Shown: positions 1-64,000 of the stretch, in pieces | How the letters are laid out: each line of letters opens with the position of its first letter | How positions within the stretch are numbered: position 1 is the stretch's first letter | Origin: a virus | Strand: one strand, 5' to 3' | Length of the DNA: 64,000 bases | IMG/VR virus record: IMGVR_UViG_3300030380_006185 | Coordinates: 32,001 to 96,000 of that record | Made by a program: the position numbers and the translations under genes | Notes under the pieces: generated by a model | What the model saw: only the letters and a program-made list of their open reading frames with translations | What the model was told of the DNA's origin: nothing | Database searches by the model: none

Positions 1-1156
1 TTTTTTTACCTCTTGGTAAAACTAAAGATGTTTTTTCTAAAATATCTTCATTTAAGTTTTCTTCTAAATTTTGATTTACAGGAATTTGTCTTACATCTTT
101 AGGGCCAAAATTAGAAGGATAAGGTTCTATAATATTACTTATTTTAATATTATTTTCTTCCATAGTAATTTCAAATGGGGATGGGGAAACATTAGTATAA
201 TAATCATAATAAAATTTAACTTTATCAAAATTAGTATCTATAGCTTCATTAGTTTTTTGTTTTTTTAAACGTTGAGTTTTTTTCTTAGATGCTTCTTTAC
301 GTTTTTTAATATATTCAAAAGCAGAACGTAATTTAGCTTTCTTTTGAGGATCTTTTGTTCTACTTAAAGCAGCTCTTACTCTTTGGTGTATTAAATTAAT
401 TACTTGAGATTGACGAGCATGAGATTTAGATTTAAAAGAAGTTTTATTTAAAGTATCTATTATGTCTTGTCTTGTAGAAAATTTAACTTTAACAGTATCT
501 TTTGGATTTTCATCTGTATACAAACGTCTACCTGATCCTTTAGGTTTTTTACCTGTACCTTTTTTAGGATCACCTTCATTTAAAGTAGATGATGTTAAAA
601 TATTCCAAATTTCATCTAGATTAGCATTAATAGGTATAAAAAATTTAAAAACTTCTTTATCATTATTCATTAATGCTTTTCTAGCATTAGTACCACTCAT
701 TCCACCATCTGGGGTAGATGTTATTTTTAAATCTAAATTTGGATGTTTATCTATAGATACTGATCTAGCTGATATATCTTGCATATCATCTTCTCTTCCT
801 TCTCTTGCTCCTATAATCCAATATATAGAATCTTCAGGATTGTCTTTAGCATATCTATAAATATCTCCAATTGGGGAAACTGATTTTTCTATTCTGACTG
901 GTTTACCAATTAAAGGTTTATAATGTTCATCCCAAATTTTATATGCTTGATCTTGTGTAATCCCATCTCTTACTTTACTCCCAACATAAATTATAATATT
1001 ATCTATTTCAGGATTATCTTTTAAGGCATTTTGAATTACAGCTAAATGACCTGCAGTAGGTGGTTTAAATCCACCACCAAAAACAGCAGTAACCTCTTTA
1101 CCATCTATACTTTCAGGTAAAAGATCTTTAATGAGTGATTTAGTTAAGGAATCCAT
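1..1156 (-). CDS. Partial (runs off left edge) multidomain protein: N-terminal HxGH-superfamily nucleotidyl/cytidylyltransferase plus further basic domains; probable head-packaged protein
   Basis: Not in the ORF track. Hand translation from ATG at 1156 stays open to base 1: MDSLTKSLIKDLLPESIDGKEVTAVFGGGFKPPTAGHL...GGMSGTNARKAL...TLNEGDPKKGTGKKPKGSGRRLYTDENPKDTV... GGFKPPTAGH and MSGT match the (T/H)xGH and S-(S/A/G)-T motifs. Confidence 0.8.
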   Translation of the reverse strand, partial: MDSLTKSLIKDLLPESIDGKEVTAVFGGGFKPPTAGHLAVIQNALKDNPEIDNIIIYVGSKVRDGITQDQAYKIWDEHYKPLIGKPVRIEKSVSPIGDIYRYAKDNPEDSIYWIIGAREGREDDMQDISARSVSIDKHPNLDLKITSTPDGGMSGTNARKALMNNDKEVFKFFIPINANLDEIWNILTSSTLNEGDPKKGTGKKPKGSGRRLYTDENPKDTVKVKFSTRQDIIDTLNKTSFKSKSHARQSQVINLIHQRVRAALSRTKDPQKKAKLRSAFEYIKKRKEASKKKTQRLKKQKTNEAIDTNFDKVKFYYDYYTNVSPSPFEITMEENNIKISNIIEPYPSNFGPKDVRQIPVNQNLEENLNEDILEKTSLVLPRGKK

Positions 1157-1901
1157 TTATTTTACTTTTTATTTGGTCTTGGGATGTAAATTCAGGTAAG
1201 TCTGAGAGTAGTTGTTTAATAGAGGATTCAAGTTCTTGTTGTTCAGCTTTCTTTTTTTCTATTTCTTCGTCACTATATTCACGAGCAGCAGTTACTTGAT
1301 CAAAATAATTTTGAACTTCTTTTTCATTATATGTTTTATCTACTCCTTTAGGGTCATTATTTACTAAAATAAAATTATCTCCAAACATGTTTTGAAAAGT
1401 ATTAATATTTTTATTTACTTTTTCCCAAGTACGAACTATAATTGAAGGGCGAAGTGATCTACCTCCTGCTTCTCCTCTAGATCTATTACGTTCTAAAGAT
1501 ACAAGTGGTGAAACATATATCATTACCATCATTGTATCATATCCTAAATCTTCTAATTGTGTTTTTTTCTTTAATATAGGATTTGAAGCTGCTCCGGTAC
1601 CATCAATTATAATACTTTCTCCCTCTTCTTGAGCAGATTGTAGTTTTGCTGTTGTTTCTTTACGAGCTCTACTCATTAATTTAGATGATTGAGACAATTC
1701 ATCTGAAGTAAAAGTTGATTGAGGTTTATCTAAGCCTGCTTGTTTAAGTAATTCTTCATATGTGTCATCTACATTAATTACTTTTAAATTAGGGATATTA
1801 TTTTTAATAAAAGTGGATTTACCACTTCCTGCAGGTCCAGCTAAAAATATGGCTTTAGGTGGGGATTGGATCTCTTTTAATAGTTTTACTAGACTTACCA
1901 T
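1140..1901 (-). CDS. P-loop kinase (Zeta-toxin/AAA_33-like)
   Basis: PKAIFLAGPAGSGKST Walker A, INVDD, IIIDGTG and ERNRSR lid motifs. Confidence 0.8.
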   Translation of the reverse strand: MVSLVKLLKEIQSPPKAIFLAGPAGSGKSTFIKNNIPNLKVINVDDTYEELLKQAGLDKPQSTFTSDELSQSSKLMSRARKETTAKLQSAQEEGESIIIDGTGAASNPILKKKTQLEDLGYDTMMVMIYVSPLVSLERNRSRGEAGGRSLRPSIIVRTWEKVNKNINTFQNMFGDNFILVNNDPKGVDKTYNEKEVQNYFDQVTAAREYSDEEIEKKKAEQQELESSIKQLLSDLPEFTSQDQIKSKINGFLN

Positions 1902-1912
1902 GATTATACATA

Positions 1913-2698
1913 TTAAAGTTTTCTTTTAGCAACCGTTTTAAATTCAGTAAATATTGGAGAATGTCTAGGATTTTCTAAATCAAATAATTTTTTAACAGTT
2001 TTAAAAATATCTAAATTTTCTTCTTGTGTACGTTTTGATTCATACATTTCCCATCCTTTACCCTGTATTTTATCTTTTGAAGGTTTTCTTTTACTAGATT
2101 TTAGCCATAAAATACCATAACGATCCGCTTCTTTACCAAAACATTCTTTATACATTTGTCCATAAACAGCTGTTTGTAAATCATATGTTGTTTGAAGATG
2201 GTTTGAAGTTTTAAAATCAATAATCCATAATTCTGTTTTACCATTAATTTCAATTTCACATACCATATCACAAGTACCTGCTACTTTTAATTCATCTGAA
2301 AATAAATGTACTTCTGTTTCAATTAAGGTAGGGTTGTATTCCTCCCAAAAATCAACGAAACGTAAAAACATTTGCCATACATCAGGATTATGTTGTGGAT
2401 AACCATTTTTATCTAAAAAATTAAGTTCTTTACCATTAAGATAATCTTCACACATTTCATGAACTTGAGTACCTTCTTCAGATGCTTTTTTAACAATCCA
2501 ATCTGCAGAATGTCCTACTTTTTTTAGCCAATCTTGAAAAAATTTACCTTTAGGATAATAACTTAAAACATAAGTTACAGAAGGATAATACTTACCATTT
2601 CTACGATAATATCTGGAATCTGGTAGGGTTATTTGTTTCGCGTCTTCAGAAATTTCTAAGATACGGTTATAAGATTTTTTTACATTTCTTTTCTTCAT
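1913..2698 (-). CDS. PD-(D/E)XK phage exonuclease
   Basis: YPSVTYVL, GTQVH, E..L.S...AGTCD, IIDFKTS, LQTAVY motifs. Confidence 0.85.
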   Translation of the reverse strand: MKKRNVKKSYNRILEISEDAKQITLPDSRYYRRNGKYYPSVTYVLSYYPKGKFFQDWLKKVGHSADWIVKKASEEGTQVHEMCEDYLNGKELNFLDKNGYPQHNPDVWQMFLRFVDFWEEYNPTLIETEVHLFSDELKVAGTCDMVCEIEINGKTELWIIDFKTSNHLQTTYDLQTAVYGQMYKECFGKEADRYGILWLKSSKRKPSKDKIQGKGWEMYESKRTQEENLDIFKTVKKLFDLENPRHSPIFTEFKTVAKRKL

Positions 2699-3624
2699 AT
2701 GAGAGATAATTTTTTCTCCATAAGATTATATTCAGTTAATGGAGTAACTGTTTGTATTAGTTTAGTAAAGTTTTCAAAACCTAACTCACTTGGGTCTTTC
2801 CCTTGCAATTCAACAAAATAAACTTCTTTTCCAACATTTAAAAGTTGTTCACAAAATTTTAAAGCTTGTTTTATTGCATCATTATCTAAAGCAATATATA
2901 TTTTTTCAACTTTAGATTCAACTATTTTTTTCATTAAAGACGGTTGAATGTTTTTACCAAATAATGGTATAGCATTACGTTTAATAGCCATAGCATCAAA
3001 AGGTCCTTCACATAGTATAATGGGTAAATCCCAATTAATAAATAATTCAAACGGTATAATATCGCGTGAAGCATCAGGATTACGGTATTTTATATAAGGG
3101 TCTTTTTCAAATGATCTCGCGGTAAAATAATTTAATTTACCATTGTTATCATATGAAGGTATAACAACCATTTTAGAATATCTACCATAATCACAATATC
3201 CTATATTATATTTTAAAATATCTTGTACTGTTACATTTCTTTTTTTTAAATACGAATAAGCATGTTTTGCTATAATATCTTTATTATTTGAAAACTTTTT
3301 AAATTCTTTTGGTAACTCTAGTTGTTCTATTTTAATAACATGATTTTCATTACTAGATACGTTTTTTACTAACTTAGATAGTTCTTGAAAATAATCAGAT
3401 GATACATTTAACTGTTTGAATAAACTTCTTATAGTTTTGCCTTTTTTACCACATACCCAACATTGCCATAAATTAATACCTTTTTTACTTTCTGTATAAT
3501 TTACTTCTAATTTAGGTTTATGGTGGTGGCAAAAAGGACAGTTATGAGCTTGATTACCTCGAGCAGTACGCTTTCCTTTACCTAAAACTTTGTTTACTAG
3601 ATTAACCAGTAGTTCATTTACCAT
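2695..3624 (-). CDS. DNA primase (Zn-finger + TOPRIM, T4 gp61-like)
   Basis: CPFC...CWVC Zn ribbon; ILCEGPFDAM and IALDND TOPRIM motifs. Confidence 0.9.
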   Translation of the reverse strand: MVNELLVNLVNKVLGKGKRTARGNQAHNCPFCHHHKPKLEVNYTESKKGINLWQCWVCGKKGKTIRSLFKQLNVSSDYFQELSKLVKNVSSNENHVIKIEQLELPKEFKKFSNNKDIIAKHAYSYLKKRNVTVQDILKYNIGYCDYGRYSKMVVIPSYDNNGKLNYFTARSFEKDPYIKYRNPDASRDIIPFELFINWDLPIILCEGPFDAMAIKRNAIPLFGKNIQPSLMKKIVESKVEKIYIALDNDAIKQALKFCEQLLNVGKEVYFVELQGKDPSELGFENFTKLIQTVTPLTEYNLMEKKLSLI

Positions 3625-3650
3625 ATAAATAATGTATGAAATGGATTTTG

Positions 3651-4097
3651 CTAATCAAAATCTTTTCTAAAAAACTTGCCTAAAATGTTATCATTATAGT
3701 ACATTTCGGGTTCTTCTAAAACTCTATACACAAATAAAACTTGTGTTTCGTAATATGTTAGTAATTTTTTTGTTGGTGCAAATTTTAAAATTTCTTTAGT
3801 AAAATTTTCTTTTGGTTCTGTCTTTAATAATTCATTTAAAGGTTTATTTGATCCCCAATAAGTTTTCCAATCAGATTCTTTAGTTGCTATTTTATAACCT
3901 GGTTTACGGCCTACTATTCCTTCATATAAAGCTAAATCTTTTTTTGTTAATTTAACTTTACGATTATGATATAATACCTTTTTACCAATATAAGATTTAT
4001 TAGTTGATATATGAGTTATTTTATAAATAAACCCAAATGTGTTTTCTGGGAATTGAGAAAGATCCTCAATTTGTTTTTTGTTATATGTCCAGTTCAT
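3651..4097 (-). CDS. GIY-YIG endonuclease (T4 endonuclease II/DenA-like)
   Basis: GFIYKIT...YIGKK, WKTYWGS, YYNDNI motifs. Confidence 0.8.
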   Translation of the reverse strand: MNWTYNKKQIEDLSQFPENTFGFIYKITHISTNKSYIGKKVLYHNRKVKLTKKDLALYEGIVGRKPGYKIATKESDWKTYWGSNKPLNELLKTEPKENFTKEILKFAPTKKLLTYYETQVLFVYRVLEEPEMYYNDNILGKFFRKDFD

Positions 4098-4101
4098 GAT
4101 T

Positions 4102-5064
4102 TTATAAGTCTAAGTTAACAAGAATAGAAGTATCTGTAACTTGAGAGATTGGGAGAGGTTGAGCTAATTTTGCTACTGCAATTAATTCTTTAGCATTATT
4201 ATACATACCTACTGTGGTTACATAGGGAGTAAAGTATGAGCCTGTTGCAAAATCATATAAAGTACTATCTAGAGAACTACCTGTTATTAATGTTGGATTT
4301 TGTGAAAAATTAAACTCATTTTGGCGTAATGTACATTTATATTGGGATTCATATATAGTAGATGTACTTTCAAATGAACAAGTAAAATCTGGGGTGTTAA
4401 TGAATTCATTTATAAATGCTTGATCACTAAGACCATAAATAGCTGTTCCATAATTTACATAACCATAACCATCATCTCCTATAGGTTCAATTCCATCACT
4501 AGTTAAAACTATAATACCATGTTCATATATTATATCCCCTACTTTTAAAGATCCTGTAAGCATGTTTCCATTTCCATCATCAGTAATAGTATAATTTGGA
4601 GTAGAAATAGTTATAGAATCAAGTTTTATATGTTCACCATATAAGTTAGAAGGTATAGAAATAACTCCTATTATTTGATCTGATCCTGTTGGTATATATC
4701 TATTAGCTAATAAAGTTGAAGATAGATAGTTATAGTAATTAGGGGTATATCTAGGACCTGTTACTGTTCCATCATTATTAAATGATGCTGTACCTGCAGG
4801 TGCACCATCGTCCCCACCTATAAAGTTAGAGTAATATAATTCTTTAATTGAATCATATATTAGTTTTTTATCTTGGGTTGTAACATATCCTGTTGGATTT
4901 GAACCAGAGACATATAAAGATGAAATGATGTTTTGACCAATATACCTATCTATAGAAACATTAGATGCGGTAAGTGCAGATGCACCTTGAAAAGAAAAGG
5001 ATTTATTTACCTCAAAAGGAGATACTACAATATCTGATGTTATAAATGGTTTGTAAACACTCAT
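4102..5064 (-). CDS. Virion structural protein (baseplate/tail-collar-like C-terminus)
   Basis: C-terminal VGMYNNAKELIAVAKLAQPL, shared with the adjacent gene; S/T/G rich; within the baseplate module. Confidence 0.6.
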   Translation of the reverse strand: MSVYKPFITSDIVVSPFEVNKSFSFQGASALTASNVSIDRYIGQNIISSLYVSGSNPTGYVTTQDKKLIYDSIKELYYSNFIGGDDGAPAGTASFNNDGTVTGPRYTPNYYNYLSSTLLANRYIPTGSDQIIGVISIPSNLYGEHIKLDSITISTPNYTITDDGNGNMLTGSLKVGDIIYEHGIIVLTSDGIEPIGDDGYGYVNYGTAIYGLSDQAFINEFINTPDFTCSFESTSTIYESQYKCTLRQNEFNFSQNPTLITGSSLDSTLYDFATGSYFTPYVTTVGMYNNAKELIAVAKLAQPLPISQVTDTSILVNLDL

Positions 5065-5069
5065 TCATT

Positions 5070-6095
5070 TTAAAAATCTAATTTAACTCTTACTAATGAT
5101 TCTTTAGTAAAGTCTTTCAATAATGGTTTTGATAATTTAGCTACAGCTAATAACTCATTACTATCATTATACATTCCTACTGTAGTTGCATATACTTGAG
5201 GATGATTAACAAAAGCATCATATATTACCTCACCTGTTGAACCTGATATAAATGAAGGGTTTTCGGAATAATTAAACTCACTATTTCTTGCTCTAACAAA
5301 TATATAATCAGAAGTAATTGTTTCTTCTGAATTTAACTCAAATGAAGAACCAGATATTATAGAATTAACTAATATTTTTGGGTTATTATCTGTATTACTA
5401 AGAGCGGAATTTCTTAATGTATCAACTCCTATAGATTGAGAAATAGCATCTGGGTTTAATAAAATAGTTCCTAAATCTGGGAATACTAAACCATAAGAAC
5501 CTGAACCAGGTACATAACCACCATTTGCTAAACCACGTGATGTACCATTTGATCCTGAAATTAGTTGGAAGTATCTTGAAGATCCTAAAAATCTATTAAC
5601 AGGGTTGTCTTGAGAGTCATCTGTTAGATTAATTTCTTCAATTCCTCCAGACCCTGATAGTTTTAAGTTAAGGGATCCAGGGAATAAACTTTCTTTATAT
5701 TGTGCTCTATCAATGGATATTACCCAAAAGTGACTACCGGTTATTATATTAGTACTAGAACCAAAAATAAAATCAGCATTTTCATCTTCTAATATTAATG
5801 CTCTATATTGACCATAAACTGATAGAGATGGTGATTTCCCATCAACTACTGTATTATAAACTTGACTACCACTTCCTACTGAATCAGCATAGGCTATTTC
5901 AAATTGTGGGGTAGCAGAAGTTAGTGTAGAGGCTGTTTGATAAACAGTTAAATAAAAATCTCCTGATGATCCTGCCTCTTGGACAGATGAAGTAAAAAAC
6001 TGTGTTAATGTTGGAGCACCTGTTGACCATAAAGTAGAAGTAATTGAATCACTACTTACTACAAAGTCTTCGGCATCAAATCTTTTAAATGACAT
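5070..6095 (-). CDS. Virion structural protein, paralog of 4102..5064
   Basis: EFNYSENPSFISGS...VGMYNDSNELLAVAKLSKPL. Confidence 0.6.
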   Translation of the reverse strand: MSFKRFDAEDFVVSSDSITSTLWSTGAPTLTQFFTSSVQEAGSSGDFYLTVYQTASTLTSATPQFEIAYADSVGSGSQVYNTVVDGKSPSLSVYGQYRALILEDENADFIFGSSTNIITGSHFWVISIDRAQYKESLFPGSLNLKLSGSGGIEEINLTDDSQDNPVNRFLGSSRYFQLISGSNGTSRGLANGGYVPGSGSYGLVFPDLGTILLNPDAISQSIGVDTLRNSALSNTDNNPKILVNSIISGSSFELNSEETITSDYIFVRARNSEFNYSENPSFISGSTGEVIYDAFVNHPQVYATTVGMYNDSNELLAVAKLSKPLLKDFTKESLVRVKLDF

Positions 6096-6104
6096 AATTT
6101 AGTT

Positions 6105-6770
6105 TTATTCTTTGGTTGTTTGTGTAATAGTTAATGGGATTGTTAATCTTGCTCCACTATCTAATCCTACTACAGTTAAAGTAGCAGCTAATGAGGTATT
6201 AGATCCAAATAATGTATTTACAGTTGTTGCTCTTAGATTAATTTGAGATCCAATAATTGTTCTAGAAACATTAGTTCCTAGTGTTGTAGTTGCAGTATTA
6301 GCTGCTTGAGCAGCATCTGTGTTGATTCCAATACCATCAAATGTTGATAATAATCTAACATCAGAAATTGTAGCAGAATATCCACTAGTTTCAAATGTTT
6401 GGTTATTCCCTAAAAAGTTTAAGGTTTGAGGGGTGATTGCGAGAGAAGCTCCTTGTTTTAGCGTTACAGCAGAATATCCTAAATCAAGTACAGGTAATTT
6501 AGCTGTTCCACGAGGTAGAGTTGCTAATTTGTACTTCATAATTTGAGTTTCAATTGGGAATGCCTCAAGTAGGGGCATATTTTCAATTGCTTCTCCATAA
6601 AATGTAGATCCTGAAGGGTGTGTAGGATTATATAGAGTGTAATCTATTTCATCATCTGCTAAAGCAAACTGTGTGATTTGGAAAGAACCATCATTTTTAG
6701 CTAATAATTCTCTTCCTTTTTTTGTTAGTATGGCGTCAACTGTTATGACTTGGTTATTTAAATATCCCAT
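6105..6770 (-). CDS. Baseplate/tail-collar-like structural protein
   Basis: DAILTKKGRELLA...ITQFALAD resembles the N-terminus of tail-collar/fibre attachment domains. Confidence 0.55.
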   Translation of the reverse strand: MGYLNNQVITVDAILTKKGRELLAKNDGSFQITQFALADDEIDYTLYNPTHPSGSTFYGEAIENMPLLEAFPIETQIMKYKLATLPRGTAKLPVLDLGYSAVTLKQGASLAITPQTLNFLGNNQTFETSGYSATISDVRLLSTFDGIGINTDAAQAANTATTTLGTNVSRTIIGSQINLRATTVNTLFGSNTSLAATLTVVGLDSGARLTIPLTITQTTKE

Positions 6771-6811
6771 TTTTTATTATAGTTATTATTGCAATATATT
6801 AATAAATATTA

Positions 6812-9358
6812 CTAGAGCAAACCTTTTTCGGTAAGAATCGTAATATATTCATCTACTTTTTTATTCATTTTAGGAACTACATACTCAGGTGTTATAATAA
6901 ACGGACCAGTTGAATTTTCTGGTTTGAATCCTTCCATAATAACTTGTGAAGCATCATCAACATATCTTCTAATTAAAAAGTGATCTAAGTTAAAAGCATC
7001 AAAACTGGCACTTATAGGTAAATTTTTATCAAATTGTACTTCTATTGAACCTGTTGGGGTAATTCTTGAACCAGCCCCTTCATTTGGACCATATACTTTT
7101 TTAACCATATATGTAAATCTTTCATCTCCCTCAAATCTAAATTCATCTCCATATTTAATAGACCAAGGTAAAGCAATAGGATTAAGACCAGAATTAGGTA
7201 CAGATTGTTGTCTAACATTTAAGTCACCATAAAGTGTTCCTAAGGATCCAGATACATCATCCGAAGAAGTTATTATATTTGGATAATTTGTTTTATCATA
7301 ATAACCCCATATGTCACTATTTGTTGTTTCTGATGGTATGATTAATGAAGTTGGAATTGGGTTTTGGGTAATTGAATAGTTACTCTGATCCAATATTGTT
7401 ATTCCTGGGAAGCTAGGGTGGAAAGCACCATTACCAGGGTCAGCTTGAATTTCAATTGATATTTGATCATTTTCACTAAGTTCAGAAGCTGGGATTGAGA
7501 GGGTAGTAGTGGGGATTGTGGCTAGTAAAGTAAAAGTTCCAAATGCTGTTGGGATTACATCTTTATTAAATCCTATTTCTATTTGGGTAAGACCTACTGT
7601 GTCATTATTTCTTTTTAAAATAACTCCTAAAGTAATATCAGAAGGGAATGGAGAATTGAGGAACCAAATCCAACCAATATCTAAATTAACAGTAAAATTT
7701 AATGTAATGTTTTCTTGTATGGCTCCTAAAGGAACTGTGTAATAACTATACTTTTCATTATTTGGACCGGTTACATTTGTTGTGATATAACTATACCCAC
7801 TATCTTGGTTTGGGGTTAATCTTATTCTTTGGGTTTTAAAATAAGATGGGGTACCCCCAGAATTTATAGTTTCTGCTACATATCCAGTGTTTTGAAAATC
7901 CCCTACAGCACTACCTGAGGTTGCTTGAATATCTACTAATTCAATCTCTGTCCATTGTGCTCCAGGTACACTACCACTTTGGGTAGATAGGATAGGTTCA
8001 AGCCTTTGTCCACCTCTAATTACTGTTCTAAAAGGTGTAGCTTCACCAGACCCAATAGTTTCAGAGCTTATTCTAAATCTTTCTCCAGTTTGAAAAGCAC
8101 CTTGTACATTAGATAAAGAATTTTCGGAAGTATTTGGAATTCCAATATTACCATCTTGGTCAATAATATATAAGATATGTGCTGTTGAGGCATTCATTCT
8201 TTCAGGAGGCCATCCACCTATAAAATCACAATATGCTACAACAGTTTTAAGACTTTCTACTGTTGGTGTTTTACCATAAGTTCCAGTATCTCCTTCTGTC
8301 CAAGTATTTAATTCTTGAGAGGTTGATTTTGAACCTATATAACGTGGTATTATATGTCTACGAGTTGTATAGTTTGAAAATTGTACTTCAGCTCTTGTAG
8401 CACTCCCACTTATTAATAAATCAAAATTAACAGGTTCATTTACCCCAGCAGAATAATCAATATCTTGATATAAATTATGTCTTCTAACTCTTTCAGCATT
8501 ATTTAATAAGGGTTGACAATCAAGTGCTCTATTAAAATCATTTGAACCAAAATATGGTTCTGCAACTAGTCCAACTTGTTGACCTGTTGCATTTGAAGAG
8601 GAAATTGTAAAGGTTGTATCTGAGGTAAAAGAAGCAGTTACTTGTTCATTTCCTGAAGTAGGGAAAGCACCCAAAGCTGCAAATAAAGAATCTCCAGGCT
8701 GCAAACTTGAAGATAATGAAGCAGATATATGGAAACTTGATGTTATTGGGAGAGTTTTATTTAAAGTAAAAGATTGTTTTGAAGAAGGAATACTATAAGG
8801 GGAGGATTGAAGTAATATAGGTTCAACTCCATCTTTTTTTAAGAGAACTAATGCAACTTCAGATGATACACCAAATCCACTAGTAAAGGGTTCAAACATT
8901 ACTGATCCTGAAAAATTAATTTGGAGGGTTTCTTGGGGGTAGGTTAAAAGTCTATATGTATTTAAAGAATTATTATTATCAAAATTAGTAGAAGGCCCAA
9001 GATTTAAAAAATTTAAATTATCATTTGAAGAAGATATTATAGGAAACTTAATATATAAATCAGGTGCACCTGACATATCTTGGGTAGTTTGATATCTTTT
9101 AGATGAATTTAAAATGGATCCTGTAAAATCATATTTTATTTCAGCTCTATCATCCCATTCAACTCCTGCAAGATTTACATAATATAGAAAGAATGTTAAT
9201 CTTTCGGTTATGTTAATAACAGTATATGTAATGTCCCCTGTACTATAAGGTATAGTTATCTTATTAAGAGATTGAAGAGTAGGAGTTTGGTCAACTCCAT
9301 TCTTATCTATTCTAGATATTTTTATATATCTTATTCCATCATTATTTAAAGAGGGCAT
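6812..9358 (-). CDS. Large virion structural protein (baseplate/fibre-associated)
   Basis: 848 aa, S/T/G/N-rich beta-type composition; gene context. Confidence 0.5.
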   Translation of the reverse strand: MPSLNNDGIRYIKISRIDKNGVDQTPTLQSLNKITIPYSTGDITYTVINITERLTFFLYYVNLAGVEWDDRAEIKYDFTGSILNSSKRYQTTQDMSGAPDLYIKFPIISSSNDNLNFLNLGPSTNFDNNNSLNTYRLLTYPQETLQINFSGSVMFEPFTSGFGVSSEVALVLLKKDGVEPILLQSSPYSIPSSKQSFTLNKTLPITSSFHISASLSSSLQPGDSLFAALGAFPTSGNEQVTASFTSDTTFTISSSNATGQQVGLVAEPYFGSNDFNRALDCQPLLNNAERVRRHNLYQDIDYSAGVNEPVNFDLLISGSATRAEVQFSNYTTRRHIIPRYIGSKSTSQELNTWTEGDTGTYGKTPTVESLKTVVAYCDFIGGWPPERMNASTAHILYIIDQDGNIGIPNTSENSLSNVQGAFQTGERFRISSETIGSGEATPFRTVIRGGQRLEPILSTQSGSVPGAQWTEIELVDIQATSGSAVGDFQNTGYVAETINSGGTPSYFKTQRIRLTPNQDSGYSYITTNVTGPNNEKYSYYTVPLGAIQENITLNFTVNLDIGWIWFLNSPFPSDITLGVILKRNNDTVGLTQIEIGFNKDVIPTAFGTFTLLATIPTTTLSIPASELSENDQISIEIQADPGNGAFHPSFPGITILDQSNYSITQNPIPTSLIIPSETTNSDIWGYYDKTNYPNIITSSDDVSGSLGTLYGDLNVRQQSVPNSGLNPIALPWSIKYGDEFRFEGDERFTYMVKKVYGPNEGAGSRITPTGSIEVQFDKNLPISASFDAFNLDHFLIRRYVDDASQVIMEGFKPENSTGPFIITPEYVVPKMNKKVDEYITILTEKGLL

Positions 9359-9376
9359 TCTGTTTTATTTTTAAAA

Positions 9377-12300
9377 TTACATAACATCATTAGGGTCAGG
9401 GACAGGGAGTGGAAATTCTGTTTTAGTATAATACATTGATACATATCCATTTGTAGGGTGATTATTATCACTCATCCATTCACCAAATAAATAATTTTCA
9501 CCTGAAACACTTCCACTGTAAACTCTTACGCCATTATATTCTATTGCTCTTGGGTTAATTTTTTTATAAGGATCACATCCAGCATTAAAGTTTTGAGTTG
9601 AAACAACTATATGTGAGCCACTTAATTCTCCATTATAAAATTCTTCTTGTGAATCATGAAATGTTGTAACTGAGCCTGATATAGTTTCAACTGTTTCGTA
9701 CCAACTTTGAGAAGTATTAGTTACAGTATTAAATTCATTAAATACACCTGCGGCACCACCTGAAATTGCAACCATATCAATTGATGCAGTATAGATTTCA
9801 TTTTCAAAAGATAATTGTGGTTGTGGGTATTTATTTCTTTCTAATAAATGTTGTTTTACAACTACACCAGAGGCAAGGCTTGTACGTGCAGGTACAAAAT
9901 CTTTAATCATTTTAAATAAAGAATTATCAAAAAACTTTATTAAACGTATAAAATCTTTTAAATTGTAATTCTTTGTATATTTTTCAAAATAATCATTTCT
10001 TAAATTATCTAAATCAGGGTATGAAGTAGCTGATGAGGATCTTAATCTTGGGTCACCAATATAATCACCCATATTAAAATACCCAATTTGGTCCATTATA
10101 TCTTCATTTATCTCATTTGTAGGAGAAAATGCTACCTCTAAATAATTTATACCAGGAGTATAACTTTGAGATACATTTGCCATTTGGGATAATGACATAA
10201 ATGGTGATAAAGTATTACCTTCAGGTATTACATTATTTTCAATTCTAATTTTATCTTTAATTATATTTCTTAAACCAGCTACAGGTTGATCTGCAAAAAA
10301 TGTTTCTACATTAGGTACAAATGTTGGTGTTGTATTAAAATAAAAATTACTATCACTTCCATCAGTAAAAGATTGAGTTATAGCCCATGAACCTGTTATT
10401 TTTGGGTGTATTGAAACTGATCCTGTGTAAAGTTCTCCCCCTAAAGATGCTCTAAAAATCAATTCATCAGGTGAACTATTTATTGTATTACCCTCAATTG
10501 AGTGAGGATTCATTACATAGTCTTTAAATACACTCTCACTAATAGGAACAGTATAATATCTAATTTCTTGTAAAGATCCTGAAAATGGGGTGTAGGAATT
10601 TCCATTTATAGTACTACTAGAAGCAAAAATAGAAGGAACTACATTAAGATCCCAATCTGAACCATCAACCTGGGTTGTAAATGATTCAATAAAACCAATT
10701 TGGGTTCCATTATTTCCCTCTTTATATGTTTTATTAGCAGCAATCAACTTAAATTCATCAGTACTTCCTACAGTTCTATTAATCATTACAGACCACCAAT
10801 CTCCATCAAAAAATGGTAAATATACACTACAAGAAACTGTGGGGTTACTTGTATATGAAGGATAAAAATCTAAATAAGCATATTGGTAATAAGGGTCTAT
10901 AATTGACCCAGAATAAGAAGCACTTGTATAAGCAGATCCTGTGTATCTTAAAACTAAATGAGAGTTGTTATTTTTATTCCATAAACTTTGAGAATAAGGA
11001 ATATTGGATGTAGGTAAACCATTAGTTTTAAATCTAAATACTACAGTGTCAGGTACATCAGATGCACTATTCCAAGGTGAAGAAGCATCCCATGAAGAAG
11101 TAATAAAATTATCTCCATCAGTTTTAAAAGCATAATTAAATTCTCTTTGCCAATGATCCCAATCATTTACATTAATCTTATCTTTGCCTCCATATTCGTT
11201 TATTCTTAATATTGTATCAGGAATACCATAAGAAGTTATAAGAGCGCGCAAACCAGGTATAGTACCTTTTGCTTTTAATAAGTATGGTATGTTATGATAA
11301 ATTCGTTTATATAACGACTTATTTACATCATCTAATGGTATAATATCATTAGAAGCAGATATTAAAGTATTAACATACTCAAACCCAGTTGGGGTAGGTA
11401 ATGATCCTGTTATGTTTGGGAATGGGAATAATCCTCCATCAGGTGTTAATCCTAAAAATGCTGTGTATAAATCATCATTTGAAAAGTTATTTTGGTATAA
11501 TTTAACCCCAAAATCTTTAATAGCATCAGAAACTATATCTTTTGATATACCTTGATTTAAACGGTTATCAGCATCATATTTTTGGGTTAATTCTTTATGA
11601 TAAATCCAAATATTATCATAGTGCTGGGCAACCATATCAACAAATAGTTCATATTGTGCATTATTTGGGTCATTTCTTAAATATTCAGGAATAGAAAATT
11701 TAAGATTATCTTTATTATCCCTATCAAATAATGAAGCTGAGAGTGTTAATCCACCATATATAGGGCTATCTTCATTTGAGCTCCCAAACCAACTAACAAC
11801 TTCGGGGCTGGATATTTTTGCTAATTCATATGGTTTAGTAGATGTAGTTTTAGGCCAAGCATATGAACTACTTTCATAATATAAATAATAATCATACCCA
11901 TCAAAATTTTTAATTATATTACTAATTTTGCTTTCATAAACAGCTTTACTTCCACTTGTATCAGCAGAGGAGGTTGTATTATCTAAGGTTGATATTGATG
12001 AAGAGTATGACTCTAATAAACTAACTTTGTAATAAAAATTTTCTAATCTAGTTTGAGCTGAACTAAAGTGAGTAAATTCTGGGAATTTGGTGTAATCTAT
12101 ATTTATATTAATTTCTTTTTTATCTAATAAATGATTTATTTGATTTAAAGAACTTGTTTGTTGGGTTAAAAGTAAAGAAGAATAAGAAAGTAAATCAGTT
12201 GAATTATTTACTTGGTCTTTTAAGTCTATATTAAAATTAGGTCCACCTATATTAACTGTATCTTTAATTATTATAGGATCATCTTCAAAAATTACTTGGT

Positions 12301-12946
12301 AAGCTCTTGGTTCTTCAACTGTGGTTACTATCCATAAAGTAGAATTAACATCTAAATCTTCTGGTAGTGGGGAATAGAGTTTAACTAAAATAGAAGGATT
12401 ATCAGGATTGCTATTTTCTAAATCTAGATTATTAGCTATATATAAATTATTAACTCCAAAATTTAAATAAAAATCTAAAAAATATTCACTATTTTCTCTT
12501 TCTTGTATAAATTGTAAAGACTGTTCAACTAAGTCTAAATTAGATAAACTATTACTACTTAATCTTAATTCCGTTCTGTCGGGAGATATTGAAGATATAT
12601 ATAATAATTGTAAGTTTGAGCCTATTTTTTTATTTAAAAAATTAAAATAAGTATTATATTCCCCAATACTTTCAAAATTCTTTTCTACAGCTTTACTTGG
12701 AAAAAGTTGAATAGTAGAAAGATCACCTGTAAGAGCAGATTGTCCATTATTTAAAACAGTATAATCTAAAAAATTATAATTTTCAAAAGATATATTATTA
12801 GAATTATCATATACAAAAAACTCTACATAACTTTGAGAAGTAAAAGAAGTTGGAATTTCATTAGATGATATTAAGTTTACTTCACTTTCTGAGTAGAGTT
12901 GTTGGGTAAAACTTAAAGGATCTATTTCAATTACTTGACTTGACAT
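9377..12946 (-). CDS. Baseplate wedge protein (gp7/P2 gpI-like region) with a lectin-like segment
   Basis: LLKAKGTIPGLRALITSYG motif typical of wedge subunits; FSGSLQEIRYY LamG-like strand; 1189 aa. Confidence 0.6.
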   Translation of the reverse strand: MSSQVIEIDPLSFTQQLYSESEVNLISSNEIPTSFTSQSYVEFFVYDNSNNISFENYNFLDYTVLNNGQSALTGDLSTIQLFPSKAVEKNFESIGEYNTYFNFLNKKIGSNLQLLYISSISPDRTELRLSSNSLSNLDLVEQSLQFIQERENSEYFLDFYLNFGVNNLYIANNLDLENSNPDNPSILVKLYSPLPEDLDVNSTLWIVTTVEEPRAYQVIFEDDPIIIKDTVNIGGPNFNIDLKDQVNNSTDLLSYSSLLLTQQTSSLNQINHLLDKKEININIDYTKFPEFTHFSSAQTRLENFYYKVSLLESYSSSISTLDNTTSSADTSGSKAVYESKISNIIKNFDGYDYYLYYESSSYAWPKTTSTKPYELAKISSPEVVSWFGSSNEDSPIYGGLTLSASLFDRDNKDNLKFSIPEYLRNDPNNAQYELFVDMVAQHYDNIWIYHKELTQKYDADNRLNQGISKDIVSDAIKDFGVKLYQNNFSNDDLYTAFLGLTPDGGLFPFPNITGSLPTPTGFEYVNTLISASNDIIPLDDVNKSLYKRIYHNIPYLLKAKGTIPGLRALITSYGIPDTILRINEYGGKDKINVNDWDHWQREFNYAFKTDGDNFITSSWDASSPWNSASDVPDTVVFRFKTNGLPTSNIPYSQSLWNKNNNSHLVLRYTGSAYTSASYSGSIIDPYYQYAYLDFYPSYTSNPTVSCSVYLPFFDGDWWSVMINRTVGSTDEFKLIAANKTYKEGNNGTQIGFIESFTTQVDGSDWDLNVVPSIFASSSTINGNSYTPFSGSLQEIRYYTVPISESVFKDYVMNPHSIEGNTINSSPDELIFRASLGGELYTGSVSIHPKITGSWAITQSFTDGSDSNFYFNTTPTFVPNVETFFADQPVAGLRNIIKDKIRIENNVIPEGNTLSPFMSLSQMANVSQSYTPGINYLEVAFSPTNEINEDIMDQIGYFNMGDYIGDPRLRSSSATSYPDLDNLRNDYFEKYTKNYNLKDFIRLIKFFDNSLFKMIKDFVPARTSLASGVVVKQHLLERNKYPQPQLSFENEIYTASIDMVAISGGAAGVFNEFNTVTNTSQSWYETVETISGSVTTFHDSQEEFYNGELSGSHIVVSTQNFNAGCDPYKKINPRAIEYNGVRVYSGSVSGENYLFGEWMSDNNHPTNGYVSMYYTKTEFPLPVPDPNDVM

Positions 12947-12962
12947 TTTTTATTTAAATATT

Positions 12963-13388
12963 TTAGTATTCACTTCCAGCTGAGTTTCTAGTATTTGTTA
13001 AGGAACTTAAATTTAATGAAGTGTTATTAGATAATTCATCTAGATTAATATTTGTTTGATTTTCGATTGAAGTTTTTTGAATATTTAATAATTCAGTTCG
13101 TAATTGAGCTATTTCATTTTGAAGAGCTTCTATGATTTCATTTTGTTCTTCAAAACCTATATATTCACTGCTTTTTTTAATTAAATACTCATGAGAATTT
13201 ATAGGTCCTAATTCATTTATACTATAAAATAACTCATCATATAGTTGAAAAAATTCTTCAACAGTAGGAACTTGTTCAAGTTGTTCTTGTATAGTTTTAA
13301 CCCCTAATTGTTTAAAAGAAGTATCAATAATTCTCTCATATTGTGCTTTATTAAATACTTGTTTATTAAATTCTACATTTTTACTCAT
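12963..13388 (-). CDS. Hypothetical structural-module protein with C-terminal coiled coil
   Basis: ORF track; EALQNEIAQLRTELL heptads. Confidence 0.5.
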   Translation of the reverse strand: MSKNVEFNKQVFNKAQYERIIDTSFKQLGVKTIQEQLEQVPTVEEFFQLYDELFYSINELGPINSHEYLIKKSSEYIGFEEQNEIIEALQNEIAQLRTELLNIQKTSIENQTNINLDELSNNTSLNLSSLTNTRNSAGSEY

Positions 13389-14509
13389 CCGTTAATAACT
13401 TTAAAATAATAATCATCATCAAGTATTAAAGTAGAACCACCAATTTCAGTTTTAATTAAAACTTTATAATATCTTTCAGGTTCTAAACCACTCATATAAA
13501 CATCAAAATAATTTCCTCTATTATCAGAAGAAATTTGGGTATATTTAGTATCGAAATTAATAACAAATTCGTTAGTAGCCAAGTCTTTTATTGCATAAAA
13601 TGAAGAAGAAGGTAAATAGTTTGTATTTGTAAATAAAGAACTTGTTTGATAAGTTCGAGTAGGATATAAAGGACTTACATTTATATAAAATCTATTTATA
13701 CTACTAGGAAAAAATTCACCTGGATTATCATCAAGAGATAATTTGATTTGTTTAGTTGACACAATGGAAGAGGAATCAGGGGTTATTGTAGTATAATCCC
13801 TCCATCTAAATTCTAATTGGGGAGGATAGATTGTATTTGTATCTACACTGTAGTATTTGAGGATAGGTTGATTATCCAAATTTGAATCAAATTCAGAACT
13901 TGAGCTTAATTTTGTTAAAAACCCATAATTAGGGATAGATCCACTATACCATAAATTCACAACATCTTTTACATTTAACTCTAAATCTTTTTCAGATCTT
14001 AATCCAAATGATTCTGTAATTTGGGGAATTAAAGTTGAAGATGTAAACCAAGAACCGCCACCTTGTGATGAAAGTGTTGAATCAAATGAACCTGTATATC
14101 CATATCCATTGATACTACCACTCATATTCCAAATACTTGATCCTGAGGTGTTTCTGTAAGACCAAGAGGCTCCATCTGTTACATTGGGTATATCTAAATA
14201 ATGCCCTGTTCCATTATTCCAAGATTGGGCTAAAGGAAAAATTTCTAATTCTACATCAGTATTAATACCTTGAGCTGTTGAGATATTGTTTTGTAAATAA
14301 ACATCAAATTCACTTCCTGAGATTTTATTATTAATAATATCTTGGATTTCGGTTGTATCAAATTCAATTAAATATCTTGATATAATAGGATTACCATCTA
14401 TATTTATAGTATTTGATGCTTCTAAAATAGCATCTAATCCTGTATTCATAGTAGGGTAATATGAATATAATGTAGTATCCTTAGTAGGGAATATTTTATA
14501 AACGGCCAT
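13385..14509 (-). CDS. Virion structural protein (DNRLRE/CBM96-like fold)
   Basis: KDTTLYS...NTG, SRYLIEFD, QSWNNGTG, NYGFL, PQLEFRW pattern. Confidence 0.45.
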   Translation of the reverse strand: MAVYKIFPTKDTTLYSYYPTMNTGLDAILEASNTINIDGNPIISRYLIEFDTTEIQDIINNKISGSEFDVYLQNNISTAQGINTDVELEIFPLAQSWNNGTGHYLDIPNVTDGASWSYRNTSGSSIWNMSGSINGYGYTGSFDSTLSSQGGGSWFTSSTLIPQITESFGLRSEKDLELNVKDVVNLWYSGSIPNYGFLTKLSSSSEFDSNLDNQPILKYYSVDTNTIYPPQLEFRWRDYTTITPDSSSIVSTKQIKLSLDDNPGEFFPSSINRFYINVSPLYPTRTYQTSSLFTNTNYLPSSSFYAIKDLATNEFVINFDTKYTQISSDNRGNYFDVYMSGLEPERYYKVLIKTEIGGSTLILDDDYYFKVING

Positions 14510-14536
14510 TTATAATATTTTATTATAAATATATAA

Positions 14537-16384
14537 TTACAAAGGAACTACTCTACCTTTAATATCTTCATTAGGGTATCTAACCTCAAATATACTAGGA
14601 TCTAAAGAAGGATATATGGTTTTGAATTGAGTAGCTGCATCTATATCATAAGCATATTGAGAATATCCTGTAGTAGTACCAGCTTTATTAAATATTTTTA
14701 AGTCTTTAACTGTTTGTACTCCTTCAATTTTATCTAGCAAAATAAATAAATCTTTTAAAAATATAGGTTGGTTTAATTGCCAATTATCTCTATTAAAATA
14801 TTGTTGAAGAGAAGAAATACATTTAGTTAAAACATTATTATTATTATAATTAGGTAATACTATAATTTCAAACTCAATACCTATGTTTATAATATAGGCA
14901 TCTTTAATTTCAATATTATCACCTATAATCCTGTATTGTGATAAATAAGTTCGTAAATTTTGTTTTAAAGTATTTCCTGCATAATCAAACTGTCCTTGGG
15001 AATTTTGGGTAAGAACATACAAACAAAGAGTTTCTATTGTAGAAATTTGTCTATCGGTGATTTTTGGTTTTTCAATATATGCTTTAGTTACTGAACCATA
15101 ATCAGATGGCATACTTAATGCTCTAATTAAATAATCTTCTGAAGTAACTGATCTTTTTTGGGAGGAAATTAATGATAAAGTATTTTGTCTAATTTCTTCT
15201 AATGTATCTCCTCCTTTACCTCCTGTGGCTGCTAATAAATTATTAACAGATACAGAATTAAATATGTATTCTGCTGTTGTAGAATTTAAGTTTTGTTTAT
15301 TAAAAAACACACCATTAGTATTGGATATATTTGTAATAGTATTAGCTTCAACATTTGAATTAACACCTCCTCCTTCTAAATATCTTACTGTTAAAGTAGT
15401 GTTAGCTGGGGCTATACCATAAGTTCCGGTGTATAAGAAGTTAGTAGGAGAATAAGCAGAAGTTAATTTATCTTGTTTAAATGGTAAACCTAAACCTACA
15501 TTATTAGGGTTAGGAACAATTTCTTCAGTTGTATCATTAGGAGAACCAACACCAAATTGGATTTGAATTTCATTTAAAGATTTAATTCTTGTAGAAAATC
15601 TCCTTTGAGTTTTTAATAATTTTAAGATATATGGAATATTATTTTCTTTATTAGGGTAATTAATGTTAGTATTAGAAACAGAATTAAAAACCATTTCTTG
15701 TCCTAAATGATCTACCTCATACCATAAATTCCCATCACTATCTTTTATATCTAAAATCTTTATAAAATTATTTGAATTAAAATTTACTGTTGTGAATGGT
15801 TCAGGAGTAGTAAAACTAAAAGAAACAGTTTTAACAGTTGAAGAAATAACATTTCTGTTTTTCTTTAAAAGATAATATTGGGGTTGGTTTCCTGAGATTT
15901 GGTAAACTGTTATTTCTGTAGGGTCTTGGGAGCTAGAGACTGAAAAGTCTATTTTGTCTCCTAAAATAAAATTAGTAGAAATTGATGATAGTTGTGTATT
16001 TTCGTTTATACTTAAAGCATAATCAAAATCAGGGACAATACTAGATCCTGAAGTTTTCGAAGGGATTTGTTGGTAAAAACTAACAACAACTTGAGATGCA
16101 GAAGAAAGTTTTGGTTTATAACCAAGCATATATGCTAATTCAAATATATTATTTGATTGTCTAGCATATTGTATGAAATTTTCTTGGATTTGATTATCTA
16201 GATAAAAACTTAAAACATCTCCTACATATGAAGCTTGTTCCATAAACATCATCCCTAAAGAAACAGGTGTAAAATCATTAAAAGTTTGAGGAAAATATGT
16301 TTTAGAATAATCTATTAACCTAGACCTAAAACTATTAAAATCTCTATTAATATACTTTATATCTCGTTTTAATTCATTAGCCAT
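14537..16384 (-). CDS. Baseplate wedge subunit (T4 gp6-like)
   Basis: RDFNSFR..L, SYVGDVLSFYLD, LAYMLGYKP, GGKGGDTLEEIR, QKRSVTSEDY. Confidence 0.9.
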   Translation of the reverse strand: MANELKRDIKYINRDFNSFRSRLIDYSKTYFPQTFNDFTPVSLGMMFMEQASYVGDVLSFYLDNQIQENFIQYARQSNNIFELAYMLGYKPKLSSASQVVVSFYQQIPSKTSGSSIVPDFDYALSINENTQLSSISTNFILGDKIDFSVSSSQDPTEITVYQISGNQPQYYLLKKNRNVISSTVKTVSFSFTTPEPFTTVNFNSNNFIKILDIKDSDGNLWYEVDHLGQEMVFNSVSNTNINYPNKENNIPYILKLLKTQRRFSTRIKSLNEIQIQFGVGSPNDTTEEIVPNPNNVGLGLPFKQDKLTSAYSPTNFLYTGTYGIAPANTTLTVRYLEGGGVNSNVEANTITNISNTNGVFFNKQNLNSTTAEYIFNSVSVNNLLAATGGKGGDTLEEIRQNTLSLISSQKRSVTSEDYLIRALSMPSDYGSVTKAYIEKPKITDRQISTIETLCLYVLTQNSQGQFDYAGNTLKQNLRTYLSQYRIIGDNIEIKDAYIINIGIEFEIIVLPNYNNNNVLTKCISSLQQYFNRDNWQLNQPIFLKDLFILLDKIEGVQTVKDLKIFNKAGTTTGYSQYAYDIDAATQFKTIYPSLDPSIFEVRYPNEDIKGRVVPL

Positions 16385-16385
16385 T

Positions 16386-16790
16386 TTATAAATCTATTAT
16401 TATTTCATCAGAAATATTAGTACTAGGTACTGAGTACTTTATATTAATTGTTATTCTATTTTCTTCTGAATTTCCTGTTAATACAACATCATTAATATTT
16501 AAATTTGGGAAATTTGAATTTAATTTGTTATTAATATCTTCTCTTAAAAAATCTAAACTTTCACTATTAATTTGTTCAAAAATAAATTCTCTTAATCCAC
16601 CCCCAAATCCAGGATTAAGATATCTTTCTCCAGGATTTGTAAGAAAATAATTAATTAAACTACTTTTAATAGCATCTTTAGTTTGAAAATTTGGTTTAAA
16701 TACAGCATTACCATTTAAAGGAAGATTAATCCCTACAGCAATACTGTTATCTAAGTCTAAAGGATTTATTTGTCTAGCACCAAATGCCAT
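16386..16790 (-). CDS. Baseplate wedge / sheath initiator (gp25-like)
   Basis: LTNPGERYLNPGFGGGL motif; next to the gp6-like gene. Confidence 0.9.
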   Translation of the reverse strand: MAFGARQINPLDLDNSIAVGINLPLNGNAVFKPNFQTKDAIKSSLINYFLTNPGERYLNPGFGGGLREFIFEQINSESLDFLREDINNKLNSNFPNLNINDVVLTGNSEENRITINIKYSVPSTNISDEIIIDL

Positions 16791-17137
16791 TATTTAGTAT
16801 TTAAAAGTCCCATTATTGTGTCCATTCCAACTTCACCATTACCTAAATTTCCATTTACAGGATCTACTCCTTGTGGGTTAAAAGAAGAAACATCTCTACT
16901 AGTCATACTTATAGCAGTTTCACCTACTATATCAGCGTATTTTTGCTTAATATCCATAGTAGGTTCTGTATAAGTTGGTTTTGGTGATGGTGGTGGAGTT
17001 GTATTAGGTTGTATAGACTCTCTTACAATTTGTGTTTTAGGAGTTTTAACAGCTTCTAATAAAATATCCTTCAATTCATCTTGAATTGCTTCTTTTACTG
17101 CTTCTTTAATTAATTTTTTAAGTACTTCGGTTTTCAT
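16790..17137 (-). CDS. Hypothetical late protein
   Basis: LKKLIKEAVKEAI N-terminus; ATATTTAT motif upstream. Confidence 0.5.
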   Translation of the reverse strand: MKTEVLKKLIKEAVKEAIQDELKDILLEAVKTPKTQIVRESIQPNTTPPPSPKPTYTEPTMDIKQKYADIVGETAISMTSRDVSSFNPQGVDPVNGNLGNGEVGMDTIMGLLNTK

Positions 17138-17157
17138 ATGTGTTTATAAATATAGGG

Positions 17158-18492
17158 TTAATCTGCTTTTAAATTATTTTGTTGTATATAAAATACTAAT
17201 TCATCAATAAGTATTTGATCAATTGAACTAAAAGAATATTCTCCTTTCAACATTGTTACTCCTTGTTTATTTTGAGCTATAGCTCTTCTACGTTTTAATG
17301 TATTAGTTGTTTTTTCAGTTTCCACACCCATTTTAAATCCATTTACATTTGTTACTACAGGAGATAACTGTTGGGATTGTTCTTGAGTGAAATCTATTAA
17401 TTCTGAAGATATTTGGTTTTGTTGGGTCCCATCTAAAGAAGAACAATATTCTGTTACTAGATCTAAAAGTTTTAATATATTTAAAACTTGTAATAACACA
17501 TTTCTTAATAAAACTAAAATAGATAATAATATAGAATTAGCAAAAGAAAGTTTAGGAATTAGTTCTTCCAAAAATCCTATAGCATTTCTAACAGAATTAA
17601 CAAGAGTAGCACTAGCAATAGGAACATTTTTTAAAATTGGAAGTAATATTTCAATTGGGGTTAAAATTGCTTGAGTTATAGACAATATTTCTGTTGTTCT
17701 ATTAATAGTTTTAAAAACATCATTAATTTGTTTTACAAGTTTATTTTTTGTTTCTATAATCTTAGATAAATCTTCTTGAGGGGGGCAAGTTATAAGTTGC
17801 TTTAATTCATCAGTAATCCCATCTTTATTTTCTTCTATTAATTGTTTTACTTTAGAAACACCATATTGTGCTAATAATCCAAGTAATAAAGGAATAACTA
17901 ATTTTTTTAAATTATCTATAGATACATTTAATTCTTTTTCTATATGGAATTCTATTGTTACATCCTTTTCTACATATTCTTTAGTTTCTCTATCTTCAAA
18001 TTTAAAAAATTCTCTTATATCTTCAAGTAAAGATATATCAGTTGAATCTAATTTAATAATTCCTAAATCTTTTTTAACATCTGTTGTTGATGTATATGGA
18101 ATGATTGTTAAAGGAGAATATTTTCTTTTAATAATGTTAACTGGGAATTTGGTTGGGTTAAATGGGGTATTTAATATTGAAGGAACTTTTATTTCAAATT
18201 CTCCTTTTTCATTTGTTCTTTTAGGTATTTTTAAAACATTTAAAACAGTTACTCCTTTTATAGGTGTAAGAGTTTCAGAATCTACTATTGTACCTTTTAT
18301 AGGAACAAATTCAATAGTTTTAGGGGAAGTATCTTCTGAAGAGGTTGTTTCAGTTTCAGTTTCATTACTACCAGTTTCTAAAGATGAAAGTATAAGATCA
18401 GAATAAGGGACATTTAAAATCTCTAAAATCTTAGATAAATCAATTGAAGCTGTTACTTCTATTGATGATGTTATTTGATATTCTTCAGACAT
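17158..18492 (-). CDS. Hypothetical baseplate-region protein (beta-sandwich plus long hydrophobic helical region)
   Basis: IKGTIVDSETLTPIKGVTV...TNEKGEFEI carboxypeptidase-regulatory-like pattern. Confidence 0.5.
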   Translation of the reverse strand: MSEEYQITSSIEVTASIDLSKILEILNVPYSDLILSSLETGSNETETETTSSEDTSPKTIEFVPIKGTIVDSETLTPIKGVTVLNVLKIPKRTNEKGEFEIKVPSILNTPFNPTKFPVNIIKRKYSPLTIIPYTSTTDVKKDLGIIKLDSTDISLLEDIREFFKFEDRETKEYVEKDVTIEFHIEKELNVSIDNLKKLVIPLLLGLLAQYGVSKVKQLIEENKDGITDELKQLITCPPQEDLSKIIETKNKLVKQINDVFKTINRTTEILSITQAILTPIEILLPILKNVPIASATLVNSVRNAIGFLEELIPKLSFANSILLSILVLLRNVLLQVLNILKLLDLVTEYCSSLDGTQQNQISSELIDFTQEQSQQLSPVVTNVNGFKMGVETEKTTNTLKRRRAIAQNKQGVTMLKGEYSFSSIDQILIDELVFYIQQNNLKAD

Positions 18493-19826
18493 TATTTAAC
18501 TTTAGAAGTATATGATTTTAAACTATCAGGTTTACTTTCGTCTAAATTTAATTGTTTTAATAAATCTTGTAATGTAGTTTTAGCATTTGTAGCAATTGTA
18601 TTATTAGAAGTAACCAATGCTCCTTGTGGCCAATTTTTTTCAACTTCTAATATTTGGGCTAATTTTTCTACAGATTCAACTAAACTTTTAAGTAAACTAA
18701 CAGTAATATTACCTTTTAAAATTGGTTCTTTTGCATCATTACTACCTAATCTAATTTTATTTGAGCCAATATAAAAAGCAGGAGATGTTATCCCAACTCC
18801 TCCTTTTTGTTCTCCTGTTTCAGAATCTATTTCTCCTTCTATTGAAATAGATAATTGTTTTTTAGCACTTAATAATATGCTATTTTCTTGAGCATTAATT
18901 ACTATTCTATCTGAATTTATAGCTATTTGGGGTTTTGAATATAAACTTGGAGGTATAGGTTGAAAAGAACTAGGGAAAGCACTATAGTTTTCATTTCCAG
19001 CAACTTTAAAGCCTTTAAGTTGTTGTGTAGAAGTTAAATAAATTGAAGATAAATCATTTCTAATATCCTCAACAATAGGTTCAATACCAACAGTATTTAA
19101 TACTTTACTTTGTCCATTTCTAATTATCATTATAGGATCACCATTATTTCCTATTGATGAATAATTATTTTGAATGCGACTTTTTGATTTAGTTGTTGAG
19201 CCAAATCTTATACTTTGCCCCCATCTTCCTTCATATAAAATATCTCCACTATAATACATTAAAGACTTAATATTATCTTTTTCTATAAAAGTGTTTTGAG
19301 AAGGGTTTGACGAATTAATTACATTTTTTAATTCTTCTGATTCTTTTTCATCTTTTATATTAAAAACTCCCAGTTCAGAAACATCCTCATATGACATTTG
19401 TTGAGAAGAAGGTTGGGTATTTACTGTTGGAGATGGTGATTGATTTGAATGGGGGGATAATACTCCATAATCACTTATTGGGGTAGATTCATATACCCAA
19501 ACAGGGGTTGGAGAATTAGGAGCAGAATTAGAAAAACATTTTACATTTTCTCCAGGAATTGGAAAATTTTTACTATTTGGGTTTGAAGGTTTTGCTATAT
19601 AGGTTCTAGGGGTAGCAGAATTTTGTAATGTTTTTTCGACCCCAAATATAGTACCTATCTGTGAGAAACCTAAGTTAGGGTTAAATTTAGGATGGTTTTC
19701 ATCTAAAATAATGTCTTTTACTTTTAATATTAGATTAGTTTTAGGTGAAGAAAAACCCCCGGTATTCCCCATACTTCCACCTAAGGAATTATTAACCATA
19801 TTACCTAATCCAAATTTATGTGACAT
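18492..19826 (-). CDS. Baseplate hub/central spike (gp5-like)
   Basis: FPIPGENV OB-fold, GDILYEGRWGQSIRFGS, INSDRIVINA, EPILKG motifs. Confidence 0.65.
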   Translation of the reverse strand: MSHKFGLGNMVNNSLGGSMGNTGGFSSPKTNLILKVKDIILDENHPKFNPNLGFSQIGTIFGVEKTLQNSATPRTYIAKPSNPNSKNFPIPGENVKCFSNSAPNSPTPVWVYESTPISDYGVLSPHSNQSPSPTVNTQPSSQQMSYEDVSELGVFNIKDEKESEELKNVINSSNPSQNTFIEKDNIKSLMYYSGDILYEGRWGQSIRFGSTTKSKSRIQNNYSSIGNNGDPIMIIRNGQSKVLNTVGIEPIVEDIRNDLSSIYLTSTQQLKGFKVAGNENYSAFPSSFQPIPPSLYSKPQIAINSDRIVINAQENSILLSAKKQLSISIEGEIDSETGEQKGGVGITSPAFYIGSNKIRLGSNDAKEPILKGNITVSLLKSLVESVEKLAQILEVEKNWPQGALVTSNNTIATNAKTTLQDLLKQLNLDESKPDSLKSYTSKVK

Positions 19827-20164
19827 TATTTTTTAGGTTTAAATTTTTCTATTTCTTTAAAAAGTTGAGCTTTTTCTTCTTCGGTCATACCAAAACCTTC
19901 TTCTTCGGATTTATTAGAAGCAAGAGTACGTTGAACAATAGTAGCCATTTTAACTAATTGCTCATCATTTTTAATTCCAAGTTCCATATATTCTTTAATA
20001 AGAGGTACTACTAAAGTAGCATCTCCTAAATCATTAATTAAAGGTTTTAATTCTCCTATTAAAGCTGAAATTTGTGTTTCTTTTCTTTTTTGGTTGTCAT
20101 AAATTTCTTTTAGAATATCAGAAAATTTTTTCTTCCCAAAAACATTTGATTCTAGGTTTCCCAT
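19826..20164 (-). CDS. Hypothetical helical protein
   Basis: ORF track; late-type motif upstream. Confidence 0.5.
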   Translation of the reverse strand: MGNLESNVFGKKKFSDILKEIYDNQKRKETQISALIGELKPLINDLGDATLVVPLIKEYMELGIKNDEQLVKMATIVQRTLASNKSEEEGFGMTEEEKAQLFKEIEKFKPKK

Positions 20165-20198
20165 GTCATTTATTTATAAATATGAAACTATAAAAGAA

Positions 20199-21074
20199 TT
20201 AGAAATTAATATACCCGTTTTCTATATAGAAAATATAATGTTTTTTAAAAATAGCATATAGATTATTAGCTATTTTAGTTATTTTAGGGGTTTTAACATT
20301 AGGTAACATTTCATGTATATAAATGTATAAAGCTTTCTTATTGAATACATCTATAGAATCTCTTTTTCTAAATAATTCTAATATTGAATCCGCTATTTGT
20401 GCGTCAATATTTTTAGGATATAAAGTAAAGATATTATCCGAGATATATTTAACATATTCATCTATAAAATAAGATAATTTATCATTAGGAGATAATTCTA
20501 AAGAATAAGAATGGGTGTCATCTTTTTCTAATTCACCAACAGGAACAGAAGAAACCTTCTTTTTATAATTTTTTTCATTATATAAAATACACCACCTTTT
20601 TACAATAGTTCCAAAATATGAATATGCCTTAGCTGGGGTTATTTTTATTAATTTATTATAACATTCAGGGGATACATTAAGAGTATTAACATATTCTTGT
20701 ATCTCTTGTGGGGAGCATTTTATTTCATTTTCAGGCATGTAATCAATAAAACTTCCACTATATGGTTCATTAAATTCTTTATGTATTATTTTTCTTATCT
20801 TATTATCTGCACTTTTTACAGGGTGAAATAGTTTCATTTTTTCTAAAAGAAATACTTCAATTTCATGTTGTAAATGTTCTAAATTTTCTACTTCTGTATG
20901 GTAAAATTTAAATGTGTGGATAATGTTTTGGGTAAGTTTAAAGAAAGGGTAATGTATTTCTTTTTCATATATTTTACTTCTTTGGTGAGGACAAGAAGTA
21001 CTATTATATAACATAATAGCATTCTCTGTATCCTTAGTAAAGTAATTTTTACTTTTTGCTTTTCGCGGGGCCAT
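20199..21074 (-). CDS. Phage sigma-factor-like protein (T4 gp55-like late sigma)
   Basis: N-terminal KNYFT..TE.AI and KAYSYFGTIVKR resemble the region-2 F(A/S)YFT motif of gp55-family sigmas. Confidence 0.6.
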   Translation of the reverse strand: MAPRKAKSKNYFTKDTENAIMLYNSTSCPHQRSKIYEKEIHYPFFKLTQNIIHTFKFYHTEVENLEHLQHEIEVFLLEKMKLFHPVKSADNKIRKIIHKEFNEPYSGSFIDYMPENEIKCSPQEIQEYVNTLNVSPECYNKLIKITPAKAYSYFGTIVKRWCILYNEKNYKKKVSSVPVGELEKDDTHSYSLELSPNDKLSYFIDEYVKYISDNIFTLYPKNIDAQIADSILELFRKRDSIDVFNKKALYIYIHEMLPNVKTPKITKIANNLYAIFKKHYIFYIENGYINF

Positions 21075-21077
21075 AAT

Positions 21078-21365
21078 TTATTTTATCTTTTTTACTGTAA
21101 ATTCATTTAAAATATCTTGTATTTTTAAAATTGAATCAAATATAACCCCTACATCATCATCTTTTTCAAATATTCTCTTATTATCTACTTCTTTTAATTT
21201 TTTATTAGATATTTCAATTACTCTAGAAAACTTATCTAAATATTCCATGTAACCTAAAAGAATATCTTCTGATTTTTCTTGTTTTTTCATCAAATTGTAA
21301 GTTGTCCATCCTAAAATTACAATTACAACTGAAAGTACACAAACTGTTATTATTAAAGGTATCAT
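21078..21365 (-). CDS. Membrane-anchored hypothetical protein
   Basis: Hydrophobic N-terminal helix. Confidence 0.55.
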   Translation of the reverse strand: MIPLIITVCVLSVVIVILGWTTYNLMKKQEKSEDILLGYMEYLDKFSRVIEISNKKLKEVDNKRIFEKDDDVGVIFDSILKIQDILNEFTVKKIK

Positions 21366-22156
21366 AAGTTGTCTAACATATTTTTCAAACCATCACTTTT
21401 CATCGAACCTAAAGCTTTTGTTTTAGTGGACAATTTTTTAGATGAGTTTGGTGTTGTTCCTAATGTATAATTTTCCTTTAGCTTCTCCACGGACCCTTGT
21501 TCCCCATTTAATTTTGGTAACCATTCACGTTCAAACTCAACACGAGCTGCCATTAAATCAGCTTGATGAATTATAAAAGGTAAGGATGTACGTGGTTTTT
21601 GTTCTGGCATGAATGCAAATAAATATTTTTTATTCGCTTCATCATATAAACCATCATGTGTCTGGATAGCTAACATTTCATTAAATGAATATTGTATACC
21701 ATGTGATTGGAGTAAAAATAATCCTCTATCAGGAACAGATGCAAATGGTACTTTTTTATTAAACATATAATCTTCACCTAACTTATCACGTCTCCATTTA
21801 TCAGTCTGAGGGATATATGATTCATTTTCTTCATCACCCATTTTACCTAAATCATGATTAATAGCAGAGAATACTAATTCTTCAATAGTAAATGTAGATC
21901 TATCCATTTCAAATTCACACCATACATCATAAATTCTAAATGATGCTGCAACAACACGATTTACATGATCTACATACCCTCCTGGAAAAGCATTATGGTA
22001 TTCTTTTTTATGAGCAGCAGGCATTAACATTATACGATCTTCATATTTTTTATAAAAATCTAATAGTTTTTCTTTTCTAGGGGAAGAAATATGTTGTTCA
22101 ATATTGGTTAAAAATATTCCCCAATTTGCTTGGATGTGTTCTGGTTTTAATTTCAT
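21362..22156 (-). CDS. HD-domain phosphohydrolase
   Basis: HNAFPGGYVDH, NHDLGK, THDG, HQAD. Confidence 0.85.
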   Translation of the reverse strand: MKLKPEHIQANWGIFLTNIEQHISSPRKEKLLDFYKKYEDRIMLMPAAHKKEYHNAFPGGYVDHVNRVVAASFRIYDVWCEFEMDRSTFTIEELVFSAINHDLGKMGDEENESYIPQTDKWRRDKLGEDYMFNKKVPFASVPDRGLFLLQSHGIQYSFNEMLAIQTHDGLYDEANKKYLFAFMPEQKPRTSLPFIIHQADLMAARVEFEREWLPKLNGEQGSVEKLKENYTLGTTPNSSKKLSTKTKALGSMKSDGLKNMLDNL

Positions 22157-22171
22157 AACTTTTATTTTAAT

Positions 22172-22339
22172 TTAATTTTCTCTTTCTACTATTGATTCCA
22201 TATCCTGCCTTAATTCAAGTGTTTCATTTAAAAGTTCTCTTGCTTTAGAAACATTGTTTTCACTAAGAGATAATCTAATCTTTTTAAGCATACCCTCTAA
22301 AGTTTGCATGCGTCTCAATAATAATTTTTTATTTTTCAT
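22172..22339 (-). CDS. Small hypothetical protein (55 aa)
   Basis: Hand translation MKNKKLLLRRMQTLEGMLKKIRLSL...IVEREN; fills the gap downstream of a TTG-N20-TACCTTT promoter. Confidence 0.55.
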   Translation of the reverse strand: MKNKKLLLRRMQTLEGMLKKIRLSLSENNVSKARELLNETLELRQDMESIVEREN

Positions 22340-22440
22340 ATTTTATTTAATTATTTTTTTTATTTTTATATTAAACATTTTAAATTTTTATGTTTAAATA
22401 ATCAAATATAAATTAAAGGTAATAAGGATATTTTAGAAAA

Positions 22441-22899
22441 TCAAGTTTTCTTTAAATTTTTTAGAAAAAGATGTTTTTCTGTTAAATCTTGTACTTTTTT
22501 TAATAACCCACATTTTTCGTATTCTTCAATTTCTTCAAAATGTTCAATAGAAAGTTTGATACATTCAACTATTTCTTCATCACAATAGTAATCTATAGCA
22601 CTTATCCAATCCTCATTACCAAAATCTATTTCCTGAACCCAATAATATGCCCTGGAATATAACATATAGTCTCCTATTTCATCCAGCCCAGTATTAAAAT
22701 CATTGTCTAGGTTTGAATTGGTAAAAAATCCCATAAGTTGTTGTTGAAAATTTTGACCATTTACCAACATTTTATAAAACATCCCAAACTTAAAATGTGG
22801 AGATTCTTTAAAACTATCTACTTCTTCTTGTAATTTTTTTACAGAATTGTCGTTATCTTTGTTAAATCCAAATAAACCAAATATTTCGTTTATATTCAT
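22441..22899 (-). CDS. Hypothetical protein with C-terminal UVR-like motif
   Basis: HFEEIEEYEKCGLLKK. Confidence 0.5.
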   Translation of the reverse strand: MNINEIFGLFGFNKDNDNSVKKLQEEVDSFKESPHFKFGMFYKMLVNGQNFQQQLMGFFTNSNLDNDFNTGLDEIGDYMLYSRAYYWVQEIDFGNEDWISAIDYYCDEEIVECIKLSIEHFEEIEEYEKCGLLKKVQDLTEKHLFLKNLKKT

Positions 22900-22921
22900 A
22901 TTTTATGATTAAATAAACGTA

Positions 22922-23170
22922 TTAATTAACAGATCTTAAACGAATTATATCCAATTCTACACTACTAATTTCTCTTTCTATTTTATCTATTTGAGAGATA
23001 ATTTCGTCATATTCTTTAATAGGATTAATAAAATTTTCATTACCAGGGTGGTATCTCCAAATTTCATCTCTAATAAGGTGTATATTTGTTAATGTATTTT
23101 GTAAATTTAATAACTTATCTTGTAAATCATGTAATTCCATTTGGTATGTTTTTTGATAAATATTAATCAT
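22922..23170 (-). CDS. Hypothetical coiled-coil protein
   Basis: ORF track. Confidence 0.5.
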   Translation of the reverse strand: MINIYQKTYQMELHDLQDKLLNLQNTLTNIHLIRDEIWRYHPGNENFINPIKEYDEIISQIDKIEREISSVELDIIRLRSVN

Positions 23171-23615
23171 ATTGTAAACCTATTTCTTTAATAACACTTT
23201 TTGTTTTTTCTATATCAATCTTAAAAAATTCCCTATCATTATTTATACGATATTTTTGTAATTTTTTATGAGTAGCCCGTTCAATTCTTTCACCATTAAA
23301 ACAATTATAAGAAAATACTACTTTATATGGGGTTGGAACACCTGTTGCTTTACTTAACTTATCGGCTCTATCATTTGGGTCACCCTTAGTATATCCTATT
23401 TTTAATATACCTGGCATTGAGGGATTTTCTAGAACATATACTGATTGATCTCCATTCCCTCCATCTATGCTTTGTCTTAATCTATAAGTATAGTATTCTA
23501 TTTTTTCCCAACCATTTTTTTCAACTTTAACCGTAAAATGTGAAGGGGGAAGTGAAGTGCGAGTGCGATCGTAAGGTACAAATTTTTTAGCTTCTTCATT
23601 TGTAATTCTTTTCAT
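23163..23615 (-). CDS. T5orf172/MUG113-type GIY-YIG domain protein
   Basis: VYVLENPSMPGILKIGYT, ATGVPTPY, REFF. Confidence 0.85.
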   Translation of the reverse strand: MKRITNEEAKKFVPYDRTRTSLPPSHFTVKVEKNGWEKIEYYTYRLRQSIDGGNGDQSVYVLENPSMPGILKIGYTKGDPNDRADKLSKATGVPTPYKVVFSYNCFNGERIERATHKKLQKYRINNDREFFKIDIEKTKSVIKEIGLQYD

Positions 23616-23617
23616 TA

Positions 23618-23857
23618 TTAAAATCTTGCATTAGCACTAGAACCTTTATACCATGGTAATCCTTCACGTCTTCTTAAAGCATCTTTATACTCTGGTTCTG
23701 ACATTTTAATACCATTTAAATAATATTCACGTTTTCTCATATTACCTTCTGGGATTAGTGCTGGTCCTTCCCAATTGTGTAGTTTCCCATTAAACATATA
23801 CATTATAGTTCCGTCTGCTGTGGTTAATTTTCTTGATTTGAATTCTTTATTCTCCAT
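23618..23857 (-). CDS. Hypothetical protein with one GxLHxxxGPA (MORN-like) repeat
   Basis: NGKLHNWEGPALI...EYYLNG. Confidence 0.6.
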   Translation of the reverse strand: MENKEFKSRKLTTADGTIMYMFNGKLHNWEGPALIPEGNMRKREYYLNGIKMSEPEYKDALRRREGLPWYKGSSANARF

Positions 23858-24026
23858 CGTTTTTGAAAATTAATGGGTTAATAAATCTTTCTCCTACAAA
23901 ACAACCTGATATAAATGGGAGAACAATAAACCCTGTAAAAAAGTAAGAAACAAATAATCCTATTGCAATTGCTCCAATAATTAAATCTCCTACTCTTTTT
24001 TTATTCATTTTAATTAATTCTAACAT
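23847..24026 (-). CDS. Small two-helix membrane protein (59 aa)
   Basis: Hand translation MLELIKMNKKRVGDLIIGAIAIGLFVSYFFTGFIVLPFISGCFVG...; directly after the promoter at 24040-24083. Confidence 0.5.
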   Translation of the reverse strand: MLELIKMNKKRVGDLIIGAIAIGLFVSYFFTGFIVLPFISGCFVGERFINPLIFKNDGE

Positions 24027-24088
24027 AACTTTTATTTTTTAAATTTATACCTTAGTATACGAAATATCTTTATAATCTCCAAATATTA

Positions 24089-24904
24089 TTATGGAGTTTC
24101 TTCTATTCTATCTGTTTCTAATACATTAGCTGAGGTCATAATGTAACTTGCATTATCAAAACAATTCAATTCAGTCCAATTCCCAGAAAATGACCCACTT
24201 AAACCATTACCTCCCATTTGCCACCATGCTATACCATTTGCAACTTGAGAATGATTATTTAAATCAGTTGGGGTTCCTAAATTATATATTTCATCTATTT
24301 CACTTTGATTCATAGCAACATTCCATATAGAAATATTTTGTAAAGAACCAGAATAATTAGCAGTTCCAGATGGTGTTGTTGCTCCTATTATAACCTCTTG
24401 AGAATTAGTTCCTAATGATGCAAAAGAAGTTGTTAAACTATCTTCCTCAACCCCATTAATATACATTTTTGCTACTTGAGATTCATATGTAACTAATACA
24501 TGATACCAAATATCAGTTGAAGGAATATTGGATGCTTGTAATCTAAATCTAGTATTACTGTTTTTTAAATCAAAACTCATTAAACCAGGTACATTATTAT
24601 CATGATATAGTCCCCATCCATTACCCGAATTTGCACCAAGATTACCACTTGATTTATCTATTATAACTTCATCTGCCGGTGGTTGTAACTCATGAGGTCT
24701 AACCCATGCAGATATAGTAAATAAAGAAGTTAAATCAAAAATAGATTGATCAGGTGTTGAAAAATAAGGTTCAGAAGGATATTCTCTAAATTCAAAAGAA
24801 TATTGATTATTATATGAAGGACTACTCCCAGAAGAAGGTAGTTCAAATGAATTACAAATTCCTGCTCCCTTAAGTTGCGCAGGTGTTAATGTATAAATAG
24901 CCAT
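24089..24904 (-). CDS. LamG/concanavalin-A-like lectin domain protein
   Basis: FTISAWVRP, WYHVLVTY, KMYINGV, YSGSLQNISIWN. Confidence 0.85.
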   Translation of the reverse strand: MAIYTLTPAQLKGAGICNSFELPSSGSSPSYNNQYSFEFREYPSEPYFSTPDQSIFDLTSLFTISAWVRPHELQPPADEVIIDKSSGNLGANSGNGWGLYHDNNVPGLMSFDLKNSNTRFRLQASNIPSTDIWYHVLVTYESQVAKMYINGVEEDSLTTSFASLGTNSQEVIIGATTPSGTANYSGSLQNISIWNVAMNQSEIDEIYNLGTPTDLNNHSQVANGIAWWQMGGNGLSGSFSGNWTELNCFDNASYIMTSANVLETDRIEETP

Positions 24905-24916
24905 ACGTATATATTA

Positions 24917-25204
24917 TTAAGTTGTTATAATTACAGTAAATTCACCAGTTCCCCTAAATTTTACCCCACAAACAGGAACATCAACCGCATTATTAAAGTT
25001 AAAAGATGACGTACCGGGAGGTATAACTTGACTCCATATATAATCAGATTGAACCACATGATCAGGATTAGAATTAACAAAACCATCAAATGAACCCGAT
25101 GCGTATTTACCCGAACTAGAGTCATAAAAACCATTATAATTCCTTACGGTCTCAAAGGTAAAATATGATGAACCTGAAGGATTATGAAATGTATAATTTG
25201 CCAT
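24917..25204 (-). CDS. Hypothetical late/structural protein
   Basis: ORF track; ATATTTATAA upstream. Confidence 0.5.
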   Translation of the reverse strand: MANYTFHNPSGSSYFTFETVRNYNGFYDSSSGKYASGSFDGFVNSNPDHVVQSDYIWSQVIPPGTSSFNFNNAVDVPVCGVKFRGTGEFTVIITT

Positions 25205-25284
25205 GTAATTTTATTATAAATATGTGGGTGAACAAGTAGGTTTTAAGCTGGGTATAATGCAAGGCATATAAATATATACATTAT

Positions 25285-25743
25285 CTATGGTTTCTTTTTT
25301 AAGAGATTCTTTTTGTATATTAACAAGTGGAGATGATAAGAACATAATGTTGAAACAGCGATAACTTCACTCCAAAATAAATTAAAAGGAAGTAATATCA
25401 TTGCTATCCCATAAACTATTATATATCCCCCTAAACGTTGAGTCTCCCATAACGCCTGTAGTGAGAAGAAGAAAAATAATCCCGCAAATATATTATGTAA
25501 TATTCCAAAATCAACTACTGAAAATGATGTTAATAACATTAGGAATATACTTGCTTTTTTCCAATTTTTTATCTCAAATAGCAGATATGCTGTTATTGTG
25601 TTTGAAATGATAAAAAGTGGTTGTAATGGGGTGGTCCAATACTGAGAGATTGAATTTAATTCCCCGTAGGTAATTAACATTATAAACGGAGATATTCCGA
25701 TTAATAATATTGCTAATACCTTTAAGTAAAATTCTTTTCCCAT
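25285..25743 (-). CDS. Multi-pass membrane protein
   Basis: About five hydrophobic segments; SISQYW and LHNIFA (DUF998-like pattern). Confidence 0.55.
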   Translation of the reverse strand: MGKEFYLKVLAILLIGISPFIMLITYGELNSISQYWTTPLQPLFIISNTITAYLLFEIKNWKKASIFLMLLTSFSVVDFGILHNIFAGLFFFFSLQALWETQRLGGYIIVYGIAMILLPFNLFWSEVIAVSTLCSYHLHLLIYKKNLLKKKP

Positions 25744-25949
25744 ATCAATTATAAATATATGTCTGTATATACTTTGTTCGATGAAAAAAAATTTTTATGA
25801 AAAAAAGATTTGGGATACGTGGGAAAACAAAAAATTACCCATTTTGAAAATTATGTTTACATCGTGGGGATATTCGTATATACTAGTCGATATTGGTAGA
25901 TCGTTTACGATTTATGAGTGTGTCTAATCCGGCTTTTTCCACCACATAC

Positions 25950-26040
25950 CCGCGTATTGACAACCGCGCGCGTGGTACGGTATTACCATAGTATTACCAT
26001 ATATATACCATATATATACCGCCGCACGCGGTACGGCATA
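25950..26040. repeat. GC-rich imperfect inverted repeat enclosing 4x TACCATA
   Basis: accgcgcgcg-tggta-cggtat ... ataccg-c-cgcacgcggt arms around tattaccata gtattaccata tatataccata tatatacc. Confidence 0.7.
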
Positions 26041-26058
26041 AAGGGGTACTACCCCCTT
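26041..26058 (-). terminator. Hairpin ending the early-region transcription unit
   Basis: AAGGGG-6nt-CCCCTT, overlapping the stop of the last micro-ORF. Confidence 0.55.
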
Positions 26059-26191
26059 AACACCAATCTATATTCAAACTAAATTTTAAAAACCTAAATA
26101 CAACAAATTGCCATTTTAAATCTACTATTATTGTTGGTATTATGTACCAACTATCGTCTATATCCCAATGCTTTTTTACCTTTACTTTCAT
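26057..26191 (-). CDS. Small hypothetical protein (44 aa)
   Basis: MKVKVKKHWDIDDSWYIIPTIIVDLKWQFVVFRFLKFSLNIDWC; TAA-T-ATG coupling to the upstream ORF. Confidence 0.5.
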   Translation of the reverse strand: MKVKVKKHWDIDDSWYIIPTIIVDLKWQFVVFRFLKFSLNIDWC

Positions 26192-26192
26192 A

Positions 26193-26261
26193 TTACTTAT
26201 TTAAATTTTTAATCATATAACCTAATATTAAACTAAAATATTTATATTTATCCTTTTCCAT
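26193..26261 (-). CDS. Micro-ORF (22 aa)
   Basis: MEKDKYKYFSLILGYMIKNLNK; TAA-T-ATG coupling on both sides. Confidence 0.4.
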   Translation of the reverse strand: MEKDKYKYFSLILGYMIKNLNK

Positions 26262-26262
26262 A

Positions 26263-26352
26263 TTATTTATTTAAATTTTTAAAAAAAATATAACCAAGTA
26301 TACAACTAAAACACATTATAAACACAACCCATATTGCTATACCAACTACCAT
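26263..26352 (-). CDS. Micro-ORF, single TM helix (29 aa)
   Basis: MVVGIAIWVVFIMCFSCILGYIFFKNLNK; TAA-T-ATG coupling on both sides. Confidence 0.45.
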   Translation of the reverse strand: MVVGIAIWVVFIMCFSCILGYIFFKNLNK

Positions 26353-26353
26353 A

Positions 26354-26635
26354 TTACTTAGTTTTAGTTATCCACTTATTATTTACATACTTACCAATTA
26401 CCAAACTACCATCAGCCATTAATCTAACTGTAAGTGTGTACACTCTTTTCTTACCTGTATATTTACTTACATCATTATACCACACCTTAAATGTATCACA
26501 GTTCCAATTGTTCCATACTTGAGCAATATCAAGATTTGGGTATCTAGACAGAACAAACTTTTTGACATCTACATTATTAACCATTACTTTTTCCCTTAAC
26601 ACCATTACATTTTCCATAAATCTCATTTTAATCAT
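26354..26635 (-). CDS. Hypothetical early protein
   Basis: ORF track; follows the promoter copy at 26640-26673. Confidence 0.55.
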   Translation of the reverse strand: MIKMRFMENVMVLREKVMVNNVDVKKFVLSRYPNLDIAQVWNNWNCDTFKVWYNDVSKYTGKKRVYTLTVRLMADGSLVIGKYVNNKWITKTK

Positions 26636-26904
26636 ACCACAATATACGAACCAGCACTCGCTAACCCTCTACCCTTGATATCTTGGCTGAGCATCTGGTT
26701 ACGTAGATCGTAATTTGGATCGTATCCGCACGCTTTGAGTACCATGTACAATGTTTTCCAACGTGTTTCTAGGTGGCGATAATGCTTGCTATCTGTACCA
26801 TATAACTCTTTCCACTCATCTTGTGCTACCCATGATTGCGCCTCTAATTTTTGCATGATTGCTATTGTACCTCTCTTTGTCATATACTTTTGTTTTTTGG
26901 TCAC
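26632..26904 (-). CDS. Hypothetical protein
   Basis: ORF track (start uncertain, possibly ATG at 26883). Confidence 0.5.
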   Translation of the reverse strand: MTKKQKYMTKRGTIAIMQKLEAQSWVAQDEWKELYGTDSKHYRHLETRWKTLYMVLKACGYDPNYDLRNQMLSQDIKGRGLASAGSYIVV

Positions 26905-26907
26905 CTA

Positions 26908-27085
26908 AAGCCCTACACATGGGTTGGTGTAGAGCCGTTGGCGATTGTATAATTAAAAAAGATATGGGTTTTATTTTGATGGCTAAAACCCTTAAACCAA
27001 ATATCTATACTCACCTCGCTGCTCCCCTCTATTTTAAGCAACCCAACCATTTCTTGGTCATTCCTCTCGCCGAGGTGAGTAATAC
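26908..27085 (-). ncRNA. Candidate structured RNA
   Basis: Three stems: ACUCACCUCG/CGAGGUGAGU, GGGUUUUA/UAAAACCC, and GCUCUACAC/GUGUAGGGC (U-G wobble only on the minus strand); loop CAACCCA complementary to UGGGUUG. Confidence 0.5.
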
Positions 27086-27092
27086 CAATTTC

Positions 27093-27296
27093 TTATTTAA
27101 ACCTACCGTACTGTTTTTTCATACCAAGTACTTCTTGTATCTCATCACTACTAATACCACCCTCACTTATAGGTGCATCCAATAGTATCTTCATCATTTG
27201 CATTACGATTGTATACTCACCAGTTTTATTAGCATCATCCAACAATCCTAGTTTCATCTCTTTACTCAATCCCAACAACATTTCTTTTTCAAACAT
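27093..27296 (-). CDS. Hypothetical early protein
   Basis: ORF track; own promoter copy. Confidence 0.6.
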   Translation of the reverse strand: MFEKEMLLGLSKEMKLGLLDDANKTGEYTIVMQMMKILLDAPISEGGISSDEIQEVLGMKKQYGRFK

Positions 27297-27352
27297 ATTT
27301 CTTTTTTTAATTATACTACAATATACGAACTATCTATCTAAACTGGTATTCA

Positions 27353-27649
27353 TTAAATAGGTAAATCATACTCATCAAACCTACCCTCCTCTCTACCAAA
27401 CCCAAAATTACCTTTCTCCTCAACCTCAACATCTTCTTCATAGTCATCATCAAGTACATCAGTACCAACAATAATTTCTTCACCTGTAATAGGGTCTATT
27501 CCTCTTCTTTCAAGTTCTTTCGTTACTAACCAAAATAATTTCTCAAGTGTTGTTCCTCTTTCAGTACCCAACTCACAACTAATTTCTAAATTCAAATGAT
27601 CTAACTCATTTAACAAATCGTCATCACTATAACCACTAAAATCTTTCAT
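27353..27649 (-). CDS. Acidic hypothetical early protein
   Basis: D/E-rich; own promoter copy. Confidence 0.65.
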   Translation of the reverse strand: MKDFSGYSDDDLLNELDHLNLEISCELGTERGTTLEKLFWLVTKELERRGIDPITGEEIIVGTDVLDDDYEEDVEVEEKGNFGFGREEGRFDEYDLPI

Positions 27650-27710
27650 ATTTACCCTTTAAAATTATACTACAATATACAAACTACCTATTTAAACTGG
27701 TATTCCCTAT

Positions 27711-27935
27711 TTATCTATGAAACTTTTTAAACCGAAGTTCTGTTTTATTAATAGTACTGTCTTCTATTTTCTTATCTATAGCTCTGACAGTTCGTCCTAT
27801 TTGTATTATTTCATCCCACTGATCCTCTTGGACTTTAAAAATAATGTTGTGGTATTTTTTTTGTTCTTGTCTTATATAAACTAACAGATGGCAATTCACT
27901 ATGAATGACATAAAAACTATTGTTATTGTTATCAT
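27711..27935 (-). CDS. Membrane-anchored hypothetical protein
   Basis: Hydrophobic N-terminus. Confidence 0.5.
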   Translation of the reverse strand: MITITIVFMSFIVNCHLLVYIRQEQKKYHNIIFKVQEDQWDEIIQIGRTVRAIDKKIEDSTINKTELRFKKFHR

Positions 27936-27953
27936 CTTTTTTCTTTTTTTTAT

Positions 27954-28121
27954 TTATACTTTATTTATTAAATCACTTACTTCTTTTCTAAATCCTTCAT
28001 CCTCCAAATACTTCTTACCATTTGTATACCACCATTCCTGAGATACATAACCAATAATATCATCTACAAATACTAAATTGTAGGACTTATAATAATAACC
28101 TCTTAACATTGTTTCTAACAT
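27954..28121 (-). CDS. Small early protein (55 aa)
   Basis: Hand translation MLETMLRGYYYKSYNLVFVDDIIGYVSQEWWYTNGKKYLEDEGFRKEVSDLINKV; own promoter copy. Confidence 0.55.
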   Translation of the reverse strand: MLETMLRGYYYKSYNLVFVDDIIGYVSQEWWYTNGKKYLEDEGFRKEVSDLINKV

Positions 28122-28235
28122 ACTATCTTTTTTTAATTATACTACAATATACAAACTTAGTATTAATAAGGTTAGTCCTTTTACAAACAAAAAACCATTT
28201 TTCATTATTGAACTAACCTTACTATCTAACTTAAT

Positions 28236-28565
28236 TTATTTATTTACAACTTCATTACTATCTTCAACCTTTACTTTTTTAGGTCGTCCTAATTTTAAAG
28301 TTCCATTTTTTCTTTTTTCTTCTAATTCCTTTAACCTAATTTGTCTTACACTTAAAGGATTCACTTTTCTACCTCTTAACTCAATTCCATTTTCTCTATT
28401 AAACTTTTTTCTTTCAAGTTCCTTTTGTCTAACACTATTTTCATTAACAGGTCGTCCTCTTTTCAACTCACCATTTTTTCTTTTTTCTTCCAATTCTCTC
28501 AACCTAATTTGTCTTTTACTATTCACATTAACAGGTCGTCCTAATTTTACACTTACTTTTTTCAT
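28236..28565 (-). CDS. Basic repeat protein with AT-hook-like GRP motifs
   Basis: About 3.5 copies of GRPVNxNSxRQxxLxxLEEKRKNGxLKx. Confidence 0.7.
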   Translation of the reverse strand: MKKVSVKLGRPVNVNSKRQIRLRELEEKRKNGELKRGRPVNENSVRQKELERKKFNRENGIELRGRKVNPLSVRQIRLKELEEKRKNGTLKLGRPKKVKVEDSNEVVNK

Positions 28566-28638
28566 AACTTTTTTTTATTTATTTTTAATTATACTATAAT
28601 ATACAAATTATTTATTAATTTTAAAATTCCATAATGAT

Positions 28639-28824
28639 TTAAAAATCATCATGTTTCCCACTCCATTTACCAACGTATTTATCATTTTTATCATACACTT
28701 CCAATGTATAAATTTTATCTCCCCAAACATGCATTGGAGGACGTGCACTAACGATTATCCCATAAAAACCTTCCTCAGCTGGGAATCTTAATCCCGCGTC
28801 CTTCTCTAATTTAATTTTATTCAT
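28639..28824 (-). CDS. Hypothetical early protein
   Basis: ORF track; own promoter copy. Confidence 0.6.
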   Translation of the reverse strand: MNKIKLEKDAGLRFPAEEGFYGIIVSARPPMHVWGDKIYTLEVYDKNDKYVGKWSGKHDDF

Positions 28825-28862
28825 TTTATCATTTTTTAATTATACTATAATATACGAATTAT

Positions 28863-29045
28863 TTATTTATTTGCTTCGTCCTGCATTATAACATAATCTA
28901 AAGTTTTATTTATTTGCCCTATATAGTGAAATATATCATCAATTAAATGTATTCCGTGATGATGATCCTCTACCAATTCGTTTAATTTAACTTTAAATTC
29001 TTTTAACTCTTTAATATCGTCCGTAACAAACCTTAATTTATTCAT
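28863..29045 (-). CDS. Hypothetical early protein
   Basis: ORF track; own promoter copy. Confidence 0.6.
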   Translation of the reverse strand: MNKLRFVTDDIKELKEFKVKLNELVEDHHHGIHLIDDIFHYIGQINKTLDYVIMQDEANK

Positions 29046-29102
29046 ATGTTTTTTTTTTAATTATACTATAATATACAAAATAAATATTAATTAAAACATT
29101 CC

Positions 29103-29564
29103 TTACCCACAAAAAGCTCTTTTATCTTTATTTAACATTTCTTTTACCTCTTCATTACTTATTTCTCTAACCAACTCACCACTTTTCCAATCAAACCCCC
29201 ATATTCTCTTACTACTACATCCTGCATTAGTGAATACACAAGGAACTGCCATTACTTTAATACTTTTATTTTCTTTATCCACTACCAATTTATAATATCC
29301 ATAATCACCTCCATCACCATTATCTTCAATTTCAAACCCATCACAATCACTAAACCACTCATCAAAATATATATCATCAAAATCACCCTCATCCTCACTA
29401 TACACTCTATATTCTAAATCATCCTCACCCTTAATATCCAAATAATCTTCTTCACCATAATCATAACCACCACTTCCTAATAATGGTTCTCCATAATATA
29501 TTACCCTTAATTTTTTTAATCTTTCAACAATACCCAATTTTAAATATTCTTTTTTAAATTTCAT
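29103..29564 (-). CDS. Acidic early protein, C-depleted gene
   Basis: 9 C in the 462-nt coding strand; D/E-rich core; own promoter. Confidence 0.7.
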   Translation of the reverse strand: MKFKKEYLKLGIVERLKKLRVIYYGEPLLGSGGYDYGEEDYLDIKGEDDLEYRVYSEDEGDFDDIYFDEWFSDCDGFEIEDNGDGGDYGYYKLVVDKENKSIKVMAVPCVFTNAGCSSKRIWGFDWKSGELVREISNEEVKEMLNKDKRAFCG

Positions 29565-29611
29565 ATCTCTTTTTAATTATAATATAATATACAAATTACT
29601 TATTAATTATC

Positions 29612-29797
29612 TTATTCCTCAAAACAACTTCTATCAACAAAAACACTATAATCATCACCAATACTACCACATAAATCAATTAAAAAACTTCTTAATTTAA
29701 CATCACTTTTTAAAATTAACCTTTCTTCTAGTTCACCACTATTATATAATTCTAACAAGTCATTATAAATTTTATTTACCTTTTCTTTATCTAACAT
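29612..29797 (-). CDS. Early protein, C-depleted gene
   Basis: 2 C in 186 nt; no A/P/Q/H/T; own promoter. Confidence 0.65.
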   Translation of the reverse strand: MLDKEKVNKIYNDLLELYNSGELEERLILKSDVKLRSFLIDLCGSIGDDYSVFVDRSCFEE

Positions 29798-29826
29798 ATT
29801 ACCTTTTTAATTATACTATAATATAC

Positions 29827-29850
29827 AAAAAACCCCCTATATAAGGGGGT
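29827..29850 (-). terminator. Intrinsic terminator within a promoter spacer
   Basis: ACCCCCT-5nt-AGGGGGT followed by a U-tract on the minus strand. Confidence 0.7.
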
Positions 29851-29876
29851 CCTGTACAATATTTATTTTATTTTAT

Positions 29877-30461
29877 TTAAACAACTCTTTTTAAATCTTC
29901 AATTTCACCAGTTAATACCCACTTCCTAGTTACACTACAATATTTACCTACTTTTCTAAATCCTCCATCTTCCTCATTTAATACTCTATTCATATTAACT
30001 CCTTTCCATTTAATTTTAATAATTAAAGTAGTTTCCTTTTCTAACATTTCATTTTTATAATCAAACCAATTCTTACCCCAATTTTCTTCATATTTTAAAA
30101 AGAAATTCCTATACCAATACCAACTATAATCACTTAATTTACAAATTTCAACTTCATATTTACCAAAATCCTTACTATTTAAATAATCTTTTACTTTATT
30201 AAATTTTTCATTATCACTAATTAATCTATTTTTATCACTTAAACTATTATATACATCATCATTATAATTACTAATCCATCCTTTTAACCTTCTACACTCA
30301 CCTCCTTTAACACTATATAAATCATTATAACTAACATAAAAACTTAAATTTAAATCTTTAAATATTTTATTTAATAATTCATTTTTAAAATCATTACTTT
30401 CTTTTAATAAACCTTTCCTAATACTTTTTAACTCTTTTACTTTACTACTTTCCTTAAACAT
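29877..30461 (-). CDS. Early protein, C-depleted gene
   Basis: 5 C in 585 nt; 194 aa with no A/P/Q/H and 4 T; own promoter. Confidence 0.75.
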   Translation of the reverse strand: MFKESSKVKELKSIRKGLLKESNDFKNELLNKIFKDLNLSFYVSYNDLYSVKGGECRRLKGWISNYNDDVYNSLSDKNRLISDNEKFNKVKDYLNSKDFGKYEVEICKLSDYSWYWYRNFFLKYEENWGKNWFDYKNEMLEKETTLIIKIKWKGVNMNRVLNEEDGGFRKVGKYCSVTRKWVLTGEIEDLKRVV

Positions 30462-30511
30462 ATTTTATCTTTTTAATTATACTACAATATACAAATTTTT
30501 ATTAAATAACA

Positions 30512-30532
30512 GAAGTCCTTTAACAGGACTTC
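30512..30532 (-). terminator. Hairpin overlapping the upstream promoter box
   Basis: GAAGTCCT-5nt-AGGACTTC. Confidence 0.55.
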
Positions 30533-30554
30533 CATTACTATATATAATTAAAAA

Positions 30555-30968
30555 TTAACTCTTAAATTCTTTACTTACAAAATCCTTAACCATATTATTA
30601 ATTAATTCTTTAATATCAATTCCTTTATCAATACCATTTAATATTAATTCTTTTTCAATATTTCTTTTACAATTATAATCAACACTTCCTACAATATTAA
30701 ACAAATTTTTATTTTCCTTATAACCATATCTTCCTACACTATTATAAGTAATTCTAATATTAAATTCATCATTAACCTTATTAACAAAATCATTTAATTC
30801 ATTTTCTAATTTTTCCTTTTTTAATTCTACTTCTCTTAATTCCTCTAATAAACTAAAATCAACATTTTCATTAACAATTTTTAAACATTTATCATTAACT
30901 TCCTCTACAACTTTACTATAAACTTCATTACTAACAACATCTAACTCAATTCTACTTAATTTACCCAT
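30555..30968 (-). CDS. Early protein, essentially C-free gene
   Basis: A single C in 414 nt (one Thr codon); no A/P/Q/H; own promoter. Confidence 0.75.
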   Translation of the reverse strand: MGKLSRIELDVVSNEVYSKVVEEVNDKCLKIVNENVDFSLLEELREVELKKEKLENELNDFVNKVNDEFNIRITYNSVGRYGYKENKNLFNIVGSVDYNCKRNIEKELILNGIDKGIDIKELINNMVKDFVSKEFKS

Positions 30969-31057
30969 AATTTACCTTTTTTAACTTTTAATTTTTAATA
31001 ATTTAACTTTTTAAATATAATATAATATATAAAATTTCTATTAAAATAAATATTCCT

Positions 31058-31411
31058 TTATTTTATCTCTTCAACAAATTCTTTAAAACCTTCCCAATAA
31101 AAATTACTATATTCCATTCCTATAGTACTATAATATAAATCATCTTCACTAGTATTCATATCTAATACTTCTTCCATACTAATTTTATTTTTTCCTTTAA
31201 TACACATTAATTCAGGTTCAATCATTTCACCATCTTCATCAGATTTAAATTCATTCATAATATGATCATTCATTACTTCATAAACATCTCCTTTATAAAA
31301 TACATCACTAAAACAATCTTTCCATTCATCACCTACAAACATTTCTTCATCAATTCTGTAATCAACAATTCCTGTACATACATCTTCAATAACTCTAAAT
31401 TTTCTTCCCAT
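31058..31411 (-). CDS. Acidic early protein, C-depleted gene
   Basis: 8 C in 354 nt; no A/Q; own promoter. Confidence 0.7.
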   Translation of the reverse strand: MGRKFRVIEDVCTGIVDYRIDEEMFVGDEWKDCFSDVFYKGDVYEVMNDHIMNEFKSDEDGEMIEPELMCIKGKNKISMEEVLDMNTSEDDLYYSTIGMEYSNFYWEGFKEFVEEIK

Positions 31412-31464
31412 TTTATTTTATCTTTTTAATTATAATACAATATACAAATTTCTAGTAAATTAAA

Positions 31465-31650
31465 CTATTCCTTTAATTTTTTAACCAATTTATTAAACAT
31501 TAATTCCAATTCTTTACTTTCATCCCTATTTAATATTACATTTTCAAATAAGTTAATAGGATTTATTTCTACCACTGTGTTGTTTTCTAGTATAACATCT
31601 GTAGTGTAAATATCTCTATTGTCAGTACCTTTTATTTCAACTCTTTTCAT
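31465..31650 (-). CDS. Hypothetical early protein
   Basis: ORF track; own promoter. Confidence 0.6.
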   Translation of the reverse strand: MKRVEIKGTDNRDIYTTDVILENNTVVEINPINLFENVILNRDESKELELMFNKLVKKLKE

Positions 31651-31825
31651 AATATCTTTTTAATATACTATAATATACGAATAATCTTTTTATAATAAAC
31701 TTCCTGGGTAATATAGGTTTGTTTGGTTGGGTACAAACCTGAAAACCATCCCGTTACCTCTTGCATTACTCAGTAACCCGCTAGCAAACATTGTAATCCC
31801 CGTTCTAGTAGGGTAATAAACTATT

Positions 31826-31984
31826 TTAATTCATCCATGAACATCTATCTTCCTGATTTAAATATTCAATAGGTACATAACCATACGTGGCAACCTCTTG
31901 TTTCAGTATCGATATAGATTCTTTAATGTTGTAAGTTAAACCTAGTGATTTAATATAATCTTTTAAAATATCATTTTCTTTCAT
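31826..31984 (-). CDS. Small early protein (52 aa)
   Basis: Hand translation MKENDILKDYIKSLGLTYNIKESISILKQEVATYGYVPIEYLNQEDRCSWMN; own promoter. Confidence 0.55.
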   Translation of the reverse strand: MKENDILKDYIKSLGLTYNIKESISILKQEVATYGYVPIEYLNQEDRCSWMN

Positions 31985-32039
31985 AACCTTTTTTTAAATA
32001 TACGGTAACATACGAATTACCTTTTAATAATCCTCTTCC

Positions 32040-32390
32040 TCTGGTAATAAACATTGTAATAAACATTGTAATAAACCTTGTGGTAATCCACGTTTTACCG
32101 TGTGTTTCACGTGGTTTTGTATATACTTTTGGAAGTACGTTAAAAGGACGTGTCTGGGCAATGGATGGGTTAGGGTAGTGTTAAAACTATCCCCAACACA
32201 TTGTAATACACTTTCCACACACTATATAATATTCTTGTAATAATCATTTTCTTTGGTAATAATCGTTTTCCACACCTTATCATTCATTCCACACATTGGT
32301 AATTCACTTTCCGTGGTAATCAACGATTTTTGGTAATAATCATTGTAATAGATGTTTTGGTAATAATCATTGGTAATCCACGTTTTATTT
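32040..32390. repeat. Cluster of 13 co-oriented (G/T)GTAAT motifs
   Basis: Copies near 32043, 32055, 32067, 32082, 32202, 32236, 32255, 32298, 32315, 32332, 32344, 32359, 32372; TGGTAATCCACGTTTTA occurs twice. Confidence 0.75.
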
Positions 32391-32393
32391 TGT

Positions 32394-32768
32394 TTATTCT
32401 TCATCAATTCTCAATGTTGAACCAATTATGTTTTTCAGTGTATCCTCACATTCCTTTTTAAATGCACGTAACGATTCATCTATGTTTTCTCTTGTTACCT
32501 CATTTGATCCATACTCGTTTTGATACTTAATGTGTTCAATCAAGTCATATAATGGTGCTGCTTCCCTATGGTAATTCACGTCCTCAAAACTATCTAGTAA
32601 TTTCTCTAAATTATTTACACTCGTAGTTACCCCTGCTAATAACCCACAATTCAGCATTCCCTCATAATCAAAGTTTAAACTAAATGTATCACCTAATTTG
32701 TATGTTTCTTTTTTCTGGGTATTTTCCTTCACGTACCACTCTCCGTTTATGTTTATTCTATGTTCCAT
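32394..32768 (-). CDS. Hypothetical early protein
   Basis: ORF track. Confidence 0.6.
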   Translation of the reverse strand: MEHRININGEWYVKENTQKKETYKLGDTFSLNFDYEGMLNCGLLAGVTTSVNNLEKLLDSFEDVNYHREAAPLYDLIEHIKYQNEYGSNEVTRENIDESLRAFKKECEDTLKNIIGSTLRIDEE

Positions 32769-32903
32769 TTTATTTATTTTTCCTTTTTATATCACTAATA
32801 AAATTTTCTATGTACACTCCTACTCCTATAATACCTAAAACTATTACTAAACCAAGAGAAAAAACCATGAAATACATTAATATCCTAAGTAATAACATTT
32901 CCA

Positions 32904-33161
32904 TTATATTAAATTTTCTAATTCATCAATTTTATCACTTATTACCTGCATCTTTCTAGTAATTTTTTCTAATTCACGTTCTTTTTTATGAATAGCATCT
33001 GCATATTGATCACATATATGTCCACCCTCTGGTTCTGCATCTTCCTCCATTTCCCTATGTAATTGTTTTAACTCCTCTATAATACATTTTTGGTCATGTT
33101 CTAAATCCATGTGATCCATCCCTAAATTTAATTTTGCATCTAAAATATCTGTAATCTTCAT
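32904..33161 (-). CDS. Hypothetical coiled-coil protein
   Basis: EMEEDAEPEGGHICDQYA; own promoter. Confidence 0.6.
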   Translation of the reverse strand: MKITDILDAKLNLGMDHMDLEHDQKCIIEELKQLHREMEEDAEPEGGHICDQYADAIHKKERELEKITRKMQVISDKIDELENLI

Positions 33162-33447
33162 AATTTTTCTCTTTATTTATACTATAATATACGAACTTCT
33201 AGTTAATTAAACTATTCCTTATCTATTTTTTCCAAATTAACTTCCTATTAAACGAACTTATCATTACCTTATCTTTATTCCTTTGATAATAACTTTCAAA
33301 ACTTATATTTAGTTTTTCCTTAATGTAGTAAGGCCATAATTTCTTTTTTATCTCTTTTTTCATACATGTAATATACGAACTTCTAGTAAATTAAACTATT
33401 CCCCTAGTATATACGTATTCGTTTGCTGGGTAGTATATAGTAAAAAG

Positions 33448-33699
33448 CTAGATCTCGTATTGTCCAACTATTTCATTTAGTAGCTCCTCCATTTCTAGCT
33501 CATCATCATGACATTGTTTTGAATTGTCACTATATCCACATAATGTGTGTCTTGACATGTGATATTCTATTATATTTCTTCCATTTACTAATTGCATTCT
33601 ACCATATCCATCACTATCAATATCGTATTGTGGAAATTTTTCGTTTACTACTTCGTAGAATCTACTTCTAATTTCTCTATGTATTTCTTTTTTTGTCAT
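33448..33699 (-). CDS. Hypothetical early protein
   Basis: ORF track; own promoter. Confidence 0.6.
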   Translation of the reverse strand: MTKKEIHREIRSRFYEVVNEKFPQYDIDSDGYGRMQLVNGRNIIEYHMSRHTLCGYSDNSKQCHDDELEMEELLNEIVGQYEI

Positions 33700-33755
33700 A
33701 ATTTCTCTCTCTAAATATAGTATAATATACGAACTTTTTTTCTAGAAAAATATTC

Positions 33756-34463
33756 CTACTTTTTTAAGAGTTTATATGTTTCTTTCCAATCATTAACTTG
33801 AAATACTTTATGTTTATCTCCCTTTAATACTTTAGCTAAGTCATAATCATTACCTCCAATTTCAGTTTTATCACCGTAGAAGTGAATATTAACATCTTCA
33901 TTTAGGTAATTTAATATCCAATCTTTAGCTTGGCCTTTACTAGCTCCTTTGGGATATATGTCTATTGAAATTTGTCCCCCAACTGAAACTTCTAGTTCTG
34001 GGAATGTGTTCATGATTTTTTCAACCATTTGAATTCTTTCATTAGAATTTTTATCCCATTCATAATAAGCTTCTCTTTCTTCTTGGGTACAATCCCTTCC
34101 AATAACAGAAAAATTTAATAATCCTACTCTTTCTTCAATGTGGTTTGAAGTTCTTTTTTCATAACTAGAACTAACTAGAAACCCTTCTAATAGTTTAATC
34201 AGTTGTGAATTAGGTTTCCATTCATTTTTGTAAATTTCATCCCCATTAACAAATATTTGATTACCACATGATTGGAGTGAGGCTGTTACATTTTTCCATA
34301 TATTTAATCCTACTTGTTCAATAGTTTTATCACTGTTGGAACCTGTTACAAAAAACACCTTTTTTCCTTTCATCCACTCACTAAAAAACTTTTCAAATTC
34401 TTTATCAATTGGTAATCTACTAGGTGTTAAAGTTCCATCTACATCAAATACGTAAGCTATCAT
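33756..34463 (-). CDS. pmm: HAD-IIB phosphomannomutase (eukaryotic PMM-type)
   Basis: FDVDGTLT, IEERVGLLNFSVIGR, GGQISIDIYPKG, FYGDKTEIGGNDY. Confidence 0.85.
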   Translation of the reverse strand: MIAYVFDVDGTLTPSRLPIDKEFEKFFSEWMKGKKVFFVTGSNSDKTIEQVGLNIWKNVTASLQSCGNQIFVNGDEIYKNEWKPNSQLIKLLEGFLVSSSYEKRTSNHIEERVGLLNFSVIGRDCTQEEREAYYEWDKNSNERIQMVEKIMNTFPELEVSVGGQISIDIYPKGASKGQAKDWILNYLNEDVNIHFYGDKTEIGGNDYDLAKVLKGDKHKVFQVNDWKETYKLLKK

Positions 34464-34473
34464 ATTTTTATTT

Positions 34474-34779
34474 TTATCTGCTTATTACTTTTTCAACCTT
34501 AATAGTTCCCGTGTTAATCATGTTTTTTACTCCAATCCAATCACCTTCATCTGCTATCCATTCTATTTCAAATGGTTTAAACTCGAATTGGAAATTACTT
34601 AAAGCAAATCCCATCCCACTCATTTTAAACTCATCATTATCATTCTTTCTGAATCGTAGTGTGTATTTATTATCACACATACAACTCACTACATAGAATA
34701 TTACTTCTTTAGCATTTTCCTTAACTGTTTTACCATTCATATAAAATGGGTTTTGTAATAACTCTTGATATTTACTCAT
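34474..34779 (-). CDS. Hypothetical protein
   Basis: ORF track. Confidence 0.55.
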   Translation of the reverse strand: MSKYQELLQNPFYMNGKTVKENAKEVIFYVVSCMCDNKYTLRFRKNDNDEFKMSGMGFALSNFQFEFKPFEIEWIADEGDWIGVKNMINTGTIKVEKVISR

Positions 34780-34787
34780 AACTTTCT

Positions 34788-35126
34788 TTATTTACTATTT
34801 GAATTTATAAACATTTTTTTAACATCAAATTCTTCCTTTTTAGAAACAATTCCTTTAACAGCTTCATCTACTAACTCTTCAACATTAACTCCTAATTCTA
34901 GCATTTGCTTTTTAAATCCTCTATATGCTTCATATCCTGTATCAATGGGCATTCCTAAAAATTTAACATCATAGATATCAATAAATTCCGTATCTATCCC
35001 AACTGATCCATCTTTTTTATCATAGGCAATTATTTGATGCTCTACAGTTGCTTCTATTGCATCGTTTTTTCCAATTTTAATTTCATTAACAACTGTTACT
35101 AATAATGTTTTACTTCTAATTTTCAT
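34788..35126 (-). CDS. Hypothetical early protein
   Basis: ORF track; own promoter. Confidence 0.6.
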   Translation of the reverse strand: MKIRSKTLLVTVVNEIKIGKNDAIEATVEHQIIAYDKKDGSVGIDTEFIDIYDVKFLGMPIDTGYEAYRGFKKQMLELGVNVEELVDEAVKGIVSKKEEFDVKKMFINSNSK

Positions 35127-35176
35127 AACTTTTTTCCTTTTTTTCTCTATTTATACTATAATATACAAAAGAGCTT

Positions 35177-35707
35177 TTAATTAAGCTCTTCCTCTATTTT
35201 AAATGCTGATTCAACAGGTCGTCTATAACCACCAAACTGCATATCACCATTATCAAATATTACACCACCTTTACATACTAAGGCATGTTTATTAACTAGC
35301 AATATATAAGTTCCTTTTCTAAATCGTTGCATAAATGTTTTAACTGTATATGCTACTTTTTTATGTGTATAGTCCTTATTAATTAATCGTCCACCTGTTT
35401 TAGGTGTATCACCAATGTGTTTTACTTTAATTCGTTTTCCACCATTATCACTAAATAAACTTAATTGTCCTTCAGGTTGGAATTCAATAACTTCATTTTG
35501 TAAATCTTTCATTCTAAGATTACACATTTTAGTTCCTTTACCGTTTTTTCTATTAAATCGTTCCGCTACAAATTCATGTGCTGCTTCATAACTAACATCA
35601 AATGCATTAGAACAAGCCCTAACAAAACAATCATTTTTTTCACCACCTGCTAGTTTTGATTTACTTGTAACATCATAACCGCTTTTAAATACTTTTTCAC
35701 TTAACAT
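35177..35707 (-). CDS. Hypothetical protein with a papain-like Cys/His pattern
   Basis: NDCFVRACS ... KHALVCKGG..FD. Confidence 0.45.
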   Translation of the reverse strand: MLSEKVFKSGYDVTSKSKLAGGEKNDCFVRACSNAFDVSYEAAHEFVAERFNRKNGKGTKMCNLRMKDLQNEVIEFQPEGQLSLFSDNGGKRIKVKHIGDTPKTGGRLINKDYTHKKVAYTVKTFMQRFRKGTYILLVNKHALVCKGGVIFDNGDMQFGGYRRPVESAFKIEEELN

Positions 35708-35765
35708 AACTTTCTTTTTTTAAATATACTATAATATACGAACTTTTTTTCTAGAAAAATATTCC

Positions 35766-36134
35766 TTAATCAAATTCAAATAAATCAATTATATTTTCTT
35801 CTGTTAATTGTGTTTTTTCATGAAAATCCTCATCATACATTTCAAAATCTTCATAATCATCTATTCCATTAACTGTAACTTCACCCTTACATTCTATTCC
35901 ATCACAATCAACGTAAATAAATCTCATACTAACGTTGTGAACATACTTATCTTCTAGTAATTCTTTAATATCATCCCCAATAGCCCTATCAGGTACTTCA
36001 GGTGTTTGATAATAGATTGATCTATGTCCCACACACAAATCAGTTATATATAAATTATTCTTCTCCATTTTTATGTTTCTTTTTTCTAGTATACTTCTTT
36101 TTATTCTTTTGAATACTTGGACGCGTTGCGTCAT
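35766..36134 (-). CDS. Hypothetical protein with acidic C-terminus
   Basis: ORF track. Confidence 0.55.
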   Translation of the reverse strand: MTQRVQVFKRIKRSILEKRNIKMEKNNLYITDLCVGHRSIYYQTPEVPDRAIGDDIKELLEDKYVHNVSMRFIYVDCDGIECKGEVTVNGIDDYEDFEMYDEDFHEKTQLTEENIIDLFEFD

Positions 36135-36154
36135 TAATTTCTTTCTGTGTTACT

Positions 36155-36460
36155 TTAATCTGTTTCACCTTCTAGTATTGTTACATCAGCATATTTTATT
36201 TTGCCTACTGTTTTTTTACCTAACATATCATAAGTGTATAACGTAACACAAGTAGGACCAAACTTAGTTACATTCATTCCATCTGAAAAACCTTTAAATA
36301 TTGCACCCGTTCCACGTTTCCCTTCACTACCATGTGTTCTAAACTTAGTTGGGTAATCACCATATTTACCATCAGGTCCTTCTTGATAATCTTTATGTCC
36401 TTTAACGTTGAATACTACTTTTTTAAATTGTAACTGTTCTTTAATTTCCTTAATTGTCAT
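36155..36460 (-). CDS. Hypothetical early protein
   Basis: ORF track; own promoter. Confidence 0.6.
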   Translation of the reverse strand: MTIKEIKEQLQFKKVVFNVKGHKDYQEGPDGKYGDYPTKFRTHGSEGKRGTGAIFKGFSDGMNVTKFGPTCVTLYTYDMLGKKTVGKIKYADVTILEGETD

Positions 36461-36495
36461 AACCTTTTTAATTTTGATGTAATATACGAAAAAGA

Positions 36496-36909
36496 TTAAT
36501 ATAAATCTATTCCTCTCTCAACTCTCAAATTACCTATTAATTTGTGCTGGTAGTTGATTATTTCACCATACAATTCATTAACTAGTTCTTCATCAACCTC
36601 CATGATTGATGGTTCAAATTGGTTAAATACATTATCCACATCTAATAATGCTGTCATGGTACTACCACTACTTACATTTGGGAGATCATTCTCAAATTGT
36701 CCCTCTAGCCATTCTAAATACCAATCCTTTTGTATGAATAGACTTTTTTCTATTTCTACCTTAACACAATCTAGGAATTGTATTTTAGCTATCTTTTCAT
36801 ATCCCTTCTTTGCACTAAGGTTTTGATATGTGTACCAATGTTGAGCTATTTCAAATGAAATATCTATTTCATTTTCTATTATTGTTTTAAATAAATCCTT
36901 TGCTTTCAT
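36496..36909 (-). CDS. Hypothetical early protein
   Basis: ORF track; own promoter. Confidence 0.6.
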   Translation of the reverse strand: MKAKDLFKTIIENEIDISFEIAQHWYTYQNLSAKKGYEKIAKIQFLDCVKVEIEKSLFIQKDWYLEWLEGQFENDLPNVSSGSTMTALLDVDNVFNQFEPSIMEVDEELVNELYGEIINYQHKLIGNLRVERGIDLY

Positions 36910-37087
36910 AATTTTTTTCTTTATTTATACTGAAATATACGAAAATATAGTTATATCTTCTATTCCCTAATTTAAACTTCTAGCCCAAATCACTCTAGCT
37001 ATTTTAAAATCAGATAATAAATTTAATTTCAACCCGTAACATTTAGCAATGTGCTTAATGTGTGGAAGTGCTTCTGTTAATTTTATT

Positions 37088-37333
37088 TTATTGTTCATTT
37101 CTTCTTTCCTCAAGATTTTTATTTACTGCTGTAATTTGTTCAATTGCTGTTTCTAATAGATTTTTAAAACAACCTGCTTCATATGTGTTTCTATCTCTCC
37201 AATCTAATTTTTCTGATTCTTCTTGTATTTCTTTGAATCGCTTTGGGAGATAATCAGCATATAATTGTATTTGTCTTTCTACAAAGCTATCTCTTTGTAT
37301 TCTTGCTAATTCTTTACTAAATTCCTTTGTCAT
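37088..37333 (-). CDS. Hypothetical early protein
   Basis: ORF track; own promoter. Confidence 0.6.
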   Translation of the reverse strand: MTKEFSKELARIQRDSFVERQIQLYADYLPKRFKEIQEESEKLDWRDRNTYEAGCFKNLLETAIEQITAVNKNLEERRNEQ

Positions 37334-37378
37334 AACCTTTTTTATTTAATATAATATACGAAATTAAGTTTAATAACC

Positions 37379-37609
37379 TTATTCCTCTTTAATATAATGT
37401 TTTATCTTTCTTAAATATTCTAGTGCTTTTTCTTCATCTACCCAGTATGCACTTTCACCTGGGGTTGAATTTGAAAATCCTTTAGTAACATGACTTAATC
37501 TTTCCTCTTTAATTTCACAAGAATCAGGATAGAAACTAACTTTTACTACATTAGCCTCAATTCTATAATGTACTTCTGGATCTTCTGGGAATTCTAATTT
37601 TAGTTGCAT
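37379..37609 (-). CDS. Hypothetical protein
   Basis: ORF track. Confidence 0.55.
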   Translation of the reverse strand: MQLKLEFPEDPEVHYRIEANVVKVSFYPDSCEIKEERLSHVTKGFSNSTPGESAYWVDEEKALEYLRKIKHYIKEE

Positions 37610-37611
37610 AC

Positions 37612-37833
37612 TTATTCCTTAGTGAACATTAAGAATTTAATCTGATCAAAGTCATCTAAATAGTTTATTTCAATTTTATGCCCTTTATATACCCCTAAAT
37701 CTTCAGCGTATTCAATAAACGACATTCTATCTTCGGGGTGTGCTTTGGATTGCCATTTATTCCAATCCTCTCTTAATTTAACTTCTAATTCAATATTTTT
37801 ACTCATCATCTTGTTCTTTATTAAATTCATCAA
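37612..37833 (-). CDS. Hypothetical protein
   Basis: ORF track. Confidence 0.55.
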   Translation of the reverse strand: MMNLIKNKMMSKNIELEVKLREDWNKWQSKAHPEDRMSFIEYAEDLGVYKGHKIEINYLDDFDQIKFLMFTKE

Positions 37834-38180
37834 TTTGATCTGCTATTTGCATTAATCTTTCTGATGCGAAATTTTGTCCTTCATAGTTACCATCTCGTAA
37901 CAATAGAATAAGTGATGACATTTCTTCTCTCATTCCAAATTCCATTTTGAATGTTATTGTTTCTGCTTCTTTATTCATAACTTTTATTTACTTCTAATTG
38001 ACGTTCTACAAAATAATTTAAACTTTCTAGTGATTTTTTTATATTTTCACTATTATACTCAGACGGTGCTGCGTTTAATGCTTCGTGTAAGCGATTTGAG
38101 TGAAATACAATTTTTCTCTTATAACCTTTTTCTCTTTTCATAACTTTTCTTTAAATATACTGTAATATACGAAAATAATT

Positions 38181-38393
38181 TTATTCATCCTCTTCCTGAG
38201 TTAACCAAGATTGGAAAGTTATATTATCTAATTCTAAAATTTCTAGAAGCATATCACCTATTTCATTCATTGTTTGTTCTTTTGTTCTAATTAATGATTG
38301 TTCTAAATGACCTGTAGAATTATAATCAACATATTCTTTATGGTCTTTAAGTGTTTCTGCGAAATATTTTAATCGTCGTTTTAATTCTTTCAT
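38181..38393 (-). CDS. Hypothetical protein
   Basis: ORF track. Confidence 0.55.
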   Translation of the reverse strand: MKELKRRLKYFAETLKDHKEYVDYNSTGHLEQSLIRTKEQTMNEIGDMLLEILELDNITFQSWLTQEEDE

Positions 38394-38596
38394 TTTTCAC
38401 ATTTTATTGAATCCTCTTTAGTAGGTTCTGAGTTTCTTAATCCACATTTGGTACATTCAACTGTACCATCTTTGTCTATTTGTTTATATGTGTGTTTCAT
38501 TGTTGTTTTGCTTTTAATATTGCTAAATATAATCCATAATCAAAATTGTCCCAATGTTCAATCCAGTCAATTACATTTGTTGCATTTCTTTTCATC

Positions 38597-38920
38597 TTAC
38601 CAACCTTTTTTATATTTTTCTAGAAATTCTTCTGTGTATAAATTACTAGCTCCGTTTCCTAAAACATCTTCCCACCAACGGATACCCATTTGTAAACGTG
38701 GTACTGCAAATTTACCTACATCATCATCTGCAATATAGAAAAATATATCATTTCTACCACCTGTTTCAGTACACTCTGGTGTGTCAGGTAATGTTTTTAC
38801 TTGTGTTTCAAATTTAACGGTAACATCCATTTGTTCTTTAAAGAAATTTTCTAATTCTTTAGCCCCGCCATCTGGCATGATTGTGCCTTGTAGTACACAT
38901 AATTGATTAAATTCACTCAT
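38597..38920 (-). CDS. Hypothetical protein
   Basis: ORF track; AAAAGTTATG start context. Confidence 0.6.
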   Translation of the reverse strand: MSEFNQLCVLQGTIMPDGGAKELENFFKEQMDVTVKFETQVKTLPDTPECTETGGRNDIFFYIADDDVGKFAVPRLQMGIRWWEDVLGNGASNLYTEEFLEKYKKGW

Positions 38921-39095
38921 AACTTTTATTTTAATAATTTTTGATGAAATCTAGTAAATCTTCTATAAACATTTCTCTCCCAGTTGGGCTTAGTTTTTTT
39001 AACTTATATTTGATTTTTATAAATACTTCTTTCATAACCTTTATTTTTATAATTGTAATATACAAAAAATATTTTATAACCTTTATTCCTAAATT

Positions 39096-39135
39096 AAAAA
39101 CCACCTAGGGCTCGTTTTGAGCCCCTTGGTGGAAA
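39096..39135 (-). terminator. Intrinsic terminator after the DUF932 gene
   Basis: CCACC..GGGCTC-loop-GAGCCC..GGTGG stem followed by a U-tract on the minus strand. Confidence 0.65.
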
Positions 39136-39143
39136 AGAATCGG

Positions 39144-39974
39144 TTATGAAGCGATTTCTTGTGGTACCAACTCATTTGCCATTGCAAATAATTTCTTGTT
39201 GATATCCATGTCTTGTTTAAAGTTTTTAACTTCTCGTGCTTTACGTGATCTAGCACCTGATAGGTATGAAAAATCACCTGTAATAATTTTTTCCTGTATT
39301 ACATTAAATACACTCCATAAATCATTACCTTTATCTTCATCACGAACTGGGTTGATTATTTCATCTAAATTAATTTTTGCTACTTTCAATTGATCCTCAG
39401 TGAATCGAGTTGTAAGTGATTTTTGAGCTAATTCTTTCATTTGCTTTTTATCTAACTCAATTGCTTTCATTTTATTCATTGAATCAACTGTTAGTGGTAA
39501 TTGCTCTACCATTTCTTTAATTTGCACTTGCAAATCCTCAAATGTATAACCCATGTGACGCATTTTAACATCATTGAATTTTTTATCAGCAATAACTAAT
39601 CCATTTGAACATACTAGTCGAAATAAACCAGCTGTAAATGTAAATGCATTTTTACCATCATGACTATTTGTCAATAGGATTTGTGGAAATACTGTATCTC
39701 CATCTGCACCATTAATAACAACATCAGGATTTCGAAACGTTAATAGGTGTTTCTGGAATCCCTTAGTGGTATTCTTACGTGCTTTAACTTGTTGGGCATC
39801 TACTACTCCCCAACCTAATTTGCTCATATCTTCTAGCACTTGTGCTGTTGGGATATGTGTGTAATGTTTTGAAACATTAGAGGCAGGCGTTTCAGTAAAC
39901 ACTGCTGGTGCTATCTCTCTAATTTCATCATTACTTAAAAACTTTAACTCTTTTGAATTTTGATCTGTAAACAT
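39144..39974 (-). CDS. DUF932/DUF945-family protein
   Basis: SKHYTHIPT, FQKH, LLTNSHDG, AGLFRLVCSNGL, DLWSVFNVIQE. Confidence 0.85.
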   Translation of the reverse strand: MFTDQNSKELKFLSNDEIREIAPAVFTETPASNVSKHYTHIPTAQVLEDMSKLGWGVVDAQQVKARKNTTKGFQKHLLTFRNPDVVINGADGDTVFPQILLTNSHDGKNAFTFTAGLFRLVCSNGLVIADKKFNDVKMRHMGYTFEDLQVQIKEMVEQLPLTVDSMNKMKAIELDKKQMKELAQKSLTTRFTEDQLKVAKINLDEIINPVRDEDKGNDLWSVFNVIQEKIITGDFSYLSGARSRKAREVKNFKQDMDINKKLFAMANELVPQEIAS

Positions 39975-40148
39975 AACTTTTATTTTATTTTTTTTTAAAT
40001 TTATACTGTATTATACGAAAAATCTCCTGTAAAGCCAATTCCTCTTGTACAGGAGAAACTATATTTAACCTTCTCTCCCACAATCAGGGCATATTTCATC
40101 TCCATATAACTCTGTTTCGTGGCAATTTTTACATTCATTCATAACTTA

Positions 40149-40376
40149 TTATTTTATTGCAACTGTTCTCCAATATTTAGCATTTGGGTCTGTGTTTTCA
40201 ACTTCTCTCTTAACATCACCTATTGTGTGAACACCTTGTGCTGTGTTATCTAATGGAATTACTGGTGTATCATCTGGTAGTAAGTGGGCTAGAGCGTTTA
40301 TAAATCTCATCCCATTGCTTCGAAATGCTACTTCAACATAATCATCTTTTACTTTTACTCCGAATGTTGTACTCAT
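40149..40376 (-). CDS. Hypothetical protein
   Basis: ORF track. Confidence 0.55.
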   Translation of the reverse strand: MSTTFGVKVKDDYVEVAFRSNGMRFINALAHLLPDDTPVIPLDNTAQGVHTIGDVKREVENTDPNAKYWRTVAIK

Positions 40377-40382
40377 AATTTA

Positions 40383-40919
40383 TTATTTTAATTTTCTAGC
40401 TTCTCTTATTGCTCCTTCTAAATAGTGAAAAACCCCACCTTGATGAAGTTCAGCATGATATTCATCATATAACCCATCTATTTTTTCTATAAACTCCTCA
40501 ATTCGTTTTGGTTTATTTAGTTGAAATTGGTTTCTTTTTTCCTCTTCACTTTTTTCATTATAAAATGTAATATGAAAACAATATGAAAAACTTTCATTGT
40601 AATCATTATTATTAGCCATTTCTTGAAGTTTTGCTACTGTAATATTTTCATAGAATTCTTTTCCTCTACCTACAACCTCACTTCGTAAATCCCCCCAACT
40701 ATCTTCACTAACATCTATACCTGGGTTTCCTAGCCAGTCATCATGGAATCGTTGACCTAATTCATTTACTTTGCTGCGAACAAACACATCAAGTTGTTTT
40801 ATTTCTGAGGGGGTGAAATTATCTATTAATTGTTGTTCAATTCTTCTATAATTACCATCTCTAGACCATTCTAGCTCTTTAATTTGTTGCCAATACTTAT
40901 CTTCTAACCATCTTCTCAT
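40383..40919 (-). CDS. DUF4240-like protein
   Basis: YWQQI...SEDSWGDLRSEVVGRGKEFYE...ESFSY. Confidence 0.5.
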   Translation of the reverse strand: MRRWLEDKYWQQIKELEWSRDGNYRRIEQQLIDNFTPSEIKQLDVFVRSKVNELGQRFHDDWLGNPGIDVSEDSWGDLRSEVVGRGKEFYENITVAKLQEMANNNDYNESFSYCFHITFYNEKSEEEKRNQFQLNKPKRIEEFIEKIDGLYDEYHAELHQGGVFHYLEGAIREARKLK

Positions 40920-40968
40920 AATTCTTATTTTTTTATAATTGTAATATACAAAAACCTTATTTAAAATT

Positions 40969-41229
40969 CTATTCCTCTAATGGAGTCATTGTAACAGCCA
41001 AATGAGTAGGTAAATAAAATACTTCACCAGCACACATATTATATTTAGGCCATTTATCATATTCTAGTATTTCATAATATGCTTTGTCACCTTCATAATA
41101 TAATAATCTAGCTTTTGTAGTTGGGGAAATATTTGTTGAAAATTTCCTTCCTATAACATTATCTAGTTTATCAATTACTACTTCTCTAGGTGTTATTCCT
41201 CTTCTTTGATCTGGGTAGCAATTACTCAT
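40969..41229 (-). CDS. Hypothetical protein
   Basis: ORF track. Confidence 0.55.
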   Translation of the reverse strand: MSNCYPDQRRGITPREVVIDKLDNVIGRKFSTNISPTTKARLLYYEGDKAYYEILEYDKWPKYNMCAGEVFYLPTHLAVTMTPLEE

Positions 41230-41450
41230 CTTTCTAGTATTACAAATGAACCAAAATGATCATCAAACACTTCTAGTAGATTTTCATAATCTCCTGATGT
41301 CATTAATTCTAGGAGTTGATCTTGATCTTCTTTTGAATATCCTAACTGTCTAGCAAATCGTCTTGCATAACCCATTAATACAAATGCATTACCATCTGGA
41401 CCAGTTAGGTCAATTATTACTTTTCTTTGTGGTTGTTTTTTTCTTATCAT
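41226..41450 (-). CDS. Conserved phage hypothetical protein
   Basis: IDLTGPDGNAFVLMG...MTSGDYENLL. Confidence 0.65.
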   Translation of the reverse strand: MIRKKQPQRKVIIDLTGPDGNAFVLMGYARRFARQLGYSKEDQDQLLELMTSGDYENLLEVFDDHFGSFVILER

Positions 41451-41542
41451 TTTTTTCTTCTTTTTCTTATATATTTAATGACCCATCCAGTTAACATGAA
41501 TGTAGCAAATACCCAACTTATTACTAATAATGTAGTCATTTT

Positions 41543-41740
41543 TTATTTTAATTTAAATATTAACTTTGATGTTGGATAGTACATAACATCCCCAATCTTT
41601 AAATTGGATTTAAAGGGTACATCACCTAATCGTGTAATTACTACCTCTATACCATCATCAAAAACATCTTTCACAATACCTATCTTTTCCTGAGAATCAC
41701 CAGGGAATAATTCAATAGTTTTACCAATATACTTTTTCAT
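41543..41740 (-). CDS. Small SH3/Sm-like hypothetical protein
   Basis: ORF track; beta-strand pattern. Confidence 0.5.
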   Translation of the reverse strand: MKKYIGKTIELFPGDSQEKIGIVKDVFDDGIEVVITRLGDVPFKSNLKIGDVMYYPTSKLIFKLK

Positions 41741-41965
41741 AACTTATTTTTTTATTTTTTTTAATTTAAAATTGTATGGATTTGTAACTCATTTAATTTA
41801 CTAATAAAGTTAGGTTTTGATGTATGCCACCTTTTACCATGTATACTAATAGCATATTGTTTAATTTGTATCTTTTCATGCATTGATAACTGGTTATACT
41901 TTTTCATAACTTATTTTTTTATAATTATAATATACAAAAACTTTATTTAAAATTCTATTCCTTAA

Positions 41966-42316
41966 TTAAAGATTTTCTGAATAAAATGCTTTATGTGCTG
42001 CTTCTTCTAGATCAAAATCATCATCTTCATATGATTCCCAATCATCAATTATTTCTTCTTCAACATCATCCTCATCTTTATATTCAGGTAATAATCCTAT
42101 TTTTTCTACAACCCACCATACTCTATCTTTGTACATATTAATAGATGTTCCATCTATATCAGTTATACCTTTATCTGTTAATTGAGCTAGATGTGCTATT
42201 AAATCACAGGTTAAATGGTCTAGTTCTTCTAAATCGTAATTATCTTCTTTTGATTTGGTTTTGATTGTTAACCACTTTTTTTCTATAATATTTTTTTCTT
42301 TTTTAGCCATTTTCAC
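41966..42316 (-). CDS. Acidic-tailed hypothetical protein
   Basis: ORF track. Confidence 0.55.
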   Translation of the reverse strand: MKMAKKEKNIIEKKWLTIKTKSKEDNYDLEELDHLTCDLIAHLAQLTDKGITDIDGTSINMYKDRVWWVVEKIGLLPEYKDEDDVEEEIIDDWESYEDDDFDLEEAAHKAFYSENL

Positions 42317-42512
42317 TATATTTTTTTAAATAATCTCTAATTTCTGCTGCTAGTTCATATTCTTCATCACTTACAGCATGTTCTTCCATATCTTTTAAGA
42401 GTAAATCCCAATTCCCCCCGAACTCTATCTTTAATAAACGATTTATTAAATGTTTTGATTCGAGGGATAGGTTACTTGCCTCTATAATTGGGTCTAATTT
42501 CATATTATTCAC
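42303..42512 (-). CDS. UVR (UvrB/C-motif) small protein
   Basis: MEEHAVSDEEYELAAEIRD. Confidence 0.7.
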   Translation of the reverse strand: MNNMKLDPIIEASNLSLESKHLINRLLKIEFGGNWDLLLKDMEEHAVSDEEYELAAEIRDYLKKYSENG

Positions 42513-43326
42513 TTACAATTACTGAATATTCAATTTTATTGTTTGTTAGGAAGAAATTCATTCTATCCTCAGCTCTACCATTACGGTTTTTCTGAAATGA
42601 CATATAAGCACCACCACCATCACGATCAGATTCACGTCGCATTTCAAGCAATGCATCAGTCATGTGCTTTAATTTATTTGAACCTACAAACTCACCTGAT
42701 TTAGTAACTTGTTGAATTAATAGGAATGAAGTATATTTATCTTCCTTATTTTCACCTTTGTTATTTCTAACACAAGTTTCAACTAACCATCCTTCAGCGG
42801 TTTTTCTATCCCAACCATTGTCATCACGAACACCTTCAATCACTTCAGCAATTGAATCAATTAATACTAAATCATAACCACGATCTAATGATTGCTCAAT
42901 AACATCTTTCATATTAAAACTCATGAAATCAGATGTAAATAATGTATCAACTAATCCAAATTGAGGAAAACGTTTTGTATATTTAAACATTTGTTTTCTA
43001 CCCATTTCAGCAGAAATAAATAAACATTTTCTACCTTTATTTTGAACAGCAGCAACCAAATCTAACATAATTGATGTTTTACCTACACCTGGGTCACCTA
43101 TTGCCATTATGTTTGATGCACATGGTATACCACCTTCAAATGAAAATAGTTGATCTACATTACGTAAACCTGTTCTCATTGATTCTAACATTTTAGGATC
43201 AATATCTAATTTATTTAATTTTGTAATTTGGTCAAAATCAATTAATGATGGGACCGGGGTCAAATTTTGAACTTTTCTTGGACGACCTCTTTTACCTGTT
43301 TTAACAACTCTTTGTGTAACTTTCAT
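42505..43326 (-). CDS. RadA/Sms-like RecA-fold ATPase with N-terminal AT-hook
   Basis: KRGRPRK; GDPGVGKT; VLIDS; QVTKSGEFVGSNKLKHMTDA; KNRNG. Confidence 0.85.
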   Translation of the reverse strand: MKVTQRVVKTGKRGRPRKVQNLTPVPSLIDFDQITKLNKLDIDPKMLESMRTGLRNVDQLFSFEGGIPCASNIMAIGDPGVGKTSIMLDLVAAVQNKGRKCLFISAEMGRKQMFKYTKRFPQFGLVDTLFTSDFMSFNMKDVIEQSLDRGYDLVLIDSIAEVIEGVRDDNGWDRKTAEGWLVETCVRNNKGENKEDKYTSFLLIQQVTKSGEFVGSNKLKHMTDALLEMRRESDRDGGGAYMSFQKNRNGRAEDRMNFFLTNNKIEYSVIVSE

Positions 43327-43403
43327 AACTTATTTTATTTTTTTTAAATTTATACTATATTATACGAACTCTTATTTTAAAACTCTATTCCTTAATTAAA
43401 AAT

Positions 43404-43604
43404 TTATTTGTTTTCATAAAAATTTGGATGCTGTGGCCAAGTTGGGTTTTGTTTATGGTCATAATATATTCCAATAGCTAGAATTGTATTTAACCAAAAG
43501 AAAATAAAATATTTTCCAAAATGTCCTTTTATATACCATACTAAAAATACATACGCTAGATAAAATGTAAATAAGCCTCCTAACAATTCTCCTAATTTTT
43601 TCAT
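43404..43604 (-). CDS. Small membrane protein
   Basis: Two hydrophobic segments. Confidence 0.45.
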   Translation of the reverse strand: MKKLGELLGGLFTFYLAYVFLVWYIKGHFGKYFIFFWLNTILAIGIYYDHKQNPTWPQHPNFYENK

Positions 43605-43644
43605 ACCTCAAATATACAAAACTAATTTTTAAAACTCTATTCCT

Positions 43645-43854
43645 TTAAAGATAACTTTTTTCTAATTTAAATAAAGTCCCACGTTGGATCATTTCAACTT
43701 GACGTTGGTTTTCTAATGGTTTAGCATCATCAATATTATCGCTAAATGCAGGTAAACCATGTTTAAGACCACAAAAAACCTGGCAGTATTCATTTAATAC
43801 AATGAATTTTTTGACAGGTTTTTCAATTTCTTTTTTATTTAAAACTAATTTCAT
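43645..43854 (-). CDS. Hypothetical protein
   Basis: ORF track; own promoter. Confidence 0.55.
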   Translation of the reverse strand: MKLVLNKKEIEKPVKKFIVLNEYCQVFCGLKHGLPAFSDNIDDAKPLENQRQVEMIQRGTLFKLEKSYL

Positions 43855-43912
43855 TCTTTTTTATTTGAATGAAATATACAAAAATAAAATTTAAAAAAAT
43901 ATTCCTCTATTA

Positions 43913-44155
43913 TTAAAAGAAAAAATGTTTTAGCCAAGCTGTTAACCCATTTACATTAAGAATAACTAAATTCCACTGTTTTCGTACTGCAACTTGTACC
44001 AACACACAAATAAACCCCATAATATACAACGCAGGCTCAACAGTCCATTGAGCTGCAATTAAAAATCCTGTTCCCATATATCCTATTCTAGTAGCTAATC
44101 TTTCTGTTGGGGTTAATTTTCTATCTCTAACTAATGATTTAAACAGTTGTTTCAT
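43913..44155 (-). CDS. Small membrane protein
   Basis: Hydrophobic helices; KQWNLVILN. Confidence 0.55.
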   Translation of the reverse strand: MKQLFKSLVRDRKLTPTERLATRIGYMGTGFLIAAQWTVEPALYIMGFICVLVQVAVRKQWNLVILNVNGLTAWLKHFFF

Positions 44156-44157
44156 AT

Positions 44158-44367
44158 TTAGTTAGGAATTATTTCCGCATCTTTAATTGTTTCTACAAAT
44201 AAAAAATGAGAATCAGTTCGTAAAACATGATCAACTCCATATAGCCCATCTCTCCATATTTTAACATTCTCCATATTTAATACTCCTTCTTTATCTGTAA
44301 AGTGGGAAATTCTAATGTCTCTATGGACAAAATAACATTCACCACCATTTCTATAAAATTGTTTCAT
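44158..44367 (-). CDS. Hypothetical protein
   Basis: ORF track. Confidence 0.55.
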   Translation of the reverse strand: MKQFYRNGGECYFVHRDIRISHFTDKEGVLNMENVKIWRDGLYGVDHVLRTDSHFLFVETIKDAEIIPN

Positions 44368-44588
44368 TTAATATTATATTCTTTTTTGTATTGTTCAATA
44401 AACGATTTACCAATCCCTATTTCTATTATTTCATAATTACTTGGTAATAAAGGATTTCTTTTTCTAGAATTTATAACCTCATCCACTCCATTTTCTGTAA
44501 TTAACATCCAGTATTTTTTTCCTGTTGGTTTTTTATAAACAACAACTGTGGTAATTTTTTTTTCTTCTGGTCTTCCTTTACTCATCAT
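44364..44588 (-). CDS. Hypothetical protein
   Basis: ORF track. Confidence 0.55.
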   Translation of the reverse strand: MMSKGRPEEKKITTVVVYKKPTGKKYWMLITENGVDEVINSRKRNPLLPSNYEIIEIGIGKSFIEQYKKEYNIK

Positions 44589-44737
44589 CTAAGGTATTAG
44601 CCACTAATAACACTCCAAATAATACTATAAATACCATCGCTATACTCATTCCTTTTTCCAATTATCTAGTATTACTGCTGCTATTAATAATAGAATACTA
44701 AAAGTTACTACTGCATATTCTATTGGGCTCATATTTA

Positions 44738-45511
44738 TTATTTTATTAAATTTATATGTCCGTGTACTTGTAATGTTTCTCCTAGAACATTAGTGTATAT
44801 TACTCTATAAAAATAAACTCCAATTGGAGAATTATTTCCATCCCAACCTTCATTTATGTTGTTATTTTCAAATACTATTTCATTCCATCTATTGTATATT
44901 TTGAAATCAAATTTTTCAATCCCATTCCCTATAGGTTGTAATATATCATTAGACCCATCTCCATTGGGTGTAAAAGAATTTGGAATATATAACCCAATTT
45001 CACATTCAGGTCCGACTTCAATGTAACCATCATATAATAAATAGTGATATGAATTGCAAACACTATTTATGTTATCTCCCCTAGATGTTACAATAATTGA
45101 TAAATCTAATTCTTCACAACTATCTTTAACTTGAATTTCAAAGCAAAATGAACGAATACAATCCCCAAAAAAATCCCAATCCCCTATATCATCTGAGGGG
45201 TTATTATTACTAGGGCCAAATTCAAAATGCCACCCATTATTCACCCACACCCAATCTCCTTCTGTTGTAATACTACAGTTTTGGGGTGGGTTAAGTGGAG
45301 TTAAATTTTCCCATCCTTCTCCTAATTCTACTTCTAGACTTTCTAATTTACAAGTACTACCTCCTGTCCATCCTTCCATTTGGTAACAAGCTAGAACTTT
45401 CTCACCTTTAGGGTAACTAGTTTTATCAGGGTCTAGGTATGATGTTTCTATCCCTATTGGGGATTGATTATAACTAAAAAGAGGTAATAATAAAAAAATT
45501 AATTTATTCAT
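44738..45511 (-). CDS. Secreted protein with T9SS type-B (gliding-motility-associated, CHU_C) C-terminal domain
   Basis: Signal-peptide-like N-terminus ending in Q; YIPNSFTPNGDGSND...IYNRWNEIVF...GWDG...GVYFY...GHINLIK. Confidence 0.85.
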   Translation of the reverse strand: MNKLIFLLLPLFSYNQSPIGIETSYLDPDKTSYPKGEKVLACYQMEGWTGGSTCKLESLEVELGEGWENLTPLNPPQNCSITTEGDWVWVNNGWHFEFGPSNNNPSDDIGDWDFFGDCIRSFCFEIQVKDSCEELDLSIIVTSRGDNINSVCNSYHYLLYDGYIEVGPECEIGLYIPNSFTPNGDGSNDILQPIGNGIEKFDFKIYNRWNEIVFENNNINEGWDGNNSPIGVYFYRVIYTNVLGETLQVHGHINLIK

Positions 45512-45769
45512 CTTCTATTTTTCTTCCACCATCTATTTGCTATAAAACCTATAACTAGTAACATTATACCAAATACAACTACTACATATTCTATTCCATT
45601 CATAATATTCTATTTTTGTTTTTTCCTAAATTTTTAATTATTTTCCAAATTAGAATTTTTTTTATCAAGTTTTTTATCATGTTTTTTGTCTTCTACATAA
45701 GCTGAAGGAGATGGTAATCCACTATAATGGCAATGATCTTTAGCAGGATAGTACTCCAATGTTTTAAAG

Positions 45770-45967
45770 CTATATTTTAATTTTTCTTTTCTTTTTTTCA
45801 TATTTTTTTGGTGGGAATCTACCCCAATTACCATGACCATCATAATCTATACTGTCATCATCTTTTATTTTTTTATTTTTATTTTTTTCTTGTTTTTCAA
45901 AAAATCCATAAAAAAGTATGTAAGAAACAAATATTACAGAACCAACAAAAAATATTATAAATCCCAT
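45770..45967 (-). CDS. Single-TM small protein
   Basis: Hydrophobic N-terminus; DYDGHGNWGRF. Confidence 0.5.
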   Translation of the reverse strand: MGFIIFFVGSVIFVSYILFYGFFEKQEKNKNKKIKDDDSIDYDGHGNWGRFPPKKYEKKKRKIKI

Positions 45968-46201
45968 CTATCTTTTACTATATGGAAATTTCTTTCTCTT
46001 CTCTTCAATGCCATACCAAAATTTCTCCTGGGATTCTGTGTTATAGTTACCTGCACCCATTGATCCAAGTTTTTTAATTTGTCTTTTATATTTATTTTGT
46101 GCTTTTTCTTGGGATTTATGTGATCTATTAACCATTCTTAACAGAAAAAACATATATGTTACAAATATAAAGAAACCAATACTAAATATTAATATATTCA
46201 T
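45968..46201 (-). CDS. Single-TM small protein
   Basis: Hydrophobic N-terminus similar to the neighbouring gene (F.IG..IFV.Y). Confidence 0.5.
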   Translation of the reverse strand: MNILIFSIGFFIFVTYMFFLLRMVNRSHKSQEKAQNKYKRQIKKLGSMGAGNYNTESQEKFWYGIEEKRKKFPYSKR

Positions 46202-46430
46202 AACTTTACTTTTTTAATGTATTGAAAAAGGTTGCTAATCCCAAAATTGAAGGTACCCATATACCAACGAACATTCCTTCGTCTTTATAACCTCCAAACC
46301 ATAAACTAACTGAGAATAGGAAACTGATGAATGCTAGAAGTAAAGGATAATATTTTTCTAATTTTTTCATTTTTTAAAAATTTTTATTTATTAAAATATA
46401 TGAAAAAATCCTTAGATTTCCAAAGAAAAA

Positions 46431-47105
46431 TTAATCAGTAGCAAATAAATCTCTTACTGCTTGTTCATTCCCTTCTGTATCTTCTTGTCCAACTAATTTA
46501 AGAATACCATCAATTATTTCCTCTTTAGCTTCTGGGGTGGTTTCGTTTCTGTATTTTAGAAGAAATTTAGTAATTGCTTCTTCTTTAGGTCTAGAAAGTT
46601 TCATTTTATAATCAACTATATCTCTAAAACTCATAAAACTATAACCATCTACTACACTACTATTTGCTAGTATTTGATCTGTTGATCCAACACTTATACC
46701 TGGTGGGTTCCAAGCTTTAAATGCTTCTATTTCATTTGAAGGTCTGTAGATACCCTTTTTATAATTTGATTTGTGTTTTTCCCAAGTACCATTCTTTTGG
46801 AGATATTTTTTTAAATTAGCCCATTCTTGTTCTCCTGGAATTACTAGGTCTAAATCACCTGGTTCAATTAATTTAAATGCTTTTCTAATTGCAGGGTATA
46901 AATACAATCTACCTGATCCAGATACTAAATATTTTTTGTGATCATCTTTTGTAATACCAAATGGTTCAAATATAAGTTCATCTGCTTGTTTTAGAAGGGA
47001 AGATAATTTACCTGTTATGGCTTCATCAATTTGAAGTGACTCTTCTATTTCACCCCATACTTCATTTACTAAAACCTCTTTAAGATAAATCTCTAATAAT
47101 TTCAT
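46431..47105 (-). CDS. Pol-beta-superfamily nucleotidyltransferase-like protein
   Basis: YLVSGSG...GDLDLVI (G-S and DxD), K..L.RPKE; Glu-rich leader. Confidence 0.55.
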   Translation of the reverse strand: MKLLEIYLKEVLVNEVWGEIEESLQIDEAITGKLSSLLKQADELIFEPFGITKDDHKKYLVSGSGRLYLYPAIRKAFKLIEPGDLDLVIPGEQEWANLKKYLQKNGTWEKHKSNYKKGIYRPSNEIEAFKAWNPPGISVGSTDQILANSSVVDGYSFMSFRDIVDYKMKLSRPKEEAITKFLLKYRNETTPEAKEEIIDGILKLVGQEDTEGNEQAVRDLFATD

Positions 47106-47413
47106 TTTACTACTTTTTCTTTCACTTTTTTAATGATTTTTTCATCATAAAAACTTCTTAATTCTAAAGTTTTAAATGAAAAAAACATCCTTAGTGGACT
47201 TGGGCCTTTTAAATATAAAAAATTATAAGCTGACCACTCTGCTTTTTCCCAATAATTATCTTTAATAATTTCTAATAAAAGATCACCATTTTCATCAACA
47301 TGTTTCCAATCATAAATATGACATACTTTAGTAATACTTTTTAAAAATTTTCTAAATTTAATTGCTCTGATTAAAAATGATAATCCTATAAGTGATGTTC
47401 CTATTATATACAT
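47102..47413 (-). CDS. Membrane-anchored hypothetical protein
   Basis: ORF track; promoter copy upstream. Confidence 0.5.
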   Translation of the reverse strand: MYIIGTSLIGLSFLIRAIKFRKFLKSITKVCHIYDWKHVDENGDLLLEIIKDNYWEKAEWSAYNFLYLKGPSPLRMFFSFKTLELRSFYDEKIIKKVKEKVVK

Positions 47414-47488
47414 AACTTTTATTTTAAGGTAATATAAGAAAAAAAAGATAAAATCCCCATTCCTTTTTAAATTAATTTAATTAAAAAA

Positions 47489-47565
47489 TGGTGGAGGTAG
47501 AGGGAGTCGAACCCACGACCTCCTGCGTGCAAGGCAGGCGCTCTAGCCAGCTGAGCTATACCCCC
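47489..47565 (-). tRNA. trnA: tRNA-Ala(TGC), CCA encoded
   Basis: GGGGGTATAGCTCAGCTGG...CCTGC-CT-TGC-AC-GCAGG...TTCGA...TACCTCCACCA; G3:U70 pair. Confidence 0.95.
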
Positions 47566-47939
47566 ATTTTTCTATAGGAAATGGTAAATGAGAGACCAAA
47601 TACAATTCTTGCTAAGGCAACCCATAAAATGCAAATCCAAAAACTATTAATAGGAAGTGCTAAAAATAGTACACCCATAAATATAAACAAGTTTCTTAAT
47701 AGTTTGAAAAAATGCCAAGCATCTGTTAAACCTACTAGCAATGTAGTTGAAAAGAGAAATTTAGGGCCTTGTTTTGGGTCTCCATTTTTATATTTATTTT
47801 TCCATGAAATCTCTGGATTCCAAAATAATTGTGGGTTTTTAGAGTAAAAAACAGAATTATAAAAGTGAAATTGGAGGGTATCCATTACACCTTCACTTAC
47901 TCCTGATAAAATAAAGCAAACTAATCCAATATATTCCAC
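47556..47939 (-). CDS. Membrane hypothetical protein
   Basis: GVMDTLQFH...SWKNKYK...LTDAWHFFK; hydrophobic helices. Confidence 0.6.
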   Translation of the reverse strand: MEYIGLVCFILSGVSEGVMDTLQFHFYNSVFYSKNPQLFWNPEISWKNKYKNGDPKQGPKFLFSTTLLVGLTDAWHFFKLLRNLFIFMGVLFLALPINSFWICILWVALARIVFGLSFTISYRKMGV

Positions 47940-48133
47940 TAGTTATCTTTTCTATATTGGAGATACCAAACTAAAGAAGCTATAAACCCACCATAAGCAG
48001 CAATTCCAGTAGCTATTTTTAAATAGGTTGTGTCTAAGTATCCATTAGCCCACCAAAATGGGTATAATATACACATTACTAACATAAATAAAATTTGTAG
48101 TATGTGAATTGAGTGTTTTTTAAATCGTTTCAT
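47939..48133 (-). CDS. Small membrane protein
   Basis: Two TM helices; late-type motif upstream. Confidence 0.5.
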   Translation of the reverse strand: MKRFKKHSIHILQILFMLVMCILYPFWWANGYLDTTYLKIATGIAAYGGFIASLVWYLQYRKDN

Positions 48134-48307
48134 AGTTATAAATATTTAAACTTTTTTTATACTTCGGAGAGCTGATTTAAGGTGGGTAATAGTATCACTT
48201 AATGGTTTACTGTTTTCATCATTATACTTCTTTTCTAATTTAGAAATAAGTGTTTCTAATGAGGTTATTTCTACTTTTATTTTCATAATTTTTATTTTTA
48301 TTAATTG

Positions 48308-48380
48308 TTGTCCCACAAGGGCTCGAACCTCGACTCTTCTGGACCAAAACCAGACGTGTTGCCAATTACACCATAGGACA
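48308..48380 (-). tRNA. trnQ: tRNA-Gln(TTG)
   Basis: Cloverleaf; TCTGG-TT-TTG-GT-CCAGA anticodon arm; no encoded CCA. Confidence 0.93.
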
Positions 48381-48384
48381 AAAG

Positions 48385-48458
48385 CGGACTGGACGGGACT
48401 CGAACCCGCGACCCCCTGCGTGACAGGCAGGTATTCTAACCAACTGAACTACCAGTCC
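48385..48458 (-). tRNA. trnD: tRNA-Asp(GTC)
   Basis: Cloverleaf; CCTGC-CT-GTC-AC-GCAGG. Confidence 0.95.
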
Positions 48459-48462
48459 TTTG

Positions 48463-48534
48463 TAGCCCATAGGAGAATCGAACTCCTGTTTCTAGGATGA
48501 AAACCTAGCGTCCTAACCACTAGACGAATGGGCC
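48463..48534 (-). tRNA. trnE: tRNA-Glu(TTC)
   Basis: Cloverleaf; CTAGG-TT-TTC-AT-CCTAG. Confidence 0.93.
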
Positions 48535-48538
48535 ATGT

Positions 48539-48623
48539 CCCCTAATAAAATCCCAAAAATATCTTTAGGTTTATTAGGGGGAAAGAAACATCTGAGAGTA
48601 AAAGGAGGGAGAACAGATGTTTC
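48539..48623 (-). ncRNA. Twin-hairpin element between tRNA-Leu and tRNA-Glu
   Basis: Perfect 10-bp stem GAAACAUCUG/CAGAUGUUUC and 11-bp stem CCCCUAAUAAA/UUUAUUAGGGG. Confidence 0.4.
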
Positions 48624-48632
48624 AAATGTTTG

Positions 48633-48716
48633 TACTCGAGGAGGGATTTGAACCCTCACGGGCTAATGCCCACAGGATTTTAAGTCCGGCGTGTCTACCA
48701 ATTCCACCACTCGAGC
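48633..48716 (-). tRNA. trnL: tRNA-Leu(TAA)
   Basis: Class II tRNA with long variable arm GGGC-ATTA-GCCC; GGA-CT-TAA-AA-TCC. Confidence 0.93.
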
Positions 48717-48837
48717 TAAAATCCTCTTATCTCTTTTTCTTTTTTTTCTTTTTTAATTTAAATGCTTCAATTGTTGTTAACCAATCTTTTAATGCTTCAA
48801 TTCTTTGTCTTGGTGGGTTTTTACTCATTTGTTATAA

Positions 48838-49266
48838 CTATTTATTTTTTAATTCTTTAATATGTTTACATTCTCTAGTTTTGGATCTCCAATATCCAGG
48901 ACAATTACATTTGTAACTATCCATTATTTTTCTTACTGTATAAACTGTATCACTAGAACTTGATTTAAATTTAAATAAATTTGGTTCTACTTTTGGTTCT
49001 GGTTTGGTAGGTTTAATCCAATTAATATCATCTAGTGTAGTATTTGGATCTACTTCTTTCCAATCAGGTACAAGGTATTTTTTATCTCCTACATTAAGTA
49101 AAGAAGGTGAAATATATTCATGTATGTAGTCATATTTAAAACGCTTTACACCTACAAACCTTCCTAATCCTTTTGGATAAAATTTAAATTGAGAACTTTC
49201 TCTATATACTAATCTAGTTCTTAAATTTCCGTACTTGTTTAAATTTGAAAACTCAAATAATGGCAT
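48838..49266 (-). CDS. SWIM Zn-finger protein
   Basis: YTV...CNCPGY...CKHI. Confidence 0.75.
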   Translation of the reverse strand: MPLFEFSNLNKYGNLRTRLVYRESSQFKFYPKGLGRFVGVKRFKYDYIHEYISPSLLNVGDKKYLVPDWKEVDPNTTLDDINWIKPTKPEPKVEPNLFKFKSSSSDTVYTVRKIMDSYKCNCPGYWRSKTRECKHIKELKNK

Positions 49267-49300
49267 AACCTTAATTTTATAAAAACATACGAAAAAATTT

Positions 49301-49645
49301 TTACTTATCCAAATTCTTTTTTGGACGTCCTCTTTTAGGTTTGTTTTCTAGATACTTTATTGCTTTTACAATTTCAGCACATCTCTCATACATTTCTTTC
49401 TCCTCAAAAATAGATAAATGGTTTTTAAGTGTAGTTGAAAATTCTACTCTATCTATTGTAATATCATACATTGTCTGTTCCTGAACTACTAGTACAGATA
49501 AAGCATGATGGTGTTTCTTTTTTCCTTTAAGGTTACTCAGTACTGTATCAACTAAGGCATTAGCAATTCTAATATCTTTTTCTGCTATTAATTTTTCAAA
49601 CTCTTCTGTATCAAACACACTAATTTCTGTTGCCATTAATTCCAT
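49301..49645 (-). CDS. Hypothetical protein with UVR-like motif and C-terminal AT-hook
   Basis: EKEMYERCAEI; PKRGRPKK. Confidence 0.55.
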   Translation of the reverse strand: MELMATEISVFDTEEFEKLIAEKDIRIANALVDTVLSNLKGKKKHHHALSVLVVQEQTMYDITIDRVEFSTTLKNHLSIFEEKEMYERCAEIVKAIKYLENKPKRGRPKKNLDK

Positions 49646-49816
49646 TTTAAAATAAATTTAAAAACTTTGGATCAATCTCCATTTTTTTGAGTTTAGTTGA
49701 AATTTCTTCATTCTTTAACATTTTAGTAGCTAATTTTTCTAAATGATTAGATCTTTGTTTAGAATAATCACTTACTAATTTATTATGTTTTTTCTTTTTC
49801 ATTCCAATTATAAATA

Positions 49817-50470
49817 TTATTTCTTTCTTGAAACAAGTGAATAAGGATCTTTATCTACTTTATCTTCCCATTCCCCTAATTCATCTAATTTCTTTTTGTG
49901 GTAATCATCTAATTGGAAATCTGAAGCATCTGTTGTATTGTATACAACTGAATGTCCTTCTAGTTTTTCAATATCTTTTTCATTAAATACTTTACCAATA
50001 TTTAAAAAATAACAATTATAACAAGACATTTGGGCATTACCATCTTGGAAATTATTTTTATTTCCATCTTTAAAAAACATTAATAGTGGTAATTTACCAT
50101 CTATATCTCGCTTTTCATCATAACCACAATGATAACACTGTTCTAGTAAATACCCAGCTTCAATCATTTTAAATTTAACTTTTTCCAAATTAAAAGATGA
50201 AGCATCTGCTCTACCATTTACTATATCATCAATCGCAGGTGCTTTTCTACCAAATGGAGTATCACTCATAAATTTTGGTATACCTTTTCCACTTTGATTT
50301 TTATGTAATTCAAATAAAGATAAACCTGTTTCATCATCTTTATATGATTGCATATAAGGTTTTAAATGTTGATATGAACAATTTAAATATCTAGCAGCTG
50401 CTAATACTGATTTGGTTTTAGCCATTGCTGCTAAACACATTTCTTTTGATATGGGTTTTGGTTTAGCCAT
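49817..50470 (-). CDS. HTH plus degenerate HNH/Zn-finger protein
   Basis: SVLAAARYLNCS HTH; CYHCG...FKDGNKNN...CYNC (catalytic His absent). Confidence 0.6.
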   Translation of the reverse strand: MAKPKPISKEMCLAAMAKTKSVLAAARYLNCSYQHLKPYMQSYKDDETGLSLFELHKNQSGKGIPKFMSDTPFGRKAPAIDDIVNGRADASSFNLEKVKFKMIEAGYLLEQCYHCGYDEKRDIDGKLPLLMFFKDGNKNNFQDGNAQMSCYNCYFLNIGKVFNEKDIEKLEGHSVVYNTTDASDFQLDDYHKKKLDELGEWEDKVDKDPYSLVSRKK

Positions 50471-50843
50471 TAGTTTTCATCCATTTTTGATCACTATCTA
50501 ATTTAAAAGCTCCAATACATTGTTTATCCCATTCATTTGGTGATATTAATGATAGGAATACTTCTTCTTTAATATTACAATAAAGGTAATATGTCTCTCC
50601 TATTATAGGTTCAAAAGAATATTTTGAATTATAAACTAAATCATTCCAATCTATTTCTTCAATAAGTTGTCTGTATTGGTTTTTTAATTCTTCAAACCTA
50701 GTTTTAAATTGGTGATTTACCTTAATAACACTTCGTTGCTTCCACACTTCAATATCTTCTTTTTGTATAGCAGGTGCACCCACATTTGTAGTGTAAGGTG
50801 TTATACTAGGGTTATCTACTACTTGGTCTGGTTTTTTTGGCAT
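50463..50843 (-). CDS. DUF2452-like protein
   Basis: PYTTNVGAPAI; FEPIIGETYYLY; LSLISPNEW. Confidence 0.7.
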   Translation of the reverse strand: MPKKPDQVVDNPSITPYTTNVGAPAIQKEDIEVWKQRSVIKVNHQFKTRFEELKNQYRQLIEEIDWNDLVYNSKYSFEPIIGETYYLYCNIKEEVFLSLISPNEWDKQCIGAFKLDSDQKWMKTNG

Positions 50844-50846
50844 GGT

Positions 50847-51326
50847 TTATTTTTTAATTGGGAGTCTTAAACCTACATTAAATATACTTCTAGTACCTAA
50901 AGAAATATCTCCCCCCGTACCTATTTCACCACAAAATACAAAGTGTAAACCAGTGTTAGGTCTAATATTTAATTGAGCGTAGCCCATCAATGGATAAGGT
51001 CTAATACCTAATATAATAGCTATTTGTTCCTTTTTACCATAATAAGAACCAACACCCACTTTTCCAGTTATAATATAAGGATAAGATAAACCTAGTTGTA
51101 TATCTATCAAACTATAGTCCCCCATAGGTATATTAGTACCTATCGATAATGAACCCATAAATTTATCATTATTTTCATAGGTTACACTCATATCTACAAT
51201 GTCTATAACTTCATCTTCATAGTTTACTGTAGTACTTACACCAGCATTAGCTTCTATATAAAAGGATTTGTTTTGTGAGTATAATAATCCAGGTATTAAT
51301 AAAATTAGTAGTAATATCTTTTTCAT
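50847..51326 (-). CDS. Outer-membrane beta-barrel-like protein
   Basis: Signal peptide ending LYS-Q; alternating beta strands; C-terminal FNVGLRLP. Confidence 0.6.
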   Translation of the reverse strand: MKKILLLILLIPGLLYSQNKSFYIEANAGVSTTVNYEDEVIDIVDMSVTYENNDKFMGSLSIGTNIPMGDYSLIDIQLGLSYPYIITGKVGVGSYYGKKEQIAIILGIRPYPLMGYAQLNIRPNTGLHFVFCGEIGTGGDISLGTRSIFNVGLRLPIKK

Positions 51327-51968
51327 TTATTTTATATTATGTTTTTTTAAAAATTCATGTAAATGTACTCCATCTGCAATATGGACCCACCCATCAGTTA
51401 TATCTCTTATTATAAATCCATCTTTATCGGTGTACTTATCATAAATGTTAATAAATATGTACCCATTTTCTAGGCATTTCTCATTTAGTAATTTATTGAA
51501 ATATAAATATGCTAATTTCCTTTCCTCATCACTTCCCACGTAAGGAGTATCTATTTCTGGGCAATCACTTTCTCTTGAGGGTGGCGGCACATTATATACA
51601 CAAATGTTTTTTAGGTTTACTTTTAGTCTATCTAAATTTACTTTTATAGCATTAAAGTAGTTGTTGATTAGTCTATCAATAACGTCTTTGTATGTTTGAG
51701 ATTTATTAACGTGTTTGTAAACATGACACCTACAGTCTATTTCTCCAAAACTAAAAACTAGACTATCTCCATCTTCTAGGTCAAATTTACTCACATCTAC
51801 CAATTCAAGTCCTTTAGTTCCAAAACTATTGCAAATAATAGCACCCATATGATGATGCTTAACACCTTCAGGCCATCCATTCCTTTTACATTTGTCGCTA
51901 AATCCTATGTTTATATCTGATTGAAGCGATTCTCCTGCGTGACTATCTCCAAATGTGTGAATTGCCAT
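51327..51968 (-). CDS. SGNH/GDSL hydrolase-like protein
   Basis: FGDSH, FGEIDCR, DGWVH. Confidence 0.75.
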   Translation of the reverse strand: MAIHTFGDSHAGESLQSDINIGFSDKCKRNGWPEGVKHHHMGAIICNSFGTKGLELVDVSKFDLEDGDSLVFSFGEIDCRCHVYKHVNKSQTYKDVIDRLINNYFNAIKVNLDRLKVNLKNICVYNVPPPSRESDCPEIDTPYVGSDEERKLAYLYFNKLLNEKCLENGYIFINIYDKYTDKDGFIIRDITDGWVHIADGVHLHEFLKKHNIK

Positions 51969-51971
51969 TTT

Positions 51972-52214
51972 TTAATCGTTTAGTTTATCAAATCCCTTTC
52001 CTTTTTTCTTTTCTCTTTGTTTAAATGCCTTGAATTCATCCTCTTCCATAATCACTAAATCTGTCCAAGTATGATCTTTTGACCCAAACATTACAGGAAC
52101 ACCACTTTTTGCTCCAGTTGTAGAACAATTAACACAAACTTTTGTTCCAGGTAAAGCCTTTAACCTTAATGGGTTAATAGGTTTCTTACATTTTACACAC
52201 ATTTCATTTTTCAT
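51972..52214 (-). CDS. DksA/TraR C4 Zn-finger protein
   Basis: CVKCKKPINPLRLKALPGTKVCVNC. Confidence 0.8.
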   Translation of the reverse strand: MKNEMCVKCKKPINPLRLKALPGTKVCVNCSTTGAKSGVPVMFGSKDHTWTDLVIMEEDEFKAFKQREKKKGKGFDKLND

Positions 52215-52590
52215 CGTACCGTTTTAAAAATTTTACTAATTGTCGAGGATTTTCAATAATATGTTCTTTTCCATCTTCATCCTCAATTGGTAATATTTTG
52301 TCATCTGGGGTTATACTTTCAAATACCCACCATAAGATAATTTCACTTTTCTTCTCCCCATAAAGTTTAACAATTAGGTCTTTAATAATAAATAAATATT
52401 TTTCTTCATACGCAAATAAATTTACTCCTGCTTTACTAACCCCCATTGTTAAAGATTCTATCTCACAAAGTCTTTCAATTAGTTCTAATAAAAATTTATC
52501 TTCTTTATTTTTGATAGTTCTTTTATTTTTTTTTAGATTAATTCCTTTTCCAAGTTTTTTAACTACTTTCTCAAATCTTTCTTCACTCAT
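52204..52590 (-). CDS. Hypothetical protein
   Basis: ORF track; promoter upstream. Confidence 0.55.
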   Translation of the reverse strand: MSEERFEKVVKKLGKGINLKKNKRTIKNKEDKFLLELIERLCEIESLTMGVSKAGVNLFAYEEKYLFIIKDLIVKLYGEKKSEIILWWVFESITPDDKILPIEDEDGKEHIIENPRQLVKFLKRYDEK

Positions 52591-52632
52591 AACAAACTTT
52601 TTTAAGATAATACAATATATAAAAAGTATTCC

Positions 52633-52971
52633 TTATTTCCAAAATACCTGTATAAATATTAAAGAAAGAGATAGTAAAAGAGAAGTTAAAGTTTTTAATG
52701 TTATACCTTCTTTAAAAAATATTCCTACAAATAAAGCATAAACTAGTATTCCTACACCAAACCCTATAAAACGAGCTGGCCATAATGTACCGTCAAAGTG
52801 TTGTACTGTATATTTTGTTCCATAGATATATAAGTAAGAAATGGGTATACCAAATAATGCAAGTATAAAGGTATTTTTTTCAAACCAATTCCAAATGAAT
52901 TGACCATTTAATTGAAACCATGTTACTAAATGTGCTCCTAGAAAAAATAATATTCCAAATATTAATCGCAT
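52633..52971 (-). CDS. 4-TM small membrane protein (DMT/SMR-like)
   Basis: Four hydrophobic helices; FFKEGITLK. Confidence 0.55.
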   Translation of the reverse strand: MRLIFGILFFLGAHLVTWFQLNGQFIWNWFEKNTFILALFGIPISYLYIYGTKYTVQHFDGTLWPARFIGFGVGILVYALFVGIFFKEGITLKTLTSLLLSLSLIFIQVFWK

Positions 52972-54206
52972 ATAATTAAGTTGTTTTCGTATGTCGTTAA
53001 ATCGTTGATTTGAATTTTTAAATTACCTAATTCAAATTCACCTATCTCTCCACTATCCTGAATTATTTCAGACAATTGTTGTATTATTTGCATATCTTGT
53101 TGAGTAAATTTATTGCCATTTATTTTAACAGTAATATTATCTTTAATAACATGTTTATTTGGATCAAATCCTTTAACTCTTTCATCTATATTAAATGAAC
53201 TATATTTTTGTTCTTCTTCACTGTATAAAACAAATTCTTCTAAATCAACGTAAAGATAATCACACCATGGTTCTAATGCTTGTATTAATTGTATATAGCA
53301 ATTTTCAACTACAATACCTACTTCATATTTAGGTGGTACAATTGGTTTCATTAAAGCATCATGTTTACAAAAATGCCCCCATTTACGAATAAATTCTCTA
53401 GTTGATTTTTGGTTTTGAGCTAACCATTCATCTGTTTCTCTATTTTTCATAAACACTTGACCATCAGGGTTTCGTTTTGCTCCATCGGCAAATCTACTCC
53501 CTCTACAAGTCATATGATAAACAAATCCTTCCCATGTTTGAATAAACTTAATTCCATTTAAATGAAAACGATTGAATATATCTGTATCTTCTTTTGATTG
53601 TGGAGCAAATATAGGGTCATGACCTCCTATTTCTTGAAAATCTTTTTTCCAAAATGCCCAAGGTGCAAATATACCTTCTGTAGTTTCTGGCATTGAAGAG
53701 GTATTAGCATTCAGGGGTTGGCCTATTTTTTCATGCATAAACTTAACCCTGTCTAATAGTTTTCTTTCATCAAACTCTTCAGGTTCAATACCACAATCTA
53801 ATAATATTTTTTCAGGGCCAGGTGGATGTAATGGTGGTTCGATTCTAGTAAGTGATACGATTGTTTTTTCCTTTAAATGTTTTTCAATCGCATCTAACGC
53901 ACCTGGACATAAGTACATATCAGCATGGTAAATCATACAAATATCATGTGTTGCTACTTCATTAACTAAACGATCGTATAGTATTGTATGACCTAAACGA
54001 GTTGGTCCTTCATTTCTAATTGCCTTAAATAATGGGTCTTTTTCCATCATTTCTTTACACCATTCCCAAGTATTATCCTTATCACTAAAGTCATCTGCTA
54101 CACAAATTTCTACTTCATGGTCACCTTGGTTTTTACGAATTGAATCATATGACCATTTAAGGTATTTAAGATTATTTCTACTTGGTTGGATAATTGATAT
54201 TTTCAT
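52962..54206 (-). CDS. Glycosyltransferase family 2
   Basis: KISIIQPSRN, ADDFS, HADM, IGGHD, EDTD. Confidence 0.85.
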   Translation of the reverse strand: MKISIIQPSRNNLKYLKWSYDSIRKNQGDHEVEICVADDFSDKDNTWEWCKEMMEKDPLFKAIRNEGPTRLGHTILYDRLVNEVATHDICMIYHADMYLCPGALDAIEKHLKEKTIVSLTRIEPPLHPPGPEKILLDCGIEPEEFDERKLLDRVKFMHEKIGQPLNANTSSMPETTEGIFAPWAFWKKDFQEIGGHDPIFAPQSKEDTDIFNRFHLNGIKFIQTWEGFVYHMTCRGSRFADGAKRNPDGQVFMKNRETDEWLAQNQKSTREFIRKWGHFCKHDALMKPIVPPKYEVGIVVENCYIQLIQALEPWCDYLYVDLEEFVLYSEEEQKYSSFNIDERVKGFDPNKHVIKDNITVKINGNKFTQQDMQIIQQLSEIIQDSGEIGEFELGNLKIQINDLTTYENNLIICD

Positions 54207-54212
54207 TTTTGA

Positions 54213-54776
54213 TTATTTAGGTTGTAAAATAGCTAATGTTTGAGTTGAATGAACTATTGAAGCTACTTCATTAAAATATTTTAAAGCTATGCGCCTATAT
54301 CTTTCACGATCTGGCATCCAGAAGTCATGAAAAAATACTAATCCATCTTCTTTAAGATATGGTAAACAATACTCAGCACAAAACTGTCTAGCCCTACCAT
54401 CTATTAATATTCTATCATATTTTTTCTTTATTTGTGACGGATATTCTATATAGGTTTTGTATCTATCAGGAGTACTTGGAAAATCAGACCCACCATCTTC
54501 TGTTGGTATATGATAATTTTGTATATTTTTGATTTTATCTTCTTTAATTTTATCATTAACTTTATCATACCATTCTTTATTATGTTCAATGGAATAATAT
54601 TTTTTAACATATTTAGAAAAAAGCATAGTACTGCCACCACAGCCCCATTCTAACATACTTTGTTCTTTATTTAAAAATGCAATTATTAAATTAATTTCAG
54701 AATCATGCATCCATGGTTTACTTGGTACTTCACTCATATTTGTGTTATTGTTTGGTTTGGAAATTGATAATGACAT
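54213..54776 (-). CDS. SAM-dependent (polysaccharide-type) methyltransferase
   Basis: MLEWGCGGST, SIEHN, ILIDGRAR, FFHDF; true start probably ATG 54737. Confidence 0.75.
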   Translation of the reverse strand: MSLSISKPNNNTNMSEVPSKPWMHDSEINLIIAFLNKEQSMLEWGCGGSTMLFSKYVKKYYSIEHNKEWYDKVNDKIKEDKIKNIQNYHIPTEDGGSDFPSTPDRYKTYIEYPSQIKKKYDRILIDGRARQFCAEYCLPYLKEDGLVFFHDFWMPDRERYRRIALKYFNEVASIVHSTQTLAILQPK

Positions 54777-55525
54777 ACACCATCAATCATCATATTTTTA
54801 TGACTACAGTCATGTATTTGTTTATCTTTTATTTCTTTTAATAAGATTTTATATGATTTAGGTGATATTAAATGGTGTTTTGTTAAATCATTTCTTAGAA
54901 CACATTTTCTTAAAAATCTCTCACAGGTCCACCCATTAAAATACTCCCAGATTTTGCCATTATAATTTTTTATTTTTGAAATTGCTTTATAAGTCTCATT
55001 TAAATATTCTTTATCATTTAAATAATCAATTTTAGAAATGTTTATAAAATAAAAATTAGTTTGAGGAAAAAAATCATTTTTAATAATATCCTCAAAATTA
55101 AAATTATACTTAATCATTCCTCCATAACCTATACTACCTAAATAATAAAAATCAGCTTCTGGTATTTCTTTAAAGAAGATTTCATAATTTAATATAATAT
55201 CATTAGATGATTTACATAACCATGTTATATTATTTACTTTACAATAATCAACTAGTAAATTATCTAAATCAGCAGTTCCAAAGTTATGTCCTCTGTTAAT
55301 TTTAGAATCTAATATAATACAATCTGGAAAATATTTTTTCCATACTTCGTTATTTTGGTCTTGTAAATTGCAACTATAGTTTGTCGCTACTATTATATTT
55401 TTAAATTCTTCTAATACCTCTAAATTATATAATATATATTGTTCTAATGTCTCAAGATCATCTTCATTAGAAATATACCCTATAGTACCATAATATGTTT
55501 TATTAATAAGTTGCTTTAAATTCAT
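54734..55525 (-). CDS. Putative glycosyltransferase-like protein
   Basis: NRGHNFGTADLD, KSSND; context within the GT cluster. Confidence 0.45.
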   Translation of the reverse strand: MNLKQLINKTYYGTIGYISNEDDLETLEQYILYNLEVLEEFKNIIVATNYSCNLQDQNNEVWKKYFPDCIILDSKINRGHNFGTADLDNLLVDYCKVNNITWLCKSSNDIILNYEIFFKEIPEADFYYLGSIGYGGMIKYNFNFEDIIKNDFFPQTNFYFINISKIDYLNDKEYLNETYKAISKIKNYNGKIWEYFNGWTCERFLRKCVLRNDLTKHHLISPKSYKILLKEIKDKQIHDCSHKNMMIDGVCHYQFPNQTITQI

Positions 55526-56117
55526 CTGGTGATATTAAAGTTAATAATTTAGTTCTATTAGTATTAAAATATTCCCATGAATCAATACCTTGTTGTAATT
55601 CATTTTTATCTATTTCAAAATCTTTTTGATTTTTTAAAATAACACCTACACCCCAATCATCATCTACCACAAAATGTTTATGTTGTGGATTATTTATTCT
55701 GGATTGTAAAAAGGCTTTATAAACATCTCCATTCCAATTTATTTGCCCATTTCTTGGAATTTGAGCATGTGCTTTAGTTGGTGGATTACAATCATGCATA
55801 GCAATTACACCTGTGTCAATACTATGTTTTAGACTATTATTAATATCTTTAATAACTTGAGTACTATGATGTAAACCATCAATGAATACTATATCATATT
55901 TAATATCAGGATGGTCTTTAATTAATTCAAAAAAATCATCTGATGTAACTGGATAGTTTACTTTGGGGTGTACTACACCTTCAGCTCCTGGGTCTACTCC
56001 ATCTTTATGAGGAATATTTACTGCTTCAATACATTCACCATTAAAAACTCCAATTTCTAAATAATTTACAAAGTTATTCTTTTTTATAAAAGTATTTATA
56101 ATATCAAATCTACGCAT
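55503..56117 (-). CDS. Class I SAM methyltransferase (Methyltransf_24-like)
   Basis: YLEIGV, DIVFIDGLH, MHDC. Confidence 0.8.
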   Translation of the reverse strand: MRRFDIINTFIKKNNFVNYLEIGVFNGECIEAVNIPHKDGVDPGAEGVVHPKVNYPVTSDDFFELIKDHPDIKYDIVFIDGLHHSTQVIKDINNSLKHSIDTGVIAMHDCNPPTKAHAQIPRNGQINWNGDVYKAFLQSRINNPQHKHFVVDDDWGVGVILKNQKDFEIDKNELQQGIDSWEYFNTNRTKLLTLISPDEFKATY

Positions 56118-56773
56118 TATATTAATGTATTATAAAATTCATTTTGTTTTTCTTGTTTTGTGAGTGTTTTAGGATGTTTTAAACACCATTCTTCTTCTGT
56201 TGGAAGGCAAGCTACTGTTTTATAACCTTCAAGAAATTCATGGATTTTTCGTGTCCACTTAATATTTTTAACATTTTTATAAACTCTCCATTGGTAATCA
56301 GGGAAATTAACCCAACCCTTATTATTTACCATCCAACCCCATTTATTAACATGTTCTTGTGTTAACCCTTCAACAGTATTAATTCTTGGAACTAAAATCA
56401 CATCAACATTGTTGTTTTCTAATACTTCTGGTAGGGCTTCTATCATATAAAGTGAAGGCATCTCATCTGCATCAATTTGGTAAATATAATCTCCTGAGCA
56501 ATATTTTGATATGTTGTTTTTAAAATTAGCAAAATGTCCATCCAATGCAAAATCACATATAAATTTAATTTGTCCTTCTCTATCTAAATTACCACAATAT
56601 AAATTAACTTCCATTTCAGGGGTTAATGGGGTATGGGATGCAGATTTTTTACATGCTTTGTCTTGTTGTACAACTATTTCATCTTGGGGTCGTTTGTTTC
56701 GGATTAAAAAATTGACTAAATTTTGTATTTCTACAAATTCATTACATACTGTTATAGCGTAACTTATTTTCAT
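56117..56773 (-). CDS. Glycosyltransferase family 2
   Basis: KISYAITVCNE, QIDADE, FPDYQWR, IHE. Confidence 0.85.
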   Translation of the reverse strand: MKISYAITVCNEFVEIQNLVNFLIRNKRPQDEIVVQQDKACKKSASHTPLTPEMEVNLYCGNLDREGQIKFICDFALDGHFANFKNNISKYCSGDYIYQIDADEMPSLYMIEALPEVLENNNVDVILVPRINTVEGLTQEHVNKWGWMVNNKGWVNFPDYQWRVYKNVKNIKWTRKIHEFLEGYKTVACLPTEEEWCLKHPKTLTKQEKQNEFYNTLI

Positions 56774-56952
56774 TGAGCATGGTTTTCTAAATCATTTAAT
56801 AGTGCTAATGCTTCACCAAAATTAAAATAATGGGCTTTGCATATTCTTATGTAATACTCATTTGTTTTTGTTATTTGTCCTATACTAATTTCAATGTTTG
56901 TAACTTCTATAGCTTTATCTACTTTTAATAACTTTGTTTCTTTTTCTGTCAT
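56770..56952 (-). CDS. Hypothetical protein
   Basis: ORF track. Confidence 0.5.
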   Translation of the reverse strand: MTEKETKLLKVDKAIEVTNIEISIGQITKTNEYYIRICKAHYFNFGEALALLNDLENHAQ

Positions 56953-56961
56953 AACTTTTAT

Positions 56962-57288
56962 TTAAAATGGTAAATCATCTACTTTATTATTTGATTTAAA
57001 ATGAGGAAGTAACAGATCTATTTTATCTTCTAATAATTTAACTCTATCTTCTAATAATCTAATTTTATCTTCTAAAGCTACTTGTGCCGCAGGTTTTTTA
57101 TTAAAATATTCATCTAAAAATGAAGTTGGGTACATACAAACATATCCTGCTGGTACTAGGGATGTTTCTATATCTTTTTTCCCAACATAAACACCCTTAG
57201 AAACAGCAGCAGCATGTACTTTTGTTCCTAAATCTTTTCCTGCTGGTCTACCTAAATAATCATATAAACTTTGGGTTTCTATAAGCAT
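56962..57288 (-). CDS. Hypothetical protein
   Basis: SLYDYLGRPAG..LG; ends in DDLPF (SSB-like tail). Confidence 0.55.
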   Translation of the reverse strand: MLIETQSLYDYLGRPAGKDLGTKVHAAAVSKGVYVGKKDIETSLVPAGYVCMYPTSFLDEYFNKKPAAQVALEDKIRLLEDRVKLLEDKIDLLLPHFKSNNKVDDLPF

Positions 57289-57293
57289 AACTT

Positions 57294-57542
57294 TTATTTT
57301 ACTATGTAAACCATTTCTTGTCCCTTTTTTTCTCCTTCAGTCCACTTTGCAATTCCATGATTTTTACGAATATCAGAGATAATTCTACCTGCTTCGTTTT
57401 CAGAAATGTTTTTAAAGGATAAAGTGGTTTGGATACATTTTTTCTTCTTAGGTTTAAGAACAACGTTCTCTTTTGTGCCAACATTTACTTGATTTACTTC
57501 AAAAAATACTGGTTCTTCTAAGTGTACTGTTAATCTTGTCAT
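57294..57542 (-). CDS. Hypothetical protein
   Basis: ORF track; promoter upstream. Confidence 0.55.
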   Translation of the reverse strand: MTRLTVHLEEPVFFEVNQVNVGTKENVVLKPKKKKCIQTTLSFKNISENEAGRIISDIRKNHGIAKWTEGEKKGQEMVYIVK

Positions 57543-57597
57543 AACTTTTAATTTTTTAATATACTAAAATATACAAAACATTTATTAAGATACCTAC

Positions 57598-58062
57598 CTA
57601 TTCTGGTAGGATTCCAATATGGGATAATGCATCTATGTATTCTCTTTCTGGGAAGTATTTTATATTATCCATGTCCATTCTATATTCCATGAATTCACCT
57701 TCTTTACCAGGTATAGGGTATTTTTCTTTATCTTCTTCAGAAACTTTAACAGCTTTAACTGCTGCCCACCCCCATTGACTTGAATTAGATCCATTAGCAA
57801 ATATCATTCCTATACCTTTTTGGTTAATAGTATTTGGAATCCATACGAGTTTTGTTTTTGGGTCTTCCCAAGCTAAATCTTTATATAATTCAGGTAAAAC
57901 CTCCATTTGATGATTATAAAAATCTTCACCTTCTTTCATCAAACTGTTTGTCCAAAACCCACAACTCAAACTTAAGTAGTTAGTAATGTCAGGTGTTACT
58001 TGAGTTTTATAACATAAATCTCCTCCTGATTTTGGGCAGTTAATTATTTCTTCGTGTGTCAT
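57598..58062 (-). CDS. Hypothetical protein
   Basis: ORF track. Confidence 0.55.
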   Translation of the reverse strand: MTHEEIINCPKSGGDLCYKTQVTPDITNYLSLSCGFWTNSLMKEGEDFYNHQMEVLPELYKDLAWEDPKTKLVWIPNTINQKGIGMIFANGSNSSQWGWAAVKAVKVSEEDKEKYPIPGKEGEFMEYRMDMDNIKYFPEREYIDALSHIGILPE

Positions 58063-59375
58063 ACTTTTTTTAGTTTTGGTAATTGCAATTTTGGTAGTTC
58101 TGGTTTATCCTTTTTTATTTTTTTTAATTTAGGTAATTTTAATTCTACTTGTTTTGGGAATTCAGGTAATCTTTCTGTGAGTACTTTATCTATTTTTTCT
58201 TTCATTGCTTCAAATGAAAACTTTGATCTAGAATGAAAGCCTTGTCGTTTTGCTAAATCTTTATATCTTTTATAATTTGTAAAAATGTCTTTAAAATAGT
58301 GCCCTACTTGACCGGTATCAACATTAAACCATTGTGCTTCTTTTAATAACATATTGTTTGCTGCTGAAGGGTGAACTTCTTTTAAAGTTCCACTCATCAT
58401 TGTTGTAAAGTTAGGATTAAGATAATCTGTATGCCCACTCCAATTTGTTGTTAAAATTGGTTTGTTGGTTAAAGAAAATTCAAGTAGTGGTCTACCAAAT
58501 CCTTCACCTTTAGTTAAATTAACCATCGCTTTAACTTTTGAATGGTTGTATATCTCATTCATTTCCTCATCAGTAAACTCACCATGTAGTAAATATACAT
58601 TTGGTAAATTCTTTGATTTACAAGTAGCTTTAATTGCTTTAATTTTTTCAATTATAGTATCTCTATCCATATAAGAGGATCCAACTTGAGATGTTTTTAA
58701 AATAAGAGCAGGTTTCTTTGATTTATTTTTAAATGTTTCAAAAAACGCTTTTATCATTAACCCAACATTTTTTCTATCTTCACCTATATCTCCTTGAATC
58801 CAATGTCCTACAAACAAATATGCAAATGATTCTTTTACATTAGATAAATCAAATGTTGATTGTATTGGTTTATAAACATCTGTGTTTACTCCTTCAAACA
58901 TTATTTCACTTTCACCTTCCCATATAATATGCCCTACAGGTTGGTTTGTTTGTTTATCTCTTTTTTCAAATTTACTATTCTTTAAAACATCAATTGTATG
59001 TTTAGAAGAACCTAAAATTAAATCCATTCTTCTACAACCTTCAACCCATTCAGCAGGTGCTATAGTTGTTTCAATCCCTGCTGTAATTCCAATATTATAT
59101 TTACCTACTTTTTGAAATTCATTTGGAACTGTTATTTGTGCCCAAATCTCTGGTTGGGATGGTAATTGAGGGGTGGTTAATAAAAGTGGTTCTAGGAAAT
59201 CCCATTCAGGATTATTTTTAATAAAACCAAATGGGGTGTTTCCCCATCTTTGAGGTAGAATTTTTACATCATATTTTTCTAATTCTACAACTGCTTTAAC
59301 TATATCTCTTGATCTTGCTCCATATCCAGAGTAAGTATCAATAGGACAGCTTATTACAAATACTGGTTTGCTCAT
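58059..59375 (-). CDS. Glycosyltransferase family 4 (GT-B)
   Basis: SGYG, GEGFGRPLLE, TNWSGHTDY. Confidence 0.85.
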   Translation of the reverse strand: MSKPVFVISCPIDTYSGYGARSRDIVKAVVELEKYDVKILPQRWGNTPFGFIKNNPEWDFLEPLLLTTPQLPSQPEIWAQITVPNEFQKVGKYNIGITAGIETTIAPAEWVEGCRRMDLILGSSKHTIDVLKNSKFEKRDKQTNQPVGHIIWEGESEIMFEGVNTDVYKPIQSTFDLSNVKESFAYLFVGHWIQGDIGEDRKNVGLMIKAFFETFKNKSKKPALILKTSQVGSSYMDRDTIIEKIKAIKATCKSKNLPNVYLLHGEFTDEEMNEIYNHSKVKAMVNLTKGEGFGRPLLEFSLTNKPILTTNWSGHTDYLNPNFTTMMSGTLKEVHPSAANNMLLKEAQWFNVDTGQVGHYFKDIFTNYKRYKDLAKRQGFHSRSKFSFEAMKEKIDKVLTERLPEFPKQVELKLPKLKKIKKDKPELPKLQLPKLKKV

Positions 59376-59381
59376 AACTTT

Positions 59382-60821
59382 TTAGTATAATAATTCGTGA
59401 TTAATTGTATCTTCTTCAACTTCATTTACATTGATTAGCTCATATTTTTCGCGTGGAGTCCACGTGTTAAATAATTTATCTATCGCATTAATTGCGCGTT
59501 CTGCCATAGCTTCACTTGTAAGTCCTGCTTTTTCTACAGCCCACTCTCTACCTTCTTTACCTAAACGTTTTCTTTCATCTCTACCCATATAATATAAATT
59601 TTCAATTTGGATAGTTGCATCTTCAGGTTTGCACCTATCATCCCAAATATAAGGGGTTTTAGGAGAACCTTGTAAAGATCTATTTGTTGGGAATACTGGG
59701 AATGACCAACTTCCATGTTTTTGATATCTTCCAGTATGATTTGAAGGTATTTCAGGGGTTGGTTCATACCAATTCCCATCTTCATCTTCAAATCCCATTT
59801 GGTCTTGCATTCCACCAGTTACATTAGCTATAATTGGAGTACCTGCTAATATTGCTTCGGTTAATGTTAATCCCCAACCTTCATTTGAAGTTAATAATAT
59901 TTGAGCATCAGCTAAATTATACATAAAATTTAACTCTTTATTTCCTAACTTACTAGTAGAGAATAAAATTGCTTCAGGGTAATCTTTAAATAAAATTTTT
60001 CTTACTTCCTCAAGATTAGTTCCATGCTCACTTACTATTTCAGTATGGAGAATTAAAGAACACTTTTCTGCTTTTTCTTTAGGTAATTTATCTAAAAAGT
60101 ATCTAAACGCAAGCATTGTATCTGGGATTTGTTTTCTTCTAATGTTTCTTGAATTGAAAAATAAAACAAAATCTTTTTCTTTCCCACCAAAGATATGTGA
60201 TTTAAATTGTTCAAATTCTTTTAGATCAGATTCATTTTCAAGTGGGTAATAAATGTTATGATTTAAACCATGTGGAACATATTCTATTACTTTATTTTTT
60301 GCTTTATCTCCTAAAACAAGTTCATTTATAAGCTTTGTTTGTTTGGAAATAGCTAAAAGTGCATCACATGACTCGTAAAATGATTTATTATAAAGAGGAG
60401 TTGGATAATCATCCCAAATATTCAAATAAATAATTGGAACCTCTTGTCTAATTTCATTTTCCATAGCAAACAACCACTCAAAATATCTTGGATCAGTAAT
60501 AATCATTATAGCATCAGGCTTTTCAGTAGCCATTAATTGTCTAACTAAATTCCCATCTCCATAACCATCTACAGGATATAAAAATACTGAGGAATCTTCT
60601 ATTTCTGCATTTTTATTTGTATCGGAAGATAAATCAAATCTTTTACCTTTTTCAGGGTGTTTTATAGCTCCTGCTACATTAACCCAATTAAAGTGTTGGC
60701 AAGTATTAATTACCATTTCACGAGCAACTGTTGCTACTCCTGAGTGGACTCTAATATCATCGCAAATTAATAGGATTTTTTTTCTCTCATTTTGAGGGAG
60801 ATAACCAAATTTTTCTTTCAT
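59382..60821 (-). CDS. Glycosyltransferase family 4 (GT-B)
   Basis: HSGVA, VPHG, RNIRRK, NEGWGLTLTEA. Confidence 0.85.
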   Translation of the reverse strand: MKEKFGYLPQNERKKILLICDDIRVHSGVATVAREMVINTCQHFNWVNVAGAIKHPEKGKRFDLSSDTNKNAEIEDSSVFLYPVDGYGDGNLVRQLMATEKPDAIMIITDPRYFEWLFAMENEIRQEVPIIYLNIWDDYPTPLYNKSFYESCDALLAISKQTKLINELVLGDKAKNKVIEYVPHGLNHNIYYPLENESDLKEFEQFKSHIFGGKEKDFVLFFNSRNIRRKQIPDTMLAFRYFLDKLPKEKAEKCSLILHTEIVSEHGTNLEEVRKILFKDYPEAILFSTSKLGNKELNFMYNLADAQILLTSNEGWGLTLTEAILAGTPIIANVTGGMQDQMGFEDEDGNWYEPTPEIPSNHTGRYQKHGSWSFPVFPTNRSLQGSPKTPYIWDDRCKPEDATIQIENLYYMGRDERKRLGKEGREWAVEKAGLTSEAMAERAINAIDKLFNTWTPREKYELINVNEVEEDTINHELLY

Positions 60822-60857
60822 ATAACTTTTTTATTTTTTAAATATAAAACTTAGATT

Positions 60858-61046
60858 TTAATCTTCCAAGCTTAAATTTGTGTGGTTATGAATTTGTTTT
60901 CTAAATTCTTCATCCGTTAAATATAAATGGATTGCTCTTTCGGATAATTTTTGAAATGAAAACTTTCTCTTAATACATTCTACTTTAAATGTTTCAAACA
61001 GTGTTTTATCAATTTTTACACTAGTTAATTGTTGATCTTTTGACAT
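60858..61046 (-). CDS. Ribbon-helix-helix-like small DNA-binding protein
   Basis: LTSVKID..LFE.FK...SFQKL.ERAI. Confidence 0.55.
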   Translation of the reverse strand: MSKDQQLTSVKIDKTLFETFKVECIKRKFSFQKLSERAIHLYLTDEEFRKQIHNHTNLSLED

Positions 61047-61090
61047 TATATTCTTATTTTAATATTGTTGGATATACATATATGAGTATT

Positions 61091-62041
61091 TTAGTAAGTC
61101 GCAGAACATAAGTGAGTTTTGTTAAAAGGACACCAATGACAGTTTTTATGTGGAGTTGGTTGATGATCTTTATCTAAATACCCATCTTGACCAAATGCTT
61201 CATTTATAAAATTATTAAGGGATTTTTGAACTCTATTCATCTTAACTTTACCTGAGGGGGGTGTGAATGTTTGGATTCTTCTAATTACAAATTCTTTACT
61301 TTCGTATAGTTTACGTTTAACGATAAAAAACTCAACCTCTATTTTTTCAACGGGAACATTATATAGTTCAGCAAAATATTTTTTATACAACACCAATTGA
61401 AGTTGTTTATTTTCATCTGATTTCATTGTTTTATTCCAACCAGATTTGCTTGTTTTAATATCTATAATTTTAAATGTTTGGGTTGGTTCATGATACATTA
61501 CAACATCTAAATATCCCTGTAATAATAGGTTAGGTTTATATTTATGAGGTGTTACTTTAACAGGTACTTCACATCCAACTAAATGCCAACCACGTTTTGA
61601 AAAATATTTTTTCTTTCTTTTAGCAAATTCTCTAATTATTTCAACTCCATCTTCATAAAACTCTCTTAGCTCTTCTGGGGATGAGAAATGTTGTTTATTA
61701 TTGGATTTGTATTGTTTGATATATTCTTCTCTAAGAGTTTCCTCTAACATTTCAGAGGTATTTATTCGATCTGCTTCAGCATAGCTTTTATCATACATTA
61801 CTGTAAGGTAATGTTGTAATACTTCGTGCAAAGCGGTTCCAAATACAGTATGGATACTTGAGGTGAATTGTTTATGACCTTCTCTATATTGTAATGACCA
61901 TTTTTTAGGGCATTCATTAAACATAGATAGTTGAGAATAAGAAATTGCCTTTTGATAAGCAAAATTTATCTCAGGCAATTGTTTCTCTCTAATCTCTTTG
62001 AGGATAGAGGGTTTTTTCTTTGACATAACTATAAAATACAA
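61091..62041 (-). CDS. PD-(D/E)XK nuclease, AddB/Cas4-like with Cys cluster
   Basis: ISYSQL...CPKKW, FGTALH, GYLD, IIDIKTS, QL..Y, CHWCPF....C; probable start ATG 62026. Confidence 0.8.
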   Translation of the reverse strand: MYFIVMSKKKPSILKEIREKQLPEINFAYQKAISYSQLSMFNECPKKWSLQYREGHKQFTSSIHTVFGTALHEVLQHYLTVMYDKSYAEADRINTSEMLEETLREEYIKQYKSNNKQHFSSPEELREFYEDGVEIIREFAKRKKKYFSKRGWHLVGCEVPVKVTPHKYKPNLLLQGYLDVVMYHEPTQTFKIIDIKTSKSGWNKTMKSDENKQLQLVLYKKYFAELYNVPVEKIEVEFFIVKRKLYESKEFVIRRIQTFTPPSGKVKMNRVQKSLNNFINEAFGQDGYLDKDHQPTPHKNCHWCPFNKTHLCSATY

Positions 62042-62091
62042 AAAAAGCCTGTCAAAGACAAGCTTTAATTTAATTTATATAAGAGTTTAGT

Positions 62092-62436
62092 TTATTTTCT
62101 ATTATAATCGTCTTCAATTCTTACTATATCATCTTCTCCAAAATACGAGCCGTGTTGGACTTCTATAAAGACTAAATCTTTTTCTTCTTTATTTTCAACT
62201 CTATGTTTTACACCTTGAGGAATTAAAACAGTTTCTCCATACTCATAATTACGTATTTCATCATCAAGAGTTATAGTGGCAACCCCAGAAACAACTGTCC
62301 ACACCTCACTTCTTTTAAAATGATATTGGTAACTAAGTCTACCTCCTGGGATAACAGTTATTTGTTTTACTTTACATTTTTCATTTGAGAGGAGAATTTC
62401 GTATTTACCCCAAGGTCTACTTTCATTTTCTTCCAT
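62092..62436 (-). CDS. Cupin, mannose-6-phosphate isomerase type II C-terminal domain
   Basis: RPWG, LSYQYHFKRSEVW, HRVEN, IEVQHGSYFGEDDIVR. Confidence 0.85.
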   Translation of the reverse strand: MEENESRPWGKYEILLSNEKCKVKQITVIPGGRLSYQYHFKRSEVWTVVSGVATITLDDEIRNYEYGETVLIPQGVKHRVENKEEKDLVFIEVQHGSYFGEDDIVRIEDDYNRK

Positions 62437-62442
62437 AGTGTT

Positions 62443-62865
62443 TTATTTTTTTAATAGCCAACTACTAGATTGTATCTTGTCACCAAGCCCATCTAAAAGT
62501 TTTATCCCTAATTCATTGCAAATTGGACTTTCTGGGATAGATTGGTTGTTTTGGTCTCCTCCATTGGCAAAATATAATTCCCATGTTTTACCATATTCAT
62601 TATGGATATGTTTTAGGGTTTCTATTTGCGTTCTGTCTTCATCTATAGAAATTAAAGCATGTCCAACATATTTTATAGAACTTACTATTTCTAATCTTTC
62701 ATTTTCTTCTTGGAATTCTTTTGATCCCTTTAATTCTCTTTGTAGGTCAGAATTAACTATAGCTATGACATAATCATCACTAAATTCTTTAGCTTTTCTT
62801 AAAAGTTCTAGGTGTCCTTTATGGATGGGGTTAAAATATCCACTAACTATAACTACTTTTCTCAT
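62443..62865 (-). CDS. Cytidylyl/adenylyltransferase (TagD/RfaE-like)
   Basis: SGYFNPIHKGH, FANGGD, KIQSSS; start reassigned to ATG 62865. Confidence 0.85.
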   Translation of the reverse strand: MRKVVIVSGYFNPIHKGHLELLRKAKEFSDDYVIAIVNSDLQRELKGSKEFQEENERLEIVSSIKYVGHALISIDEDRTQIETLKHIHNEYGKTWELYFANGGDQNNQSIPESPICNELGIKLLDGLGDKIQSSSWLLKK

Positions 62866-62867
62866 TT

Positions 62868-62936
62868 TTAACAATTACAGCAGTTACAGCTACAACTAGT
62901 TTTACATTTACATGTTTGGCAGTTACAATCTTTCAT
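62868..62936 (-). CDS. Metallothionein-like micro-peptide (22 aa, 9 Cys)
   Basis: Hand translation MKDCNCQTCKCKTSCSCNCCNC; fills the gap between two genes exactly; A-rich start context. Confidence 0.65.
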   Translation of the reverse strand: MKDCNCQTCKCKTSCSCNCCNC

Positions 62937-62942
62937 TTTTTT

Positions 62943-63179
62943 TTATTTTATGATTCCGGCTCTCACCATCATTTTTTTTCTTTCAGCTAGTGCTTCTTCT
63001 CCACCCATTATAGCTTCAAAATCAATCATCCCTAACTCACCAGCAACTCTACTCAATTCAATCATATTATTTGCTACTTTACGGAGTTCTTCATCAGATG
63101 AAGCATCATCTTTAGCAAATTCTAGTACTCGAAGGAGTAAAGGGATTGATAATTCAACTGTAGTTTTTGGGTTTCTCAT
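62943..63179 (-). CDS. Hypothetical, probable head-internal protein
   Basis: IPLLLRVLEFAKDD; C-terminal MMVRAGIIK. Confidence 0.5.
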   Translation of the reverse strand: MRNPKTTVELSIPLLLRVLEFAKDDASSDEELRKVANNMIELSRVAGELGMIDFEAIMGGEEALAERKKMMVRAGIIK

Positions 63180-63565
63180 TATGCAAATTTTGCTCTTACT
63201 GCAGCTCCTAAATCCGCATCATTAGAATGTTTTTTAATCATTTTTCTAACTTCTCCTCTAATAGCTTCTGCACTAGCATCAATTCCTACTGCTTCTTCCA
63301 TTGTATCATCTTCTTCATAGTATGATTCTTTTACATCATCTTCCTCATACATACCTTCTTTAACTTCTTTTTCCTCTTTTTCTTCTCCTTCATTCATAAA
63401 ATGCTCAAAAGCCATTTCATAATCTGATTTTTCACGAGGTGGGATTTGGGTAATTGCTTCAACTCCAACGATTCCACCAGCCATGTAGTGTTCGTTTAAG
63501 TTTTCTTTTTCTTCATTAACAGGCACTCCTGCTAATTTTTGCATTCGATTTAATTCTTTTGACAT
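63179..63565 (-). CDS. Glu-rich probable head-internal/scaffold-like protein
   Basis: RMQKLAG; repeated hydrophobic-X-E (LNE, MNE, VKE, MEE); late-type motif upstream. Confidence 0.55.
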   Translation of the reverse strand: MSKELNRMQKLAGVPVNEEKENLNEHYMAGGIVGVEAITQIPPREKSDYEMAFEHFMNEGEEKEEKEVKEGMYEEDDVKESYYEEDDTMEEAVGIDASAEAIRGEVRKMIKKHSNDADLGAAVRAKFA

Positions 63566-63588
63566 TTTATAGTATTTTATTATAAATA

Positions 63589-63798
63589 TTAACCTTTTAT
63601 TGTTCTTTCAATTTTTTCAAGATAAAGTATAGCATCCATATGTTCTTGTTTAGCATGTTCTATCCAATCTAGGATGCCTAAGTCTGTTCTATCTAAATCT
63701 GTATTGTATTTTTCTTTTCCAAATTTAGCTCTTTCAATAAATTGATCAATAACTGAATCAACTATTGAGTCTGTTTTTTCAATTTTTCTTTTTTTCAT
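63589..63798 (-). CDS. Conserved phage hypothetical protein (all-alpha NTP-PPase-like)
   Basis: ERAKFGKEKYNTDLDR...WIEHAKQEHMDAILYL; start reassigned to ATG 63798. Confidence 0.55.
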   Translation of the reverse strand: MKKRKIEKTDSIVDSVIDQFIERAKFGKEKYNTDLDRTDLGILDWIEHAKQEHMDAILYLEKIERTIKG

Positions 63799-64000
63799 GT
63801 ATGTACCAAGGTAAAGTGTCTTTTTTCTTTTTAGGTTTTTCATACCAACCTACATTAGGAAGAATTGTACCTAAATGACTTTTATCTAATAATTCAATGT
63901 TATAGGTTTTAGGAGATTTAATTTCTATTATTTCTCCTGTATAGCTTTCTCCTAAAAATGTACAATGTACTTTATCTCCTATTTTTAGTTTTTTACCCAC
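63779..64000 (-). CDS. Small SH3-like hypothetical protein (at window edge)
   Basis: LKIGDKV...GEIIEI. Confidence 0.45.
   Translation of the reverse strand: MGKKLKIGDKVHCTFLGESYTGEIIEIKSPKTYNIELLDKSHLGTILPNVGWYEKPKKKKDTLPWYIHEKKKN

Follow-up and report, generated by a model that had tools for sequence, protein, structure and literature searches.

A candidate anti-leader riboregulator complementary to the early-gene leader of a marine phage related to Flavobacterium phage immuto

Three kinds of described element appear to be the closest analogues of the RNA reported here: the c4 antisense RNA of phages P1 and P7, the small RNAs that derive from 3′UTRs or tRNA trailers and, for the repeated promoter units, the promoter-early stem-loop (PeSL) cassettes. 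c4 RNA is processed by RNase P. CpxQ and 3′ETS-leuZ are enterobacterial sRNAs of the 3′UTR and tRNA-trailer type; they are host-encoded and Hfq-dependent, and are aimed at host mRNAs or sRNAs. The hosts of the phages considered here lack both Hfq and Shine-Dalgarno-led initiation, and their RNA-based regulation is poorly understood. According to PMC8198154, which refers to Citron & Schuster 1990, c4 belongs to the immI operon (c4-icd-ant), lies upstream of its target and shares a transcript with it. In T4-type phages, PeSL cassettes have been described as recombination substrates (PMC2839356, PMC4122927). A search by terms of a recent review of phage sRNAs (PMC12197685) yielded no regulator of a leader common to a temporal gene class.

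The window analysed here is a stretch of 64,000 nucleotides, bases 32001-96000 of a 156,273-bp viral contig with 28% GC. The interval under study is the gap between two early genes on its minus strand, ORFs of 67 and 83 aa, and consists of two separable units in minus-strand (gene-sense) orientation, a cassette and a near-invariant 3′ module. Roughly 100 nt long (26901-27007, minus strand) and built as hairpin, single strand and hairpin, the module would be transcribed as the tail of an early transcript, behind the swappable cassette. Its putatively single-stranded centre, which we call the anti-leader, is the antisense of a leader and start-codon region common to at least 12 early mRNAs. We propose, tentatively and with slightly less than even confidence, that the anti-leader is a riboregulator that base-pairs with leader-type translation starts and blocks ribosome loading.

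As with c4, the proposed RNA is phage-encoded, structured and tRNA-sized, its target shares its promoter and lies downstream, short exposed segments would pair with the downstream start, and there is a link to tRNA-type processing. It differs from c4 in lacking sequence or structure homology to it (no Rfam match at any threshold), in belonging to an apparently lytic phage of a Flavobacteriia-type host, and in having its complement in a dozen or more genes, compared with c4's one operon. With CpxQ and 3′ETS-leuZ it has in common a sense-strand seed behind a stop codon or tRNA, single-stranded, directly 5′ of a terminator-type hairpin and in no need of its own promoter. Its predicted targets, however, are the phage's own early leaders, and the second hairpin of the module has a tail of just three U and is followed by a gene. 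T4-type PeSL cassettes resemble the early region in combining a repeated terminator and early promoter before small early genes, with modular swapping between them, whereas an inverted, leader-only copy on the transcribed strand falls outside the PeSL description.

Genome setting and early promoters

Related contigs are of marine origin, and the nearest isolate is Flavobacterium phage vB_FspM_immuto (hereafter immuto), cultured with Flavobacterium sp. LMO8 and showing 43% amino-acid identity in the baseplate wedge protein and synteny with the window's genome. The phage appears to be a lytic marine one with a Flavobacteriia-type host. Of 212 crude ORF calls in the whole genome, 207 are on the minus strand. 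The baseplate proteins gave the sole clear family matches in Pfam and PHROGs; the same databases returned nothing usable for the neighbouring 67-, 83-, 93- and 98-aa proteins, the 2 kb around the site had no match in GenBank phage DNA, and the element is single-copy in the genome by BLAST. Both genome ends (1-120 and 156150-156273) lie in one run of 15-nt tandem repeats of the CTTCCTGTATCAGCA type, within a coding region, and the assembly is probably circularly permuted or repeat-broken. More than 20 structural or late genes (e.g. window 24917-25204 and 13385-14509) carry a late-type motif, ATATTTATAAYAAAA, 10-15 nt 5′ of the ATG, distinct from the early cassette. immuto encodes a 7-deazaguanine DNA modification set (DpdA, QueC/D/E/F and FolE; record 18-37 kb). 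The window's genome had no match to the TGT/DpdA family, and we found no evidence of guanine modification in it; if present, such modification could matter for the early genes, whose template strand is poor in G.

The true start of the 83-aa gene is ATG 26883; a GTG at 26904 was rejected, since in one relative (L002) its frame contains a stop codon. Relatives of the 83-aa protein are only close ones within its own phage group, and tblastn against GenBank phages was empty. Its AlphaFold model is helical (pLDDT 81), with no significant PDB match and a weak likeness, at E above 2, to the influenza NS1 RNA-binding domain and to Dps. The gene's final codons (GSYIVV-stop; window 26632-26690, minus strand) double as the -7 box and the beginning of the leader for the early promoter that comes next, so that protein C-terminus and promoter are co-constrained.

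The leader is defined by a 13-mer core, GTATAATTAAAAA, which at up to one mismatch occurs 16 times in the window against 2.1 expected; none of 100 shuffles reached 16. Thirteen copies lie on the minus strand, 12 of them ahead of early genes at 27.3-32 kb, and the plus strand holds one exact copy (26947-26966) and one with a single mismatch (30542). Across the 156-kb genome the exact core is found seven times on the minus strand and once on the plus strand, where 0.043 copies are expected. The full early cassette reads AGGAAT - N21 - TTYGTATATTRTA - GTATAATTAAAAA - N5-12 - ATG, and the cassettes in the window align to 17 early cassettes of immuto with the form GTTGC - N19-21 - TATATTTAG - GGTATCAATAATTAAAAC - ATG.

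Promoters of Bacteroidota have the consensus TTG at -33 and TAnnTTTG at -7. The first two boxes of immuto fit a promoter of this type, with the conserved leader coming after them, and because they fit it, the conserved block 3′ of the boxes would be transcribed. By homology, TATATT is the putative -7 box in the window's phage and GTATAATTAAAAA would be the 5′ end of early mRNAs, not part of the promoter; the sequence-only reading from which this study set out had chosen well in calling it a leader. Initiation of the Flavobacteriia type relies on an unstructured, A-rich leader instead of a Shine-Dalgarno site. The promoter family follows the pattern TATATT-N3-GTAT...AATTAAAA. Its upstream box is AGGAAT in the window (27.3-47 kb) and in two related lineages (L093, L192), and GTTGC or GTTTGGC, a host-like -33 box, in immuto, L110 and others. 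This combination of one -7 box and leader with two different upstream boxes hints at different recognition factors. Coordinates of the features are collected in Table 1.

Table 1. Position and nature of the features discussed, in window coordinates
Feature	Coordinates	Strand	Description
Early promoter and shared leader of 67-aa gene	27294-27352	minus	From motif counts and cassette alignment; box order by homology with immuto
AGGAAT-like box of this promoter	about 27345-27352	minus	
-7-type box TATATT of this promoter	27320-27325	minus	
Leader core GTATAATTAAAAA of 67-aa gene	27304-27316	minus	ATG at 27294-27296
67-aa early ORF	27093-27296	minus	No family match; own early promoter; transcript continues into the RNA elements
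tRNA-sized multi-stem RNA cassette	27008-27081	minus	Closing stem P1, optional small hairpin P1a, P2, P3; covariation
UUUGGUU, 5′ strand of alternative closing stem	26995-27001	minus	Partner GACCAAA at 26896-26902; RNAalifold consensus
Hairpin 1	26966-26991	minus	8-bp stem (3 GC), 10-nt loop; invariant in relatives
Anti-leader CAUAUCUUUUUUAAUUAUAC	26947-26966	minus	Exact antisense of early leader core and AUG region
Extended hairpin 2	26901-26944	minus	Outer stem UCGCC/GGUGA, 3x3 internal loop, 10-bp stem, 8-nt C-rich loop, then CUUUA; covariation
83-aa gene start region GUAUAUG ACA AAG AGA GGU A	26868-26887	minus	Predicted cis partner of the anti-leader
83-aa ORF	26632-26883	minus	True start ATG 26883; no own promoter; helical fold; no family match
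Second anti-leader site	30511-30554	minus	UUUUUAAUUAUAU at 30542-30554, overlapping the stop of a 137-aa gene (30555-30968); 8 nt; hairpin 30511-30533; next early promoter

The 3′ module and the cassette upstream of it

The 3′ module, which we compared across 34 related loci that carry the 83-aa gene, runs from UUUGGUU through hairpin 1, the anti-leader and extended hairpin 2 to the A-rich leader of the 83-aa gene. For the whole interval, cassette included, the fold energy is -60 kcal/mol (z -4.3) on the minus strand against -46.5 kcal/mol (z -2.7) on the plus strand. At 26947-26966 the plus strand reads GTATAATTAAAAAAGATATG. The sequence-only reading had taken this for an antisense copy of the leader, and the copy is real, lies on the transcribed strand and hardly varies among more than 30 relatives. 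As that reading had also said, the inverted copy is without the promoter half: neither TTYGTATATTRTA nor, 21 nt further up, AGGAAT is present. All 22 distinct sequences of alignment A6 have the same anti-leader core, CUUUUUUAAUUAUAC, although their flanking coding DNA is about 85% identical, and the core is kept in nearly all of the module-bearing loci read; one locus (L040) is a single U shorter, and the core has diverged only in L023 and L031.

Hairpin 2 covaries (UA/CG and AU/GC). The invariance of hairpin 1, one of the stems predicted by the sequence-only reading, leaves no covariation signal either way; the reading's other two, the long stem of the junction discussed below and hairpin 2, do covary. 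Its suggested loop pairing, CAACCCA/UGGGUUG, has to be given up: the loop of hairpin 2 varies uncompensated, the partner lies inside stems supported by covariation, and hairpin and loop persist in L002 and L017, where the partner is missing. RNAalifold favours a closing stem, UUUGGUU/GACCAAA, that leaves the anti-leader free, with 97% of cells paired and zero double changes.

The module resembles intrinsic terminators in that hairpins are followed by U residues, equivalent hairpins in related lineages have U5 tails (immuto and L192), and hairpin 2 occupies the position of U-tract terminator hairpins behind anti-leaders in other lineages. Unlike intrinsic terminators, hairpin 1 has a 10-nt loop, against the 3-8 nt of our criterion, and a U6 run that begins 3-5 nt after the stem instead of 0-2 nt; the covarying 10-bp stem of hairpin 2 is followed by CUUUA only, with three U where we asked for at least five in eight, and a gene without a promoter follows. 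The consensus terminator scan called neither hairpin, and with regard to the terminator alternative offered by the sequence-only reading, hairpin 1 is not of canonical form. A supposed terminator signature, UUUUUAAUUA, was also discarded, having just five sense-strand occurrences in 156 kb.

The cassette upstream is a three- or four-way junction with compensatory changes in every helix. Its stems have 95-97% of cells paired and 5-6 double-change pairs, and 0 of 500 shuffles reached the observed covariation (16 distinct sequences). Many of its pairs are G-U (UG in 11 of 16 and GU in 12 of 16, for example) and would become A-C mismatches on the plus strand, which places the cassette RNA on the minus strand, in agreement with the strand assigned by the sequence-only reading. 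What that reading described as one structured RNA is structured, as its proposed covariation check on homologs bears out for the cassette helices and hairpin 2, and yet is made of two modules, of which the 5′ one is swappable. In L002 a tRNA-Gly(UCC) stands exactly in the cassette's place, in L017 the cassette is absent, and further, unrelated closed-stem RNAs come after it in L011/L015, L014 and L026/L030; the extra modules of L011, L014 and L026 have no homologue in the window's genome. A riboswitch with the cassette as aptamer and hairpin 1 as platform, another alternative of the sequence-only reading, appears unlikely because the cassette is exchangeable for a tRNA or absent; in L011, L014 and L026 the would-be aptamer is parted from hairpin 1, and the platform is unchanged in these cases.

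The cassette is tRNA-like in its size of 72 nt and in one reading of the closing stem as 7 bp. It is not a recognizable tRNA: it drew no ARAGORN call and no Rfam tRNA match, and the T loop and anticodon loop are missing. In the whole window, nothing but five tRNAs (47.5-48.7 kb) passed the Rfam gathering threshold. With the limit relaxed to E of 10, the segment 26850-27150 gave chance-level matches only, at 12-19 bits, with C4 antisense RNA, riboswitches, ribozymes and tRNA all falling short; the Rfam search called for by the sequence-only reading assigns no family to the element. In L192 the cassette slot (L192:1358-1466) holds a match to the Rfam tRNA model that scores 31.7 bits against a threshold of 29. 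This sequence carries 39 extra nucleotides at the anticodon loop, drew no ARAGORN call and may be an intron-bearing or degenerate phage tRNA. Directly 5′ of another early promoter, a strongly folding, C- and G-containing non-coding stretch of the window (about 31706-31814, minus strand), with a perfect hairpin whose loop is ACCCAACCA, may be a further RNA cassette of the same slot type.

Anti-leaders in other lineages

Many lineages with differing leader cores were recovered from IMG/VR with a promoter pattern that immuto and the window's phage have in common, and in each we looked for its own leader in reverse complement. Within the 78 kb of immuto that were read, its leader core has exactly one antisense copy on the sense strand, GTTTTTAATTATTGAT, which directly follows the gene 136 stop codon and is separated by 8 nt from a GC-rich hairpin ending in a U5 tail; a 14-nt match is expected 4e-3 times and a 16-nt match 2e-4 times. 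Three relatives of immuto (L069, L096 and L151) carry an anti-leader at the same site. immuto and three other uncultured lineages each have one or two sense-strand antisense copies of their own, differing leader core, each just 5′ of a GC-rich hairpin. L110 has two, complementary to its leader of the TATAATTAAAACA-type core (TATAATTAAAAACA); both are preceded by a stop codon and followed by a GC-rich hairpin, and the expectation is 6e-4 for each. L192 has a tRNA-model match, then an anti-leader, then a U5 terminator, and L147 has a homologue of hairpin 1, an anti-leader and a different hairpin, beyond which an unrelated gene has an ordinary promoter of its own. In L202 the anti-leader TTTTTAATTATAC matches that lineage's own leader, GGTATAATTAAAAAA, and lies behind a protein 56% identical to that of immuto gene 136; between these orthologous sites the anti-leaders differ exactly as the leaders do, including the complement of a 4-nt insertion. 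The order stop codon or tRNA, anti-leader, hairpin is common to independent lineages.

The window has a second site of this layout (Table 1), which is conserved in L003 and L019, with its sole change in the hairpin loop. In the complete related genome G001 (168 kb), the main leader core has no antisense counterpart even when one mismatch is allowed, and the region read of Microcystis phage Mel-JY01 holds no leader cassettes. An IMG/VR scan with the immuto anti-leader pattern returned chance matches only, the 271-aa late protein as query for related loci gave no match, and immuto gene 136 has no homologue in the window's genome.

Pairing in trans and in cis, and the alternatives

When the anti-leader was scored by duplex energy against 212 gene starts, a leader-pairing comparison that the sequence-only reading had recommended, early leaders took all of the best eight places, with energies of -12 to -16.7 kcal/mol against a mean of -6.5 kcal/mol for shuffled anti-leaders. 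In the 102-nt module, an RNA that ends at hairpin 2, the anti-leader is predicted to be 75% unpaired, and the net cofold binding of this RNA is -12 to -17 kcal/mol for nine of 12 early leaders. The display of the antisense segment envisaged by the sequence-only reading stands in this form, as a segment that is complementary to early leaders and that, in an RNA with its end at hairpin 2, is predicted to be unpaired. Like a trans-acting antisense sRNA, the anti-leader has a seed that is complementary to target starts and more conserved than its flanks. In full-length transcripts of the window lineage, by comparison, it would be mostly sequestered in cis, with a predicted unpaired probability of 0.1-0.3.

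The cis partner is the start of the 83-aa gene, and one alternative is that the anti-leader acts purely in cis, as a translational operator that silences, couples or delays this gene, its matches to other leaders being a by-product of a leader-like start. Over 22 distinct sequences, 98.3% of the cells in this helix of 17 pairs are paired, and its five G-U pairs work on the minus strand only. It belongs to the minimum-energy fold of most variants, where it is favoured by 2-8 kcal/mol (with and without the helix, -36.3 and -32.8 kcal/mol in the window, -41.2 and -36.4 in L001, -42.8 and -34.8 in L010). The distant loci L023 and L031 lack hairpin 1 and keep the helix, with a new G that pairs with the C of codon 2, and L036 and L039 have gained AAUUAAAAA in the leader where the partner in the coding region is broken. 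Among the loci recovered, all of them by way of the 83-aa gene, that gene always comes with an upstream anti-leader-type segment and hairpin 2. Yet in L032, L035, L038 and L040 the partner is broken (AAAACGAGG) and the anti-leader is unchanged. The main alignment contains zero double compensatory changes for the helix, and slid-register controls reach 50-74% pairing, the arms being of low complexity. Moreover, L147, immuto, L110, L192 and L202 have anti-leaders without the 83-aa gene, before unrelated genes with their own promoters, and the second copy in L110 matches the leader of the next gene worse than it matches four other leaders. We consider a purely cis role unlikely. The most economical reading is that the conserved property is complementarity to the common early leader and that the 83-aa gene is a lineage-specific cis target.

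A second alternative, which we judge improbable to a similar degree, dispenses with pairing altogether. The segment would be an AU-rich spacer, a U-tract or an RNase site between hairpins that protect a 3′ end and a 5′ end, punctuating the transcript behind the tRNA-like cassette, and its likeness to an inverted leader would come from its origin as an old inverted piece of a promoter cassette, kept leader-like by gene conversion; only in this form, as concerted evolution, does the relic cassette suggested by the sequence-only reading survive. The early region is an array of near-identical promoter cassettes and hence a recombination substrate like the PeSL of T4-type phages (PMC2839356, PMC4122927), a T6 run follows hairpin 1, same-position hairpins elsewhere bear U-tracts, and the intermolecular pairing has no proof from covariation. 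Gene conversion among repeats, not selection for pairing, could also produce the co-variation of leader and anti-leader. Against this, in at least four lineages and at orthologous sites, the inverted copies always comprise the leader part only, with the same boundaries and never with the -7 or -33 boxes, and they are always on the transcribed strand and beside a hairpin. The core is more conserved than the flanking coding DNA, and hairpin 1 departs from a terminator in loop and spacing. The variants, furthermore, are wobble-compatible: an A to G change in L023 and L031 and a C to U change at the second site preserve RNA pairing and not DNA identity.

It is also conceivable, although we regard it as very improbable, that the anti-leader and the next leader, which flank a hairpin and in most lineages a promoter, form an inverted repeat at the DNA level, as sites of inversion or recombination for an invertible promoter or cassette shuffling. 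Invertible promoters are common in Bacteroidota, and the order repeat, terminator, promoter, repeat is found in immuto, L110, L147, L192 and L202. However, the segments between the repeats are just 65-100 bp long, and the window has no promoter between the arms, of which the right one differs at six of 20 positions, with wobble pairing in RNA as the only match that is kept. Recombination with the inverted copy would be open to any of about 25 leaders and would be destructive, and none of more than 35 loci shows an inverted-orientation variant. Finally, a plus-strand promoter or small gene that drives antisense transcription over the cassette and the 67-aa gene, as a TATAAT-like core followed by ATG 26964 (ORF of 73 aa, or 108 aa from an upstream TTG) might suggest, is scarcely credible: by immuto homology the core is a transcribed leader, an early promoter at 26947 would lack both the -33 and the TATATT -7 box in upstream sequence that varies among relatives, in relatives the ORF at ATG 26964 is anywhere between 18 and 151 aa long, and both the gene orientation of the genome and the G-U pairs point to a minus-strand RNA.

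The anti-leader likely functions through pairing with leader-type start regions, and it may plausibly silence many early mRNAs in trans. On the mechanism that we propose for the riboregulator, a discrete RNA that ends at hairpin 2 would be released 3′ of the tRNA-like cassette and would pair with early leaders in vivo, with repression as the outcome. In read-through transcripts of this lineage, the anti-leader would in addition fold onto the start of the promoter-less 83-aa gene and repress it in cis, and the two modes of action would be compatible with each other. The duplexes of anti-leader and leader are A-U rich and their energies modest, and the RNA is made from an early promoter alongside its proposed targets. 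With about 25 leader-bearing promoters to one or two anti-leader copies, the RNA would have to be stable for reasons of stoichiometry. A wider scheme is possible, if on balance doubtful: the phage family may time the shut-off of its early class by a stable anti-leader sRNA, matured from the trailer of a tRNA or tRNA-like RNA or from a 3′UTR, that blocks Shine-Dalgarno-independent initiation, with leader and anti-leader co-evolving and with the 83-aa gene gated and de-repressed by free early leaders.

Whatever the function, promoter and leader can now be told apart in this phage family, and a slot has been defined in which tRNAs and unknown RNAs of tRNA size replace one another. If the proposal is true, one RNA would switch a whole temporal class of phage genes, which would explain why an identical leader is kept on dozens of unrelated early genes. 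The idea is testable, since a cultured phage, Flavobacterium phage immuto, bears the same device.

What the first reader, a model, noticed from the sequence alone, without database searches (positions are those of the whole stretch)
29101..31440. A natural 'three-letter' gene island: G-less template strand and C-less mRNAs
Seen (hand count): 35 G in 2340 nt of the + strand, 10 of them in or beside two intergenic hairpins; G-free runs of 409 nt (30103-30511) and 376 nt (30749-31124); C is abundant on the same strand, so this is not just AT richness. Coding-strand C counts are 9/462, 2/186, 5/585, 1/414 and 8/354. The 194-aa and 137-aa proteins have no Ala, Pro, Gln or His. Ser, Arg and Leu use AGT, AGR and TTR almost exclusively, and most remaining C's are obligatory. 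Each gene has its own promoter, and the depletion fades on both sides. Logic: a strand without G cannot contain any C/G-containing palindrome. Inferred explanations: (a) a generic anti-restriction design for first-exposed DNA; (b) transcripts insensitive to CTP depletion or viperin ddhCTP chain termination, or to C-targeting RNases/deaminases; (c) a template free of a bulky modified G or of G-ADP-ribosylation (DarT1-type), so RNAP can read it before takeover; (d) strand-specific C deamination of a persistently single-stranded segment. I know of no described equivalent, but could not search.
Basis: partly seen in the sequence, partly recalled or inferred. Interest (0 to 1): 0.93.

Follow-up and report, generated by a model that had tools for sequence, protein, structure and literature searches.

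The report
Phage early genes written without cytosine
A marine T4-like phage of flavobacteria carries five early genes whose coding strand almost lacks the letter C, so their proteins use only about 15 amino acids; selection has kept this in many relatives, and I found no published description.

Summary
Window 29101-31440 has 35 G in 2340 nt of the + strand, against about 302 expected. The G-free runs are 409 and 376 nt. This is the only such trough in the 156-kb genome.

It is not an artefact. Independent assemblies and the cultured Flavobacterium phage immuto (gp143) show the same trait.

It is specific to single genes, not to a region:
- Boundaries are sharp and normal genes lie between depleted ones.
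- Non-homologous genes at the same locus in relatives are also C-free.
- The 137-aa and 194-aa families stay C-free down to about 30% identity.
- A 105-kb relative has 1.81 kb with no C at all.

Selection, not deamination, fits best:
- Gln is absent.
- Ser is coded by AGT.
- C/T polymorphic sites number 4, against 67 A/G sites (controls 71 and 89).

The phage has a complete preQ0 pathway and a DpdA3-type enzyme, so its G is probably all 7-deazaguanine.

My best guess (about 0.3) is that the template strand of the first-read genes avoids the modified G. The close rival (0.25) is that something acts on C in the new RNA. The scan has noted similar cassettes in other phages.

The parts
31058..31411 (-). 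117-aa acidic early protein. First gene of the island; 8 C in 354 nt.
   Evidence: The ortholog in L019 is 90% identical and has 2.0% C.
30555..30968 (-). 137-aa protein, one of the two core C-free families. 1 C in 414 nt. Predicted as a helical hairpin plus a small beta element; no fold match.
   Evidence: 0 C in three relatives; relatives at 28-33% identity are still C-free.
29877..30461 (-). 194-aa protein, the second core C-free family (motifs NDLYSVKGGECRRLKG, ENWGKNWFDYK, IKIKWKG). 5 C in 585 nt.
   Evidence: 102 cluster representatives lack Ala, Pro and His; remote homologs are also C-free, except P0114; no significant fold match.
29612..29797 (-). 61-aa protein. 2 C in 186 nt.
29103..29564 (-). 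153-aa very acidic protein. 9 C in 462 nt, most of them near the 3' end. Absent from L018 and L024.
31423..31446 (-). Promoter-like motif TTTGTATATTGTATTATAATTAAAAA in front of the 117-aa gene. It is the C-free variant of the early-gene motif.
   Evidence: The T variant goes with C-poor genes (8/0 against 3/10, p=0.001).
31008..31031 (-). A/T-only variant of the motif in front of the 137-aa gene.
30470..30493 (-). Promoter-like motif (TTTG variant) in front of the 194-aa gene.
30512..30533 (-). Hairpin GGAAGTCC-loop-GGACTTC after the 137-aa gene. It holds 4 of the 35 G of the + strand.
   Evidence: It was not called by the terminator scan because its T run is interrupted.
29804..29827 (-). Promoter-like motif (exact consensus) in front of the 61-aa gene. 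It overlaps the T tail of the terminator.
29829..29853 (-). Intrinsic terminator AGGACCCCC-loop-GGGGGTTTT plus T run after the 194-aa gene. It holds most of the 6 G counted for this hairpin; the sixth is at 29854, just beside it.
29570..29593 (-). Promoter-like motif (TTTG variant) in front of the 153-aa gene.
26354..29045 (-). Downstream mosaic of small early genes. Some are partly C-depleted (4.2-5.7% C: 27353-27649, 27954-28121, 28236-28565). They are interleaved with normal genes (28639-28824 at 9.1%, 27711-27935 at 12%).
26625..38171 (-). Whole array of early-gene cassettes that carry the repeated motif TT(T/C)GTATATTATAGTATAAT. The sense strand has almost no windows with C above G.

Best explanation
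This explanation has two layers.

Layer 1 is shown, and I put its confidence at about 0.9. These are real, fast-evolving early genes. Each has its own promoter. Purifying selection acts on every single C of the sense strand, which is the same as every G of the template strand. It acts from about the promoter to the terminator hairpin. As a result the proteins are built from about 15 amino acids.

Layer 2 is inferred, and I put it at about 0.3; the confidence field gives this figure. The phage very probably replaces all its G with a 7-deazaguanine, using DpdA3 and a preQ0 pathway. The first genes have to be read by host RNA polymerase from this fully modified parental DNA. A template strand without any modified G cannot be stopped by anything that acts at that base. 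Such agents include base excision or nicking by host defence glycosylases, other G-directed DNA attack, and impaired initiation at modified promoter positions. Lesions on the G-rich non-template strand do not stop the polymerase. These genes would therefore still be expressed while the genome is under attack, and they would deliver counter-defence or takeover proteins. The small, acidic, rapidly changing products fit that role.
For: Layer 1:
- Composition and codon counts.
- Avoidable-C codon use is 6/462, against a genome mean of 23.6%. NNC and NNT codons share a tRNA, so the pressure acts on the nucleotide.
- Gene-specific sharp edges: L100 goes 8.6% -> 0.0% -> 0.2% -> 11.7%. L110 has 1.81 kb with zero C between genes of 7.8% and 18.3% C.
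- Non-homologous C-free genes sit at the same locus in L019 and L030.
- Both core families remain C-free at 28-33% identity. The one exception, P0114, shows that the fold tolerates Ala, Pro, His, Gln and Thr.
- Among four orthologous islands there are 161 variable sites and only 10 involve C. C/T sites number 4 against 67 A/G sites. Controls have 71 against 89 (Fisher p=4e-10).

Layer 2:
- FolE2, QueD, QueE and QueC are found by Pfam.
- The closest cultured-phage matches of the DpdA gene are immuto and the Campylobacter Firehammerviruses, which are DpdA3 type.
- DpdA3 phages are fully G-substituted, and immuto is 100% fdPreQ1 (PMC10516641).
- Immuto itself has one C-poor early gene, gp143, with 5 C in 357 nt against a genome mean of 14.5%.
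- Diverse defence glycosylases of marine vibrios excise 7-deazaguanines and fragment such DNA (bioRxiv 10.1101/2025.10.29.685425).
- The sense strand is G-rich (20-28%), so only the template strand is spared.
- C is also avoided upstream of the start site. In this window TTCG becomes TTTG (p=0.001). All five promoter C are absent in L110. The C of TATCAAT is lost in immuto gp143. This fits in-vitro data that bulky 7-substituents on deazaG block initiation (PMC4838386).
Against: - Campylobacter phage CP220 is also DpdA3 type and 100% modified, yet has no C-poor gene (minimum 6.4% C).
- In vitro, 7-substituted deazaG did not pause or slow E. coli RNA polymerase during elongation. The modification by itself therefore should not matter inside genes. 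An attacking host enzyme has to be assumed, and none is known in flavobacteria.
- Neighbouring early genes with 7-10% C carry the same promoter type and are presumably expressed too.
- The modification of this uncultured phage has not been measured.
- DpdA could not be checked in the more distant C-free loci (L100, L103, L108, L110).
- Other notes of this scan report C-free, and even A-free, early cassettes in other phage groups. One follow-up on a G-modifying phage preferred an RNA-level cause (unchecked).
Confidence: 0.3

Rival explanations
1. The liability is C in the nascent or finished RNA, not G in the DNA. Three candidate agents are possible. One is termination factor Rho, which loads on C-rich, G-poor RNA at YC steps. 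Another is a host or phage ribonuclease that cuts at C. The third is a shortage of CTP, or a CTP analogue, during the first minutes of infection. C-free messages would be immune to all three.
For: The C-free zone matches transcription units, from promoter or leader to terminator hairpin. The whole early region has almost no 150-nt windows with C above G (0-1.9%, against 22-40% in middle and late genes), as expected for Rho avoidance (PMC13323073). YC steps fall from 0.050 to 0.004 per nt. CP220 shows that G modification alone does not produce the trait. Other scan notes report the same trait in unrelated phages (unchecked).
Against: Neighbouring early genes with 7-10% C already meet the Rho criterion, so Rho does not explain the further step to 0-1%. 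C was mostly replaced by T, and T richness favoured Rho in B. subtilis. No C-specific RNase or CTP-depleting defence is known to me. ddhCTP spares host RNA polymerase, and I saw no phage RNA polymerase gene in the proteins I scanned (own knowledge). Promoter C upstream of the start site is also avoided in several cases. Predicted folding is only mildly weaker (-0.116 against -0.147 kcal/nt).
Confidence: 0.25
2. A host single-strand-specific cytosine deaminase, with uracil excision following it, attacks the displaced non-template strand of the most heavily transcribed first genes. C there is both mutated away and selected against.
For: Depletion is strand-specific and tied to transcription units. 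The main replacement is C to T: against other early genes T rises by about 7 points and C falls by about 9. Cys, Tyr, Val, Trp and Phe are enriched, as C-to-T changes predict. In immuto the C-free zone starts at about the -10 box, which is the upstream edge of the transcription bubble.
Against: No such anti-phage deaminase is known to me in these hosts. Gln (CAA/CAG) cannot be removed by C-to-T without making a stop codon, yet it is absent (0 against about 23 expected). Ser was recoded from TCN to AGT, which needs several steps. G also rises. A conserved gene with 9% C sits unharmed between depleted genes in four phages and has a normal share of C/T polymorphic sites.
Confidence: 0.12
3. Neutral regional mutation pressure is the cause. 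Possible sources are a replication origin, an R-loop or a persistently single-stranded segment. No selection on C is involved.
For: There is a broad shallow trough of C over the whole early region. A GC-rich repeat-bearing non-coding stretch that could be an origin lies 3 kb downstream.
Against: Boundaries between genes are sharp and the pattern is a mosaic. The trait follows the two gene families into different genomes and different gene orders. T-to-C changes are missing from the polymorphism, although A/G changes are plentiful. The terminator hairpins keep their C.
Confidence: 0.03
4. This is an anti-restriction design of first-injected DNA. A strand without G cannot carry palindromes that contain G and C.
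For: The logic is correct. Phage T5 offers a precedent: its first-step-transfer DNA lacks EcoRI sites (own knowledge).
Against: All C is removed, not only C in palindromes. One cut anywhere else in the 156 kb would still kill the phage. The island lies mid-contig in a T4-like phage. Full G modification already blocks enzymes with G in their site in immuto. One hairpin keeps GGACC/GGTCC.
Confidence: 0.02

Closest known systems
Rho-avoiding purine (G over C) bias of sense strands (Dierksheide et al. 2026, PMC13323073)
   Same: The bias is strand-specific and selection-driven. There is less C than G on the sense strand, codon choice is affected, and the effect is strongest where transcription may outrun translation. 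The whole early region of this phage fits.
   Different: That bias is quantitative. It does not remove every C or five amino acids. Neighbouring genes already satisfy the criterion. T rises here, which favoured Rho in that study.
Engineered G-less / C-less cassettes for in vitro transcription, and ACA-less MazF-resistant messages
   Same: A transcript is written so that one nucleotide or one motif is absent and an agent that needs it cannot act.
   Different: Those are man-made. The natural case here removes the whole letter from translated genes and has been kept through deep divergence.
Promoter-early stem-loop (PeSL) mobile cassettes in hyperplastic regions of T4-type phages (Arbiol et al. 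2010, from memory)
   Same: An array of small, unrelated early ORFs, each behind a near-identical early promoter, some followed by a stem-loop. Gene content differs between close relatives.
   Different: No compositional rule such as absence of C has been described for PeSL cassettes.
Restriction-site avoidance in phage T5 first-step-transfer DNA
   Same: Local sequence avoidance in the DNA that acts first during infection.
   Different: T5 avoids particular sites in a terminal segment. Here a whole base is avoided on one strand, gene by gene, in mid-genome.
DpdA3-type 7-deazaguanine genomes (immuto, Cellulophaga phiST, Campylobacter CP220; PMC10516641)
   Same: The same enzyme set is present, and immuto is the nearest cultured relative (capsid 60% identical).
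   Different: Those papers describe the modification. As far as I could find, they do not describe any avoidance of G in early-gene templates. CP220 lacks the trait.

Membership tests
Rho-avoiding sense-strand bias | No long windows with C above G on the sense strand. | tested here: met
   0 of 88 windows in the island. Only 1.4-1.9% in the other early genes, so this feature does not set the island apart.
Rho-avoiding sense-strand bias | Low T richness; expression depends on Rho. | tested here: inconclusive
   T rises to 35%, which goes the wrong way. Dependence on Rho is not testable with these tools.
Restriction-site avoidance / first-injected DNA (T5 type) | Avoidance is confined to recognition palindromes. 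| tested here: not met
   All C is depleted, including at codon positions 1, 2 and 3. A GGACC/GGTCC site is retained in a hairpin.
Restriction-site avoidance / first-injected DNA (T5 type) | Location at the genome end that enters first. | not testable with these tools
   The island is at 61-63 kb of a 156-kb contig without end repeats. The physical ends are unknown.
Motif-free (ACA-less type) nuclease-resistant messages | One short motif is absent while its letters occur elsewhere. | tested here: not met
   The letter itself is missing: 1-9 C per gene.
PeSL-like mobile early cassettes of T4-type phages | Repeated early promoter, small unrelated ORF and occasional stem-loop; variable content between relatives. 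| tested here: met
   24 motif copies in window 26.6-38.2 kb and two beyond; presence or absence of genes differs among L018, L019, L024 and L030; one terminator is called.
Transcription- or replication-associated deamination skew | A smooth regional gradient, C to T only, with Gln retained. | tested here: not met
   The pattern is a mosaic with sharp edges. Gln is 0 of 657, and Ser is AGT.
DpdA3-type 7-deazaguanine-modified phage genome | A DpdA homolog of the DpdA3 group. | tested here: met
   tblastn gives 36% identity to immuto DpdA and 34% to CP220-group proteins. The only cultured-phage hits are these two groups. There is no Pfam hit.
DpdA3-type 7-deazaguanine-modified phage genome | preQ0 synthesis genes. 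| tested here: met
   FolE2 (PF02649, 8e-71), QueD/PTPS, QueE (weak radical SAM hit; 66% identical to immuto QueE) and QueC. No QueF was found.
DpdA3-type 7-deazaguanine-modified phage genome | Modified base actually present in virion DNA. | not testable with these tools
   The phage is uncultured. Measurement exists only for the relative immuto.

The most novel reading that the evidence does not exclude
Letter-free immediate-early genes may be a general phage strategy that has gone unnoticed. The template strand of the very first genes omits the base that is the target of a nucleotide-specific host attack. Here that base would be the phage's own hypermodified G; in other phages it could be another letter. 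The first counter-defence messages can then always be completed. The 137-aa and 194-aa pair would be the cargo: a conserved, still unknown counter-defence module.
Probability: 0.25. Interest if true: 0.95.

Novelty: categorically new. Interest (0 to 1): 0.86.

Why it matters
Natural, translated genes that use only three of the four letters, and therefore only about 15 amino acids, and that selection has kept so over deep divergence, are not in the literature I could search.

They imply that some agent counts every C of a message, or every G of its template, during the first minutes of infection. That agent would be either an unknown kind of host immunity or an unknown cost of DNA hypermodification.

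They also mark which early genes matter most to the phage. They are natural examples of folded proteins built from a reduced alphabet.

Because the cultured Flavobacterium phage immuto has such a gene (gp143) and a known DNA modification, the question can be tested at the bench now.

Tried and rejected
- Assembly or base-calling artefact: rejected. The island recurs, with sequence differences, in three other IMG/VR contigs, in about 100 ENA, JGI, Tara and Logan protein clusters, and in a cultured phage.
- tRNA or amino-acid-level cause: rejected. NNC codons are avoided although NNT uses the same tRNA.
- Unstructured-RNA explanation: weak. Predicted folding energy differs only modestly.
- Function of the proteins: no PHROG or Pfam family. 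AlphaFold models have pLDDT 68.6 and 85.3, with no significant match by Foldseek or VIA-align (best Z 6.8, below the noise guide). The atlas feature search gave only noise-level hits.
- DNA similarity to cultured phages: none.
- Testing whether distant C-free loci co-occur with DpdA failed. L110's record is not held. Two further scans of viral contigs found nothing, and one found only the three relatives already known. The larger fragments of more distant relatives lack both DpdA and the family, but are only 29-62% complete.
- The sigma-70 promoter scan is uninformative: 54 sites against 46.8 expected. The likely host is a flavobacterium, for which that consensus was not built (inference).
- Context of the remaining C: mostly ACN Thr codons, with no clear enzyme signature and small numbers.
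- NG86 dN/dS of 1-2.8 in the island is inflated because T-to-C synonymous changes are forbidden. At synonymous sites that do not involve C, island divergence is 0.3-1 times that of the flanks.
Full report
**What is there**

The window is bases 32001-96000 of a 156,273-bp IMG/VR virus record that is 96% complete. In it, 224 of 229 ORFs lie on the minus strand.

The record encodes a T4-type portal, a gp23 capsid protein, two sheath proteins, baseplate J, a split family-B polymerase, ribonucleotide reductase and a GroEL. Its nearest cultured relative is Flavobacterium phage vB_FspM_immuto, with a capsid protein 60% identical. The host is therefore probably a marine flavobacterium.

- Window 29101-31440 has 35 G on the + strand, against about 302 expected.
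- The G-free runs are 409 and 376 nt, at the stated coordinates.
- Ten of the 35 G lie in two hairpins.
- Seen over the whole genome, this is the only such trough.
- The five minus-strand genes have 0.2-2.3% C on the coding strand, against 9-16% elsewhere.

**Anatomy**

Every small gene from window 26.6 to 38.2 kb is preceded by a copy of TT(T/C)GTATATTATAGTATAATTAAAAA and a short A-rich leader. This array resembles the mobile early-promoter cassettes of T4-type phages.

Inside the island two hairpins follow genes. One is a clear intrinsic terminator. They hold nearly all the non-coding C.

The upstream edge of the island is sharp: a gene with 6.5% C is followed by one with 2.3%. Downstream, genes with 4-6% C alternate with genes of 9-12% C.

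The promoter copies in front of C-poor genes carry TTTG instead of TTCG. The counts are 8/0 against 3/10, p=0.001.

**Level of the pressure**

In 657 codons of the island:

| Amino acid | Observed | Expected |
|---|---|---|
| Gln | 0 | about 23 |
| Ala | 3 | 32 |
| Pro | 3 | 26 |
| His | 1 | 10 |
| Thr | 9 | 39 |

- Codons that could avoid C do so in 456 of 462 cases. The genome mean for using a C-containing codon is 23.6%, and no other gene falls below 8.9%.
- NNC is avoided although NNT is read by the same tRNA. The target is therefore the nucleotide, not a tRNA or an amino acid.
- Ser is kept at its normal frequency, but as AGT (42 of 43). Single C-to-T changes cannot produce this.
- Gln cannot be lost by C-to-T without creating a stop codon.

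**Relatives**

Three other viral contigs carry the island, with orthologs 83-97% identical and still C-free. The 137-aa gene has 0 C in 414 nt in all three.

L019 has five or six further non-homologous genes with 1.8-3.6% C. L030 has two different genes with 0.8-1.0% C at the same locus. A conserved 61-aa gene keeps 9% C between depleted neighbours in all four phages.

The 194-aa family has 102 cluster representatives down to 65% identity. They contain essentially no Ala, Pro or His and almost no Gln. A profile search of 1.8 billion proteins found remote members below 50% identity, and nearly all are again free of these residues. One exception, P0114, has 12.6% of them and a gene with 8.6% C, so the fold itself does not forbid them.

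The DNA of remote members shows the same gene-sharp pattern:

- L100 goes 8.6% -> 0.0% -> 0.2% -> 11.7%.
- L103 has nine genes at 0-3% C.
- L108 has three genes with 0-1 C.
- L110, from a 105-kb contig, has 1.81 kb without a single C. This stretch holds four genes and their A/T-only promoters. It lies between genes of 7.8% and 18.3% C.

The 137-aa and 194-aa families travel together, in either order, and form the constant core.

The cultured phage immuto has one such gene, gp143. It is acidic and 118 aa long, with 5 C in 357 nt against a genome mean of 14.5%. Its promoter has lost the C of TATCAAT and the C at the start region.

**Selection against mutation**

Among four orthologous islands there are 161 variable sites, and only 10 involve C. 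C/T sites number 4 and A/G sites number 67. In flanking genes of the same genomes the numbers are 71 and 89 (p=4e-10).

New T-to-C changes must arise about as often as A-to-G changes, yet they are missing. A mutational explanation would need a C-to-T rate some hundred-fold above background in some genes and not in the gene 50 bp away.

The proteins themselves change quickly within their 15-letter alphabet, as arms-race proteins do. Even so, they keep invariant motifs over deep divergence.

**What could count every C or every template G?**

The genome has FolE2, QueD, QueE and QueC, and a DpdA whose only cultured-phage matches are immuto and the Campylobacter Firehammerviruses. This is the DpdA3 group, which replaces all G (PMC10516641). 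Immuto DNA is 100% fdPreQ1.

Marine vibrios carry many defence glycosylases that excise 7-deazaguanines and fragment such DNA. A lesion stops RNA polymerase only on the template strand. That would explain why the sense strand may stay G-rich.

Bulky 7-substituents on deazaG block initiation in vitro. This fits the loss of promoter C.

Against this reading:

- The same in-vitro study saw no effect on elongation.
- CP220 is fully modified and has no C-poor gene.
- I could not test DpdA in the distant loci.

The RNA-level rival rests on Rho. The whole early region has almost no windows with C above G, against 22-40% in later genes, as the 2026 purine-bias paper predicts. The neighbours already meet that criterion, however, so it does not explain the last step to zero.

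I therefore hold the template-G reading at about 0.3, the RNA-level reading at 0.25, and a deaminase on the displaced strand at 0.12.

**Known or new**

Full-text searches for natural cytosine-free genes found only engineered C-less cassettes.

Notes from this scan, which are unchecked, report similar cassettes in other phage groups. These include a G-modifying freshwater phage, giant phages and archaeal viruses, as well as an adenine-free case. The trait may therefore be widespread and undescribed.

Noticed in passing
window 25760-26060 (minus strand): A non-coding stretch of about 300 bp at the end of the early array. It is much richer in G+C than its surroundings. It has inverted repeats (GGGGGTAGTACCCC, CCGCGTGCGGCGG) and direct repeats (TATGGTA(A)TA). 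It could be a replication origin or a regulatory region.
   Followed up: no
genome 109641-117840 (loci L011:13641-18311 and L012:1046-1840): A run of genes for DNA guanine modification: QueC, QueD, QueE, an SNase-like nuclease, a phosphoribosyltransferase, FolE2 and a MazG/PRA-PH-like pyrophosphatase, with a DpdA3-like gene 3 kb away. No QueF was found, so the product is probably preQ0, ADG or a derivative of them rather than preQ1.
   Followed up: partly
genome 1-4000 (locus L009): The first 4 kb of the record have about 40% G+C, against 30% for the rest, and few long ORFs. This may be a foreign or mis-joined end, or a special terminal region.
   Followed up: no
window 26.6-38.2 kb: The sense strand of all early cassettes has almost no 150-nt window with C above G (0-1.9%). 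The figure is 40% in the structural genes. This is a whole-module skew of the kind attributed to Rho avoidance.
   Followed up: partly
L110:9706-11518: In a 105-kb relative, the four C-free genes use A/T-only promoters (TTTG, about 20 nt, TATATTTAAATA) that resemble the Bacteroidota -33/-7 pattern. Neighbouring genes use CGTATATTCACAACATAAT. These may be two temporal promoter classes.
   Followed up: partly
NC_055915.1 68330-68686 (L015:18330-18686): gp143 of the cultured phage immuto is a 118-aa acidic protein encoded with only 5 C. It offers a bench-ready model for the trait.
   Followed up: partly
window 52962-60821: A cluster of glycosyltransferases (two GT1, one GT2), syntenic with immuto's sugar-nucleotide and glycosyltransferase block. 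It may act on virion proteins or on the host surface.
   Followed up: no
L013:5661-9128: Two adjacent tail-sheath paralogs of 564 and 574 aa.
   Followed up: no
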